Made by a program: the position numbers and the translations under genes. A DNA stretch of 60,149 bases from Octopus bimaculoides (taxonomy: Eukaryota): positions 86,013,691 to 86,073,839 of the forward strand of contig NC_068990.1 of NCBI RefSeq assembly GCF_001194135.2, given 5' to 3'. This document shows positions 1 through 60,149 of this stretch, one piece after another. Within the stretch, counting starts at the first letter, position 1; each line of letters starts with the position of its first letter. The notes beneath the pieces were generated by a model. That model saw nothing but the letters and a program-made list of their open reading frames with translations, searched no databases and had not been told where the DNA came from.

Positions 1-1318
1 TGAACTAATGTGACTTATTTTAGATAAACCTGTATATAATTAGACCACTTTTTTCATAGGTTTGTAAGAAAGATAAGAAAAAAAAAAAGGAAAATTGGGG
101 TTGTAGGTGGGGATATAATAAATCACCAGTTCTTTAGAAATTTTCATTTGGTTTTTTTTTTTTCGCCAAGGAACACTTTTCTTCAGAGACTTCGTTGCAG
201 TTTCATTCCTCCTCACTCTTCCCTCTCCCTCATACACACACACTCTCTCTCTCTCTCTCTGCCTCCCCCTATCTGTCTATCACAAACATAAGGTATTCCA
301 TTTGTTTGTGGTGGTTGCAGCAGCAGTGATGAGGAGGGGGAGACAATGAAACTTAACGATTTCCCCAGAAATCTGTTCTTTGCTCTTTGTATTGTTTACT
401 TAGCACAACAACAGAACAATTGTTGGCTGCGTAACACCCAACACAGCTGGTGCAGTCAACTCACCCACCTACCTGCCCACCTACCCAGCTTCCCTCTGGA
501 ATATCTTCATTCTTCAGATCTGTTCTTAGGAAATAGCTTTCGCTCAATGTGGCCATTTATTTCTCTATTTGTTTAGTTAATACAGGTGTATATATTATTT
601 TTATTATTATTAGTAGTAGTAGTAGTTGTATTAGTAAATGTCAAGAGAATAGTAAAAAACCTCTTGTTGCTGAATGGCAAAGTATGCATGCATGCATGTA
701 CTCTGATGTAATATATGGATAGCTTCAGGGTGGGTCTACATCTTTTTGTCAGCTGCCTAGAGACCAGGACCTGATTACCTAAGTGCTGACCAAAGTAACT
801 TATCAAAAACTTTATCTCAGGGTGGGGGAAGATTTTTTTTTTTTTTTTTTTGTAAGCTCTTAGTTGAAATTAATCCCCGGTTCCTTTTGCTCACATTTAA
901 ACTGCTCTAACTGCATGCGTAGCAGTTTGTTTAGAGGTCGTATGGTACAGTTTTAAACACCACACAATTGTTTTTTGTTTTTCTAGAATTCTCTGTCATG
1001 TGTCTGTATGCGAATGCTTGCTGTTTTTTCTAATACTGAACTAACATCTCTAGTAAATCTTGCTTCCCTTTTCAGAATTGCACCCCTCTGGAATTCTGTT
1101 CTTGCTTACCTCCACCTCCCAACCTCACCTCTTACAAACCTGGACCCATTTGTGTTGAATTGATCAACAAAGGGTTTATGTGTGTTTAAATGTGTGTGTG
1201 TAATAAATATATAAAATAAAAATTGCACAGGAGGTTAACAAAACACACACACACATACACGGCTTCACATGCTCAACACTCATCAGTTATTGGCCAAAAA
1301 TCATTGAAAATTTGAGCC

Positions 1319-1358
<40 letters not shown>

Positions 1359-1417
1359 ATCCCATATTTTATATGTATGAATCGTTCTGGATATTGCATC
1401 GAAATGTTCATAGGTCA

Positions 1418-1455
<38 letters not shown>

Positions 1456-1498
1456 ATGTATTTTCAATGGATCAGTTTTGAGCTCTATTTAAAGTTGC

Positions 1499-1529
<31 letters not shown>

Positions 1530-3099
1530 AATGTATATATATAATAATGGACTCTCCTGTCGCTAGACAACAGGAGGGTTCGACAATTTCGTACCGAACA
1601 ACCACACAGATGATTTGTTTATAGTGATCAAATGTTTGTACACATAAGCTCCGTCCATCATATCGACATTACCTGTTACAGGTGCAACTGGGTGCCACAT
1701 GTCAGATATCGAAATGATCGCAGAGCAACATGAAATGAAGTAACATTCCTACGACAGCAGAGATAGTCTTCGCTCACATGTTCTAACGTTTTCCCAGTTG
1801 TGTAACTGAGTTCCAGGCAATTTTTTAACTTTTTAATTTTATTTTCTGTGGAGCAAATTCTATGGGTTTATCTTTTTATTGGCTCTCTTTTCAGTTAGCA
1901 GTGAGATACCCCAAAGAATCTTTAAAAAATTTGCTTTTAATTACTTATTGTACAGTCAAGACTACGGAGTTAAGTAGTTAGCTGTGTGATCACATGATTT
2001 CGGGGTTTGATCTCATTGGCCCTGTGATAGACAACCCTTGTACTAGGGTTGACTTGTAATTTGCGAATAATATTAATGAACAGAAATTGACAGCTTTAAG
2101 ACAGAGGTGAGTAGCCTCTGACCTAATAATAGAACAGGTCTTGTAATTACTGACCTTGTAGAATAGGTCAGGAATTCTCTGACGTTGCAGGATATGCTGT
2201 GATGTAACTGCGACTCTGACCATCCTGTTTTTTTACAAGCACAGTATAGAGTTATGTTGTTTTTTCTCTTGTTGAGGTAGTGGGGTATAGTTTGAGGGAG
2301 ATGTGATTGCTATTTCTGGTAGGTCCAGTAACCAACATGAGAATTTGTTGTTTACACTTTAATTACTAGTTTTATAAAAGCTGGGGTAAAAACTCCAAGG
2401 TCACAAGGCCCAGGTTTTGGAGAAAGAGGTCACCAATATAATGTTTATTATTGCTTTGCAAGGAGAATAATGATAATAATAATAATAGGACAGATAGATA
2501 ACAACACTTCTGCTGTATCGACCCCCTTTCTCTCTTTCATGTCTACCGTAGCTTTAAAGTCTGAACCACTCTGAACAGTCAGCTTGTCTCTGTAAGGATT
2601 AATACATTCTTTTCTTCGTGATCTGTTTTATCTCCTTCAAGAGAACAATCATAACTTGTGTCAATGATGGTGGTGTCTTGTTTGGTTGTGGTGTGGTGGG
2701 AGTGAGGTGGGGGTTAGTAAATGTTTTGAATAATTTAGGTGTGTCAACTAAAGACTTAGAAATGTAAGTGAATATAGTAGTAGTAGTAGCAGCAGCATTG
2801 TTTCAGTAACCTTTAGTTTTCCAGCCCACCACCACCACCACCAACTGCAGCAAGAAGACTTCCTCAACACTGACAACAAAAGTAACAATGGCTGCTATTG
2901 CTGCAGCGGCATTCTCACTATCAACACCAACAGCTTCAGCAACAATACCACCACCTACTACGACTACTACTACTGCTACTGACAATATCCCCTTTAATAC
3001 CACCAGCCCTTTGAGTGAACCCGACAACCACCACCAGCTCTGCAACAACATCCCCAGTAACGGTGATCCCCCCCCCCCGTGTCACTACTAAGGCCAGCA

Positions 3100-3225
3100 G
3101 CTATTGACCATAGCCTGCTGAAAACCCTGGGTTCTAGTTCTCTCTTGTAGAATAAACTCTGAAGCCAAGCAAGATGGAGCCCAGTTAGTACTTAGATGGG
3201 TGACAATTTGAGAAAACCCTGCTAG
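3100..3225 (+). pseudogene. Degenerate 5S rRNA copy or 5S-derived SINE head
   Basis: GACCATAGCCTGCTGAAAACCCTGGGTTCTAGT...CTCTGAAGCCAAGCAAGATGGAGCCCAGTTAGTACTTAGATGGGTGAC is collinear with metazoan 5S rRNA (…GAAGCTAAGCAGGGTCGGGCCTGGTTAGTACTTGGATGGGAGAC), with many substitutions and a short insertion. Confidence 0.7.
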
Positions 3226-3918
3226 AAATAGTAACCAGAATTTCCTCAGATCACATCCTACATTTATTAAGTAAATGGACATGTTAATATATCCCAGATA
3301 AATTCTGCATGAAAAAAACACGTTGGTTGTGGCTGGACTCCTTTAGATCAAGACCAGCCTGGGGTCAAATAGCTACAAAAATATTGGTGTTATTACCAAC
3401 AATATCTGTTTACAAGTGTTGAATGCCTTTCTCTCCCTATTCATTTATTGCTATCTCTGTTGTCTATTTCTGTCTCTTTCTTTCTCCCTCACCCCTCTAT
3501 TACTAGCTCTCTCTGTCAGTTATATTTTTAAATCCTATTTTGGGTTGAGGTAAATTTAATCTGAGTACATTGACCTGCCATAAACCCGACTCGGGCTGAG
3601 AATAATTTGTCTCAATCCTGTCCTGTCACAAACAAACGTTTTAAGTTCTCCTCTGAACACAAACTCTTTGAAAGTTGTGTTTATTAAAATATCATTTAAA
3701 AGGAAAGCAGAATTAGAATTATGAAATCTTTTTAACTTTCATCTTACCTTCATTATTTTATCAAATTCACTGATGTAATTATGCATGCTGATAATGAAAA
3801 TCACATTCATTTTAAAAGAAGTTACAAGTTATGTCATTTTCAGCCTGTCTGAAGCTTCAGTTTGCTGAATTTATATCTCAAGAATCCTTTGGGTCAGGAT
3901 TTATTAGTTTTCATAGCA

Positions 3919-4135
3919 TTGACCTTTTAATGTTCAGATTATTCTGCCAAACGTAATGCTCATTGATTCACATTGTTTTGAATTAATCATGTATTATCTC
4001 ATATCCTAGAGATTTCAATGATATGATTGTTTGATGCAGAATAACATTGCAGGGTAGGTGGATCTGGTCAGGTTGAACATAAAACAGATGGAATATTTTA
4101 GCCGGATATGGCTGGTTTAAATGCTAAAGGGTTAA
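3919..4135. mobile_element. TTAA-flanked MITE (piggyBac-like ends), family 1
   Basis: Right end AATGCTAAAGGG-TTAA; degenerate left end; body matches the copy at 42384-42609. Confidence 0.6.
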
Positions 4136-4554
4136 AAAGATAAGTAAATCTCTCCTTCATAAAAACATTGATTTTAAGCCAGAAAATGTTCTCACTGAGA
4201 ATTGAATGAAGTACAACAGACTTGGAATGGTAAACAGTTACACAATTCTACTTTGGTATTACATAGAGCTAGGATTCTTCAAAGGAACCTCTACATGGTT
4301 GCATTCCCTGCAAGAAATACCGAGCAAAAATACATTGTGTACATTATCGTACTAGGTAGATTGTCTGAACATTATGATGAGAATCATTGGGCTTGACACA
4401 TAGATCAGGGATGACCTTAAGGTGGGATGAACTGTACATTACTGACAGACATAGAGCTAAGGTTGGCTCAGAATAGATAAGGATATCTGACAATTAGATT
4501 TCATTTACTATGTCTCTCACTATGTAACCATACTGTGTGTATAAATGTATGTAG

Positions 4555-4675
<121 letters not shown>

Positions 4676-5989
4676 TCAATTTTTTTCTCCGTGTTTTTCT
4701 CCTTGTCTCTGTATTCTTTCTGTTGAAGAGCGTAGCTCGAAACGTCAAAGACTTTCCGTATTCCCGAGCGTCATACTAATATATATTTTTGTTATTTACA
4801 CCACCTGTCCTCGTCTGTTGTTATTATTTGTATATTCTCCCATATATATATATATATCAAGTAAAATGGTTTCTATACTTGTATAAACAAACATGGTGTG
4901 CTGTTATTTAAGCATGACATTTATTGTATGAAACAAAGGTTATTTAAATATTCAACTCAGCCATATGCACACTTACTCACTTGTACACAAACAAATTCAA
5001 GCAGACAAGAGTTAATCTATTGGATAGGAATATTAGATTCAGGTTTGAAATTTTACAAGGAAAATCATGCAGTTCTGTAATGAATAGATACATTAGAGTG
5101 AACAAATTTTAGAATCGAGATTAGAAATTTATTCAGAAATTATGCGTTTTCAGATCTCGTCTAAAAATGTCATAAATACAGATGGTGTGAAATCAATATT
5201 TCTTTAATGAAATACAAAGTCAGCTTTGCTGAATAGAACTTATGAATTGTCAATCATTGAACATGTGTAACCCGTTGTGGTGAATTAGATTAATTAAATT
5301 AGATTATTCTTAATTTTTACACGTTTTTTTTTTTTCTTTTCTTTTTTTTTTTTTACCTGCTTGCATTAAGTTGTAATCGTTTCCAGTTTTTTTGTTGGAT
5401 TCAACTCCTTGAGATCAACCCTTACCACCTCTTTCTATAGCTTTCTCTTCCACAGAATCCTCCAGTTTGGATTACTTGGCACTACTTTACTCAACTGTTA
5501 TTATCCTCCACGTGCATCACATGTCCATAGCAGTGTAGTCTCTTCTTTTAACACACTAGATCTGATTTCTTCTGTACTCAGTTCTTTATTCAACTCATTC
5601 TTCAGTGCTTGGCACAGCATCGACTAATTATGAATATGTACACCTGTGACAATTGTAATTCACCATGTGGCCTTACTACATGTGGTGATGTTAGTGATGG
5701 AAAATTATGGCACTGCAAGCATTGTAAAAGGAGCAAATCAGTTTGTTACCTTTCACTTTTTTGAGAGAATTCATATTTCACCAGTGTTTGTGTTGTGTAA
5801 AAAGTTGACTTATCTCCCCCTTGATTTTTATTCACTTTTTTAAATCTGACCAAACTGAACAATTACCAAGGTTTTCTAAATCGGTGCCATCTTGGAGTTA
5901 ATCAACAATAAAATCTATAAAGTGTTGAATCAATATTAGAAAACATTGAGATATGTGTACCATAGATAAGGCATCTGAATGCGAAAGGG

Positions 5990-6163
5990 TTTAGAATTAG
6001 CCATGCATTTTCTCATAGCTTTGTGATTTCAAAGATGTGATTGTATATTTTAACAAAGACATTGTTGGGTAGGTGTGAGAAGCCAACTCTGACCAGTTTG
6101 AACATAAAATCGGTAGAAAATTTAGGGGCTGGATATGGCTGGTTTGAATGCTAAAGGGTTAAA
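5990..6163. mobile_element. Partial TTAA-flanked MITE, family 1
   Basis: Same body and right end GAATGCTAAAGGGTTAA as the 3919 and 42384 copies. Confidence 0.55.
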
Positions 6164-6276
6164 GTTTTACATTTGAAACACCTGGTAAAAGACACTTGAT
6201 GTGTTTGTTTGGTAAGTCACCTTGCTTACAAAGTTTAATTTCTATTGCTGTGTTTATGACCATCTTTCATTATATA

Positions 6277-6321
<45 letters not shown>

Positions 6322-6967
6322 CGTCGACCACTAACGTGGACAATTAATGCGCTAGAAATAGATCACATCTTGTGTCTATTAAGACCTAAATTGTTCTCAA
6401 CATGAAATATAGCAGCATACCAAAACATGAGCGGGCAAGATATTTAAAATCACCTAAAAAAGCATTCTTAAACAGGAACCGGTTTCGAATTTAACAAATT
6501 CTTACCATTTGTCTATTCCTCTTCAGCCTGATTTGTAATGTAACCGCAATCATCAGAATCGTATACAGAGTTGCCCACTGCCATGGGTGCGCGTGCATNN
6601 NNNNNNNNNNNNNNNNNNNNNNNNNNNNNNNNNNNNNNNNNNNNNNNNNNNNNNNNNNNNNNNNNNNNNNNNNNNNNNNNNNNNNNNNNNNNNNNNNNNN
6701 NNNNNNNNNNNNNNNNNNNNNNNNNNNNNNNNNNNNNNNNNNNNNNNNNNNNNNNNNNNNNNNNNNNNNNNNNNNNNNNNNNNNNNNNNNNNNNNNNNNN
6801 NNNNNNNNNNNNNNNNNNNNNNNNNNNNNNNNNNNNNNNNNNNNNNNNNNNNNNNNNNNNNNNNNNNNNNNNNNNNNNNNNNNNNNNNNNNNNNNNNNNN
6901 NNNNNNNNNNNNNNNNNNNNNNNNNNNNNNNNNNNNNNNNNNNNNNNNNNNNNNNNNNNNNNNNNNN

Positions 6968-6997
6968 AGTTGCCATACCTTGTTGAAATTCATCCTG
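6968..6997 (+). CDS. AFDN: Afadin exon, 5' part lost in an N-gap (…LPYLVEIHP-G)
   Basis: LPYLVE precedes the afadin FHA domain; donor G|GTATTA is phase 1 and matches the next exon. Confidence 0.85.
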
Positions 6998-8299
6998 GTA
7001 TTAACCTTTTACTTTCTCTTTATTTTATTTACTTTATTGTCCTTTTTTTTTTCCCCCTCTCCCCGCTTCCAATTTGAGATGAAATGTCAAGTCTGGCAGA
7101 AACCTTTGCTCTCTCCCTCTCCGCCTCTCAACCTTTCATGATAAAACTATATCTGCTGGATGTGAATGAAATTTCACTGGTTTATTGGGCTTACTTTGAT
7201 ACAAAATTTATTACCCTATCCTTTTTTTTTTTTTTTTTGAATTTATTTTGTTTATTTTTGTTGGGCTGACTGATGGCATAAATGTTTATAACAGAGCCCT
7301 ATATGTCAACATTACAAAGCAAGATGATTTGTCTGTAGGCCATTTGAAGAATAATAGTTGAAATGATGCCAAAATACCAAAGATAAAGTGGGTGTGTGGG
7401 ACAGTATCCATTGACATCAGCATCAGTAAACCTGTATAATTACTAATTGATGCTTCAAATTTTTTTTTTCTATGTGGTGATGGTGATGGTGGTAGTGGGT
7501 GGGGTTTCATTCTGGAATTATTTGAGGTAGGGTTGTTAGTGAAAAAGAAAAGATACTCTTAAAGAATGAAGTAATAATGTAAGAGCAGAATCTAACAATA
7601 GAGTAGTTGATCCGACTAAACTAGGTCTAATTCTGAATGTAACTTAAATGAAACAATTCTAAGAATAATATGAAAAGTAAAAAATAAAAAAAAAAACAAA
7701 AAAAAAATCAATGCTTGAGTATGTTCCAGACACGAACAGTCTGGCATTATGGTCTCAGAACTATAATGTTATTTTTCTCGTTATCTGCACCAGATTTTTA
7801 AAGTAGTAAACTTCAAACCATCCTCTTACATTTTTATCATTTTTATTTTTGTATTTTGACTTTTTTTTTTTTTAAAGTTCCACTATCGGCTTTCTTCAAT
7901 TGGAACCATTTTATAGAAACCAATTCTAGCGTGTCTGATTTCATATTGATCACACACACACATACACACACACACACACACACACAGTCAGTTGTGTGCC
8001 ATGCAGTATGTCTGAGATTATTTAGATCAACTGCTGTATAACTGCTAAATGGTTTTATATAGTTAGATTATATTTCACTTAAGTCTAGACATTTTTGTGT
8101 TGACAGAAATAGTTGAACATTAAATGGAATCAACTTTACCTTTTTATCTATCCAAAAATGACAAGAAAGCAAACATGTTTGGATCAGTCCACTGGACTCT
8201 TATCCATTTCTGCAAATTTCCTTCTACACCAAGAAATATGCGATTATTTCCTTATATCCCTTATATATTCACAGTCCATATCCCACCAAATCTTTGTTT

Positions 8300-8432
8300 A
8301 CTTGTTTGTCAAATCCACTCACAAGGCTTTGGTCAGCTCAAGGCTATAGTAGAAGACACTTGCCCAAGGTGCCACACAGTGGGACTGAACCTGGAACCAT
8401 GTGGTTGGTAAGCAAGCTTCTTACCACACACC
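8300..8432 (-). mobile_element. tRNA-derived SINE
   Basis: Reverse tRNA-like head and CACAAGGCTTTGGTC…CTTGCCCAAG core, repeated near 41975, 50030, 51150 and 51930. Confidence 0.6.
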
Positions 8433-9339
8433 CACATGTTCCTTTACATTCCGAGTTGAAATCTTGTAGATATTTACTTCGCCTTTTCAACCTTCCAAAG
8501 TTAACATTAAGAGAATTACTAGAACTGAATTTGATATTCGTATTCTCTCCTCTATAATGTGTGACCTTGTATGGGCGTAAAAAAAAAAAGTCATTATTAG
8601 TCTTGTGTTACAGAGAAATGGGTCTTTCTCCACAATATGAACATTAATACTCTCCAAGACACCATTTAATTATTTTAGAGAATAAATTTTTTGTTTTTTA
8701 ATTACTGCATTATGAAATCATTGCATATGAAAATCGTATTCAAGTAACATTCTTTTTAGTAGTTTAGTTTGTTTTAGTTTGACTGTGGCCATGTTGGAGC
8801 ACAGTCTTTGCGGTGTTTCTAAATTTAAACTAAAGCCTTTTAATGCAACTAAATGTTCATATTTGAATATTCTTTAAGTATAGAATAACAGCTTTATTTT
8901 GTTGCAAGTAGTTGCACAAATTTCTCTGAAATTGTTTATAAAATGTATTATGTTGTATATATAAAAATAGGACAAATTTAAAATAGAATGAAAATGTAAA
9001 AAAATGATTTAATAATTTTAAACACAATTTCAATGAACCATACAATTTAGCATGAAGATACCCTCTACCCTCACTTCTCTGTTCTGTTAGGATGGAGATC
9101 AGTTATGGGAGGTGCTGAAAAGTTCCTGACTTTAAGGGTATCATGAAAGGCCTGGTTAGAGGACCACTGCAGTAAGTGTGTGAATCTGAGAAGGGAATAT
9201 GTTGAACAAAGTCATAATTAACTGATCGTCCTGTAGTTTCTTTTACCCAAAGGAATAAAGGGTATAAAATAGTAAAAATAATGATATTATAGTGATGCTG
9301 AAATAATATATCTTTGTTTTTCTCTGTGACAATCTACAG

Positions 9340-9437
9340 GAATGGATGAAATGGATGGTAGGCGTCACCATTTGCAGCTGAATGTTACTGAAGTCGGCAG
9401 TGAGAAACCAACGTCTGAGAGTGGACAATACCTTCAG
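9340..9437 (+). CDS. AFDN: Afadin exon, start of FHA domain (MDEMDGRRHHLQLNVTEVGSEKPTSESGQYLQ)
   Basis: CTACAG acceptor, GTTCGT donor, phase 1/0; LQLNVTEVG resembles LQLSVTEVG of afadin. Confidence 0.9.
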
Positions 9438-10290
9438 GTTCGTCTCATTATTGTTTTGATTTAAAACTTGTAATCACTAAATATATATCAGATGAATTAA
9501 TATGATTATAATTGTTTTAGACTATTAAATTCATTTTCAGAAATTAACAAACAAAAAAAAAAAAAAATTGATATTTACATCTACATTGTTTTTGATTGGA
9601 ACTTATATAAAACTAAGGGTTGTAATTTAAGAATTAGCAGTTTAGAGTTAATATTAAGACTTTAATTAAAATAATATTAAAGACATAAACACAGGCATAT
9701 AAGGCAGAGAAAACAACTGACAGGATTCAAATGTATCTATTACTGCTTACCACTTTACCAATTAAACTACTGAGCACCTTACCATTCTTTTCCATGTCTT
9801 AAAATTCTAGCACAATGGTAAAGCTGAGTGTAAACCCTATTAATGAGATGGTGGAGAAATGACCTGCTGACAGAAAAGTCTAGAAGTCCTGTTTCACTGG
9901 TCCTGATTACTCTAGAAGTAAGGCAAGCCCTGGGATAAGATGGTAGTGGGTACTTTGTACTAGTGATATTTGACAGTGCTGGTTCAAATCCTACCAATGA
10001 GTTTAGGTAGCCTGGAATTATTTGGGATTTTTTTGAAGCTGTGTACTTAACATCCCATAGGTCAGTGATGAAGTGACAACTTCAGTGGTAAATCAGTCTC
10101 TAGATATACAATTGAGCTTTATTAGGTCAAGTATCTGAGTTCAAATCCTAAGGTTGATTTTACCTTTCATTTCATTGTCTTTGAATTGAGTGCCAGTAAT
10201 GTGCTGGTTTCTGTTATATCTTTCACTTGTACTTGTGACCTTATCTATTTTGGAGTAAACAATATCAATGATTTCTGTTTTTCTGTGTAG

Positions 10291-10491
10291 TTATTTGGTC
10301 CAAATATTCATCCATGTCACTGTGTGATTGCACACATGAATGGAAGCGTGACGGTGACACCAACTCGGAAAGATGCTGAGACTTACATCAATAATCGGCG
10401 GATCTACGAGACTACCCTCCTACAACATGGTATGTTGGTACAGTTTGGGGATCATCATGCATTCAGATTTTGTGACTCCAGATCTGATGAG
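10291..10491 (+). CDS. AFDN: Afadin exon, FHA domain (LFGPNIHPCHC…FRFCDSRSDE)
   Basis: GTGTAG acceptor, GTAATA donor, 67 codons, strong afadin FHA similarity. Confidence 0.95.
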
Positions 10492-10522
10492 GTAATAATA
10501 TCTACAAATCTTTTCTTTTTAT

Positions 10523-10885
10523 CTCCCTTCTCTCTTTTCCTCCTCTTCCCTTCTCTCTTTTCTTCCTCTTCCCTTCTCTCTTTTCCTCCTCTTCCCTTCT
10601 CTCTTTTCCTCCTCTTCCCTTCTCTCTTTTCCTCCTCTTCCCTTCTCTCTTTTCCTCCTCTTCCCTTCTCTCTTTTCCTCCTCTTCCNNNNNNNNNNNNN
10701 NNNNNNNNNNNNNNNNNNNNNNNNNNNNNNNNNNNNNNNNNNNNNNNNNNNCCTCTTCCCTTCTCTCTTTTCCTCCTCTTCCCTTCTCTCTTTTCCTCCT
10801 CTTCCCTTCTCTCTTTTCCTCCTCTTCCCTTCTCTCTTTTCCTCCTCTTCCCTTCTCTCTTTTCCTCCTCTTCCCTTCTCTCTTT
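10523..10885. repeat. 23-bp pyrimidine minisatellite (CCCTTCTCTCTTTTCCTCCTCTT)n, interrupted by an N-gap
   Basis: Period 23 counted directly. Confidence 0.9.
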
Positions 10886-11312
10886 TCTTCCTCTCTCACT
10901 CTCTTCTTGCTCCTCCCTCTCTTTATCTGTCTGTCTCTCTCTCTCCTCTAACTTTACACAATATCATTCAACCATTAACAATGGAGATATTGACTATTCC
11001 CCTCTCCCAAAATTTCAGGTCTTGTATTATACTGGTTTTCTCATAATTTATTTTATATAAACCCCTAATGGTTATTTTACTACATAATCAAGATAGGGAC
11101 AGGAGTTTCACCACTTCTGAGACTGATGGGTGGAAAGAGGCAAGTTATGCTCAATTTATCCCTTCCTCAGCACTTGGCATCACTTCAGACTGGGTCTTTG
11201 GATTCACCTAATCCACCTTCTTGCCAGAATATGATTTCAAATTTTTTTCCTTTGTCTATATTTACAACCTTCTTCAGGAACTTTTCAAAAATTCTTTTTT
11301 GGTCGCTTCATA

Positions 11313-11534
11313 TTAACCCTTTCGTTACCAACCCGCCTGAAATTGGCTCTGAGTAGAAATGCCTTGTTTTCATAAGCTTTAAATTAAAATCTTCCACCAA
11401 ACCTTAGTCACAATTTATGTTCCTAACACTAGCTGAATGATAACAGAGTTATTTTACTAAATTCTTTGTTATATTTAAAGTAATTGAAAGAAGCACAGAG
11501 CATGTCAAAATAAATACAGTAATGAAAGGGTTAA
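11313..11534. mobile_element. TTAA-flanked MITE (piggyBac-like ends), family 2
   Basis: TTAA-CCCTTTCGTTAC … GTAATGAAAGGG-TTAA: 12-bp TIR with one mismatch, no coding capacity. Confidence 0.7.
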
Positions 11535-11738
11535 TATGTATTCATATCAGTTAGTTAAGGTTAACCTCTCTCACTTGCATAATCAGTATACACAACAAAA
11601 AAGCTTTTATTTTCCATAGAATGTTTCAGTATTATTTACCTTATTTTGAGGTGTGCTGATAGTTCCCCCACCCAATCTTGCCATTCTCATTACCACTGCC
11701 TCCTGTTCTGTAACTTTTTAAAATGTTCTTCTTGGCAG

Positions 11739-11902
11739 AGACACTCCAAAGTTCCTCGGTCTCCCGATCACAGACTGCAAAACAACCAAAGGGATTCTCA
11801 AATCAGACAATACGACCCTGAAATGGATACTGGTACCTACGCTAAACCAATAGAGGAAAACATTCCCCGCCATGAGAGAGCAAGGGAAGAAATGCTCAGA
11901 AA
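11739..11902 (+). CDS. AFDN: Afadin linker exon (RHSKVPRSPDH…EEMLR)
   Basis: GGCAG acceptor, GTAAGA donor, open frame; phase 0/2 fits both neighbours. The sequence itself is poorly conserved. Confidence 0.75.
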
Positions 11903-12149
11903 GTAAGAAATCCAATGATTCGTTGATAAAATTGTGCGTTTGTGATTATGTAGGTTTTGTGATAGACTTGACCAGGTCAGTGCAGTGCCAGATTAAATTG
12001 ATCGCAGTATATTTGGGTTTGCTCTATGTCCTGGGATTTTTCTTCGCTTTCTTTTTGTTCCAATGGGATTCAATTTTTTGCCTATAAATCTGTCTTGTGC
12101 TGATGTAAGAAATAAATATTTAATGATGGAAATAGATGAAATGATGGTA

Positions 12150-12282
12150 TAGTTGCGTGAACTGGAGCAACATGAAATAAAGAGTCTTGCTCAAGAACAC
12201 AACACAGCCTGGTCCAGGAATCAAACTCACTACCTCATGATTGTGAGCCCACCACTCTAACCACTGGGCTATGTGCTTACAT
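12150..12282 (-). mobile_element. tRNA-derived SINE, family C (CTTGAGCAAGAC core)
   Basis: Reverse complement of the 5' part of the 39701 and 52017 copies. Confidence 0.65.
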
Positions 12283-12571
12283 GTTGTATGAAATGCTATA
12301 CCATCCAAACTATGTATAATCACCCATCCCTTAATCTATTGTGTGAATACTTCCCTCTGTCAATTCCAAGTCTCTTAATGAATATTGGATGAAAACATAC
12401 TTAGTGTCTACCAATGATGGTATTTGAGAGTTTCTATTATAAAATGCAGCAGATTCCATAGACTTGTCTTGAAACATGCCATTTGAAGGCATCTAATAGA
12501 ATCTAGTCTTTTTGTTGGCACAGCATAAATTCCACTTGTTGTTTTACCCTGTTTTGTTTCTTTTCTTAAAG

Positions 12572-12672
12572 TGCTCCCAACTCCATTCCTCATAGCCCCG
12601 CACGACAGCCAACACCTTCAGGAAAAATTGGCGATGAAGTACTTCCTGCTGCATTAGAGTTCCGTGAAGATG
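12572..12672 (+). CDS. AFDN: Afadin exon (…GKIGDEVLPAALEFRED)
   Basis: LPAALEFRE resembles afadin LPASIEFRE; phase 2/1; a second in-frame acceptor lies at 12596. Confidence 0.85.
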
Positions 12673-13561
12673 GTAAATATATTTTCTTAAAGTTTTGTTA
12701 AATCTTTATCTCAGAAGGTGAAGAGAATATTTTTGGGTTATGTGTACTGTTTATTTATTGTTTGCATCAATATGGTGTGAGCATCTTATACATGCATCTG
12801 TACATTGTGTGTGGATGTTCTGAGAAAGCAGGGTTGTGGGCACTATTTTTTTCTCTGGTTGAACCATTTTAAATGGGTAAAAAAAAAAGTAGCGTAGTTA
12901 TTTGTCTTAAAATTATCAATTTTGATATCATCATCATCATCATTTATCATCTGTTCCATGCTGGCATGGGTTGGACAGTTTGACTGGTGCTGGTAAGCTA
13001 GAGAGATGCACCAGGCTCCAGTCTGATTTGGTATGCTTTCTATGGCTGGATGACCTTCCTAAAGCCAACCAATATCTATAAAACAAGAATCTTCTCCTGG
13101 ATAAGATGCTAGTCTATTACGGGATTGGTTTATTTCCCCCCCCCCCCTTGCCAAAACAAGCTCAATAGTGCCAGCCATCAAATTACTTGTCACAGTTATG
13201 CTTAGAACATGGTGAACTTCATCATGTGAGATATCTTGCCTCCTGAATATAAAGTTGCATCAGTGACAGATTTGAGATGTCAGTATCATGGATGAAGGGA
13301 AATTTCAAGAAATACGCAATGTATGAAGGAGATAAAATGTTGATTTATATTGGCGATAGATTCAGTGAATATTTTAGCAGGATATATGCTGGATAGCAGA
13401 TATCTGTGAGTTGTTGGGGGAAGACACTCATGTACGAAGTAAAACTTAAATGACTTAAGAAGTGATTATCTCTACAGAAATTCGGAGTAATAGTTTTTCT
13501 ACTTCAATAAATCTTTCTTTTTCTTTCCCCTTTTAATTTTGTTGGTAATTTTGTTTTTCAG

Positions 13562-13767
13562 CACAAACCCAATTTCTATCGGAACTTGTTCCAAATGTGA
13601 AATGCAATGCTGTTCAGTTTAAGTTAGCACCAACTTACACCTTGTATTTAGCCATACGTTATCGACTATCCAATATCTATCGACCAGAGATAGAACCAGC
13701 TGAACGGGCTTCACGGTTGACTAATTTCATGAACAAGATGGCTTCTATGATGCAACAAACTATCAGG
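13562..13767 (+). CDS. AFDN: Afadin exon (QTQFLSELV…FKLAPTYTLYL…MMQQTIR)
   Basis: TTTCAG acceptor, GTAAAT donor, phase 1/0, strong afadin similarity. Confidence 0.95.
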
Positions 13768-14901
13768 GTAAATTAACTATCATTCATCATATACACTATT
13801 TTATACATGATTTTAATTATGAAAAGAAATTATGTACCAAGATTTAAATTAGTTGCAACTTATGCAAATAAAAATGGTATTTAGACTGATGCAGTTATCT
13901 GTTCTGTACAGGCCTCTTCTTACTATTTTCTCATGAAGTCCTCTTTACAGCATTTCATTTTGTCCNNNNNNNNNNNNNNNNNNNNNNNNNNNNNNNNNNN
14001 NNNNNNNNNNNNNNNCTTTCTGTATGCTCATATCATTGTTGTCATGGATACCAAAAGATAATAGATGACAGAATTAGTTGAGGGCCACACAAAATGCTCT
14101 ACATTGTTTACCCGATGACTCTTTTTGGTTTTCTGTTCAAATTCCATTACAGTTCACCTTCCTTTCAACTTCCTGGAGATTGTATTAAAATTCTTAAGAT
14201 AATTTTTTTTTGTGAGACACTAACATCCTGTCCCAGAGAAGATTCGTCTCTCATCAGTTTAATTACTTCAGTAATTGTGATCCAGTGAATGAGTTTAGAT
14301 TAAGAGATTCTCACATATGATATTTTTTTTCTAACCAATTATAATATTTGTGAGGTTAGCATACTAACTATATTGTCATAATTTCAAATCTTTCTGCTCC
14401 AGTCATTGTGTTGTAATTTATGAGCAGCCAAAATTTTGATCTCTTTAACTGATGAAATAACAGTTTACCATTAAAACGTTAGTAATAGGAAGGGCATCCA
14501 GGTATAAACACAAATTCTCTGTGGAGAAAATCGTCTCACTCATGCAAACATAGGAAAGTGGATGTAAAACTGATGATAGGAAATATAGGAAGGGACATTA
14601 CTTCGTTTATGTCAGTGAGGCACCTAGAGTTATGTACCTTGCTCAGGGGTACAAACATAGTATAAATTACACGAACTTTTTTTCACTTTCGCACGCTGCT
14701 ATCAGTTTATATAAAGTGGTAAGAGGTACGTGTAGTCGAATGATATTTGTATATATTTCATATCACAAATCAAAATAAACCTTGTTGCAATTTAGAATAT
14801 AGAGAGGTGTAACCACCACAAGACCTTTTACCAATTCTATCAATAACAATATTTTAATTCATGACTATTGTCAGTTTGAAACACATTATTATACTTATTA
14901 C

Positions 14902-15112
14902 AAGGCGACGAGCTAGCAGAATTGTTAGCATGCTGGGCAAAATGCTTACCAGTATTTCATCTGCTGCTACGTTCTGAGTTTAAATTCCGCTAAGATTGAC
15001 TTTGTCTTTCATCCTTTCAGGGTCGATTAAATAAGTACCAGTTACGCACTGGGGTCGACGTAATCGACTTAATCCCCTCCCCCAAGCTGCCCTTATGGCA
15101 AAAATTTGAAAT
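14902..15112 (+). mobile_element. tRNA-derived SINE, family A
   Basis: AAGGCGACGAGCTAGCAGAA…GTTCTGAGTT…GGGGTCGA; multiple copies in the window. Confidence 0.75.
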
Positions 15113-15225
15113 TATAATTATACTTATTACAATTTTAGCTTTGTAACTCATTAATTAGCAGTGGTGTTCGAAGTTAGTGAGATTTCCTGTAAAACTAGAT
15201 TAAATGTTTCCTTTTCTTTTTTTAG

Positions 15226-15469
15226 GATAAGAATAAGGACCCAGCATCACTTGCATTTTGGATGGCAAATGCATCAGAAATCCTGAATTTCCTCAAACAA
15301 GACCAAGATGTTCGACTCTTCAGTCGCGAAGCACAAGACATTCTGGCACAATCTGTCCAAATCGCATTCCATCATCTTGTGCAATGTTTACATTTTGACC
15401 TCAGTCACACGATGCCAGCTTTCATAAATGATGATGATTCTGTGGAGGATGATGATTTTAGTGTCCCAG
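15226..15469 (+). CDS. AFDN: Afadin exon, DIL domain (…LAFWMANASEILNFLKQD…)
   Basis: TTTAG acceptor, GTAGGT donor, phase 0/1. Confidence 0.95.
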
Positions 15470-16643
15470 GTAGGTACTCAGTAGAGGTTTGAAAATGTGA
15501 GAGGTGAGGCTGAAAGCATGAACATGTATAAGGTATCGAAGGAGTGTATGTTTGCAATCAATCATAAAAGAAGACTTTGTATATTTTTTGTTGGGAAGCC
15601 TAGTATATTTTTAAGGGATGAAAGGGTGAGTTTAGGGGTAAGGTTATGAGTGAAAGGTTAGCATAAGTATTATTTATCCTCTCCCACCCCTACTCAGTAC
15701 TGATTAAGCAAACTTATAATCTGATGTTGCAGCCAGCATTTTATTTTTAGTGGGCTGTTATAAAATGTGTCCCTGATGCAAATTTAGCTGCTATTTTTAG
15801 CAAGCCATCCACTATGTAGTGGTTCTCAGTTTCATTTTATTTTTCACGGTGAAAGGTTGTTTAGATATTTTTAGAGGTTAACGATTGAGACTGTGATTTT
15901 GAACAAAGTTAATGACATTCTTCAGAATAAAATTGGATCCTCTTGCATCCCAGAATCTATTACTGATGCTTCTTGGGAAGCATTTACCTTACTTCTAAGA
16001 CCTTTTTAATGTAGCAACTCCAAATTCTCACTAAAAAAAATAAATCTCTCACAGCCTCCAAAATGAAGATCAAGTATCTTTTATTCAAATCTTAAAATCA
16101 GAAGACTTAGGATAAGTAACCTCATGGTTGCTAGCCTAGAAAGTGAAAACTAGTGGAGAGCTAGGATTGAACTTGGGAATTTGTTGACATATAGATGTTC
16201 CTATAATGTTAAGTATTCAATCATGTGTGGTCCCTGGTCTAGTTACCAGAAAACTGACATTTATGGACTTGGGATTGAACTTGTGATCTTGTTGTTTATG
16301 TCTCTGATTTCAAAATTAATTCCAAGGAAATTAATGAGGAAGGGAAACATTTATTAGACTATTGTCTGCTCTTTCTCCTTAGCAGCCACACACATGATGA
16401 ATGTAGGTGTTAAATGGACAATGAATCTAATCCACTGTTGAACTAAGTTCATGTCTTACTCTGTGGTGCTCAGAAATAATTGAAGGAAATCTTACCTTTT
16501 TCTTCTTTTTTTTTTTTGTCCCTTTATTTGTAGTTATTTGATTTGAGGAAAAACATACTTTGAATCCTTGATTTAATTGTTTCTATTCGTTGCTAAAATT
16601 CCTAAGAAATATAATTTTTTTTCCTAATGCCATGTGATTTCAG

Positions 16644-16945
16644 AAACTGGTTATCGGCAGAAAATGCAGCCGACACTCGGTGATGTCCTCCGCACTTTGA
16701 CGGCTGCCATGAACCTTCTGCGACGGTGCCGTGTGAATGCAGCACTCACAATCCAACTGTTTTCTCAGCTCTTCCACTTTATCAACATGTGGTTGTTCAA
16801 CCTGATAATTCAGAAGCCACAGTTCAATCTCTGCACTCGCCGATGGGGCATTATACTGAAGCGTCGACTCGGTAAAGTGGAAGCATGGGCTGAGAAGCAA
16901 GGACTGGAATTGGCTGCTGATTGTCACCTGTGTCGTATCATCCAG
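16644..16945 (+). CDS. AFDN: Afadin exon, DIL domain (…RRCRVNAALTIQLFSQLFHFIN…LAADCHLCRIIQ)
   Basis: TTTCAG acceptor, GTATGT donor, phase 1/0. Confidence 0.97.
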
Positions 16946-17548
16946 GTATGTTCTGGGAATTCTTACCTAACAAGTTGATTTCTATAGCTCTTGATTCAAC
17001 TATCACCACACAATTTTTGTGTGTGTGCGTTCTAATTCTATCAGAAAGCGGAAAAATGCTTCCCTGTGTCCTCTTATATATTTACTTACATTGTTTCATT
17101 TAAATATAGTCATGTGTTGTGGTTGAATCTAGCTTTCAATAGTAACAAATTATTTAATTATATATTTAATGTAATCGTTAATCCTTTCATGACCATATTT
17201 TTAATGAAATACATTGCCTGCATGTTTCAATTAATTTAAAAGGTAACTGGGAATTTAGAAGGATTAGTAAAATAATTTTGTCATTATCAAGCAGGTGTAA
17301 AATGCAATGGACTGGCAGAAAAGAGAAAATGCTTTGCGGTGTTTGTTCTGGGTCTTTATGTTCGGAGTTCAAATCCTGCTAAGGTCAACCTTGCTTTTCA
17401 TTCCTCTGGAATTGATCAAATAAAGTATCAGTGAAGAATTAATCAAATAAACCCTTGCTCCCTAATCAAAAAAAAAAAATCAAAAAATGCTTGAATTGTA
17501 ATTTGCCCAACCTAACTTAAATGCTTTTCTTTTGTGTATCATTTATAG

Positions 17549-17983
17549 GCTGCGCACTTACTGCAGGCACCAAAGAACAATAATGATGACATAGCAAACA
17601 TCAGTTCTACCTGCTTCAAGCTGAACTCACTCCAAATACAAGCCCTCTTACAGAACTACATCCCAGAGGATAATGAGCCTCGCATCCCTCAATCACTGAT
17701 TGACCGTGTTGTGACCGTCGCCAGGAACATGGCCGATGACTTGGCCCATTCTGACGGCAATGAAATTAAAGTGGAAGAAGACCGAGAGCTGCAGTTACCG
17801 TTTCTACTACCAGAGGATGGTTATTCCTGCGATATCATCCGAGGTGTACCAAATGGCTTACCCGATTTCCTTGAAACGTTTATCAGGAATGGGGTTTGTC
17901 GTTTTACACCTCAACCCAGTTCTAAAGGTCTGTGGACTGTATATATGGTTGGGTTAGACCAGCAAGGACCAAGACTTAATGAG
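17549..17983 (+). CDS. AFDN: Afadin exon, end of DIL domain (AAHLLQAPK…LQLPFLLPEDGYSC…PRLNE)
   Basis: TATAG acceptor, GTAAGA donor, 145 codons. Confidence 0.97.
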
Positions 17984-18167
17984 GTAAGAATTCTCCCTTC
18001 TTCTTTGTTCATCATCATTTAATGCCCATTCTTCATGCTGGCATGGGTTGGATGGTTTGGTAGGGGCTGGCCAGCTGCAGAGCTACCCAGGCTCAGTGTC
18101 TGTTTTTGGCATGGTTTCTATGGCTGACTGTCCTTCCTAATGCCGACCACTTTACAGAGGGTATTGG

Positions 18168-18450
18168 GTGCAATGGCCCGGTGGTTAAGGCAGCGGATTC
18201 GCGGTTGGAGGATCACGGTTTCAATTCCCAGACCGGGTATTGTTTGTGTTTATTGAGCGAAAACACCTAAAGCTCCACGAGGCTCTTTCACCCCAACTTT
18301 CTCTCACTCTTTCTTCCTGTTTCTTGAGTAACGCTGCGATGGACTAGCGTCCCGTCCAGCAGGTGGGGAACACGTACGCCATAGAAATCAGGAAACCGGT
18401 CCCATGAGCCTGGCTAGGCTTTAAAAGGGCACATAATAAATAATAATAAT
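18168..18450 (+). mobile_element. tRNA-derived SINE abutting a truncated family B SINE
   Basis: A-box TGGCCCGGTGG, B-box-like GTTTCAATTCC, (AAT)n tail. Confidence 0.6.
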
Positions 18451-18689
18451 AATTTGTTGTTTTTACTTGGAACCATGGATCTTTAAAACATTATTGCTTG
18501 TTAAGTGCTCCTAGTATGGTTTTATGGATTTGATTTAGACGAAGATAGGTTGTCCATAGCTTGTGAAGGACTGACCAAAGTTAACTGTTGAGTTTTGGAA
18601 CAGAAATAGTCGATGAAGGAGGTGTTGTGTGTGGAGAAGTGGGGGTAGGATGATTGATAGAACAGGCTGTGGTTGTGGTGGTGAAAGGC

Positions 18690-18870
18690 AAAGAGGCCGA
18701 TACAGCTTGGCACGTGTGACATTGCAACTCATTTCTACAGCTGAGTGTACTGGAGCAACGTGAAATAAAGTGTCTTGTTCAAGAACACAACACACAGCGT
18801 GATCTGGGAATTGAACTCACTACCTCATGATTGTGAGCTCAACACCCTAACCATTGAGCTATGCACCTTC
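18690..18870 (-). mobile_element. tRNA-derived SINE, family C
   Basis: Reverse complement of the 39701 copy. Confidence 0.65.
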
Positions 18871-18872
18871 AC

Positions 18873-18911
<39 letters not shown>

Positions 18912-18933
18912 TAAACACACAAACACACACATA

Positions 18934-19144
18934 CCGTAATCCCTCACTATATCATGGTCCACCTATCGTGGTTTATTATTTAAGCTTACGTCAATTCTTC
19001 CATGGTGTTTTTTTGCATTTATAATAAAACAAATATATACAAATTATAAAAATATACAGTACAGTACTGTTTCTACTTGGCGGATTTTCACCTATTGCGG
19101 GGGCATTTTGGGACATAACACCCACGATAGTCGAGGGATTACTG
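18934..19144. mobile_element. Tc1/mariner-pogo-type MITE
   Basis: TA-CCGTAATCCCTC … GAGGGATTACTG-TA: terminal inverted repeats with TA flanks; related fragment near 55425. Confidence 0.7.
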
Positions 19145-21329
19145 TATATGTGTGTGTGTGTGTATATGTATATATATATATATACACACACACCCACCTC
19201 ACTCCTGTTCCCAATGATATACTGTGACATCATTTCTCTGTACACTAAGCCATCCTCATTATCTCTGGTTGTCTTCCTCCTCCACCTTCCCATGCCTCAC
19301 CCCTTCTTTAAACATCAATCTGTAAACTGGACAAACAAACTTTGGTTGCTTTTGATCTGACCTTTTGTTGGAATGGTGGTAGTGGTGATGGTGAGATGGT
19401 GGTGGTGGTATCTAATAATGATTGTGTGCCAATCATGTGGTTGTCGTTTAGCCCTAGGTGAGTTCTGATCAAGCAGACATTCCAACCACGACCATTCCTT
19501 CTTTTTGTAAAAATAGAATTTTGTTATCCCAAAGTATTTTCTAAGACTAGTATAACGTGATTCAAAGGAGATTTCACTACTGTTTCTAGTAGATCAAGCA
19601 ACAGTGTAGATTCCCTCTGTAGTAGGTGGGTAGAAGTGTTGATGAATTAATCTGTCCCTCTCCTCCCCTACAACTGTCCCCCACCTACCCACTACAGTTA
19701 GTGGACACTTGAGCTTGTCTTCTCTGTTGTGTCAACAGAATGTTGTTATTTCTGCACAACAAAGTGGTTACCTTGTCAAGTCTTGTCTCGCCACCACTGC
19801 TACTGCTGTTGTGGTTGGTCAATAATGAAGTAGTGGTGGTGGTGGTGGTGGTGGTCATTCATGTCTCCTACTGTCCAGGGGAAGCTGATTATATAAATCT
19901 GTTTTTATTTGATGAGGTTGTTTTTCTTAGCATCTGTTGCCCTTCACAACTCTCACATTTCACCACTGCTACTCCCCTCCCCCCGACACACACATCACTC
20001 CACCACCCCCTCACATCACTCTAATCCTACCCCATCTCTTTGCTATCCCACCATCTCTCACCTCTACCACTTTACCTCACCACACCTCCCCCCCATCACT
20101 TTGTTACCCCCTCTCTGGTTCTCTACCACCTCCACGTCTCTCTCCACCATTATCACCACCACCGTTCTTGCAACCCCACAATGTCTCTTTGCCCCCATCC
20201 CCCCATCACTCTAGTCCCATCCACGTCGCCTCACCACCCCTGTATCTCTGGCCCTTCTTCCCAATACTTCTTCCACCCATGCACCCCTCACCATCACCAC
20301 TACCACTGTTCCCACTTCCATTATACCTCTTAACTACTCCCACCCCTCCTCCTCCCTCTCATGCCACTACCCCACTCCCTCACACCTCAACTTTCTAATT
20401 TCCAATTGGAGCTAATTAACACTGCTCAAGACCTCCATCTTTGTCCCTCTCTTCCGTTATGTAAGTTCTTACAGACTTTGGCAATATTTCTACACCAAAC
20501 TTCGGATAACCTGTTGGAACACTTTATAGTGTTCGTTTGTGTTTTTTTGTTATCTCTTTTTTTTTTTTTCATCATGGATACCAAGATTTTATTTGAAGTT
20601 TTTTACTCTGACACCACACACACATTAGCTCGACTATGGACATAGCTATATCACTTTTGGACTGAATTACACACAACATACATATATTATTTTCGTATGG
20701 TTTACATCCGTTTTTCTTTGCTAGCAGAGGCTAGATAAATACTTACTTACTTCAGGCAATATTTTTACCACTGGTGACTCTTATTGCCAACCTTTAGCTC
20801 TTCTACAAGAAAGGATTTTTTTATTCTGTTACTCTGCACCGGCAACTTCATGTGAAAAGTAGAAATGACAACTTTCATACACGTACACATGCATATGCAT
20901 AAACACACACACACACACGTCGTTTGTTAACCCTCGTCTTAAATCATAGCCAAACCACACACATGTACCTGTATCTCTATTCTAAATGTTTTGAAAACAA
21001 ATACATGCATGTGTACCTGTACCCAGATGTGTATATGAGTATGTTTGAGTTTATGTATGTGTGTAAAAGATTTCACTTTGTAACTTTTGTTCTGATAGAG
21101 AAAAAAAATAGCAAAAATAATTTTGTCTGAAAAATTCAGCTTGTGTGTCTGAAAATATGGCTTTTAATTTTTGTTTTTTCAATATGATTGCTTTAAATGT
21201 TATATATTATTTCAAAATAACTAAATTTAAAAAAAATTTTTTTTTTTTTTTTTCTTGTTTAGACATTTTTACAAGCTTGTTAATAATGTTATTGTTTATA
21301 ATACACTATCCAAAGGTGATTAATGTCAG

Positions 21330-21640
21330 TACCCCCTGACTGGTTCCTGTACCAGTGGCACGTAATAAGCACCATCCGAACGTGGCCGATGCCAGTACCT
21401 CCTGACTGGCTCCTGTACCGGTGGCTCATAAAAAGCACTATCTGGACATGATTGATGCCATTGGTGGCACATAAAAAGCACCCACTACACTCTTGGAGTG
21501 GTTGGCGTTAGGAATGGCATCCAGCTGCAGAAACTCTGCCAGATCAGATTGGAGCTTGGTACAGCCACTGGCTCTCCAGACCTCAGTCAAACCGTCCAAC
21601 CCATGCCAGCATGAAAAACGGTCGTTAAGCGATGATGATG
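21330..21640 (+). mobile_element. SINE-like repeat, family B, with (GAT)n tail
   Basis: AAAAGCACCCACTACAC…GGCATCCAGCTG…CCAACCCATGCCAGCATGGAAA…GATGATGAT; at least 8 copies in the window. Confidence 0.75.
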
Positions 21641-21880
21641 AATGCACTGCTACTGCTGTAGGGGGATCCTGCATTACTACTCTACTAGTTATACCGTACA
21701 CACCACTACTTTTGTCCTAGTTATAATTACACAATATTAATGCCACTACATTACTCATATTCACCATATTTTGATGACCTAACAGCAATTCCATTATAAC
21801 TACTGCAATTCTGTATTTCCAAGGGATAAACTCTGTTCTTGTTGAGATCGTCCAATTCTAACCAAACATTTGCCTTTCAG

Positions 21881-22012
21881 ATTCATCAGAAGGAAGGCGG
21901 ATTTCCAGCACATGTACCACACCCAGATGAATTGCCACCAGAACCTGAAATAATTGAAGTTGTGTTTGAGAAAGTGAAAGGCAGTATAGGACTAAGTATT
22001 GTAGCTGCTAAG
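21881..22012 (+). CDS. AFDN: Afadin exon, PDZ betaA-betaB (…EIIEVVFEKVKGSIGLSIVAAK)
   Basis: TTTCAG acceptor, GTAAAT donor, 44 codons, phase 0/0; GSIGLSIVAAK is the afadin PDZ carboxylate loop. Confidence 0.95.
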
Positions 22013-22534
22013 GTAAATATTCTATTTTACATTTTCCTTCACTGAATTATGACAAATGTTTAGTCTAAGTACTAAGCCCCCCCCATCATCATCTTTTGTG
22101 TCCTTGCTATTAGCCGCCCCCGTTGTCGTCATCTTTGTTTTAAATGTCCATTTGCCGTGCTAGCATATACTGAATGTACCAATCATACAGTATATGTCGC
22201 TTGTCTCATCCTTTTGTTAGCTTTTCTGTGTTGCACAACATCCCGAGATTTTGTCTTGTTTCTCCTCCCCCCACCCCATCCACTGTCTTTCTCTACTAGA
22301 AAAATCCTCCCCTGACAGCATGATACCTTTTCCCTCAGAACCCATTTTCCTTTTCGCTCACATATCCATACCAGATCAGCTCACATCACCCAACAGCTCA
22401 TATTCAGTTACCTTTCCTGTATGTCTCAGCTTTAATATTTAACTAATCTCAACTTTTATGCATTCTACCTTTCATGTAGATTAAATATTGCACATCCAAT
22501 ACATCCTACTTCGTTTGTCCCTAAACTCTATTTT

Positions 22535-22790
22535 TCAGTGGTGTCCTATAAACCATTGAATTATTGGAACACAGTCTTCTCTACTGTTCCATGTTCCTTC
22601 AAATTATTGTGGCACACAATCTTCAATAATGTCTCATAAACCTTTGGATTATTGGGACACAGTCTTCAGCAGTGTCCTATATTCCTTCAAATTATTGTGA
22701 CCCACAGACTTCAGTAGTGTCTCCATATGCCTTCGAGTTACTAGTGCAATAGTCTTCAGCAGTGTTCCATTATCATTCAGATTACTTTTT
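22535..22790. repeat. Degenerate ~42-44 bp tandem repeat, about 6 units
   Basis: Recurrent CAGTCTTCAGCAGTGT…CCTTCAAATTATTG…CAC. Confidence 0.7.
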
Positions 22791-23414
22791 CAGTCAAATG
22801 CAGCAGTTTGCACCTGTAGCTATCTAATTCTCCAATTTTAGATTAATCAACCCAAAACTGAATGAAGAGCTGCAAAATGTAGATAAATGTGACTTGAATT
22901 CTGGTGGAAAGTATTTAACCTTTTCAAGGGTTTCAATGTTTTCATGAACACAGACCCCAAAGTTCTTTGCACATCCATTTAAAAAAAAACACTTAAGCCA
23001 CCATATTTATATACTGTTCCCTTGTTGGGAAATTTGTTTTGATGAATTTATATTGGTCAAAGGGTTAGAGGACATGCATTGATGTATCTTTTTTTTTTTT
23101 TTGCATGTCAGACCAACCCCACCACATATTCACATTCTGTTGATATGTTTCCACATAACACAGTGAATTGGTAGATTCAGTAGTGTTGGACAAAATACCT
23201 TTTGATATTTGTCCTGCTTCTGTACATTCTGTGTTCAAATCCTGCTGAGGTTAACTTTGTTTTTCATACTTTTAGAGATGTTAAAATACAACACCAGTCA
23301 AGTACTGGTGTTGATGCAGCCAACTGTCTCCTTTCCACAAATTCCTGACCTTGTACCTATGTTAGAAGTTATTATATCCATACACAGGAGGACATATGTA
23401 AAATCCTTGTTTAT

Positions 23415-23640
23415 TGATCTAACACTCCATCGTTATCACCATGGTATTAACCTCACTCTCCTTTGTTAAATGCCCTGTTTGTAAATACCCTGCTAACCTA
23501 ACCTTCTGTTGTTAAATACCCCATGTTAACTCGCTGTTATTAACCCAGTTCTTCTTGTTAACCCTAGCCTTGTTAATCACCTCTCTTCACTGTTAACATT
23601 CCCTGCTTTTTGTTAACCTCCCCTGCTTTTTGTTAACCCA
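23415..23640 (+). promoter_or_regulatory. TGTTAAC/YTAAY motif array upstream of microexon 1 (putative splicing element)
   Basis: Exact TGTTAAC at about 23524, 23556, 23591, 23611 and 23631, plus CTAAC/TTAAC/TGTTAAW variants. Confidence 0.5.
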
Positions 23641-23701
23641 CCAGTTTCTCAAACCACCTGAACCCTATCATTATCAACAGCCACGTTTTCTCATTGTGTA
23701 G

Positions 23702-23731
23702 ATTACTATAGTGGACAGCCATGGTCGTACG
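23702..23731 (+). CDS. AFDN: Candidate 30-nt afadin microexon 1 (ITIVDSHGRT), in the PDZ betaB-betaC loop
   Basis: TTTTCTCATTGTGTAG|ATTACTATAGTGGACAGCCATGGTCGTACG|GTAAGT: consensus splice sites, phase 0/0, no stop codon. No transcript evidence available. Confidence 0.65.
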
Positions 23732-24032
23732 GTAAGTAAGCGTGAAATGACCAAGCCATTGGTCTCACACACTGTGTGTCCGATGACTATTTACGACTGT
23801 GTTGTCTCTCTGTCTCTCTCTTTCCCTCCCTCTCTCTCTCTCTCTCTCTCTGCCTGTTCATGTTATGACAAATGTATATTGGTCTTGATTTAATATCACG
23901 GTCACTTCAAGGTCACCTTACCTCAATGCTGGATCACTTATTCACTCATGCATGGTTTCATGTACGTATGTAACACAAATGCATAAACACACATATTCCT
24001 GCACACATGTATATCTGTATGTTATAGAAACT

Positions 24033-24068
<36 letters not shown>

Positions 24069-24519
24069 TTTACACAATTGTATGCACTCATACACATAAC
24101 CTGCACAGAAGACACATGCATATCTACACTCATGCGCACGCACACACACACACATATATATGATGTTGTAATGTTGTTCCAGTAGACTATTTGTTGTAAG
24201 CTTTTGAAAATTTCTGCTTGTTTCACTCACTGACTTTTAGCTTTCTTCAGTTAGTACTGACTGTAGAACTAGTGTAAACTCTACTCTATATACCACTGCC
24301 TATCTTCAGTTTGTATCAAGTATGAAACAAGTGTAATTTATACTCTATATTCTGCTGTCTGCTCCTCTTTTCAGCTGTGTTGCTAAATCAGCTTCATAAA
24401 ACAGCAAAATTTTAAGGGGTACTGTTAGAAAGTAGTCCAAAATGAATGAAAATATTACTTATAGAATTTAATGTAGAATTCTACATTATTTACATTTGGC
24501 GGATATTTGTCCTCATCTT

Positions 24520-24715
24520 GTTTGTTGTTAACCTAACATTTCGGCTGATATACTCTCCAGCCTTCATCAGGTGTCTTGGGGAAATTTTGAACCTGGGTTC
24601 TCATTCCTAAGGTACTTTTTGTTGTTATTATTCAGGTCACTGCCTGGAATCGAACCCAGAATCTTGGGGTTAGTAACCCGCACTCTTAACCACTATGCCA
24701 TATGCCCGTGGGCAA
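24520..24715 (-). mobile_element. tRNA-derived SINE, present only in duplicate copy 1
   Basis: Reverse tRNA-like head (GGAATCGAACCC…TAACCACTATGCCA). Confidence 0.6.
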
Positions 24716-25304
24716 TTATGAAGTCCTTAATACCAGTTCCCATATTCTACTCATATCTGTCTGAGTTATTGTATGATGTAATCAATGCTAACTGATCAAT
24801 ACTTCTGTGAATTTCAATAAAAGTTTGAAGAATTTCATATTACTAAATCTTCTTTATTCATTCATTGTTTCCTTGAGCTGCATTGATGAATTACAGTTCA
24901 GATTTAATTCCACAGTAATTACACTCCCCCGTGATGTATTTTTTCAAGGTTGTGTGTTTATAATACAATATCAACCAAAGTAAGAGATTATGGCATTTAA
25001 TTAGTCTACAAATTTTTACTTGTCAGCTAAAAATGTCATAAAAATTAATGTTGAAATAGAAAACTAAACTGTGTTACCCACAAAATTTCCAAGTTATGCA
25101 AAAAAAAAAAAAAAAAAATCCCCCAGAATAATCCAATGCTTGTAGCCCAATCTGATAACCATAACTCTAGAATTAACGTAAGCTATATACTGCTGTTGTC
25201 TACTCCTGTCTAATAACTAGTTTTGGCACCATTGCTTGGCTATAATTAAAGTATCAGCTCTTTGATTAATGGTTTTGTACACAGCTAATCTAATATAGCC
25301 ATAG

Positions 25305-25352
25305 AAACTCTCTCTTTCTCTATTTCTCTCTTTCTCTCTTTCTCTCTTTCTC

Positions 25353-25393
<41 letters not shown>

Positions 25394-25710
25394 ATTGCTT
25401 TCTCTGTCTCTGTTTATATCTCTCTGTCTGTCTTTCTGTTTATCTCTCTCTATTTATATCTCTGTCTGTCTTTCTGTTTATCTCTCTCTCTCTATTTATA
25501 TCTGTCTGTCTTTCTATTTATTTCTCTCTCTCTCTTTGTGTCTTTCTGTCTATCTCTCTCTGCTTGTCTCTTTCTCACTCTTCCTCTCTCTCTCTTTCTA
25601 TCTATCTCTCTCTCTCTCTCTCTCTTTCTGAATGAGTTTCTTCTTGCCTGCCTCCCTCTGACTTTTCTTCCTTCTGTCCTTATCATTCTCTCCTTACTTT
25701 TCCACTTCCA

Positions 25711-25773
<63 letters not shown>

Positions 25774-25779
25774 TCTTTC

Positions 25780-25859
<80 letters not shown>

Positions 25860-25900
25860 ATCTACCTATTCTCTTACCTCTCTCTCTTACACTCACTCAT
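25305..25900. repeat. (CT)n / (CTTT/CTGT) low-complexity tract
   Basis: Seen directly. Confidence 0.9.
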
Positions 25901-26874
25901 TCCTGAACTCAGAACTCCCTAAGTACTAAGCAGAAAAAGAAAAAAGAAAAAAACACAGACATACAATGGCATGTTCCTTTCAAATTAGTCACCTGTTTCC
26001 TGTAATAGTATACCACACCATTGCACCTATACCCATAGCCATTACTTTGCTACTTCACACTCATTAAATCTCAATCCTTCACTCTTGTTACTCCATTTTC
26101 ACTAACATTTTACTCCTTGATAATAAACAACCACATTCTAGCCACTTCAGTGATTACTATTGTGCTGGTGCTCCAGCCTGGTCAGGAACATCACAGTAGT
26201 CTAAAACGATTAATGAAGGCCTCTAGTACTCCTCTTTTTATAGTTTAGTGATGTTTCGACTTGGTCATCACTAACCTCACCCATAACAGTCGTGGGCTGC
26301 ATGCGACCTGCAGGACTTTCTGGGTGGCCTGCTGAATGAAAAATTTTTTGGTAATGTGGTTTGCTTTATGATAAGCCTTGTCTCCTGTGGCCCACGTAGG
26401 GTGGATTGTTGTTTTTTTTTTTCCCCCTCTAGAGTGTAAGGCTAACAGAGAAAATGATGGATACTTTATTACGACATGATAAAAAAAAAAAGGTTTGCTA
26501 AGTAATAATGATGAATGGAGACAGATCTTCATCATTGGTGAGTCTTCTGTCACTGTTATTACCTAGCACCTTTTTTTTTTTTTTTATCTCTGTTGCAACA
26601 TGGCGTCATCATTGGATGCACTGTTTTATTGCAACCGTTTTACTACGTCTTTCACTGTCTTGTTAGTACCAATTGTAGACTTCACCTTTCATTGTGCTTC
26701 ATTTAAATGAATACCACTAATATATTAAATATCATTTTCTTCCTTCTTCTCTCCAACAAAATAATCTCTACACCAAGTAGAAAAAGAAAATGTTTCGAAA
26801 TTTCTTTGTCAACCTCACAATTCCTCACATACATTCACTTTCATTGTTTTAATTTCACACATAGACATATATTT

Positions 26875-27170
26875 GATGTTAAACCCCTGTTTAATGACTT
26901 ATCAATTTTCCCTGTTTGTTAACCACCACACCATTGTTAAATGTATCCCATTTTCAACGACCACTCTGTTGAATACACCCTGTTAACATCCCTTCTCTAT
27001 TAACCTGTTCCTCCCTCGTTAACCTCCTTTCCATCCTTCGTGTTTAACTATGTCCTGCTAACAACCATTCTTATATCGTTAATGCTAACTTGTTTAACTT
27101 TTCCCCCTGCTCATGTTAACCCAACCCTATAGTTGATGTTCACCTCTGTTAATACCTGCAATTGTTAACC
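26875..27170 (+). promoter_or_regulatory. TGTTAAC/YTAAY motif array upstream of microexon 2 (putative splicing element)
   Basis: Exact TGTTAAC at about 26917, 26981, 27114 and 27163, plus many GTTAAC/GCTAAC/TTTAAC variants. Confidence 0.5.
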
Positions 27171-27232
27171 CTCAGTTTCTAAAACCTTTCAAACCCTGTT
27201 GTTATCAATAGTCACATTTTCTCATTGTGTAG

Positions 27233-27262
27233 ATTACTATAGTGGACAGCCATGGTCGTGCG
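27233..27262 (+). CDS. AFDN: Candidate 30-nt afadin microexon 2 (ITIVDSHGRA)
   Basis: TTTTCTCATTGTGTAG|ATTACTATAGTGGACAGCCATGGTCGTGCG|GTAAGT: 29/30 identical to microexon 1, phase 0/0. Confidence 0.65.
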
Positions 27263-28282
27263 GTAAGTAAGCGTGAAATGACCAAGCCATTGGTCTCACA
27301 CTCTGTGTCTGGTGACTATTTACGACTGTGTTGTCTCTCTCTTTGCCTGTTCATGTTATGACAAACGTATATTGGTCTTGATTTAATGTCATGGTCACTT
27401 CCAGGTCACCTTACCTCAATCTTTGAGGAAATGGTGAATCATTTATTCACTGATGCATGGTTTCATGTATAACACAGGTGCATACACACTGTGTAATTTT
27501 ATGTATTTACACACACACATTAATATGCATGTGTATATATTTGTATATGTATGATGATTGCAAAATGTTCATAAATATATATATATACAAATATTCACAC
27601 ACATTCATATATACACACATGTATGTGCACATATACATGTGCATATATTGTATAAGTAGCATGTTGTTATGATATTGTATCTATTGGTTATTTACTAGTA
27701 AAGTTTCTTGTCTCAATCACGGACTTTGAGTCAATTTTCTTCAATTAGTACTGTTTGTAGAACTAGTTTCTAGAATAGTGTAACTCTACTCTATATACAA
27801 CTGCCTGTCTTCTGTTAGTACCAACTGTAGACGTAGTATAAACTATTCTGTATATGCTACTGCCTGTCTTCAGATATCACCTGTCAGAACTACTGTAAAC
27901 TATATATATATGTATGTAATATTATTGTTCTTTCTTATGTAAAATATAGAACTGCTGAAGAAGTGCTTGGGTTGAACCCAAGACAAAAGATAAGAATTGA
28001 GATATAAACTCAAATTAGGCAATCATACTCATACAATTATAAATTCAACTTAAAATGTGCATACATATATTAATACATATCGACACATGAATATTTTTTT
28101 TAATATTCATAAAATATAAATATATATATATATATACACACATAAAAATGGGTTGTGTTTACATATACTTTTATATATATATATATATTTATATTTTATA
28201 AATATAAAAAAAAAATGTCTATGTATTATATGTATATGCATTTTAAGTCGAATTTATAAATGTATCGTTTTCGTGCGGGTGA

Positions 28283-28470
28283 CACGTAAAAGCACCCACT
28301 ACACTCTCTGAGTGGTTGGCGTTAGGAAGGGCATCCAGCTGTAGAAACTCTGCCAAATTAGATTGGAGCCTGGTGTTGCCATCCGGTTTCACCAGTCCTC
28401 AGTCAAATCGTCCAACCCATGCTAGCATGGAAAGCGGACGTTAAATGATGATGATGATGATGATGATGAT
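28283..28470 (+). mobile_element. SINE-like repeat, family B, present only in duplicate copy 2
   Basis: Near-consensus copy with (GAT)n tail. Confidence 0.75.
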
Positions 28471-28562
28471 TGCCTAATTTGAGTTCATATCTAAATTCTT
28501 ATCTTTTGTCTTACATTCGACCCACGCAGTTCTATATTTTTCGTAAGAAAGAACAATAATGT

Positions 28563-28594
<32 letters not shown>

Positions 28595-30566
28595 TATACA
28601 CTCTGTTGCCTGTTTTCAGTTAGTATCAACCAGAGAACTAGTGTAAATGCTGTTTTAGCTTAGATAACTGTACATGTTTAAAAAGTTTGAAATTGGTTCT
28701 GTCTTCAGTTAAACCAACTAAAGAACTAGTGTAAATGACACTGTTTATGCCACTGCCTGCTCTGATCTAATTACTAGTTTTAAACTCCAATTCTATGCAT
28801 TTGTTTATTGCTGGTCTGTAATCAAGGTATCAGGTCTTCGATAAAGGTTTTACCTGTGACTAATCTAACACGGCTCCATAAACTTGGTCTGTCTGTCTGT
28901 CTCTCTACCTTTGAGTTTCTTTTTTGGCAATCTTGTATTTGCTTGCTTCTTTGATTCACCCCTTCTGCATTTTCCTGTCTTTCTCCTTTCTACTATCTCT
29001 CTTCTGTCTATCTATTCTCTCTCTCTTCTCTTTCATTCACACACCTACTCTATTTTCCTCTCTCTGTCTTTCAGACTCATTCTCTACCTTATAACTCTAA
29101 AGGAATTTATATAGACATTTGATGTCCTGCTCCTTTCAAATTAGTGATTGCTTTATTGTAGCATTGCACCACATTGCACCTATGCATGAGCTGCTACTTT
29201 GCTGCTTCACTTGCAGTAATCGAATCCTCAACCTGAAACAATTTACTGTACTTTCAACTGAAAGATCAGTTCCTCGTAATAAACAATCACATTCTGGCTT
29301 TTTTAGTGGTTACGGTTGTTCGTGATACTCTTGCCTGATCCAGAAAACCTCTATAATCTAAATTGACTAGTGTAAACCTCCAACAGCCAACCCACTGGTA
29401 CACCAGCTTGGTCAAGACCTCCCTTCTAATCTATTAAGTGTTCTGGAAATTAAAGAATCGAAAGACACTAAACCAATACCTTGAAAAGTGACTCAAAACA
29501 AAGAATAGAGCATTTTTTTTTTTAAATATGGGAGACAACTTACTTGAAAGTTTTACTCAAATTGGTTTTCCAAACACTTTTGTTGACTTCAGCCAAACTT
29601 TGAGATCCTCGATTTCCTCTACAGGTTTCTGTCCCTCTATCATACTTTTACGTCTTTCAATACCCCACTCAGTTGAAGGGTCTTACTTTGCAAGTTCTTG
29701 GTGACCCCACTTGTGTCTATAGCAGAATGGATTATTATTATTAAGTGTGCAATATTATGAAATTTTCGCCACGACCATCATCATCATCATCATCATCGTT
29801 TAACGTCCGCTTTCCATGCTAGCATGGGTTCCACCCACAAAATAATAACCTCTTTATGATCTGTCATTAATGGACACCTGATCTGTTGCTGCTGAGCTCC
29901 AGAGCAGTTCTGATGATGTGCACTTAGATCAAAGGCATTGTTGTAGTTATAATAATTATAAACCTCTAAATAAATGCATGACCTGCTAAATATAGCAGCC
30001 AGATCTCCCTTCCTACATACCTCTTAAATTGGGAGAGAGACATTGGCTAATGTAGCTGTCCCATATATATATATATATATATATATATAAACAACTACAT
30101 TAGCTGGTGTATAGTAAAGGAGATCTGGCTGCTATATTTAGCATGCCATGCATCTACTTGGAGGTTGTCTTCTTGACTCAACAAGACCTGTTGTATTTTG
30201 GGTGGCTGAAAATTAAATGTATTTATAATAAATATTTGTATAGTCTTGGTAATTACTGATTAATATTGGCTTTAGAACACATTTTTTTAAAACTCTTGTA
30301 TGTAATTTTAACTTTATCAACAAAGAGACTTTGTTATAGGGTTGCATGCAACGTGAGTCTTTGACTTCTTTCTTACTTTCTCTCTTCCTTTGATTTTTGT
30401 CAACAATGGGAACCATATTGTTCCTTCATTCCTTCCATCTTTTCTCATGTCACCTAAAATAACAAATCAGTTATGTAAGTAAAGTTGGCAACAGATTTTG
30501 TAGCCGTCATTACTGCTGACTATAACTTGCATTTTAATTATCAAAGTTGAAATTTTGTTGCTTTTG

Positions 30567-30599
<33 letters not shown>

Positions 30600-31065
30600 T
30601 GGCTAATTTTCATTTTTCCTTTGTGTGTAGTATTTTATGTGGTCTGTATAAGTTGGTTTTAGAATTGTAAAATACCATTTTCTGTTCTATTGAGGATAAT
30701 CAAGCATAGTCTCAGGTTTCTATTTTATTTTTACCTTCTCCAAACCACTGACCATAAGGGATCATTGTTAAAACGTCTTAAAGAATTTGCTAAAAAAAAA
30801 TAAAACAGGCATTGAATATTTAAGTCAAGGTTTTATTTGGATTGTTTAAAAATACTTGCTAATCACCAAAGCAAACCCTCACTTGCTTCTGGAAGGAAAG
30901 ATGGGCTGTTGTAAAATTGTGCTATCGATCACAAGAGACCATTTAATTTTGCTAATTATCTTCTGGAATGCAAAAGTTTGGTTGAAGATTGAAATCAAAC
31001 TCTGTCCCGGTACACATTTCTTGTTCCTCATCCTGAATATAATTTCTTTCTTCTGCTATTTCCAG

Positions 31066-31131
31066 GGTGATGGCCAGATGTCACGAGGAATCTACATCAA
31101 GTCAGTTGTGCCCGGTGGAGCAGCTGCTTTG
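31066..31131 (+). CDS. AFDN: Afadin exon, PDZ (GDGQMSRGIYIKSVVPGGAAAL)
   Basis: TCCAG acceptor, GTAAGT donor, 22 codons, phase 0/0. Confidence 0.95.
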
Positions 31132-31501
31132 GTAAGTCATTCAATATATTCCCCAGATATCTGAATACCAGGAGAATATGATATTTAAACAGGTACCTTA
31201 AGAATTAATCTAAGAATAATTGGAATGAAACTTCATTCCAAAGATATGTTTGTTCCAGTAAATTGTGGCATTCTTAGAGAATTGTCCAAAGTGAACATTT
31301 ATGAAAATTCTTTAAAACTATTTGTTGTGGTATCATAATTAATAAACATAAAATTCTGTCATTTTTCATTAAAATTTGCCCGATTTCATTGAAATAGATA
31401 ATTCTGGAACACTCTGTATTAAATTTCATAACTAGAATGTCTTAAATGCTGCATCACTAAATATTTAGAGAAAATTAACTTGACTATGTTTATCATTTCA
31501 G

Positions 31502-31575
31502 GATGGTCGGTTGCAGGCTGGTGACCAGTTACTGGAAGTAGATGGTCGAAGTTTAGTGGGTTTAAGCCAAGAGAA
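31502..31575 (+). CDS. AFDN: Afadin exon, PDZ (DGRLQAGDQLLEVDGRSLVGLSQE)
   Basis: TTTCAG acceptor, GTAAGA donor, phase 0/2; canonical PDZ motif. Confidence 0.97.
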
Positions 31576-31869
31576 GTAAGATCTTTTCTCTGTTGATTGA
31601 TATTTTTGTTGTTTCTTGTGTTATCTCTGGAATTTTATTGATTAAAAATAACTCGATGCAGTAGTAATAAGTCTTCATTTTTCTACCTTATTAATCTTGC
31701 CTTGTGCTGACAAGGGGCTTTTAAGATTTGATGGATTTATATTTTTGATTGTCTTCAGCTGCTCTTCATCTTATGTCCATGCATTTCCCTTGATTTAGAA
31801 CTTTTATTTCAAGTAATTAAGAGGGTTAGGACATTGTGTTAGAAATAAAGGCCAGCAGAAAGAAAGTTT

Positions 31870-32104
31870 AAGGTGGCGAGCCGGCAGAAACATTAGCACG
31901 CCGGGCGAAATGCTTAGCGGTATTTCGTCTGCCGCTACGTTCTGAGTTTAAATTTCGCTGAGGTCGACTTTGCCTTTCATCCTTTCAGGGTCGATTAAAT
32001 AAGTACCAGTTACGCACTGGGGTCAATGTAATTATCTTAATCCATTTGTCTGTTCTTGTTTGTCCCCTCTGTGTGTAGCCCCTTGTGGGCAATAAAGAAA
32101 TAAG
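31870..32104 (+). mobile_element. tRNA-derived SINE, family A
   Basis: Near-consensus copy of the 14902 element. Confidence 0.75.
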
Positions 32105-32262
32105 AAAGAAAGTTGTGTATTTCATCATTTTACATCTGTTTTCCTAGCTGGCATGGGTTGGATGGTTTGACAAAAGTTAATCGCTATGATACTGTTTATG
32201 ATGTCTCCTTACTAAGACAATGCCTATGATGTTACTATGATATTTCTCTCTTTGTTTTGTAG

Positions 32263-32381
32263 AGCTGCTAATTTGATGACAAAAACTGGCCATGTGGTTC
32301 GGTTGAAAGTATCAAAACAAGGAGCAATTTACCATGGTCTAGCAACTCTGCTCAGTCAGCCGTCACCAGTCATCCCAAGAG
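32263..32381 (+). CDS. AFDN: Afadin exon, end of PDZ (AANLMTKTGHVVRLKVSKQGAIYHGLATLLSQPSPVIPR)
   Basis: TTGTAG acceptor, GTGAGG donor, phase 2/1. Confidence 0.97.
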
Positions 32382-32665
32382 GTGAGGAAAGGGGTTTCCA
32401 TTTCAAACCAGTTTACTTGGAGTGGCATGGTTTTGTGTGGTGGTGGTGTTGGTATGGTTTACTGTTGATTGATGTTTCAAGCATGGAGTGTTTGGTCTGT
32501 GTGCTGTGTATGCTGTTCTTGTGGTGTGTTGTTCATAGTTTATACTTTGACTCTGCACTTCAATCTTTGAAGCTTAAGTGACCTGTTTCTAATGTAAAGT
32601 GCCAAGTTGTCATAGAACCATGTTAACATATGAATAATGTAATAAATTTCTCATTTCTCTCACAG

Positions 32666-33274
32666 CTAACAGTCCCAAGAGGAATGGTCCACCTAATGCT
32701 TACCCGAATAAGGGTCACCACAGAAGTGAGGAGAATCTGAATGTAAATGGGATGCCTAATGATATGGCTCGACAGCCTCCCCTTCATCAAGGTCCATCTC
32801 GTGATTTCCGTGATATGCCTCGACAGGGGCCTCCTCTGCAACAAGGCCCACCTCCAGAAATGGCACGTCATGGACCACCTCATCAAGGGCCACCTCATCA
32901 AGGGCCCCCGCATCAAGGATCTCCTCATGAAATGGCTCACTCAGGTATGCCAGTCCAAGGTTCCTCTCGTGAAATGCCTCGCCAAGGTATGCCTCATGAC
33001 ATGGTCCGACCTGGCCCTCCACGCCAAGGCTCTCCTCAAACTGGTTCTCCTCGAGAAATGTCTCGTCAAGGGCCACCACAGCCAGGTTCTCCTCGTAATC
33101 TGAACCAAGGTTCACCACAGTACCAAGGCCCTCCACGTGATATGATTCGTCACCAAGGACCACCTCCACCAGGATATAAAAAGGAATTTCGTGATGGTCC
33201 CCCTAGAATTCAAGCACATGATGTGAGGCCACAATATTATACCCTTGCCCCACAGTCTTCTCCTTCCTCAAACA
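32666..33274 (+). CDS. AFDN: Afadin exon, Pro/Gln/Gly-rich internal repeats
   Basis: CACAG acceptor, A|GTAAGT donor, phase 1/1, 609 nt open frame (ORF 32752-33288). Confidence 0.85.
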
Positions 33275-34069
33275 GTAAGTACCTCTAACTTGTTCATTTT
33301 ACTTTGTCTCTTCTCTTCAGAAAGCAGGGTCCCCCTCCCCCCACTCAAACTATAACCAAAATACTAAAATATTCAAATATGTCAGCTATAGTAGAAAATA
33401 CTTGTGCAAAGGGCTGTTCTGTAAGACTAAAGCCATGACATGATTGGGAAGGAAGCTTTTTTAACCACACAACCACACCAGCGCCTGTCTATACATATAT
33501 AGTGCTTGTGTGTGTTACATGTCAAATTTCGCTCATTAAACTTTGGTCAACCTGACACTTTGATAGAAGACATAGTGTCATACAAGGGATCAAATCCAGA
33601 ACTACTTAATTACAAAGTGAACTTTTCAACCCCAACAGTTATGCCTGTTCCCATTTGTAGACACAATAAAACAAGTGACTGTAATAAAGGTGACTCTACA
33701 ATAACGTAACTATTTTACAACACAAATCTCAGATTAAATCTTTTGCCGAACAAAAACAACAAAAGAATTTTTGCATTTCATTTAATCTGGATTTATGAGA
33801 TTATTTTAAGTTAGACATATTTAATTTGTTTCTGAGAGTAAACTGTTGGGTTTACTGGTCACCTGATACTGAATTCAAACTTTTGTTTTTGATTTTTTCC
33901 GACATCACTATTATTGAAACCATTGTGTGGTGTTTGTGACCAAGGCACATAATTTTGCTTGTCTCAGTCTGTCTGGCTGACAAATTGATATTGTTTGTTT
34001 GAATTACAAGCAAATAAGTTCTACCTTTTCTTCACAGTTAAGAGGTTAATGATGTTGAAAGAGCTGACA

Positions 34070-34295
34070 TCATCATCGTTTAACGTCCGCTTTCCATGCT
34101 AGGATGGGTAGGACGATTTGACTGAGGACTGGCGAACCAGATGGCTGCACCAGGCTCCAATCTGATCTGGCAGAGTTTCTACAGCTGGATGCCCTTCCTA
34201 ACGCCAACCACTCCAAGAGTGTACTGGGTGCTTTTACGTGCCACCTGCACAGAGCCAGTCCAGCAGCACTGGCAACGACCTCGCTCAAATGATTT
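34070..34295 (-). mobile_element. SINE-like repeat, family B
   Basis: Reverse complement of the family B consensus. Confidence 0.75.
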
Positions 34296-35631
34296 TCTAG
34301 ATGTAAAAAAAATCAATCCTGTAATTTAACAAACCATTTCACCTACCTTAATGTAGAGAAATTTATGTAAAATTGGGAGGGGGGGGGGNNNNNNNNNNNN
34401 NNNNNNNNNNNNNNAATATTTTTTTTAAAAAACTCACATCATTATGTATCTTGATTTGCTTATGATGCATGTCTGTTGCATAAATGGTTTTGCTTGGTTA
34501 TGACACAAATTTCCTGAGCAAACAGTTTGACTTTTCTTGCCGTTTTTATTTCACTTTGCTGCAATTTATGGAATGTTATTTGAATTTTGTTCTTCTTTAA
34601 TTATTTTTGTTTGTTTTAAATTTTATATTTTGAATCTTTGAAATGGAAAAACAAAAAAAAAAAACAAAAAAAAGAAAGGAAAATGGGGCTTTTTTCCGAC
34701 TTGCATGATAGATCTTGGTCCAATGCTGAGTGCACTCTGCAGGAACTCCAGTGCAGGAAAAATGTCAAAGACCTTGTCCTTGCAGCCGAATGGCGAGGTC
34801 TTTCTGCTTCTACTTCTGCTCCTGTTAATGTTTCATTTGGTGCCAGAAATAACCGCAAAGTTGTTTCGAGTCAAACTAAAATGGGTCTGCACAATATTCC
34901 TAGAAATTCCAACTATATCAGTTCATCTCTGCCAATATTATGGCAACCAGCTCCAAATTTTCGTAAGTCGGTTCAGCACATAGCACAGGCAGCACCATTC
35001 TTTCTCTCTTGTTTAGAATGTAGAGTGGGACAAATCCACCTTGTCTTAGCCTTAATTTGAAGTTCGAGCTCTCCTATGTACTCTCTTATATTATCTGCAT
35101 GATTAAATTGTAGCGTTTTTAATTCCAATTTCCTGATCTTATTTGCTTGATCCTTCCATGTCTTGATCGCATTTGCTTCATCCCTGTTCCTCTTGATCCA
35201 TGTTTTGATCCCCTTTGCTTGATCTCTTTGCATAGTCTTAGCTGCACTGCTAGACACGTCTTAGTAATTTTGTAGCAGTCTTGATTTTTCAGAACCCCCC
35301 AATATCTTGTAAACGGTAAAGACAGTAATATTGATTATAAATTATTAATGTCAACTGACTAATGAAATTACTATCTTGGTTTATTTGGAAAAAGCTATCT
35401 GAAGCTTCCTCATTGATGTCACCATTTACATAGACCTAAATTGGAAGCTACTATCTTCCATCACTACTACTACGATGGCTACAAGATGGTGAGGGGAATC
35501 TGAAGTGGAGAGTAGGAGTGTTGAACTGGTGGTGGGGAATTTGGAAATCACTAGTTTAAGAATGTCATTTTTACAATTATTGGTGACTAAGCAGATACCA
35601 AACTTGGATATTGGGAAAGTTATATATATAT

Positions 35632-35684
<53 letters not shown>

Positions 35685-35687
<3 letters not shown>

Positions 35688-35889
35688 GGTGTCCAGAAAG
35701 TCTGGGTACATGAGGATTAATACATACTTTAAGATATTATTTCTTATATTCAATTGTTTGTGTTATGATTTTATTTACAGTCTGGGTACATGGGGACTAA
35801 CACGTACTTTAAGAAATTATTATCTTATATTTAATTGTTTATATTACGATATTAGTTACTCCATGTACCCAGTTTTTGTGGACACCCTG
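35685..35889. mobile_element. Tc1/mariner-type MITE with an internal duplication
   Basis: TA-CAGGGTGTCCAGAAAGTCTGGGTACATG … CATGTACCCAGTTTTTGTGGACACCCTG-TA. Confidence 0.8.
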
Positions 35890-36392
35890 TATATAATATA
35901 TATATGGGGAGGGTGTCGTTTTTATGTTAAATTTTTGTGATATAAGTGGTCCTTTAATAAAGATTATTTTTCAGTTTTTAAACATAAACAGTCTTAACGG
36001 CAAAATAGGGGTGGACACTGACACATGGGTAGTGGTGGCGATAGAAGGGTGCAGTGGTGGTGGTGGGGGGTGCTAGGTACTTTGTTATTGGTACATCAGT
36101 GAGTGAACAGTGACATGATGTACCTATATTACTAATTTTTAATGTTATTTCTTTCGAATGTGTATTTAGAAGTGTAAAAAAAGTAATCATTAACAAACTT
36201 CAATTTAGTAAATTAAACAAAACACATTCAAGTTTTAAAGGTTGACAGTTTATAACTGATATCATCCGACTCCCCTACCAGTTCTTTAGTACTTCAGGGG
36301 TCCTCTACTTGTTGCTTGATATTTCATCTCCTGATATTCTTCAAAAATTGTGATTTTGTTGATTGATTGATTGATTGTTGTTGTTGTTACAG

Positions 36393-38311
36393 GTGAAGGA
36401 TCTGCTTCTGATCCCCGCAACCAGAAAAACAATCCCAACTACCAGAGCCGCACTTTACCTCAAGGTGAAGTGATGAAGCCACCCCCAGGGAGTATGCCAC
36501 ACCTACGTGACCCAAACATGTCCAATCAACAAGACTCTCCGAGTAACCTCCGGAACCCAGCTGCAAATGGGCCCATGAGAGCCAATCAGGGTTCTCCACA
36601 CCGGCAGCAACAACACCACCTAGGGCAGCCCTTCATGAATGGTGGTAACAGACCGGGTTTTGAACAACGAAATGCTTCTCCTAACAATCAAATTCCTCCA
36701 ACAGATTCTCGCTATCCTGGACCCCTTTCTAGAAGCCCAGATATTAGCAAGCAGCATGATCCATCAGGGAAACCTATGGACAATCGGAACATCGACCCAT
36801 ATCAAAGAATTCCAGAAAATGCCAGACAGGGAAACATCAACAAACAGGACCCGCTGCGATATTCTCGAGCTGGCCCCACAGAAATGGTCAGACATGTCCA
36901 AAACTTACCTGATCGAGGGGCTGCTTATACACCAAGTCCTATTCCACCATATCAGCCAAAAGGTACACCACCACTTGCTAATCAACCTCCTACTTCTGTT
37001 CATTCATCAATGAATAACGCAGTGAAGGATGATCGACCAGTTTCAGTTGCATATCCTGGCAGTCGTCCTGACCGTCAAGATTATTCTGGAAACCAGCTGC
37101 GTCCGAGGTCAGACGAGATAAGTACGGATAAGGTCCGTGAATGGCAGATGAAATATGACTTGGACAACAGTCGAAACTATGGGGGTGTTAATGGCGCTGA
37201 ACAGAATTTCAATCGGTTTGGTAATCACACAGAATCGCCTGAGCAGAAACCCCAGCCATCACACTATGCAAAAATTCGAGCGGAACCTCCTTCTCAAGAA
37301 ATCAGACAAGACATTCCAAAAGCATCGGTCAACAACCAAGCTCGCCAACAGCATTTCTTTGAGAAAACCAAAGAACGTATGCAAGAACCAGCACCTCCTT
37401 TCCACCAGCTGCCAAAGGCAGGAGACCAACATATTGTAAAGAAACCAGCAGTTCCTCCAAAGAAGGTGGCTCTAAAACCAGTGGAACCAATTCCAGCAAC
37501 CACTGATATTGGTCGTGTCAATGTCCAAGAGAATTACGTGTTGCATCAGAACCTCTATAATGCAAGGCTTGGACCTGACGAACATCTGTACATGCCGCCA
37601 ACGTCAACAGCAACTGCAAACAGAATGGTTTATGTTGATCAGGAAGGTTCCTACTTACCACCACCCCCAGAGATTCCACCTGATTTGCCTCCACCCCCTG
37701 CACCTGAAGATCTTCAGGATATTCTCCCTCCACCGCCACCTGATAACATCAAGTATAACAACTACACTCCAGAGAATGTGCAGTGGAATCGGTCAAACAG
37801 GTACTCTGAAGAATTCGGTCGGGTTGATTTCCATGATAATCTCAAAGAAGGCACTACATACCAACACATGGTCCCTAACAACATGAACTCCAACTCCCAC
37901 ACTCAGTACACCATCCAGCAGAACAACTACAACCAGGACCCCCATCCAAACGAGAAGCAATTTGGTCATCAAGGCTTCCTTCCATCCCACACAGGCCCTG
38001 TTAACATGGTCAAGAACAAGAGTGGGCCACCCCTTCTTCCTCCCACACAAGAACAACCTCAGCTTTCTTCAAGTGTCCCCTTTTGGGATGGTGACGAGAA
38101 TATAGACCCTCATGATATAAACAAGCTTAGGGAGCTTGAGATAAAGAAGCTGACCGAGATGAAGTATCGTCAACCACAGGATGAAGACAGACTGAGGAAG
38201 CTCCAGCTGGAAGACGAATTCCAACGCCGTGTCAAAGAAGTTGGTGATAGAGATGAGGATGATGATGATGATGATGGCTCAGAAGCTGGTCACAGTCAAT
38301 ACAGAGTTCAG
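36393..38311 (+). CDS. AFDN: Afadin 1.9-kb exon, Pro-rich disordered region and start of coiled coil
   Basis: 648-codon ORF; TTACAG acceptor, phase 1; ends …KLQLEDEFQRRVKEV…, similar to afadin/canoe; donor CAG|GTTTGA, phase 0. Confidence 0.88.
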
Positions 38312-39013
38312 GTTTGATTTCTTTTTGATTTTTGTTTTTAAATTTATTTTATTTATTTTTTAATTTTTGGTCGGTGTCTGTGAGCAATGTCCTTTTGTTT
38401 TATCTTACAGACTTAGTAAGTGTGAAAAGGGTTGCATTCACCACCCTTTTTCAGGGCCTCAATAACTGATGGGAGGAAGTTATCCTCTCAGAGTTGTTTG
38501 TTATTCAAAGGGCTAGGGAAAATATTCCCTTGCTTGGAAACAGGTGACTGTTGGTGACAGAAAGTGCATCCAGCTGTGGAAAATTTAACTTAACAAGTTT
38601 CATCTGGCCTATGCAACCATGGAAAAGTGGACATTGGAAAGATGAAGATAACAAATGTAATAACGATTTTGATAGATCTTGATCCTTGTTGTGATTGTGG
38701 CCCATGGCCATGCTGTGGTGGTGACCTGGGCCCTGTTCACTAGGTGGCTTGGTTGATGTCCTGGTTGTATACCATTCAGTTTTTTATTCAATCTGTAGAT
38801 CTGTGATGATTTCTACTGAGGCTTGCTATTTCCTCTCATCATCACATCTACTGTTGCTAAAACAACTTCTGCTCTTCTGAAGTTACAAGCTGTGTACCGC
38901 AGCTGCTACAAACCCACCTGTTGCACACACACACTTCTCTTCCCCTCATTGTCCATACTCCAAACACTTCACTATGACTTTAAAACTCTATCCTACAATC
39001 TTCTATTTACTCA

Positions 39014-39121
39014 AGTTCAAACTGAACATCATCCACATTGCTTCACTCAGTCAGGGGTTGGGGGTCTAGTTCAAACTGAACATCATCCACATTGCTTCAC
39101 TCAGTCAGGGGTTGGGGGTCT
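39014..39121. repeat. Near-perfect 54-bp direct duplication
   Basis: AGTTCAAACTGAACATCATCCACATTGC…GGGGTC occurs twice with period 54. Confidence 0.85.
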
Positions 39122-39289
39122 CTAATGATCATGGATACTGACTTGTCTTTTAGGAAACAGTTTGAAAACCATTGTTTTGAGTTGTGTGCTTGTTGTCCAC
39201 TTCCTCACTGTCTCTTCATTTCTTACACTTATTGTTAGCTTTTGGTGTCCTGTATTGATGTATTACATCGCCTGGTATGATAGTGCCGC

Positions 39290-39650
39290 TGGACTGGCTC
39301 TTGTGTGGGTGGCACATAAAATACACCATTTTGAGCGTGGCCGTTGCCAGTACCGCCTGACTGGCCTTCATGCCGGTGGCACGTAAAAGCACCCACTACA
39401 CTCTCGGAGTGGTTGGCGTTAGGAAGGGCATCCAGCTGTAGAAACTCTGCCAAATCAGATTNNNNNNNNNNCACTACACTCTCGGAGTGGTTGGCGTTAG
39501 GAAGGGCATCCAGCTGTAGAAACTCTGCCAAATCAGATTGGAGCCTGGTGTAGCCATCTGGTTTCACCAGTCCTCAGTCAAATCGTCCAACCCATGCCAG
39601 CATGGAAAGCGGACATTAAATGACGATGATGATGATGATGATGATGATGA
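39290..39650 (+). mobile_element. SINE-like repeat, family B, containing a 10-N gap
   Basis: Family B consensus with (GAT)n tail. Confidence 0.75.
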
Positions 39651-39700
39651 TATGATGATTATATATTGGTGTATCAAACCATGTTTTCAATAAACCTTGT

Positions 39701-40035
39701 GAAGGCGCATGGTTGAGTGGTTAGAGCATTGGGCTCACAATCCTGAGGTAGTGAGTTCGATTCTAGGACTAGGCTGTGTGTTGTGTTCTTGAGCAAGACA
39801 CTTTATTTCACTTTATTCCTGTTAACTCAGCTGTAGAAAAGAGTTGCAACGTCTCTGGTGCCAAGCTGTATCGGCCCCTTTGCCTTTCCCTTGGATAACA
39901 TGAGTGGCATGGAGAGGGGGAGGCATGGTATGCATGGGCGACTGCTGGTCTTCCATAAACAACCTTGCCCAGACTTGTGCCTTGGAGGGGAACTTTCTAG
40001 GTGCAATCCTATGGTCATTCATGACCAGAGGTCCT
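39701..40035 (+). mobile_element. tRNA-derived SINE, family C, near full length
   Basis: GGCGCATGGTTGAGTGGTTAGAGC A-box, GAGTTCGATTC B-box; matches the 52017 copy. Confidence 0.75.
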
Positions 40036-40214
40036 CCTCAAACCATATTTCTTTGTATCACTTTGTATATCAGTCCATTTGACTGTGTGACAGTGTATAC
40101 AGCTGGCCTATAAGTAGCAACACCTGATCTGTTAAGCTATCTATTGTCACTCCACCTGGCCATTGTTTCTCTTTGTATCTAATTGCTTCTTTTTTTTGCT
40201 CTCTGTCTCCACAG

Positions 40215-40336
40215 AGTAGAGAATGGCTGATTAACACTATGCAGGATGACCTCCAGAAGATTCTTAACCGGCTTCGACAGATGGAAGAAGACCAAGCGAC
40301 TGAAGAATATGAAAAAGAAAAAGACAGAATGAAGTG
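40215..40336 (+). CDS. AFDN: Afadin exon, coiled coil (SREWLINTMQDDLQKILNRLRQMEED…DRMK)
   Basis: CCACAG acceptor, phase 0; the phase-2 donor is ambiguous (40333 or 40336). Confidence 0.75.
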
Positions 40337-41177
40337 GTCTGTTGGTTTTTCTGGCTTTGCAGATTTCATTTTTTAGGGCTTTATTTTTCCCTTGGAGTTT
40401 TCTCAAGAACTATTTGTCAGTGTTTGCACTCGAAGGAGAATTCACTTATTGTAATATATGACATTGTACTCTTGATTGTCACCTCAAAATTTAATCATCG
40501 TTTGTTTATTACAATACTTCTCAGAAAATCCATCTTGATGAGTTGGGAGAGAGTTACCACTAGAAGTGTGAGAAAAGAGGGGTTAAAATAATGCGGCAAT
40601 GTTGCATAATATTGATGTACAAGCTTGCTACTTAATTCCTAAATTTGCCTTGTATTTTTTATTCTTGCAATATAGAAATGTGTGCAATTTAATCACTTTA
40701 TTTCCTGCTTCCTTTGTATTTCTTGTGAGACAAGCCATAGGGCTTATGAGAAAAGACAGCTGTTGCTATGAAGACTTTTTTTTCTTGACCTTGATATGGG
40801 CTTACATATAAAACATCGAGGAAGATAAGAGATGCTGCATCTCACTGACCAGATAACCTGGTTTAATTTTCAGTGTCCTGAGAATGCAACCAGCCTCTGC
40901 TAGTATGGGGAAAAAATGTTAAAGCAATGTTGATGGTAGTTATGTAGCTAAAAGGCATCCACCTAAGAGTGGAATGGATCAGTAAAAGCGAAAATAGAAC
41001 CTAGTTGTTAGACTATCTGTTTAGTACACTTTTATATTGGGTTGTACGGATCTGTGAATCCTTATTATTGTGTGATTTATTGTTGAAGATAATTTCTGTC
41101 TTTTGTTATTTCTCATTCATGAAGAATATTGACTTTCTAAAATTTTTTTTTTTTTTTACCCAATTTCTTTTTCTTAG

Positions 41178-41292
41178 CCTTCGTCAAAGGCTTGAAATCT
41201 TTGAGAAGGAAAAGGCTGAAGATCAAATTCGTCAACAGAAACGGCAACAACGGAAACAGTCAGAACAGGAACAACACCTTCAGAAACAAAGG
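41178..41292 (+). CDS. AFDN: Afadin exon, coiled coil (LRQRLEIFEKEK…LQKQR)
   Basis: CTTAG acceptor, GTACAT donor, phase 2/0. Confidence 0.82.
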
Positions 41293-41561
41293 GTACATTA
41301 AATTATTATTATTATTATTATTATTAAAGTGGTGAGCTGGCAAAATCATTAGCACACTATGCAAAAATGCTTAGTGGGATTTCATCTGTTTTAACATTCT
41401 GGGNNNNNNNNNNNNNNNNNNNNNNNNNNNNNNNNNNNNNNNNNNNNNNNNNNNNNNNNNNNNNNNNNNNNNAAATCAGTGCCAGTTGAACACTGGGGTT
41501 GATTTAATCAACTTTGCTCTTCCTCTGAAATTTCTGGCCTTGTGCCAAAATTTGAAACCAT

Positions 41562-41778
41562 ATGTTGCCAGTACCGCCTGACTGGCCTTCGTGCTGGTGG
41601 CACGTAAAAGCACCCACTACACTCTCGGAGTGGTTGGCGTTAGGAAGGGCATCCAGCTGTAGAAACTCTGCCAGATCAGATTGGAGCCTGGTGCAGCCAT
41701 CTGGTTCACCAGTCTTCAGTCAAATCGTCCAACCCATGCTAGCATGGAAAGTGGACGTTAAATGACGACGACGATGAT
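41562..41778 (+). mobile_element. SINE-like repeat, family B
   Basis: Family B consensus. Confidence 0.75.
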
Positions 41779-42383
41779 CCTTCATTTGGCTATAATTTGA
41801 CGTGTTTTCTGCTCTAGCTACGGGTTGACTGATGCCTTGAGAGTGGTGTTTTGTAGACTCTGTGTGCCAACTGTGTAGCAGCCCATCAGAAGCAACAACA
41901 CTTGTTTTGAGATGGTTGACTTATCCTTCAAATTGTGTAAAGCTCCACCTTGCATGTTGTTGCCTTTAGTGGAGTCTGTGAGTGGGTTTGGTTGGTGAAA
42001 ACTGAAAGAAGCCCATTGTGTGTGTGTGTGTGTTCGTGGATCTTTGTTTTGACATCGTGCAGTAGTTATGAATGAGTGTCACTGCTATACAGGCAATATG
42101 GTGATGACACAGTCCTTCATTTCTAATCTTCTGTGAAAGCCTATCTGGCAAAACGAGGAAATATTATCTTGCTCAGAAACAAGTGAGGGTTGATGACAGA
42201 AACGGTTTGGCCTGTAAAAAGTCTACTCTAACAAATTCTGTCCAACTCGTGCCAGAATAGTAACAAAAATGGGCATGAAAATAATGTTGTGTGCTGTGTT
42301 TAATTGTATAGTGTTACAAACAGGATAAATAAAACTTGGGATGCAAAAGTATTCATATCATTTCATTTAGCTGTGGGACTACA

Positions 42384-42609
42384 TTAACCCTTTAGCATTC
42401 AGATTATCCAGTCAAATATAATGCTTCTTTATTCACATTGTTTTGAATTAATCATGAATTATCTCATTGCTTTAAAATTTTGATGATATGATAATTATTT
42501 TTGAATGACATTGTAGTGCAGGTGTGAGAGACTGGATCTGACTGGTTTCAACGTCAAACATGTTGAATATCTGGGACAGATATGGCCGGTTTAAATGCGA
42601 GAGGGTTAA
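42384..42609. mobile_element. TTAA-flanked MITE, family 1, both ends present
   Basis: TTAA-CCCTTTAGCATT … AATGCGAGAGGG-TTAA. Confidence 0.7.
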
Positions 42610-42684
42610 GGGACTCAAGTTTGGTGGAATTTCGTGTATTGCGGTTATATAATGAGGTCTTTTGCCTTTGTTGTTTTGCTTCAG

Positions 42685-42798
42685 GAAATGAGAGAAAAAC
42701 AGAGAAGAGATATTGAAGAACAGAGAAAGTTATATTTGATGGAAGAAGAAATGATGAAAGATAGAAAAATCCAAGAACTTCGTAGGAAAAAAGAAATG
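42685..42798 (+). CDS. AFDN: Afadin exon, coiled coil (EMREKQRRDIEEQ…RRKKEM)
   Basis: TTCAG acceptor, GTTAGT donor, 38 codons, phase 0/0. Confidence 0.85.
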
Positions 42799-43071
42799 GT
42801 TAGTGTTAGCTTCGTTTAGACTTGGTTTAATGTTTCCGCTATAGTTGTCTCTTCTTTTACTGTGACCTCACTCATTCATTTAGGTTTCTGGAGCTACCAC
42901 TCCTCATTAGATCACTGGTTCTCCTTCAGACAAATATCAGGATATTCCTACCCCAAAGATATTGGTGAACTGTTTTCCCTACCCATCCACCAACTCCTCT
43001 TAACATTTTTGTTACCATATTTCTTTTTGAAATTCACTGCTTTTGATCCAGTTAATTTTGAAAATAATAAA

Positions 43072-43380
43072 GATCATCATCATCATCGTTTAACGTCCGC
43101 TTTCCATGCTGGCATGGGTTGGACGATTTGACTAAGGACTGGCAAGCCAGAAGGCTACACCACTCTCCAATCTGATTTGGCAGAGTTTCTACAGCTGGAT
43201 GCCCTTCCTAACGCCAACCACTCCAAGAGTGTAGTGGGTGCTTTTACGTGCCACCGGCATGAGGGCCAGTCACATGGTACTGGCAACAGCCACGCTCAAA
43301 AAGGTGTTTTTTACATGCCACCTGCACAGGAGCCAGTCCAGCGGCACTGGTAACTACCTCACTCGAATGATTTTCAACCT
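43072..43380 (-). mobile_element. SINE-like repeat, family B
   Basis: Reverse complement of the 41562 copy. Confidence 0.75.
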
Positions 43381-44092
43381 TGCTCAAAATAACTTTTTTT
43401 TACTATCAATGTGGGGTTTACAACATAAATGAGCAAGAAATTTTGATGAAATGTCTTAATTTAAACAGGAAATTAGTAACACAGATCTTGGGCAGTCTTA
43501 GGCAGTTGATCTCAAAAAAAGTTAATGATACGGTAAAATAGTTTGCAACCAGGCAAGTCTTTCTTCTTTGTCGTGGTGTTATGCGAATTTAGAAAGTTTC
43601 AAACCAGCTTAATTCTATTCAACATGCTAATTTGTTGACAAACTTTTCAATCCTCTGCAACCAATAAAAATGCTGCATTTAGTTGTTTTCATACCTTAGG
43701 ATGTAATTTTTGGGTAATATATGAATGGTCTGTGAGCCTGGTCGAACCATGTTACCGTTCCTTCTAGGAGTTGAAAACATGACTTTAAATTAGCAAAACT
43801 TCTACTGAAATGTTTTTCAGTTTTGCTCTTGCTGCTTATAAATTGTGTTGTTCCCACTCTGTGGTACCTAAATACAGCTCAGTTGACTGAGCCATTTGTA
43901 TTTTTGACACAGGCAGCACAATGCTGATGGTTGGCTACAAACAATCACTACCACTAATACCCTGTTGATCTACTCACCCCCACGTAGGCTCTAAATCTCC
44001 ATTTATTCTCTTAATCATTGCAGCAATTTTTGTAGAGGTGGAGTAGGATGTTTCTTCTAACATACTAACCATTTTCCTTTTTTCCATTCCAG

Positions 44093-44977
44093 GAAAAAGA
44101 ACAAATCCTTGCAACACGAGAAGCTGAAGAATTCCGTCAACAAGCTGAACAAAAGCGCTTGGAAGAGAAACAGCTTCAGGAACAAGCTGACAGACAGATG
44201 GGCCGATACTCAAACATATCCAAGTCGAATATCAGCTCTAAAATGTATTCAAATAATACTTATACAGAACATGGTCCCAATCTGACATACCAAACAGCCC
44301 CTGAGAAGAACTTCACAGCAGCACCACAGCCTCCTGAGAGAGGGTCTTCATTTGAAACCCTCAACCAATACCAGCAGCGTAATTTGATAAAACCTCTCCC
44401 TTCTGATCAAATGCCCCCTGATCACAACAATATGGGTAAAAGTGTTAGCACATCTGCTTTGCGAACAAACCAGGATGTGACGGCCCCTAAAAAGTCAGTT
44501 TCCTTCAATACTCAGCTGGAAACCCGGATCAGTGCTGCCTATAGCGATGATGAACGATCATCCAACCCTTCTTTCCGTTCTTCTGGTGAGTTTTCCCCAA
44601 ATCTCAGCCCCTCTTTCCTTGGAAACAATGAACCATCTGAATTGTCACCAAAAGTGAACAATGAGGTATTCACTCAAGACTCTCACCAATCAACACCACC
44701 ACCACCTCCTCCAGCAACAACAAATTCAGTTGAAGTGCACTATAGGGTTGCTGAAACCCCTGGTGTGATTGGTGGACAGGAAATCTATCGCGACCCCCGC
44801 ACAAGAATCCAAGCAAAGAAAGCTGCTATTTCTATAAAATCTCCCGGCCCCGAACGGATGTCATTTAGGGATAAAATGAAATACTTTGCGCAAGAGGCCG
44901 GAGAAGGCACTCCGAAGGAGAAACCGAAAGCATCTCGTGTACAAAGGGATATAGAATATGCTATGAATGGTCAATGA
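44093..44977 (+). CDS. AFDN: Afadin terminal coding exon (…PKKSVSF…PGVIGGQEIYRDPR…PERMSFRDKMKYF…MNGQ*)
   Basis: TTCCAG acceptor after a CTAAC branch point and pyrimidine tract; open frame to TGA; C-terminal motifs typical of afadin/canoe. Confidence 0.92.
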   Translation, partial: EKEQILATREAEEFRQQAEQKRLEEKQLQEQADRQMGRYSNISKSNISSKMYSNNTYTEHGPNLTYQTAPEKNFTAAPQPPERGSSFETLNQYQQRNLIKPLPSDQMPPDHNNMGKSVSTSALRTNQDVTAPKKSVSFNTQLETRISAAYSDDERSSNPSFRSSGEFSPNLSPSFLGNNEPSELSPKVNNEVFTQDSHQSTPPPPPPATTNSVEVHYRVAETPGVIGGQEIYRDPRTRIQAKKAAISIKSPGPERMSFRDKMKYFAQEAGEGTPKEKPKASRVQRDIEYAMNGQ

Positions 44978-46066
44978 CCTACTGCAAATAAGAATTACAA
45001 AAATTGACATGGAAATATTTGGTAAATAAAGGAGCCATTTGGCTTGAGGGGTGAGAATTGGGAGAGGGTTGTGGAGTGAGATGGGATAGCAATTTCTTCC
45101 AAAATTTAGTGTGTGTGTGATTTACACACTTCTCACTCCTTCATAAATGGCATTTAGTTTTTTTGTTTTTTTTTTTGCATTGTATTTTTCTTCCTCTGGG
45201 ATATTAACTGTACATTATGCTCCAGAAGTGAGGCACAAACACTGCTGTCCATCAACACCCCCCCCCCTTTTTTTTTTTTTTTTTGGATAGTCAAAACAAT
45301 GATATATTATTTTTATTTTGGGCCTTGTGCCTAATGTTAGGAATTATTACTAATATTGTTATACAGGATAAATTCTTTATTTAAAAAAAGAAAAAAAAGG
45401 AATAAAAATACATAGTTGACTATTTATTACCGAAAATAATGACTGCCGCTGCCACCAAGTTCCTGGATCTGTCTTTCTGATGTAAATAAACATAATAAAA
45501 ACAATAAAAATGAGGTTATCTCATTTACCTGCAGCAGTAAATATCAATAAAATATATTTTAAAAAGAAATTTCAATTTTTTTTTTTCACATCTCGTCCTG
45601 CTGTGTCTGTAATTTATGTATGATGGGGGGGGGTACTGCGATAAGTAGTTGATAACACTACTACTGTGTACATACTGTACATTATAACAGCCTGGACTGT
45701 CCAGTATAATAGATATTTGCATTGTAGAGCATTGTGAGGCTGTCCAGTACAGTAATGTCTACACGTAGCTTTATGGACAGTTCCATATAGCATCACTTTA
45801 TAATGTTGACCTAACATTATACATTTAACTGTATGATATATCTGTACACATTTGTATAGACTATCCAGTACAGTATACTGCTATAATGCAGCCCAAACAT
45901 TACAACTGTACAGTAACCTGTACTGCTTACTATATCACTGAAGTTGTTACCAAGCTACATCCACTGCAGAGTATAGCTCTTTACCTCCAAAGACCTTCTT
46001 AAAATCATAGTATGCTTTTTTTTTTGTTTGTTTATTTTTAAGTGATGTTTTCTCTTCTCTCTTTCT

Positions 46067-46113
<47 letters not shown>

Positions 46114-49100
46114 CTATAACAATATGAATCAGACTTACTGGTCAACTCAGTAGATATTTGTTGTAGATCTAATTTTTTTACATTACTATTTTTGTTGTTA
46201 GATTTAATATTATAAGTAAACACAAAATTTGGTGTCCCAAAACCTATTAGTTTAATGTATTTGGATTACATATTTCCCATAGAAATCCTGCTTATCAAAT
46301 GTATAGGCACATAGCAGACTCAGAAAGTGTGTGCTAAGACCTTTCCTTTATTTTATATTACTGTCTACTACTTCTTCAAATAACTTAGCATGTGTTGAAC
46401 CTATTCTGCTTTCTGTGATTACAATTTGAAGTCTAATAACTATATATATATATATATAGTAAATATTGGTGCCTTGTTGTACCACTCATCTGAATTTATA
46501 TATATGGAAAAACTATCTTCATACAAACATTGGATATATAAAGTGTATTGTATTCATTCAGCTGTCCCCATCTGGTTTATCTGACTTGGTCAAAGTAATT
46601 TACATGGGTCCAGCTACTGATACATGTGAAGAGGTAGGGTGGTAGTGACCAGTGGAGCTGAACTGTTGTGAAAAATAGTTGACGATTCTCCAATTAAAGG
46701 TGGTAATTTTATGATTGGTAACTCATTTTTAGTGAAGTAAATTCAGATTTTTCTTTTGGAGTTTAATTTTTAATAAATAATTCAAATCACTACTTTTAAT
46801 TTAATGAGAACAAATCTGGTGGGTTTGCAGAATTAGTAGAGCGTTGGGCCAAGTATCTTGTGATGTTGATATCCTATAATGGTCAGAATTTGAATCCTGT
46901 TGAGACTGCCTTCCTTGTGGGGCAGAGGCAATAAAAAAAAGGTACAGAACAAGCCCTGGGGTTGATAAAATATGGACTGGTCAAGTCTTGGGCTTGAAAT
47001 AATTGACCAGCTCCTCCCTAAATTAATCTTGTACCTGTATTAGAAATCCTTTTTGCATTCAGATATCTTTTAGTTCTCGTTAAGAGGTTGTCAAATCAAT
47101 TTTTATTCTTTTCATTCAGCCATGATATTTAGTTAGCAAGATTATTTGTATTGTTGAAATAACCTTTGTTAAAAATGTAAAGATTGAATATAAGCGTTTA
47201 TCATGGTCATTGTAGTGGTAGGGGTCAGTCGGTTGGGTTAACAAAATTTGTTTCCGACATGGCTCATCACCAGTTTCCTCATATTTTGTTTTTTTCAAAT
47301 TCCTAAAATCTGTAGAAAATCCTTTTTTTCTTCCAGGCATTGGCTTCTTGTTCGGCCTTAGTCAACTCTAATCCAGTAAACCTGTGACTGAAAGCATTTC
47401 AGCCATGGCCATCACTTCATATTGTCTTGTGTCTCTAGGACATTATCTTGTGTCCTTCCATTTCTGGAGATCGCAAGGTGAAAAAGACTTGGCTGTTATT
47501 TTTAGCCAATCAAGTGACTACATAGTCTCTATTGTTGGCTCTCTGCTTCTCTTGGCCAAAGTCAGTAGCTAGGTAAGAGAAGACCTACCAAAGCTAATTT
47601 ACTGTGATCACTCTGCAAGGATACATTTTTGAAGTGACCGAATAACCTACTGATAGAAAACAACCCATTATTTCATCTGTTTATTCAATGTTGTTAGATT
47701 ATTCATCTGCAAAATAAATTGTACCAAATTCCTCTTTGTCATGTTCTTTGAGAGAGATGTAAAAAAATATTTAAAAAAAAAAAGAATGTAAAATGAGAAA
47801 ATTTAACTTGTTATAATTTTCTCTTCAGTTTTGTTAGATGGGAGTGAGAAAGAGGAATGTTCCTGCTAAATCATGCCATGGTTCTTGCCAATAAATTCTT
47901 TGAGTGTAGATATGGAATAAGTGGATTCTTGGTGTCAATTTAAAGATTTTAACTGACCATGGTGGATAAATCAAACATGAGAAGTGGTGGAAGGCAAACA
48001 TAACTGTATAAAATACAAGCAGTTGTTTAACCATAGGTCATCTCTGATTGAGCAGCAGTAATATAGTCAAAGGTATTCAAACCAGGATGATCTTGGCATT
48101 TTAAGGATTTGTGTGTTTCCCTTTTTTGTTTTGTTCACTACCCCTCAAAATAAGGGTATAATTTGAGGGAGATTTGACTGCTATTTGTAATGTGTTTAGC
48201 GACTGCTTAGATGTTCCTGTGATGGTTAAATACAATCTGACTGGAATTTCCTAACATTTCTAGCAGCTGTTATAATAATAATAATAATAATAATGATGAT
48301 GATGGTTTTAGAAGGATCCTGGCTAAATAAGTGATAAATTCCAGCTGTCTCTGCTGAATCTTGGATGCCAGGGGATTTTTTTTTTTTTTTAAGCATTAGT
48401 AAGAGACCTGTGATAGATAAATAACATATAATCATACACATACTAAGACATAGAGAAACTTTGAAATCTGCCTCAGTAGATTCCTTTCAATTTGTTAACA
48501 TTTGTGTTATTGAAGTTGGTGCAGTGATTCAGAAGAATCAGGTGAGCATTGGACCAAATGGTTAGAGACTGGCAAAAATCGTTATAAGTTCAAATTCTGT
48601 CCAAATAAACTTTACCTTTCAGCTTTCTGGAGACATAATTATCATCATTTAATATTTAGATTTTAGTCAATCTTGGGTCAAACAGACAAAAGTGTTTCGA
48701 CTATGAATTTCCTGTATTTTTTTTTTAATATGAATTTTTTAAATTTTTTTGTCAGTCTTAGTTCATCTTGGGCTATAATATATATTGTGTCCTTCCATTT
48801 ATAAAACAGACGTAGTGAGTTGTAAGGGAGATTTCAATGCTATTACTAACAGGTTGGGTGGCCTCATTCCAGTCAAGTATCAATACAATTTATTTACTCC
48901 TCTCACAAAGATGTATACCAATTCCACTCCAGGCCATTCTAATTAAATCTTTGCATTCTCTTCTGAAAAACTGTTTATAAGCCAAGTTGTAAATATTCTT
49001 GAAATGTTTGTTTGGTTTCCAATTCCTGCTGAAACTGCTTCTGTTGTTCTTTGAGACTTTCTCCTGTCACCTACAAAAATCAACAAAGAAGCCTTGATAA

Positions 49101-50106
49101 AATTACATAGGTATATGTAATAATAATAACAACAACATTGATAATAATAAATAATTAGCATTTTCATTTGTGTCTTATTTTTCTTTTCCATTAATTCTCT
49201 TTCCTTTTCTCTCACCCCCACCCCTTAATCTTTCCCCTCTCTCTTCTCCCCCACTCGGTCATTTAGTTCTTAAATATAATATGACTAACTTATGCATTTT
49301 GAGTATGTCTCAAAATGAGATATGTCTTAATGTCGACAGTTTTTTTTGAGATGAACATCAACTTTTGAGCAAACCTATGAATGAAGTTATTCCCACCACG
49401 ACCATCCTGTCTCCTGCTCATCTACAGTACAGTGAACTTAGGACTGAATCATTCAAATTTTCAACCCCCCCCCCCCCTCCACCAAAAAAGCCGGTGTGAT
49501 TTGGAGATTTGGCTGCTAGTTCTAGCTGGTCAAGTGACTGCATAGAGACTCCTGCGGTAGCTCATTTATGCATATGAGCGTGAAAATATACAGACACAGG
49601 TGTGTATGTGTATATGTATATGTATGTCCCACCCATGCCAGCATGGAGGGCAGGTGTTAAATGATAATATACACACACACACACGTGTGTATGTCATCGT
49701 ATGGGTGTGCTTTCAGGTAGATACACCTGTAAATAATAGCATTTAATATACTGAGTTAGAATCTTTTGGCTAGAAAAAGAGGCTGAATGTTGCCTGTGGA
49801 ACACTAACCTCCATTCACAAGATGCAGGTTCAGTTCCCGAGACGGTCTTTTTATCCAAGGGATTCTTTTTAACCCAATATAGTAAATGCTGTTATTTATG
49901 TCAATCAAAGGTGGCAGGCTGACAGAATTGTGAACGCACCACACAAAATGCCTCGGAGCATTTTGTTGTTTTTTGCATTCTGAGCCCAAATTCTGCTGAC
50001 GTCAGTTTTGCCTTTCAGGCTTGGGCAAGTGTCTTTTACTATAGCCTTGGGCTGGACAAGGCCTTGTGAGTAGATGTGGTAGATGGAAACTGAAAGAAGC
50101 CCGTCG

Positions 50107-50139
<33 letters not shown>

Positions 50140-52016
50140 TTGTGTAACTGTCTGTACCCCCACCATTGTTTGACAGCTGATGTTGGCGTATTTATGTTCC
50201 TATAACTTAGCGGTTCGGCAAAAGAGACCAGTAGTATAAGTACTAGGCTTACAAAGAATAAGCTCTGTGGTCGATTTGTTCAACTAAAGGTGGTACTCCA
50301 GCATGGCCACAGTCAAATGACTGAAACAAGTAAAAGAGACCAAAAGCCATGAATAGTCATAGTCGCATGGCTGGCTGCAGATAATACATATATATACACC
50401 GACACATGTACATACAACTTAATAGCTATGTACCTCTGTATGCATACATATTTAGTAGAAGGTATTGATGTGTGTGTTTATATGTAATCATGGACTTGTG
50501 TAGTGATTGGTACATGTATATTTTTGTGTAAGTGTATGTATATATATATATAGAGGGAGAGAGATTTATGTGTGGTTTGTATAAATATATATATATATCT
50601 ATGAATGTATGATTGTCAATTTGTTCACCTGCCAGTTTGCAGAAGTAAATAAAGATTTTATTTTAAATTGTTGAAAAGTTTTGTTAAACAAACTCTGTGT
50701 GTGTGTGTTTGTTAGTTTATTCTTTGTATGTCTTCCATCATTGATCTATATACATCTCTTCTTTTGCACACATGACCTAAATATCTGTTCTATTATACAC
50801 TCACAAAGTAAATATACGTGTCCTATGTCTTTTGTGGTGTCATCATCATCATCATTTTGATGTTCACTTTCCCACATTTTTATGAGTCACACAGAGTTTA
50901 CTGAGGCAGATTTTCTACAGCTGGATGCCCTGCCTGTCACCAACCTTCACCTGCTTCCAAGCAAAGTGATATTTCCCCATGGCCAGACATGTTCCTGCAG
51001 GACATTGGAAATGAATGAATGCCACTACTTTTACTCAATTACAACTATCACGTGACATCAGACAAGGAGCCACAAACACCCCCCCCCCCCCCCACTCACT
51101 CACACATCTCCACACACCACACAATGGCCTTCTCTTGTAGTTCCCATCAACCAAATCTACTTACAAGACTTTGGTCGGTCCAGGGCTACAATAGAGCAAA
51201 CTTGCCCCAAGATGTCACACAGTGGAACTGAATCCAGAACTACATGATTGGGAGACAAACTTCTTAACTACACAGCCATCTGTGCCCCACCTCCTGTATA
51301 CACACATACATACAAACATACATATATGTGTATGTTTAATGCTTCCTATTGTGCATGTATCTCTGTCTGCCTATATACCCCTTTTATGTGTCGTCTGCAT
51401 ATTTCATTCCCCATAATTACTTTATCAGGCTGTCAGTCAAACTTGTAATCTTGTTCATAATCATTAATCCTTGTTGCCTTAACCATTTCCTCTTTCTTAC
51501 ATAACAAAATCCTTAAACATGTCCAACAGGTGAACCACAACAACCATCACCAAAACACCCGTAACCCACTCACCTACCAACTCTTCTGTTACATTAATTC
51601 CACGACAACTTTCATTGCAGTAACATGATAACACTGTGAAAGTTGTCTGTTTGACATTTCCATCATAGAAAAACAAACAATCTACTTGGAATGTAAATGT
51701 CTCTTCTAACAAGATTTCTTCCAACATACAGTTCCTCTTTGTCTTTTCCTCCCCTTCATCATTCCTCTAGACTTAACTGAATAGAAAGAGAGAGAGGTGG
51801 GGGGAGAGAAATTTTGAGAACATACTCTCAAGGTACAAGGTAAGAAAGAAAATAAGGACAGAGGAAGAGAAAGGACGAGTCGGTAAGTTCATGAGTGCGT
51901 GATGAGCTTCTTTCAGTTTCCATTTACTAAATCATCTCACAAGGCTTTGGTCAGTCCAGAGCTATAATGAAAGACATTTGCCCCATGGTGCCACACAATA
52001 GGACCTGACTCCTTGT

Positions 52017-52340
52017 AGGTGCATGGCTCAGTGGTTAGAGTGTCAGACTCACAATCATGAGGTAGTGAGTTCAATTCTTGGACCGGTCTGGGTGTTGTGT
52101 TCTTGAGCAAGACACTTTATTTCATGTTGATCCAGCTCAGTCAGCTATAGAAATGAGTTGCAGCATCACTGGTGCCAAGCTGTATCGGCCCCTTTGCCTT
52201 TCCCTTGGATAACACTGGTGGCATGGAGAGGGGAGGCTGGTATGCATGACCGGTTGCTGGTCTTCTATAAACAACCTTATTAGGACTTGTGCCTTGGAGG
52301 GTAACTTTCTAGGTGCAAACCCATGGTCATTCAAGACAGA
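52017..52340 (+). mobile_element. tRNA-derived SINE, family C
   Basis: Matches the 39701 copy; ends at an N-gap. Confidence 0.75.
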
Positions 52341-54373
52341 NNNNNNNNNNNNNNNNNNNNNNNNNNNNNNNNNNNNNNNNNNNNNNNNNNNNNNNNNNNN
52401 NNNNNNNNNNNNNNNNNNNNNNNNNNNNNNNNNNNNNNNNNNNNNNNNNNNNNNNNNNNNNNNNNNNNNNNNNNNNNNNNNNNNNNNNNNNNNNNNNNNN
52501 NNNNNNNNNNNNNNNNNNNNNNNNNNNNNNNNNNNNNNNNNNNNNNNNNNNNNNNNNNNNNNNNNNNNNNNNNNNNNNNNNNNNNNNNNNNNNNNNNNNN
52601 NNNNNNNNNNNNNNNNNNNNNNNNNNNNNNNNNNNNNNNNNNNNNNNNNNNNNNNNNNNNNNNNNNNNNNNNNNNNNNNNNNNNNNNNNNNNNNNNNNNN
52701 NNNNNNNNNNNNNNNNNNNNNNNNNNNNNNNNNNNNNNNNNNNNNNNNNNNNNNNNNNNNNNNNNNNNNNNNNNNNNNNNNNNNNNNNNNNNNNNCGTGC
52801 CACCAGCACAAGTGCCAGTAAGGCGACGCTGGTAACGATCACGCTCAAATGGTGCTATTTACGGGCCGCTAGCACGGAAGCCAGACAGCTGCTCTGGCAA
52901 TGAACACGCTCGGACAGTGCCGTTAGTGCTCCACTGGCGCAGGTGCCAGTCATCGAGTATGGTTCAATTACGATTTCACTTGCCCCAACATGTCTTCGCA
53001 AGTAGAGTTTAGTGTCCAATGAAGGAGAGGTTGGCATGAATGCCAGTGGTCGGATGTGGTTCGATTTCGATTTCAGATTTCAAATTTCATGTGTGTCTGT
53101 TTGAGTGGTTACATTCAGTCCTTGCAAGAAAATATTGCTGAGCTACAAAGAGTGATCTTCGTTGACCATTTCCTGTCAACAAATCATGAAACATGTTTTA
53201 GCTTTGAAGTATCAAAGATGTGTGGAATGAAGAGAAAAAAATCTGCTAGCAAGCAAAGCTTAACAGAAAACAGACGAAGAAGCACATCCAGCTTAATAAA
53301 ACATGTCAAAAACATGAATTTTGTTTCCATTGTACGAACCACTGAACTGTGGATCAGAGTATTAAAGTCAAACCTGAAGTCAGCAAAAATAATAGGAATA
53401 TTACTGTAGAGCTTGTTGACAAAACAAACAGATTAGCCATAATAAGATTTGTATTTATAGTTATTGTATTATTTGATGTTGTATCGATGTGACCAGCCAT
53501 GCAATGTTATAATCCCGCAGATTATCTATCTTCAGCACGGAGAAACTTTTAAATGTCGGAATTAATTACTGGGTTTTATTCTTTTATCATTTTACTTGTT
53601 TTAGTTATTGGATGGCTACCAAACTGGGGCACCACCTTGAAGAGTAAAAGCAATCAAAGTGACCCTAGTACTGAGGGGCAGAGGGAGAGAGAGAAAGAGG
53701 TGGGGAGGGAGAGAGAGAGAGAGAGAGACATTAGGGTGCTACACAAAACATATGCGTTATTTAGCTATGGCCCTTTATACTTGGAGTTCAAATACCGCCA
53801 TGAAGTAAGCTTTGCTTTTCATTCTTTTGGGGTAAATAAAATATAAACGTCAGTCATACAGCTGAGTTGATTTAATTTTCTTATAACACAATCTATACAA
53901 CCAGGGCCGGCTCAAGGGACCGGCAACAAGGGACCAGCAGAAGCACTGTCCCAGGTATATGAGTTGTATTCCAATAGGGACCGTACTTCAGTTTCATAGA
54001 ATATTAGTAACTGATCAAGGCTAAAATATTTTCTGGCCTTAATACATATTACTTTCGCCATGTGGTGAGAGGAATTCATTGGGGTTTGGATAATTCACCT
54101 CTGGAAACATCATTTGTTCATCATCCTTAACCAACCTTTATTCAGGGACCTTTTGAACAGGATGGGCTACTCGACCTGAAGAAAATTCTAACTAGACCCC
54201 ATCTGCAAGGTCATGCACTGTTTATCTTAATATGAAATCACTATGTTGCACACACATGATTGTGATACATGTGCCTGGCGTACCCTTATCAGACGGGTAG
54301 TCATGATGGGTATATTGGGCTTCGTATATTTTACCCCAGTGTCACTTTGATGGCATGCACTGCTCTCTCACTC

Positions 54374-54404
<31 letters not shown>

Positions 54405-54549
54405 TTTCCCGTCGAAGACTACGTATGAGTGTTCCAGTTTTGCTGAACAACGTGCACAAATAATTTGTTTATAGGGATCAAATGGTCGTGGCGCACATTA
54501 GCTCACTTTCTCCATCAGATCAACGTTTTGAACTGGTGCACTGGGGCTA

Positions 54550-54756
54550 AAACATAGAGGGGACAAACAAGGACAGACAAAGGGATTAGGTCGATTACAT
54601 CGACCCCAGTGCGTAACTGGTACTTAATTTATCGACCCCGAAAGGATGAAAGGCAAAGTTGACCTCGGCGGAATTTGAACTCAGAACGTAACGGCAGACG
54701 AAATACCGGTAAGCATTTCGCCCGGCGTGCTAACGTTTCTGCCAGCTCTCCGCCTT
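54550..54756 (-). mobile_element. tRNA-derived SINE, family A
   Basis: Reverse complement of the 31870 copy. Confidence 0.75.
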
Positions 54757-54786
54757 CTGTACCATTTCTGTAACAACCAACACTTC

Positions 54787-55421
54787 GTCGAGGTAACAAT
54801 CAAAAGAGGTATCTTCCAGGGTGATTCTTGTTCACCTTTGTTATATTTGCTATAGCTTCGATCCCATTTTCTGTAGTTCTACGCAAAGTCAACGTGCATT
54901 ATGAGATGAGAAAGAATGGACCTCGTCTCAACCATCTTCTTTTCATAGATGATTTAAAACTCTTCAGAAAAACTGAGCCTGGAATGAAGAGGCTGGTTGA
55001 GACTGTGCAAATGTGCAGCAAGGATACAAGGATGGCATTCGGTATCTCAAAGTGTGTGGTGCTCACTTTGAAACGGGGGGAAAGAGCAGATTGTAGGGGC
55101 ATAGAATTGCCAAACGGAGAGCGAATGGAAGACTCGGATGATGATAGATACAAGTACCTTGGGATTCAGGAGTTCGACAATATCTCACCTAGATAATGAA
55201 AGACAAGGTCACTACTGCATATTTGAAGCGCCTCAAACTTCTCTTGAAGTCAAAACTCAACGCAAGGAACCTTATGACTGCTATCAACATATGGACTGCT
55301 GCTGTAATCCGCTACAGTGCATCACATCTCAAATGGACACAAGCGGAGATTAACCAACTCGATCGCACTACCTGAAAGACAATAACAATGCATAGTACCC
55401 TCCGTCTTAAGGCGAACGTAT
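54787..55421 (+). mobile_element. Degraded non-LTR retrotransposon RT fragment, R4/Dong-like
   Basis: Across frameshifts: KRGIFQGDSCSPL…NHLLFIDDLKLF…YKYLGIQE…YLKRLKLLLKSKLNARNLMTAINIW…IRYS…KWT…LDR. Confidence 0.85.
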
Positions 55422-56456
55422 AAGGTAATCACTCGCCATATCGCGGTTCACCTATCGCGTCCTCAGTACATCGCAGATTTTTCTGGTTAATATATGCAAA
55501 TTTATATCGCAGACTCCTCGGTACATCGCGGGTTTCTGCGGCCGATAGGCATTTCTAGTGTAACAATAAATTGTACACATGTCATGCGACATGATAGCTT
55601 TGACTTGCACGGTTGCTCCCACAACCATGTCGCGCACATATGGTTGTGATGCATGTGCCTGGTGTACCCTTATCAGGCAGGTAGTCATGATGGGTACATT
55701 GGGCTACATATATTTGTACCCCAGTGTCACTTTGATGGCATGCTCTGCTCTCTTACTCTATAAAAATCCTTTCTACTATGGGTACAAGGCCTGAAATTTT
55801 GGGGAAAGGAACAAGTTGATTACATCGACCCCAGCATTTCACTGGTACTTCATTTATTGGTCCCGAAAAGATAAAAGGAAAAAATCGACTCCGGTGGCAT
55901 TTGAACTCAGAACGTGAAATCGGACGAAATAGCTATATGTATTTTGCCCGTCGTGCTAACAATTCTGCAATAATAATAATAAGCATAGCAACAACAATAA
56001 AAGAACAATGAAGAAATAATAGATCAGAGGGGATTTATTACTATCATAGTATAATACCAATCTTTTTTTAATATAGGCACAATGCTTGAAAGTTTGGAGG
56101 AGGGGCGAGTTGCTTTTATTGAATACTTGTCTGATACTTATTTTATAGACCCCGAAAGGATGAAAGGCAAAATCGACCTCGACGGGAACTGAACCTAGAA
56201 CGTAAAAGCAGACGGAATACTGCTAATCACTTTGTCCGGCGTGCTGACGATTCTGCCAGCTTGCCAATAATAGAATCTATGTAGGGGTTTAAATGTTCCC
56301 GTTCGTTCGCAATAAATAAATGAATGAATCTCTAAGGGAAGTAACTCGCTGTAAACCACTAGAATTATCTTTCCTTTGTTTTTACTCCCACACTGTCAGT
56401 TTAGTTCCTGCCTAGCGTATGGAACACCAGAGCAAGTGATTGTTTTGGTTTTAACG

Positions 56457-56908
56457 ATGTTTTACTTGTTCTACCTTTCGTTACTGCTGTACACTAGCGT
56501 AATATTTGCACAGGTAGAACAACAACCAACAGCAGATGCAGAGGCAAAAGTAGAAAAAGATCTCACAAAAGAGCCGGGACATCTGAAGAAATTTGGAAGT
56601 GGAAGACCCACCTATCTTATTGATGAAATTGAAGGTTTTCCGGATGCTGAAACATTCTTCTCTAAGTACGTATTTGGCTCACGTCCTCTGAAAATGAAAG
56701 GAGCCGCCCAATTGTTTCCTGCTTATCATTTGTGGACAGATAAATATTTCATGTCTCTGGACATCGACCCAAATTCCACGGTTTTGGTGGAGGAACACAA
56801 AAAAGAGAACCGCACTCTACCGGTGAAATGGATGCATTTTCAGAAGTTTGTACAGATCTATAACGACTCGAATATATATATGGTTCAAGATGTCCCGCCT
56901 TATCTCAA
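56457..56908 (+). CDS. Exon 1 of a signal-peptide JmjC/cupin (Cupin_8-like) 2OG-Fe(II) oxygenase
   Basis: ATG followed by hydrophobic MFYLFYLSLLLYTSVIFA; F..KYV…RPLKMKGAA…AYHLWTDKYF is typical of the N-terminal region of JmjC-only hydroxylases; donor AA|GTAAGT. Confidence 0.85.
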
Positions 56909-57679
56909 GTAAGTGTGAATAACAGATTTCTTTAGCTATTCATTGAATCTTCACACGCAGCACACATGCTTCTGTTTTGTTATTATTTATTGTTGTTGTT
57001 TAGACCCCCGCCTAGACTTGATCAAGGAAGTTCATGTTCAAAAACATTCCAGCTGTAACAATCACGTCTTTATTATGTATCTTCCAGACATAGTATATCT
57101 AAGACTTCATTACACTGTGCTTTGCCATTTTTTGTTAAGACGGTAGATTGTGGTGTAGAGGAGACTTGGCTGCTATTTCTGAAAGCCCAAGCGACTACGT
57201 GGAGATTCTCATTTTTGTTATAAAGTATAAGAAACTAGCAGAGTGGATCAAGCTGTCGATGGTCGAAAGAAATGTCTTCCTCTTTATAGTTTCCCATTCT
57301 ACGTTTCGTATTCCATCAAAGCTTGAAGAAGGTTACCTTTTAACCAAGTTAGGGTTCCCTGCAGATAAGTACCAGTCATTAATTGGTATCAGGTCAATCG
57401 ACTGTACTTCAGCGCGTATCTAATAAACGGGCCGGAGAAAGAAATCAATCTTAATTTACTTCTATTGAATGTAAAGTGCTATTATTCCTTGTGTTTCAGC
57501 GTTAGAATATCAGACAAAAGTGTCTTGTTGTATATCTTTCTGCTCTTCGCCTCCTGAGTTCAAATCGCTCCAAAGCCAACGTTTCCTTTCTTCTCTTCTG
57601 GGTCCATAGAATAACGTAACAGTCAAGTACTGGGGTCGAATTGGCGCAACTCTTTAACTTCCTGATTATTCTGTCAAAT

Positions 57680-57872
57680 CTAATACTTATTTACTGACAT
57701 TCTTTTGAATTAATCATGCCTTATCTTTTGGCTTCAGAATATCAGTGCTGTGTCTGTTTACTTTTAGTATGCCATTGTAGGATAGGTGTAAGAGACCGGA
57801 TTTGGCCAGTTTGAGCAATAAACAGGTAGAATATTTTGGCTGGATATTGCTGATTTAAATGCTAAAGGGCTA
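57680..57872. mobile_element. Degenerate TTAA MITE, family 1
   Basis: TTTTGAATTAATCATG body and AAATGCTAAAGGG right end. Confidence 0.5.
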
Positions 57873-58311
57873 AGGAATGCAAAATCCTTATTAAAAGGAA
57901 GAACAACCCTTAACACTCCTGAAGACATTACTCTTTTACTTGTTTCAGTCATTTGACTGTGGCCATGCTGGAGCACTGCCTTTAGTCGAGCAAATTGACC
58001 CCAGGACTTATTCTTTGTAAGCCTAGTACTCGTTTGTGAGGATGTACAGCATCGGTTGCCAAGTGATGTTGGGGGGACAGTTGTGTCAAGTACTGGCATC
58101 AATGTAATCGACTATCCCCCCCCCAACCCCAATTTCAGGCCTTGTGCCTGTAGTAGAAAGGATTATTATTGTTATTATTATTATTATTTATTCTGCTGAG
58201 GTTGACTTTGCCTTTCATCCTTTCGGGGTCGATAAATTAAGTACCATTGAAACACTGGGGTCAATGTAATTGACTAGTCCCCTCCTAGGCCTTGTGCCTT
58301 CAGCAGAAAGG

Positions 58312-58349
<38 letters not shown>

Positions 58350-58556
58350 GGCAGTGAGTTGGCAGAGTCGTTAGCATGCCAGGCAAAATGCTTTGCAGCA
58401 TTTTGTCTGTCTTTGAGTTCAAATTCTGCTGAGGTCAACTTTACCTTTCATCCTTTTGGGGTCGATAAAATAAAGTACCAGTCGAGCATGGGAACTGATG
58501 AAATCGACTTGCCCCACTCCTAAAGAACTGCTGGCGTAGTGCCAAAATTTGAAACC
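58350..58556 (+). mobile_element. tRNA-derived SINE, family A
   Basis: Matches family A; a partial copy lies just upstream at about 58190-58300. Confidence 0.65.
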
Positions 58557-58559
58557 ATT

Positions 58560-58561
58560 AC

Positions 58562-58595
<34 letters not shown>

Positions 58596-58637
58596 CTTCT
58601 TCTTCTTCTTCTTCTTCTTCTTCTTCTTCTTCTTCTT

Positions 58638-58727
<90 letters not shown>

Positions 58728-58745
58728 TGTCGTAGTAGTAGTAGT
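58560..58745. repeat. Compound microsatellite (GTT)n(CTT)n(ATT)n
   Basis: Seen directly. Confidence 0.92.
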
Positions 58746-58803
58746 CTTTTGACATCATTTTATTGCAATCTGAAGATTTCCCAAATTCATTTTCCTCTTT
58801 TAG

Positions 58804-58870
58804 ACAAGATGTGATTCTTCCTTGTTGTATTCAGTGTCCTGAATTATTTGAAGAAGGGTTTGCAACCACC
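58804..58870 (+). CDS. JmjC gene exon 2 (QDVILPCCIQCPELFEEGFATT)
   Basis: TTTTAG acceptor, GTAAGT donor, phase 2/0 matches the neighbours. Confidence 0.85.
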
Positions 58871-59192
58871 GTAAGTATTTACACCTCGTGGCCCTCTTTC
58901 CCTTGCTCTCTCTCTCTCTCTCTCTCTGTAACTTTGTCTGCCTTTCTTACTCTCTCTCTCTCTCTCTCTGTTTTATATTCAAAAGGACCAGATCTGGCCT
59001 CTCACATCTACCTTACAATTCATTTCTCAAAATAAGCAATCACACCATCAAAATCTCAAAGCTATGAGATAACGCATGATTAAATCAAAACAATGTGAAT
59101 AAATAAGCTTTGTATTTGACGGAGGAATTTGAATGCTGAAGGATTAAAGAATTTCATGATTGTATTAAGAACATCTCTATTCTTTTGTACAG

Positions 59193-59315
59193 GTTATGTG
59201 GTTCAGTAGTGGAGGAACGAAGTCGGTCATCCACACAGACAATCTGGACAATATTAACTGCTTGTTTCGTGGAGATAAAGAAATAGTCTTTGTTGACCCC
59301 AAGTATCAGGATAAG
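59193..59315 (+). CDS. JmjC gene exon 3 (VMWFSSGGTKSVIHTDNLDNINCLFRGDKEIVFVDPKYQDK)
   Basis: W-x-x-x-GGT-x-S-x-x-H-x-D carries the HxD Fe(II) ligands; GTACAG acceptor, GTGAGA donor. The gene continues beyond the window. Confidence 0.92.
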
Positions 59316-59510
59316 GTGAGAACAAACTAATACAGAGCTTGATTAGCAATGACCAAGGTGTGTCACAACACACTCTGGTCTTTATGTGTTGCTCTTGTCT
59401 TGGTTCCACTCGCATTCACCCTTTTATGGTGTAATGCTGCTAGTCATTCTGTAGAGTTTCCAAGCTGATGTGTTTAATGTCTGAAGTTAGGGTGACAGCT
59501 CCTACCATAT

Positions 59511-59633
59511 ACGGGTAAGAGGTCTGGGTACATGGAGTAAATAAAATCGTAACATAAACAATTGAATATAAGAAATGATAATTTCTTAAAGTATGTGTTA
59601 ATCCCCACGTACCCAGACTTTGTGGACACACTG
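59511..59633. mobile_element. Shorter copy of the 35685 Tc1/mariner-type MITE
   Basis: GTCTGGGTACATGGAG … GTACCCAGACTTTGTGGACACACTG-TA. Confidence 0.7.
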
Positions 59634-60149
59634 TATATATTAGCAACAGAGACAGTATTAATGTCAAGAAGTAATATTTATACCTAATTAATTCCTATTA
59701 GAACAAACTTTACTGTGGTAGACATCATGAGAGAAACTCTCATTTTGGATTTTGGTGCAGAATGCATGCTTGTTTGTTTATTCCACCAGCAGTGAGATAA
59801 TTCCCCACCAACTCCAGCGCTGAGACCAACAGATCATGTAATTTCAATCTTCTTTGATCTCATCAGTGAAGTTTGTTCTAACAGAAAATCCATATTTAAG
59901 TGGGAATAAATATTACCTGTTGATAGTAATACCTCCTTTGCTCCTAGTATATATCTTTTAAACAAGCTACCTGGATAATTGCTACACCAGTGCCTGTTCA
60001 GTCACAGGACTTTCTATATGTCACTAGTGTGGCAGTGAGTCGCTGCTATCACATATATACATGTATTCATCCGTCAAACCGTCCAACCCATGCCAGCATG
60101 GAAAACAGACATTAAATGATAATTATGATGATATATATATATATATATA

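What the first reader, a model, noticed from the sequence alone, without database searches (positions are those of the whole stretch)
23415..23640. Array of TGTTAAC / branch-point-like YTAAY motifs upstream of microexon 1
Seen: five exact TGTTAAC and about eight variants (CTAAC, ATTAAC, TGTTAAA/T), roughly every 20 nt in pyrimidine-rich spacers, ending about 65 nt before the acceptor. No comparable cluster was noticed before the constitutive exons. Established: YUNAY is the branch-point consensus, and STAR-family proteins (SF1, QKI/HOW/ASD-2) bind UAAC-containing motifs. Inference: a multivalent splicing-control platform of alternative branch points or STAR-protein sites for the microexon.
Basis: partly seen in the sequence, partly recalled or inferred. 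Interest (0 to 1): 0.72.

Follow-up and report, generated by a model that had tools for sequence, protein, structure and literature searches.

The report
Branch-site-like motif array before microexon
Just upstream of a tiny 30-base candidate exon in an invertebrate afadin gene lies a real, dense array of UGUUAAC-type motifs that look like splicing branch sites; a second copy of the exon has its own array, so this is probably a multi-site splicing control element, though no experiment shows it.

Summary
Window 23412-23637 holds 5 exact TGTTAAC and 8 variants. There are 13 YTAA cores about 19 nt apart on the sense strand, ending 64 nt before the acceptor of a 30-nt exon (23702-23731). These two arrays are the top two 250-nt windows of the 60 kb for every motif version. 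Fourteen constitutive acceptors have 0-3 such heptamers, and 115 kb of afadin loci from other species have no array.

Information sits in a 7-mer, UG(U/C)UAAC. This 7-mer can pair with the U2 branch-site region through wobble pairs, and it also occurs at branch-point distance in constitutive introns of the same gene.

The gene is afadin. The exon would insert 10 aa into the PDZ beta2-beta3 loop.

Best reading: a multivalent pre-mRNA platform for branch-site-recognising factors (SF1/U2 or a STAR protein) that controls the microexon.

Points against:
- An AG at -22 and a proximal UnA argue against the array supplying the catalytic branch points.
- No strict QKI core is present.
- No orthologue or RNA data were available.
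- A decaying minisatellite is not excluded.

Interest is moderate.

The parts
21881..22013 (+). Constitutive afadin exon encoding the start of the PDZ domain (...EIIEVVFEKVKGSIGLSIVAAK). It ends in phase 0 with donor AAG|gtaaat.
   Evidence: Sequence. tblastx match to L001 12000-12095. Acceptor preceded by TTCTAAC at -20.
23412..23637 (+). Array 1 (the finding): 13 YTAA cores, 10 of them U2-compatible heptamers T[AG][CT]T[AG]A[CT], in pyrimidine-rich spacers (67% Y, 10% G).
23591..23638 (+). The only true tandem repeat inside array 1: 2.4 copies of the 20-nt unit TGTTAACCTCCCCTGCTTTT. It is a recent local unit duplication; array 2 has one unit fewer here.
   Evidence: TRF, the repeat finder family D5, paralogue alignment.
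23631..23637 (+). Last TGTTAAC unit, with its branch-like A at -66. It is conserved at -65 in copy 2 (27163-27169) and is the nearest fully canonical branch-site sequence to the acceptor.
23672..23680 (+). Proximal candidate branch site TATCAAC (A at -25/-26), followed directly by an AG at -23/-22. Both are conserved in copy 2 (TATCAAT-AG).
   Evidence: The same TATCAAT sits at -23 of the constitutive FHA exon.
23702..23731 (+). Candidate microexon 1: 30 nt, tag|ATT...ACG|gtaagt. It is open only in the phase required by its neighbours and encodes ITIVDSHGRT.
   Evidence: phases; it is an insertion relative to 14 afadin/canoe PDZ sequences; the PDZ fold is retained in an AF2 model.
23732..23976 (+). 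Downstream intronic block conserved between the two copies (93% at +1..+72; 80-93% up to +245). It includes TGTGTG and a TGCATG at 23949-23954.
26877..27169 (+). Array 2: 15 YTAA cores, 8 of them U2-compatible heptamers, upstream of the duplicated microexon.
27233..27262 (+). Candidate microexon 2, a paralogue identical at 29 of 30 nt, encoding ITIVDSHGRA.
27263..27475 (+). Conserved downstream block of copy 2, with TGCATG at 27454-27459.
31066..31131 (+). Constitutive PDZ exon 2 (GDGQMSRGIYIKSVVPGGAAAL). It starts in phase 0, after the 9-kb intron that holds both microexon copies.

Best explanation
The array is a multivalent cis-element of the pre-mRNA. It consists of about 13 branch-site-mimicking cores, UG(U/C)UAAC, each followed by a pyrimidine-rich spacer and set 14-28 nt apart. 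It lies 65-290 nt upstream of a lineage-specific alternative 30-nt exon that would insert 10 residues into the beta2-beta3 loop of the afadin PDZ domain.

Proposed mechanism: the cores are bound by factors that read branch-site sequences. These are KH-QUA2 proteins (SF1 with U2AF65 on the adjacent pyrimidines, or a tissue-specific STAR paralogue of the QKI/ASD-2 or Sam68/SLM2 type, binding as dimers) and possibly U2 snRNP by wobble pairing. Occupancy of this platform sets how efficiently the weak, exon-definition-poor 3' splice site of the microexon is used.

The catalytic branch point is more likely the proximal UAUCAAY at -25, or the conserved last unit at -66, than the bulk of the array.

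Shown here: the array, its statistics, its strand specificity, its duplication, its branch-site likeness, and the gene and reading-frame context.

Inferred: that the 30-nt segment is spliced, that the array acts on it, which factor binds, and the direction of the effect.
For: (1) Density. The two arrays are the top two of all 250-nt windows in 60 kb: TGTTAAC 5 and 3 against at most 1 elsewhere; TTAAC 7-8 against at most 3; U2-compatible heptamers 10 and 8 against at most 4, with a background of 0.45. Simulations never reach these counts.

(2) Strand specificity. U2-compatible heptamers number 10 against 1, and 8 against 2, on the sense and antisense strands, although GTTAAC is a palindrome. 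The flanks are asymmetric: T before the core, C after it.

(3) Information is confined to the 7-mer; the spacers carry almost none.

(4) The spacing is regular. It matches the more-than-15-nt spacing reported for STAR dimers on UWAA sites (PMC5397175).

(5) The 3' 140 nt of the two arrays align motif by motif. Core columns are 75% identical and other columns 55% (Fisher P 0.009). One unit changed from UAUUAAC to UGCUAAC and stayed branch-site-like.

(6) UGUUAAC is a functional branch site that pairs with U2 by wobble (bioRxiv 10.64898/2026.08.09.743773). The same or similar motifs sit at -40, -24, -25, -20 and -34 of constitutive acceptors here.

(7) The RNA is predicted to be unstructured (z +0.72 and -0.56).

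(8) AG is depleted in the arrays (5 observed against about 12.7 expected from composition). All 5 lie 4-12 nt 3' of a branch-like A.

(9) The exon looks real.
- It has canonical ag|...|gtaagt splice sites.
- It is open in the one frame its phase-0 neighbours require.
- The exon and 245 nt of downstream intron are 93-97% identical between copies, while more distant flanks are about 70%.
- A TGCATG is conserved downstream.
- The insertion falls in a PDZ surface loop, and the fold is kept in the model.

(10) Precedent: ASD-2 acts through CUAAC repeats next to a 3' splice site (PMC3469465).
Against: - No transcript, lariat or orthologue evidence exists. The nearest sequences available are only 50-85% identical at protein level and lack both the microexon and the array.
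- The two arrays share ancestry, so they are not independent. The numbers of intact and decayed cores (10+5 and 8+9) are roughly what neutral decay of an ancestral array of about 16 units would give at the divergence of the flanks.
- The core-versus-spacer test rests on an alignment that the cores themselves anchor.
- G at position 2 (20 of 28) and U at position 3 (23 of 28) are the wobble options rather than the optimal ones for U2, and G is disfavoured by QKI-type proteins. This points to an unidentified specificity or to a founder effect.
- There is no ACUAAY core.
- The 94% identical block could be a gene-conversion tract rather than a constrained one.
Confidence: 0.45

Rival explanations
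1. The array supplies the real, redundant distal branch points of the microexon. U2 snRNP pairs with any of about 10 UGYUAAC units and the lariat forms 65-290 nt upstream. This would give the long, accessible branch-point-to-3'ss region that microexons need.
For: - There is full six-position U2 complementarity, wobble included, at 10 and 8 sites.
- UGUUAAC is used as a branch site in yeast.
- No fully canonical branch site lies within -12..-60 of either microexon. The nearest is the conserved last unit at -66/-65.
- Neural microexons have extended, accessible BP-3'ss regions (PMC12871342).
- AGs inside the arrays lie only 4-12 nt after a branch-like A.
- Distant branch points mark alternative exons (PMC1431707).
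Against: - An AG at -22 is conserved in both copies. Scanning from any array branch point would meet it first, giving a 51-nt exon with an in-frame TAG (my translation of the sequence).
- By the criterion of PMC1431707 the AG-exclusion zone is 22 nt, not 100 or more.
- A UnA-type site (UAUCAAY) sits at the canonical -25. An identical TATCAAT is the best candidate at -23 of a constitutive exon.
Confidence: 0.2
2. The array is a non-functional relic: a degenerate minisatellite that existed before the 3.5-kb tandem duplication. Since then it has decayed and undergone replication slippage. The motif is simply the best-preserved part of the old unit.
For: - TRF detects young local duplications inside array 1: 15 nt x2 and 20 nt x2.4.
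- The arrays are indel-rich and overall only 54% identical, barely above the shuffled value of 42 +/- 8.
- The ratio of intact to decayed cores is compatible with neutral decay (my estimate).
- Weak residual signal exists at -5, -3 and +5 beyond the 7-mer.
- Regular spacing is what a former tandem repeat would leave.
- Large AG-poor zones can be caused by repeats (PMC1431707).
Against: - Information drops sharply outside the 7-mer, and G is kept at 71% in a 10%-G context.
- Cores are better conserved than spacers between paralogues.
- One unit was replaced by a different branch-site-like heptamer.
- The position is just upstream of a conserved exon-like block in both copies.
- No other copy of the array or unit occurs in 60 kb or in 115 kb of other loci.
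Confidence: 0.2
3. The array is a DNA-level element: a cluster of binding sites for a transcription factor that reads GTTAAC/GTTAAT (homeodomain or HNF1-like half-sites). On this view it is an intronic enhancer unrelated to splicing.
For: - GTTAAC is palindromic, and GTTAAT/ATTAAC resemble HNF1-type half-sites (my own knowledge).
- Clusters of sites are typical of enhancers.
Against: - The extended motif and its flanks are strongly strand-asymmetric (TGTTAAC-C; sense against antisense counts 10:1 and 8:2), which a palindromic DNA site would not require.
- The context is pyrimidine-rich on the sense strand.
- CTAAC variants fit a branch site but do not fit GTTAAC.
Confidence: 0.05
4. The 30-nt segment is not an exon. 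The 290-nt block of about 94% identity is a gene-conversion tract or another conserved non-coding element, and the array's position next to it is incidental.
For: - Exon and flanking intron are equally conserved (97% against 93%), so there is no coding-specific signature.
- The peptide has no counterpart in 14 afadin/canoe PDZ sequences, in other loci or in metagenome scans.
- A distant species has only a 230-nt intron at this position.
Against: - The splice sites are perfect: ag|, |gtaagt.
- The length is a multiple of 3, and the segment is open precisely in the phase-0 frame the flanking exons require, while another frame has a stop.
- The insertion point is a tolerant PDZ loop.
- Conserved flanking introns with a downstream UGCAUG are typical of regulated alternative exons.
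- There is no Rfam family and no stable fold.
Confidence: 0.1

Closest known systems
ASD-2 (C. elegans QKI homologue) acting through intronic CUAAC repeats (let-2 intron 10, unc-60 intron 1A; PMC3469465)
   Same: Both have repeated branch-site-like UAAC-containing pentamers in the intron just upstream of a regulated 3' splice site. Both are read by a KH-QUA2 protein, next to other elements (a UGUGUG stretch; here TGTGTG lies in the conserved downstream block).
   Different: The worm has 2-4 CUAAC copies packed close to the 3'ss. Here there are 13-15 cores spread over 230-290 nt, the core is mostly UGUUAAC (only 5 of 28 are CUAAC), and the array ends 64 nt from the acceptor. No binding was tested.
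Sam68/SLM2 (T-STAR) response clusters of U(A/U)AA at the neurexin AS4 exons (PMC5397175, PMC3636136)
   Same: Both are multivalent clusters of UUAA/UAAA cores. Site density is decisive. The dimers need sites more than 15 nt apart, and here the median spacing is 18.5 nt. The clusters work from upstream or downstream positions, and the targets are neuronal alternative exons.
   Different: The known clusters are A/U-rich and about 51 nt long. Here the core carries extra specificity (U-G before, C after) and sits in a C/U-rich context. UWAA as such is not enriched in the arrays relative to AT-rich parts of the window; only UUAA and UUAAC are.
QKI response element (ACUAAY plus a UAAY half-site within 1-20 nt; PAR-CLIP AYUAAY)
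   Same: There are many UAAY half-sites (11 and 13 per array) at suitable spacing, and three AUUAAC.
   Different: There is no ACUAAY core in either array. G rather than A precedes the Y-UAAC in 20 of 28 cores.
Distant-branch-point exons with long AG-exclusion zones (alpha-tropomyosin exon 3, PTB exon 11; PMC1431707)
   Same: Strong branch-site sequences with adjacent pyrimidine tracts lie far upstream of an alternative exon. AG is depleted over about 300 nt.
   Different: The strict AG-exclusion zone here is only 22 nt because of a conserved AG at -22. The known cases have one or a few distal branch points, not an array of 10 or more.
Vertebrate and insect neural microexon architecture (SRRM3/4 eMIC, UGC motif, extended and accessible BP-3'ss region; PMC12871342)
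   Same: The exon is very short, the 3'ss is weak, the upstream region is long, unstructured and pyrimidine-rich, and the flanking introns are conserved.
   Different: No UGC lies within 65 nt of the acceptor, and UGC is not enriched in the array (4 against a background of 3.2). The repeated element is a branch-site mimic rather than UGC.
Decoy 3' acceptor elements (for example In100 of caspase-2; from memory, not checked here)
   Same: Branch site plus pyrimidine tract modules could engage U2 snRNP non-productively and influence a neighbouring exon.
   Different: In100 is a single decoy located downstream of the regulated exon. Here there are many modules upstream, and their AGs lie too close to the branch A to be used.

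Membership tests
U2-type branch-site sequence (yUnAy / UACUAAC) | Pairs with the U2 snRNA GUAGUA box around a bulged A | tested here: met
   The pattern T[AG][CT]T[AG]A[CT] (Watson-Crick or wobble at all 6 positions) matches 10 sites in array 1 and 8 in array 2, against 0.45 per 250 nt background. UGUUAAC is functional in yeast.
U2-type branch-site sequence (yUnAy / UACUAAC) | Lies 18-40 nt (rarely more than 100 nt) upstream of the AG it serves, with no usable AG in between | tested here: not met
   The nearest unit is at -66/-65. An AG at -22 intervenes in both copies.
U2-type branch-site sequence (yUnAy / UACUAAC) | Lariat formation at the A | not testable with these tools
   Needs lariat reads or primer extension.
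QKI/ASD-2-type STAR response element | ACUAAY (or AYUAAY) core | tested here: not met
   ACTAAY: 0 in both arrays. AYTAAY: 2 and 1.
QKI/ASD-2-type STAR response element | A second UAAY half-site within about 20 nt (bipartite, for a dimer) | tested here: met
   11 and 13 TAAY per array. The median spacing of cores is 18.5 nt.
Sam68/SLM2 UWAA cluster | High local density of UUAA/UAAA motifs, with pairs more than 15 nt apart | tested here: met
   TTAA: 10 and 13 per array, against 1.6 per 226 nt background. 20 of 26 spacings are 14-28 nt.
Sam68/SLM2 UWAA cluster | Direct protein binding and a splicing response | not testable with these tools
   Needs CLIP/EMSA and minigenes.
Distant-branch-point exon (Gooding et al. 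2006) | AG-exclusion zone of 100 nt or more upstream of the 3'ss (ignoring the last 12 nt) | tested here: not met
   The first AG is at -22. Only if AGs within 12 nt 3' of a branch-like A are discounted does the zone reach about 300 nt.
Minisatellite / tandem repeat | Head-to-tail copies of a unit of constant length with similarity across the whole unit | tested here: inconclusive
   TRF finds only 2.0 copies of a 15-nt unit and 2.4 copies of a 20-nt unit in array 1, and none in array 2. Spacings range from 5 to 46 nt and similarity is confined to the 7-mer. The spacing is nevertheless under-dispersed.
Transposable element / dispersed repeat | Further copies elsewhere; terminal repeats or a poly-A tail | tested here: not met
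   A self-BLAST of the window finds only the tandem paralogue. No terminal inverted repeats were found. Nothing comparable occurs in 115 kb of other loci. The rest of the genome could not be searched.
SRRM4/eMIC-dependent neural microexon | UGC motif between the pyrimidine tract and the 3'ss (within about 50 nt) | tested here: not met
   No TGC lies in 23638-23701. The nearest are at 23624 and 23604.
Afadin/canoe gene (host gene) | FHA, DIL and PDZ domains in order, with an AFDN C-terminal region | tested here: met
   The DIL exon hits PF01843 proteins named afadin. PDZ hits include human Afadin and Drosophila Canoe chains. FHA-like and other exons were mapped by tblastx. The homologue of the large exon carries PF26705 AFDN.

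The most novel reading that the evidence does not exclude
This would be a previously undescribed device for defining microexons. Tandem 'branch site + pyrimidine tract' modules act as pseudo-3' splice sites whose AGs are absent or sterically masked. They load SF1/U2AF/U2, or a STAR paralogue with UGUUAAC specificity, upstream of a 30-nt exon. This would be a lineage-specific alternative to the SRRM4/eMIC-UGC enhancer, controlling an insertion in the ligand-binding loop of the afadin PDZ domain.
Probability: 0.2. Interest if true: 0.75.

Novelty: new variant of a known kind. Interest (0 to 1): 0.5.

Why it matters
If the array works as proposed, it would show that microexon recognition can be driven by sheer multiplicity of branch-site mimics. 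That would differ from the UGC/SRRM4 logic known in vertebrates and insects. It would also give a compact, mutable cis-element (about 13 identical cores) for asking how SF1, U2 and STAR proteins compete on pre-mRNA.

It would further define an afadin isoform with a 10-residue insertion in the PDZ beta2-beta3 loop, a place where insertions are known to alter ligand choice in other PDZ proteins.

If it is only a decaying minisatellite, it is a useful caution: repeats can mimic splicing signals and AG-exclusion zones.

Tried and rejected
- Known RNA family: an Rfam scan of 22000-31200 at E up to 1 gave only low-complexity miRNA-model noise far below gathering scores, and nothing in the arrays or the conserved block.
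- RNA structure: folds of both arrays with their exons are no more stable than shuffles. A structural element or pairing of the GUUAAC palindromes was therefore rejected.
- Transposable element or satellite: no other copy in the window, no terminal repeats, and TRF finds only two small local duplications.
- Orthologues:
  - Two protein searches and six contig look-ups yielded only distant species. L001 has a 230-nt intron at this position. L004 gives 6.6 kb of the orthologous intron with no microexon-like ORF and no array.
  - The large afadin exon has a single database homologue at 50% identity.
  - The window's own ORF is not on record.
- Metagenome scans for the exact microexon and for a degenerate peptide-plus-splice-site pattern both returned 0 hits.
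- Literature: no paper holds both 'afadin' and 'microexon'.
- U12-type branch site (UCCUUAAC): considered and rejected. The G in UGUUAAC mismatches, and the upstream donor is U2-type (AAG|gtaaat) (my reasoning on the sequence).
- Recursive splicing: rejected, because the junction AAG|ATTACT does not regenerate a 5' splice site.
- SRRM4-type UGC enhancer: not present near the acceptor.
Full report
CONTEXT

The window is eukaryotic, and it carries an afadin/canoe gene on the + strand. The evidence:
- An exon at 16.6-17.0 kb matches DIL-domain proteins (PF01843), several of them named afadin by their sources.
- tblastx against fetched loci maps FHA-like, DIL and PDZ exons in order.
- A concatenated PDZ query hits human Afadin and Drosophila Canoe PDB chains.

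The PDZ domain is split by an intron:
- Exon 21881-22013 ends in phase 0...GSIGLSIVAAK|gtaaat.
- Exon 31066-31131 starts in phase 0: cag|GDGQMSRGIYIKSVVPGGAAAL.
- The 9-kb intron between them contains the finding.
- In a distant species with a compact gene (L001) the same intron is 230 nt and has nothing in it.

OBSERVATION

- Five exact TGTTAAC lie at 23524, 23556, 23591, 23611 and 23631.
- The variants are CTAAC x3, ATTAAC x2, TGTTAAA x2, TGTTAAT and TGTAAAT.
- That makes 13 YTAA cores. The last ends at 23637, 64 nt before the exon 23702-23731 (tag|ATTACTATAGTGGACAGCCATGGTCGTACG|gtaagt).

Enrichment is large.
- TTAAC: 7 against 0.30 per 226 nt.
- TGTTAAC: 5 against 0.06.
- None of 5000 Markov-1 simulations or 5000 shuffles of the region reaches the observed counts of any motif version.

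It has 15 cores and lies before a second copy of the exon at 27233-27262 (29 of 30 nt identical).

In sliding windows over the whole 60 kb, the two arrays rank first and second for TGTTAAC, GTTAAC, TTAAC, TAAC and YTAAY. The third-best window is far behind.

Fourteen constitutive acceptors of the gene have 0-3 U2-compatible heptamers within 300 nt. The microexon copies have 10 and 7. About 115 kb of afadin loci from other species contain no comparable cluster.

ANATOMY

I aligned all 28 cores on YTAA.
- Information is confined to T-G-Y-T-A-A-C.
- T occurs at -2 in 21 of 28 cores.
- G occurs at -1 in 20 of 28, although G is only 10% of the bases.
- At position 0, T occurs 23 times and C 5 times.
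- C follows the core in 20 of 28.
- The spacers are 67% pyrimidine but otherwise uninformative.
- Nearly every G in the arrays sits in a UGU context.

Spacings run from 5 to 46 nt with a median of 18.5. They are not periodic: TRF sees only a 15-nt x2 and a 20-nt x2.4 repeat in array 1 and none in array 2. They are, however, more regular than random placement. The CV is 0.45 against 0.72 (P about 0.001), and 20 of 26 spacings fall in 14-28 nt against 9.3 expected.

The motif is sense-strand specific. The wobble-tolerant U2-complementary pattern T[AG][CT]T[AG]A[CT] occurs 10 and 8 times on the sense strand of the arrays, and 1 and 2 times on the antisense strand. This argues for an RNA-level element even though the GTTAAC hexamer is a palindrome.

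Both arrays are predicted to be unstructured (z +0.72 and -0.56). No Rfam family matches.

THE DUPLICATION

The two copies belong to a tandem duplication of about 3.5 kb, with colinear homology between 23534-24378 and 27055-27884. Identity between the copies, by segment:

| Segment | Identity |
|---|---|
| Exon | 97% |
| +1..+72 | 93% |
| Up to +245 | 80-93% |
| -59..-1 | 78% |
| +470..+650 | 70% |
| Whole arrays | 54% of columns (shuffled 42 +/- 8) |

The exon-proximal block is therefore better conserved than its surroundings. That could reflect constraint or gene conversion. The arrays are rich in indels.

The 3' 140 nt of the arrays do align motif by motif, giving 7-8 orthologous units. Core columns are 75% identical and other columns 55% (Fisher P 0.009). 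The cores themselves anchor this alignment, so the test leans towards that result. One unit changed from UAUUAAC to UGCUAAC and stayed branch-site-like. One unit was lost in copy 2 (TGTTCAC). One unit was gained in copy 1 by a 20-nt duplication.

A TGCATG lies in a conserved ATGCATGGTTTCATGTA at +218 and +192 of the two donors. UGCAUG is the Rbfox site; that identification is from general knowledge.

IS THE 30-NT SEGMENT AN EXON?

This is not shown. In favour:
- The splice sites are canonical, with a perfect GTAAGT donor.
- The length is a multiple of three.
- The segment is open in exactly the phase-0 frame its neighbours require (ITIVDSHGRT and ITIVDSHGRA). Another frame contains TAG.
- The flanking intron is conserved.
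- The insertion lies between SIVAAK (beta2) and G.GQ..GIYIK (beta3). There, 14 afadin/canoe PDZ sequences have no residues.
- An AlphaFold2 model keeps the PDZ core at pLDDT above 90 and lengthens the beta2-beta3 hairpin. The insert itself has low confidence, about 57.

Against:
- There is no homologous peptide anywhere I could search.
- There is no coding-specific conservation signature.

WHAT THE MOTIF RESEMBLES

UGUUAAC pairs with the U2 GUAGUA box at every position if G-U wobbles are allowed: U:A, G.U, U.G, U:A, A:U, bulged A, C:G. This pairing is my own derivation. A 2026 preprint shows UGUUAAC to be a selected, functional yeast branch site, preferred over UACUAAA when U2 is fully pseudouridylated.

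In this gene, likely branch sites of constitutive introns belong to the same family:

| Motif | Position relative to acceptor |
|---|---|
| TACTAAC | -25 |
| TTCTAAC | -20 |
| ACCTAAC | -34 |
| TCCTAAT | -17 |
| AATTAAC | -24 |
| TGTTAAC | -40 |

Each array core is followed by a pyrimidine-rich stretch, so every unit resembles a branch site plus polypyrimidine tract without a usable AG.

AG is depleted in the arrays: 5 observed against about 12.7 expected from base composition, and 12.7 per 250 nt in the window overall. All five AGs lie 4-12 nt 3' of a branch-like A, where an AG is normally unusable.

WHY I DO NOT ADOPT THE 'ARRAY OF REAL BRANCH POINTS' READING AS FIRST CHOICE

Both copies keep an AG at -22, immediately after a UAUCAAY whose A lies at the canonical -25. 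The same TATCAAT is the best candidate at -23 of the constitutive FHA exon.

A branch in the array would meet that AG first. The result would be a 51-nt exon with an in-frame TAG. By the definition in PMC1431707 the AG-exclusion zone is 22 nt, and that paper found that an AG at -12..-25 argues against a distant branch point.

The last unit, conserved at -66/-65, remains a possible distal branch point. That would fit the extended, accessible BP-3'ss regions of neural microexons (PMC12871342).

WHICH FACTOR?

STAR-family precedents are close.
- ASD-2 binds CUAAC repeats next to a regulated 3' splice site (PMC3469465).
- Sam68/SLM2 bind as dimers to U(A/U)AA motifs more than 15 nt apart, and site density decides the response (PMC5397175). 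The spacing here fits that.

Two points do not fit.
- There is no ACUAAY core, and only three AYUAAY.
- The preferred G at position 2 and U at position 3 are optimal neither for U2, SF1 nor QKI.

So either an unidentified specificity or a founder effect of unit amplification is at work.

VERDICT

| Reading | Confidence |
|---|---|
| Multivalent pre-mRNA platform of branch-site mimics, read by SF1/U2 or a STAR paralogue, tuning use of the microexon 3' splice site | 0.45 |
| Array of genuine distal branch points | 0.20 |
| Neutral relic of a minisatellite | 0.20 |
| The segment is not an exon | 0.10 |
| DNA-level factor-binding cluster | 0.05 |

The neutral-relic rival deserves respect. The two arrays are not independent, and the ratio of intact to decayed cores (10+5 and 8+9) is roughly what neutral decay of about 16 ancestral units would give at the divergence of the flanks.

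No close relative, transcript or lariat data could be reached with the tools, so function remains inferred.

As a kind, this is a new variant of known intronic branch-site-like and STAR-type regulatory clusters. It is unusual in the number of sites and in its association with a duplicated microexon that would modify a PDZ binding loop.

Noticed in passing
window 26877-27169 and 27233-27262: A second array and a second copy of the microexon lie 3.5 kb downstream of the first, from a tandem duplication (colinear homology 23534-24378 with 27055-27884). The encoded peptide differs by one residue (T to A). Whether the copies are used together, exclusively or not at all is unknown.
   Followed up: yes
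window 23949-23954 and 27454-27459: A TGCATG (Rbfox-type site) sits inside a conserved ATGCATGGTTTCATGTA at +218 and +192 nt downstream of the two microexon donors. TGCATG is not rare in the window (about 1 per 2.3 kb per strand), so only the conserved position is notable.
   Followed up: partly
window 23679-23680 and 27210-27211: An AG is conserved at -22 of both microexons, directly after UAUCAAY. If it were used as the acceptor, it would give a 51-nt exon with an in-frame TAG, a possible unproductive isoform.
   Followed up: partly
window 12927-13071, 18009-18171, 21463-21641, 28270-28461, 34068-34289, 39282-39636, 41563-41786, 43066-43300, 60067-60132: A SINE-like dispersed repeat of about 180-220 nt occurs in at least 9 copies in both orientations within the afadin introns (78-97% identity).
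   Followed up: no
window 14902-15076, 31870-32082, 54543-54756, 55798-55968, 56131-56272, 58190-58510; ORF 54828-55196: A second dispersed repeat family is present. Nearby is an ORF with a weak reverse-transcriptase match (PF00078, E 2e-5, below the curated cutoff), probably a retroelement remnant.
   Followed up: partly
window 10509-10950 and 25308-25900: A 23-nt CT-rich minisatellite, interrupted by an assembly gap, follows the FHA-like exon directly. A long CT-rich low-complexity tract lies between the two microexon copies. The region 20-30 kb has a strong negative GC skew on the sense strand.
   Followed up: no
L005 2574-2615 (ENA ERZ25069866 contig): In another species' afadin locus, a PDZ-exon-2-like segment (GGGQIEQPIYIKFV) lies about 130 nt upstream of the real PDZ exon 2 (2749-2814). 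It is a possible duplicated, alternative or decayed exon at the same PDZ loop position.
   Followed up: no
window 56376-56912: An ORF downstream of afadin has a weak Cupin_8 (JmjC-like) match (E 0.004, below the cutoff). It is probably the first exon of a neighbouring gene.
   Followed up: partly
window 23896-23916 / 27391-27411: Inside the conserved downstream block, GGTCAC is directly repeated (GGTCACTTCAAGGTCACC). In copy 1 it includes TCAAGGTCA, which resembles a nuclear-receptor extended half-site; copy 2 has TCCAGGTCA. Its significance is unknown.
   Followed up: no

What the first reader, a model, noticed from the sequence alone, without database searches (positions are those of the whole stretch)
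23702..27262. Twin 30-nt microexons that would insert 10 or 20 aa into the afadin PDZ domain
Seen: the 9-kb phase-0 intron between …GLSIVAAK and GDGQMSRGIYIK… holds two 30-nt segments (23702-23731, 27233-27262). Both have identical 3' splice sites (TTTTCTCATTGTGTAG), perfect GTAAGT donors and no stop codon. They differ at one base (ACG Thr vs GCG Ala). Established: the betaB-betaC loop influences PDZ ligand specificity, and the afadin PDZ binds nectin-type adhesion molecules. Inference: including none, one or both exons gives up to four in-frame PDZ variants, possibly a tissue- or neuron-regulated switch of junction partners. The Thr/Ala difference adds or removes a possible phosphosite. I do not know of this arrangement being described, but could not search.
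Basis: partly seen in the sequence, partly recalled or inferred. Interest (0 to 1): 0.9.

Follow-up and report, generated by a model that had tools for sequence, protein, structure and literature searches.

The report
Twin candidate microexons in afadin PDZ
A 9-kb intron inside the PDZ-domain coding part of an afadin gene (probably from a cephalopod) holds two near-identical 30-base segments that look like optional exons and would add 10 or 20 amino acids to a ligand-binding loop, but no RNA or related-species data could be reached to show they are ever spliced in.

Summary
The window carries an afadin gene. Its PDZ domain is split by a 9,053-nt phase-0 intron after ...GLSIVAAK. That intron holds two 30-nt open segments, 23702-23731 (ITIVDSHGRT) and 27233-27262 (ITIVDSHGRA). 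Both have the same acceptor and the same GTAAGT donor.

The two segments belong to an old local duplication of about 730 nt. Identity is 79/80 over acceptor, segment and the first 34 intron bases. It is 149/161 over the next 200 nt and only 136/180 in the flanks (core versus flanks p=1.7e-8). All four CpGs kept in both copies lie in the segment or in a predicted hairpin that pairs its 3' half with the downstream intron. The nine other CpG sites survive in one copy only.

This pattern fits constraint on a real cassette exon. A short gene-conversion tract would fit it too. The 10 residues fall at the start of the beta2-beta3 loop. A known 5-residue splice insert in PTP-BL PDZ2 lies at the start of the same loop.

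No afadin relative examined has residues there. Three unidentified animals share the intron but lack the segment.

I could reach no transcript data and no orthologous cephalopod sequence. Exon status is therefore plausible (about 0.5) but unproven.

The parts
21881..22012 (+). Afadin exon A, the first part of the PDZ domain: IHQKEGGFPAHVPHPDELPPEPEIIEVVFEKVKGSIGLSIVAAK, with donor AAG|GTAAAT
   Evidence: The orthologous exon in a related species (L001) is 91% identical at protein level.
23702..23731 (+). Candidate cassette microexon 1 (30 nt, ITIVDSHGRT). Acceptor TTTTCTCATTGTGTAG at 23686-23701, donor GTAAGT at 23732-23737.
27233..27262 (+). Candidate cassette microexon 2 (30 nt, ITIVDSHGRA). 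Identical acceptor at 27217-27232, donor GTAAGT at 27263-27268.
23630..24361 (+). Duplicated block, copy 1. The high-identity core is 23686-23964. The flanks are diverged and carry (CT)n, (TA)n and (CA)n microsatellites.
27162..27866 (+). Duplicated block, copy 2. The high-identity core is 27217-27469.
23713..23807 (+). Predicted exon-intron hairpin, copy 1. The 3' half of the segment (23713-23729) pairs with intron 23792-23807: 16 bp, 4 of them G-U, with one bulged C. The stem encloses the donor and an inner GACCAA/UUGGUC stem. The A/G difference between copies is the first pair of the long stem.
   Evidence: The local 107-nt fold has z = -2.67 (1 of 200 shuffles folds as well). The region was chosen after seeing the fold.
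27244..27336 (+). The same predicted hairpin in copy 2. Both stem arms are identical in sequence to copy 1 apart from G27260 (G-U in place of A-U).
   Evidence: z = -1.83 (6 of 200 shuffles fold as well).
23949..23954 (+). TGCATG (Rbfox-type motif), starting 217 nt after the donor of copy 1. It is the only one in 23560-24000.
   Evidence: About 0.06 occurrences are expected by chance in 233 nt (my estimate).
27454..27459 (+). TGCATG in the same aligned position of copy 2, starting 191 nt after its donor
31066..31131 (+). Afadin exon B: GDGQMSRGIYIKSVVPGGAAAL, with acceptor TTCCAG and donor GTAAGT
31502..31575 (+). Afadin exon C: DGRLQAGDQLLEVDGRSLVGLSQE plus the first two bases of a Lys codon (ends in phase 2)
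32263..32381 (+). Afadin exon D, the end of the PDZ domain: (K)AANLMTKTGHVVRLKVSKQGAIYHGLATLLSQPSPVIPR

Best explanation
A lineage-restricted alternative cassette microexon of afadin that has been duplicated in tandem.

Shown:
- Each 30-nt copy has a usable acceptor and a consensus donor, and lies in phase with the flanking PDZ exons.
- Including one copy places ITIVDSHGR(T/A) directly after strand beta2 (...GLSIVAAK), at the start of the beta2-beta3 loop. Including both copies adds 20 residues.

Inferred:
- The default product is the canonical PDZ with both copies skipped, because every relative examined has the short loop.
- Inclusion is probably partial or tissue-restricted.
- By analogy with PTP-BL PDZ2as, inclusion would weaken or re-tune binding of C-terminal peptide ligands (nectin-type and others) rather than abolish the fold.
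- A predicted hairpin pairs the 3' half of the segment with the intron about 60 nt downstream and encloses the donor. It could hold the donor back and so set the inclusion level.
- The two copies carry the same cis signals, and nothing found here would make them mutually exclusive. If used at all, they should respond alike, and double inclusion should occur.
For: Sequence anatomy.

Rarity: these are the only frame-preserving, open, pyrimidine-preceded AG...GTRAGT candidates in the 9-kb intron. The same filter passes none on the whole minus strand.

Graded conservation between the copies, centred on the segment:
- 79/80 over acceptor, segment and 34 nt of intron.
- 149/161 over the next 200 nt.
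- 136/180 in the flanks. Core versus flanks gives Fisher p=1.7e-8.
- The flank divergence (about 24%) is at least as large as the intron divergence from a related species (about 20%). So the duplication is not recent, yet both copies keep intact splice sites and frame.

CpG retention: 4 of 4 sites in the segment or hairpin are kept in both copies, against 0 of 9 elsewhere in the block (p=0.0014, categories chosen post hoc).

Assembly: no gap (run of N) lies between 14015 and 34389.

Hairpin: z = -2.67 and -1.83.

One TGCATG is conserved downstream of each copy.

Position: the insert is a clean 10-residue gap at the start of the beta2-beta3 loop in alignments to human afadin PDZ. The PDZ Pfam score drops only from 68.5 to 63.1 bits with one insert and 62.1 with two.

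Precedent: the PTP-BL PDZ2as 5-residue splice insert at the start of the same loop (PMC4365404, PMC7094393).
Against: - I obtained no transcript evidence of any kind.
- There is no orthologous sequence. The only related-species contigs stop about 290 nt before copy 1.
- Conservation is not significantly higher in the segment than in the adjacent intron (p=0.066). It also drops sharply just upstream of the pyrimidine tract, where a branch point should lie (7 mismatches in the 26 nt upstream of the tract).
- There is no consensus branch point between -50 and -15. A conserved AG at -23 would add an in-frame TAG if used.
- The single substitution in the segment is non-synonymous.
- The loop has constant length in 9 afadin relatives and lacks the 10 residues in human afadin and Canoe.
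- Three animals with the same intron have no such segment.
- A gene-conversion tract of about 100-280 nt would explain the identity pattern and the CpG pattern without any function.
Confidence: 0.5

Rival explanations
1. A non-functional pseudo-exon inside an intronic segmental duplication. An AG...GTAAGT pair in frame arose by chance in one intronic stretch, which was then copied 3.5 kb downstream. The high similarity of the core reflects a later gene-conversion tract, or a younger second copying event, not selection. Neither copy is spliced above noise.
For: - The twins are a single event.
- Identity is high over about 280 nt, mostly intron, and is not significantly higher in the segment itself (p=0.066).
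- The boundaries of high identity are abrupt, as conversion tracts are.
- The branch-point region is poor and there is a competing AG at -23.
- The insert is absent from all afadin relatives seen.
- The only change in the segment alters the amino acid.
Against: - Such a candidate is rare by chance: 0 pass on the minus strand of the window, against 2 non-twin passes on the plus strand, one of them a real exon.
- The peak of identity and all four doubly retained CpGs coincide with the segment, its splice sites and a hairpin that involves them.
- Both copies keep frame, acceptor and donor, although the flanks have diverged by about 24%.
Confidence: 0.38
2. The conserved unit is an intronic RNA structure or regulatory element, not a coding exon. 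One possibility is a hairpin that binds a factor, another a double-stranded ADAR substrate. Its exon-like look would then be incidental.
For: - A local hairpin is predicted in both copies, with z = -2.67 and -1.83.
- Its stems are identical between the copies, and most differences in that stretch fall in unpaired parts.
- The conserved core extends 233 nt into the intron.
Against: - No Rfam family matches the core. All hits in the intron are low-complexity miRNA models far below their gathering scores.
- Folds of the whole core are not better than shuffles (z = +0.39 and -1.10).
- The region for the local fold was chosen after seeing the fold.
- With only two sequences there is no covariation to test.
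- This reading does not explain the in-frame, stop-free, 3n length or the consensus donor.
Confidence: 0.08
3. Assembly artefact: two haplotypes, or a collapsed repeat, laid side by side in a draft assembly, so that only one copy exists in the genome.
For: The window is from a draft assembly with seven runs of N.
Against: - No run of N lies between 14015 and 34389.
- The copies differ by 5% in the core and about 24% in the flanks, with several indels. The sequence further out on either side is unrelated. That is far beyond allelic difference.
Confidence: 0.03

Closest known systems
PTP-BL / PTP-BAS (PTPN13) PDZ2 splice isoform PDZ2as / PDZ2b (PDB 1q7x)
   Same: An alternatively spliced short insert at the start of the beta2-beta3 loop of a PDZ domain. 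It leaves stability nearly unchanged and lowers or abrogates binding of C-terminal peptides (PMC4365404, PMC7094393). 1q7x is itself among the matches to the PDZ studied here.
   Different: - The insert is 5 residues (VLFDK), not 10 or 20, in a different protein, in vertebrates, from a single segment rather than a duplicated one.
- Splicing and the binding effect are shown for PTP-BL. For the afadin segments neither is shown.
- I did not check the residue-level register of the two insertion points.
Tandemly duplicated exons used in a mutually exclusive way
   Same: Two adjacent, homologous segments of equal length and phase, produced by tandem duplication within one intron.
   Different: - Nothing here would enforce exclusivity. 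The length is 3n, the copies are 3.5 kb apart, both have identical GT-AG sites, and no docking/selector pairing exceeds shuffles.
- Neither copy is an obligatory part of the protein, because relatives lack the segment altogether.
Neural microexons that depend on SRRM4 / the eMIC domain
   Same: A very short, frame-preserving segment with a strong donor, lying in a protein-interaction domain of a junction or synapse scaffold gene, with conserved flanking intron.
   Different: - No UGC motif lies near either acceptor. The nearest TGC is at -76 to -78.
- 30 nt is above the 3-27 nt definition (from memory).
- Neural use is untested.
Exon-intron hairpin editing sites such as the GluA2 R/G site
   Same: A predicted stem between the end of the segment and the nearby downstream intron encloses the donor. 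The only A/G difference between the copies lies in that stem, 3 nt before the donor. A-to-I editing of it would turn Thr into Ala, which is what copy 2 encodes.
   Different: This is a structure prediction only, with no RNA data. The stem is 16 bp with four G-U pairs. The resemblance is recalled from memory and is a lead, not a test.

Membership tests
Alternative cassette exon / microexon | AG acceptor with a pyrimidine tract, and a GT donor, in the sense orientation inside an intron | tested here: met
   TTTTCTCATTGTGTAG | 30 nt | GTAAGT in both copies. The branch-point context is weak.
Alternative cassette exon / microexon | Frame-preserving and free of stops in the phase set by the flanking exons | tested here: met
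   Phase-0 intron, 30 nt, ITIVDSHGRT and ITIVDSHGRA
Alternative cassette exon / microexon | Present in spliced transcripts (junction reads or cDNA) | not testable with these tools
   The protein collections returned no transcript-derived afadin of this lineage. No paper in the library mentions one.
Alternative cassette exon / microexon | Exon and splice sites conserved in related species beyond the neutral level | tested here: inconclusive
   - The related-species contigs L001-L003 end about 290 nt before copy 1.
- Pattern scans of metagenome and GTDB contigs found nothing.
- The within-genome comparison of the two copies does show a conservation peak on the segment.
Alternative cassette exon / microexon | Length within the microexon range | tested here: inconclusive
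   30 nt is inside the 30-nt and 51-nt definitions and outside the 3-27-nt definition. The definitions are recalled from memory.
Mutually exclusive tandem exons | A mechanism that prevents joint inclusion: a frame shift, a short intervening intron, incompatible splice sites, or competing RNA pairing | tested here: not met
   The length is 3n, 3,501 nt lie between the copies, and the GT-AG sites are identical. Complementarity to the rest of the intron does not exceed shuffles (a crude test).
Mutually exclusive tandem exons | One of the alternatives is always present in the protein | tested here: not met
   Human afadin, Canoe and 9 other relatives have no residues at this position.
PDZ beta2-beta3-loop splice insert (PTP-BL PDZ2as type) | The insert lies at the start of the beta2-beta3 loop of a PDZ domain | tested here: met
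   The insert forms a clean 10-residue gap immediately after ...GLSIVAAK in alignments to the afadin PDZ structures 7qcr, 1t2m and 1xz9. The Pfam PDZ match is retained.
PDZ beta2-beta3-loop splice insert (PTP-BL PDZ2as type) | The insert changes peptide-ligand binding | not testable with these tools
   The single-sequence AlphaFold model was unusable (pLDDT 38.7).
SRRM4/eMIC-type neural microexon | UGC motif close upstream of the acceptor | tested here: not met
   The nearest TGC is at -78 in copy 1 and -76 in copy 2.
Rbfox-enhanced exon | (U)GCAUG within a few hundred nt downstream of the exon | tested here: met
   One TGCATG at 23949 and one at 27454, aligned between the copies. A single site is weak evidence.
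Recursive splice site / RS-exon | A 5' splice site is regenerated at the acceptor (AG|GTRAGT) | tested here: not met
   The segment starts ATTACT.
ADAR exon-intron hairpin substrate | A stable duplex between the exon and a nearby intronic complementary sequence | tested here: inconclusive
   A 16-bp stem is predicted in both copies, with z = -2.67 and -1.83. The region was chosen post hoc.
ADAR exon-intron hairpin substrate | A-to-G differences between cDNA and genomic DNA | not testable with these tools
   No RNA data are available.

The most novel reading that the evidence does not exclude
Both copies are real and used in combination, giving 0, 10 or 20 extra residues that end in Thr or Ala. 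This would grade the ligand binding of the afadin PDZ domain in a cephalopod. The donor-enclosing exon-intron hairpin would set the inclusion level and also serve as an ADAR substrate. A-to-I editing of A23729 would then recode Thr to Ala, the state that copy 2 carries hard-wired in the genome.
Probability: 0.1. Interest if true: 0.6.

Novelty: new member of a known kind. Interest (0 to 1): 0.35.

Why it matters
Afadin links nectin-type adhesion molecules and other receptors to actin through its single PDZ domain. The review PMC7094393 calls splice variation inside a PDZ domain "considerably less reported". If these segments are spliced, a cephalopod would have evolved its own way of tuning that binding site, in two steps of 10 residues. 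That would give a natural test of how the length of the beta2-beta3 loop controls PDZ binding.

It would also be a clean example of a young, duplicated microexon. The within-genome conservation gradient found here could then be reused as a transcript-free signal of exon function. If the segments are not spliced, the site is an ordinary intronic duplication with a chance pseudo-exon.

Tried and rejected
Searches that led nowhere:
- Protein search with exon A + insert + exon B. It returned only one related-species genomic ORF (P0001) and two ORFs from more distant animals. It returned no transcript-derived afadin.
- Contigs carrying P0001. They are about 80% identical to window 21641-23381 and end about 290 nt before copy 1.
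- Protein search with the ORF that reads through copy 1, and with a six-frame concatenate of 23440-23990. Neither found anything. All three searches of this kind are now used.
- Exhaustive representative search with the same ORF. The one hit is a spurious repetitive protein.
- Exact look-ups of three window ORFs to find the source genome or its reads. None is on record.
- A degenerate 38-nt pattern for the segment with its splice sites, scanned in metagenome contigs and in GTDB genomes. No match.

A search that gave context only:
- The search for related loci in metagenome contigs returned afadin PDZ loci of unidentified animals. L009, L010 and L011 have the same AAK|G intron (1000, 416 and 513 nt) but no homologous segment. 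L004-L008 have no intron there.

Ideas tested and rejected:
- Docking/selector RNA pairing for mutual exclusivity: no better than shuffles.
- Rfam scan of the whole intron: only low-complexity miRNA-model hits, far below gathering scores.
- Transposable-element origin: no other copy of the core in the window apart from its (CT)n tract. A 60-kb window cannot settle this.
- Recursive splice site: rejected, the segment starts ATTACT.
- Haplotype or assembly artefact: rejected on divergence and the absence of gaps.

Structure:
- The single-sequence AlphaFold2 model was unusable (pLDDT 38.7).

Literature:
- No paper combines afadin/AFDN/MLLT4 with microexon and PDZ.
- A 2026 preprint that covers Octopus bimaculoides microexons does not mention afadin, and none of its supplements is held.
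Full report
**1. The observation**

- Exon A is 21881-22012. It encodes ...EVVFEKVKGSIGLSIVAAK and ends AAG|GTAAAT.
- Exon B is 31066-31131. It follows TTCCAG, encodes GDGQMSRGIYIKSVVPGGAAAL and ends before GTAAGT.
- The intron between them is 22013-31065, which is 9,053 nt in phase 0.
- Inside it, 23702-23731 reads ATTACTATAGTGGACAGCCATGGTCGTACG (ITIVDSHGRT).
- 27233-27262 is the same except for G at 27260 (GCG Ala instead of ACG Thr).
- Each segment is preceded by TTTTCTCATTGTGTAG and followed by GTAAGT.
- A 36-nt pattern with up to three mismatches finds only these two places in the window, and none in 100 shuffles.

**2. The gene**

- The spliced PDZ sequence comes from exons A and B plus exon C (31502-31575) and exon D (32263-32381).
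- It matches Pfam PDZ at 68.5 bits.
- Its best solved relatives are human afadin PDZ (7qcr, E 4.7e-30; also 1t2m, 1xz9, 3axa) and Drosophila Canoe (7mfw).
- An FHA-domain exon lies upstream at about 10291-10500, in the order expected for afadin.
- The organism is not identified. I suspect an octopod from the repeat content, but that is memory, not a test.

**3. Where the insert would fall**

- In the alignments to afadin PDZ structures, the ten residues are a clean gap directly after ...GLSIVAAK and before G(A/D)GQ. That is the start of the beta2-beta3 loop.
- With one insert the Pfam score is 63.1 bits, and with two it is 62.1.
- Nine other afadin PDZ sequences from unidentified animals have a loop of constant length with nothing at this position. 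Human afadin and Canoe also lack the ten residues.

**4. The twins are one duplication**

- The similar block runs 23630-24361 versus 27162-27866.
- Identity is uneven along it:

| Stretch | Content | Identity |
|---|---|---|
| 23686-23765 | pyrimidine tract, segment, first 34 intron bases | 79/80 |
| 23766-23964 | downstream intron, with three indels including a (CT)n tract | 149/161 |
| 23634-23685 and 24234-24361 | flanks | 136/180 |

- Between the core and the 3' flank lies a microsatellite stretch that aligns poorly.
- Core versus flanks gives Fisher p=1.7e-8. The innermost tier versus the next gives p=0.066.
- The flank divergence is about 24%. That is at least as large as the roughly 20% intron divergence between this genome and the related species represented by Logan contigs L001-L003. 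So the duplication is not recent.
- No run of N lies between 14015 and 34389. The sequence outside the block is unrelated. A haplotype or assembly artefact is therefore unlikely.

**5. A CpG signal**

- Thirteen aligned columns in the block hold a CpG in at least one copy.
- Only four hold it in both. Two are in the segment (23726, 23730), one is at intron position +10 (23741), and one is at 23794.
- All four lie in the segment or in the hairpin described in section 6. The other nine survive in one copy only (4/4 versus 0/9, p=0.0014).
- I chose the categories after seeing the data. A short conversion tract would give the same picture.

**6. A predicted hairpin**

- In both copies the 3' half of the segment (GGACAGC-C-AUGGUCGUA, 23713-23729) pairs with UACGACUGUGUUGUCU in the intron (23792-23807).
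- The stem has 16 pairs, four of them G-U, and one bulged C. It encloses the donor and an inner perfect GACCAA/UUGGUC stem.
- The local 107-nt fold has z = -2.67 (1 of 200 shuffles folds as well). In copy 2 the value is -1.83 (6 of 200).
- The folds of the whole core are not better than shuffles (z = +0.39 and -1.10).
- The only difference inside the segment, A23729 versus G27260, is the first pair of the long stem (A-U versus G-U), three bases before the donor.
- This could be a donor-masking structure. It could also be an ADAR substrate in which editing of copy 1 (Thr to Ala) would reproduce what copy 2 encodes. Both ideas are untested leads.

**7. Splice-signal context**

- The donor is consensus.
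- The acceptor is weaker. The only YTNAY motifs shared by both copies are TTAAC at -69/-68 and CTCAT at -12, which is too close to the AG.
- AG dinucleotides at -59 and -23 are conserved in both copies. Use of the one at -23 would add 21 nt with an in-frame TAG.
- No TGC lies within 75 nt of either acceptor. The motif typical of SRRM4/eMIC-dependent microexons is therefore absent.
- One TGCATG lies at the same aligned position, starting 217 nt after the donor of copy 1 and 191 nt after that of copy 2. About 0.06 are expected by chance, so this is weak evidence.

**8. Chance**

- Of 15 AG...GTRAGT combinations of 9-75 nt in the intron, only the twins are 3n, open in phase 0 and preceded by at least 70% pyrimidines.
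- The same filter passes four sites on the whole + strand: the twins, real exon B, and 58835-58870 in a neighbouring gene. It passes none on the - strand.
- The filter was tuned to the candidate, so it overstates the case. Even so, a chance pseudo-exon of this quality in this intron is unlikely rather than expected.

**9. Other animals**

- Metagenome contigs gave ten afadin PDZ loci of unidentified animals.
- L009, L010 and L011 have an intron at exactly the same AAK|G phase-0 site, of 1000, 416 and 513 nt. L004-L008 have none.
- None has an ITIVDSHGR-like segment. No convincing alternative microexon is visible in those introns.
- The intron position is therefore shared beyond this lineage, while the segment is not.

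**10. What could not be done**

- I could reach no RNA evidence and no orthologous cephalopod sequence across the segment.
- The three protein searches, the exhaustive search, the exact look-ups and two pattern scans all failed to reach it.
- The structural model without an alignment was unusable.
- The paper library holds nothing on an afadin PDZ microexon.

**11. Interpretation**

- The best reading is a lineage-restricted cassette microexon that was duplicated in tandem. I put it at about 0.5.
- Skipping would be the default. Inclusion would lengthen the beta2-beta3 loop by 10 or 20 residues.
- The documented precedent is PTP-BL PDZ2as. There a 5-residue splice insert at the start of the same loop leaves stability unchanged but cuts the peptide association rate about ten-fold and abrogates APC and RIL binding (PMC4365404).
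- The review PMC7094393 notes that splicing inside PDZ domains is rarely reported. It also notes that extended beta2-beta3 loops can add contacts to upstream ligand residues or mediate dimerisation.
- So attenuation or re-tuning of binding is a better-founded prediction than a simple partner switch.
- I found nothing that would make the copies mutually exclusive. If they are used, double inclusion should be seen.
- The main rival, at about 0.38, is a chance pseudo-exon in a duplicated stretch of intron that is kept alike by gene conversion.
- Two minor rivals are an intronic RNA element that is not an exon (about 0.08) and an assembly artefact (about 0.03).

**12. Novelty and score**

- If real, this is a new member of known kinds: an alternative microexon in an interaction domain, a tandem exon duplication, and a PDZ loop splice insert.
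- It would be new for afadin, as far as the searched library shows.
- It would interest people who work on PDZ domains and on cephalopod transcriptome diversity. It would not overturn anything, and at present it is unproven. Interest 0.35.

Noticed in passing
L004 (1750-1926) versus L011 (4701-4781 and 5292-5360) and L012 (433-501): Unidentified animals in metagenome contigs have very similar afadin PDZ exons (KVHGSMGLSIVAAK / GEGQEKRGIYIKSVVPGG). They differ in whether the AAK|G intron is present: it is absent in L004 and present in L011 and L012. This points to intron gain or loss, or to a processed copy, among fairly close relatives.
   Followed up: partly
window 28414-28468 and 29776-29830: Two 55-nt arms are 98% complementary (AACCCATGCTAGCATGGAAAGCGGACGTTAAATGATGATG...) and lie 1.3 kb apart in the same intron. 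They look like two oppositely oriented copies of a short interspersed repeat ending in an (ATG)n tract. Such a pair could form a long double-stranded RNA in the pre-mRNA.
   Followed up: no
window 31918-31995, 53553-53843, 58108-58266, 58278-58520: A repeat recurs in several places. In translation it reads ...AEV(D/N)F(A/T)FHPFGVDK.... It is presumably an abundant interspersed element of this genome.
   Followed up: no
window 25286-25900: A long, degenerate CT-rich microsatellite or minisatellite of about 600 nt, with periods of 8-14 nt, sits between the two copies. The shorter (CT)n tract inside copy 1 (23805-23850) is largely absent from copy 2.
   Followed up: no
window 24234-24361, 27728-27866, 28603-28647, 28717-28758: A unit of about 59-70 nt (CTTCAGTTAGTACTGACTGTAGAACTAGTGTAAAC...ACTGCCT) occurs twice downstream of each microexon copy and twice more further on. 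It is a local repeat family of unknown nature.
   Followed up: no
window 54825-55193: An open stretch shows a weak match to reverse transcriptase (Pfam RVT_1, 24.6 bits, below the cut-off). It contains an FIDD motif. It is probably a decayed retroelement fragment downstream of afadin.
   Followed up: partly
window 56355-56909 and 58835-58870: A second gene lies downstream of afadin on the + strand. One exon-like ORF has a faint Cupin_8 match (17.3 bits, below the cut-off). A 36-nt AG...GTAAGT segment (CPELFEEGFATT) passes the same exon filter as the twins.
   Followed up: partly
window 6599-6967, 10688-10751, 13966-14015, 34389-34414, 39462-39471, 41404-41472, 52341-52795: Seven runs of N mark this as a draft assembly. 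None lies in the intron under study.
   Followed up: yes
L001 1154-1291 versus window 21875-22012: Logan contigs from runs SRR11869384, SRR11869390 and SRR11869391 carry the orthologous exon A of a related species. It is 91% identical at protein level, with about 80% identity in the flanking intron. I could not establish what organism those runs come from.
   Followed up: partly
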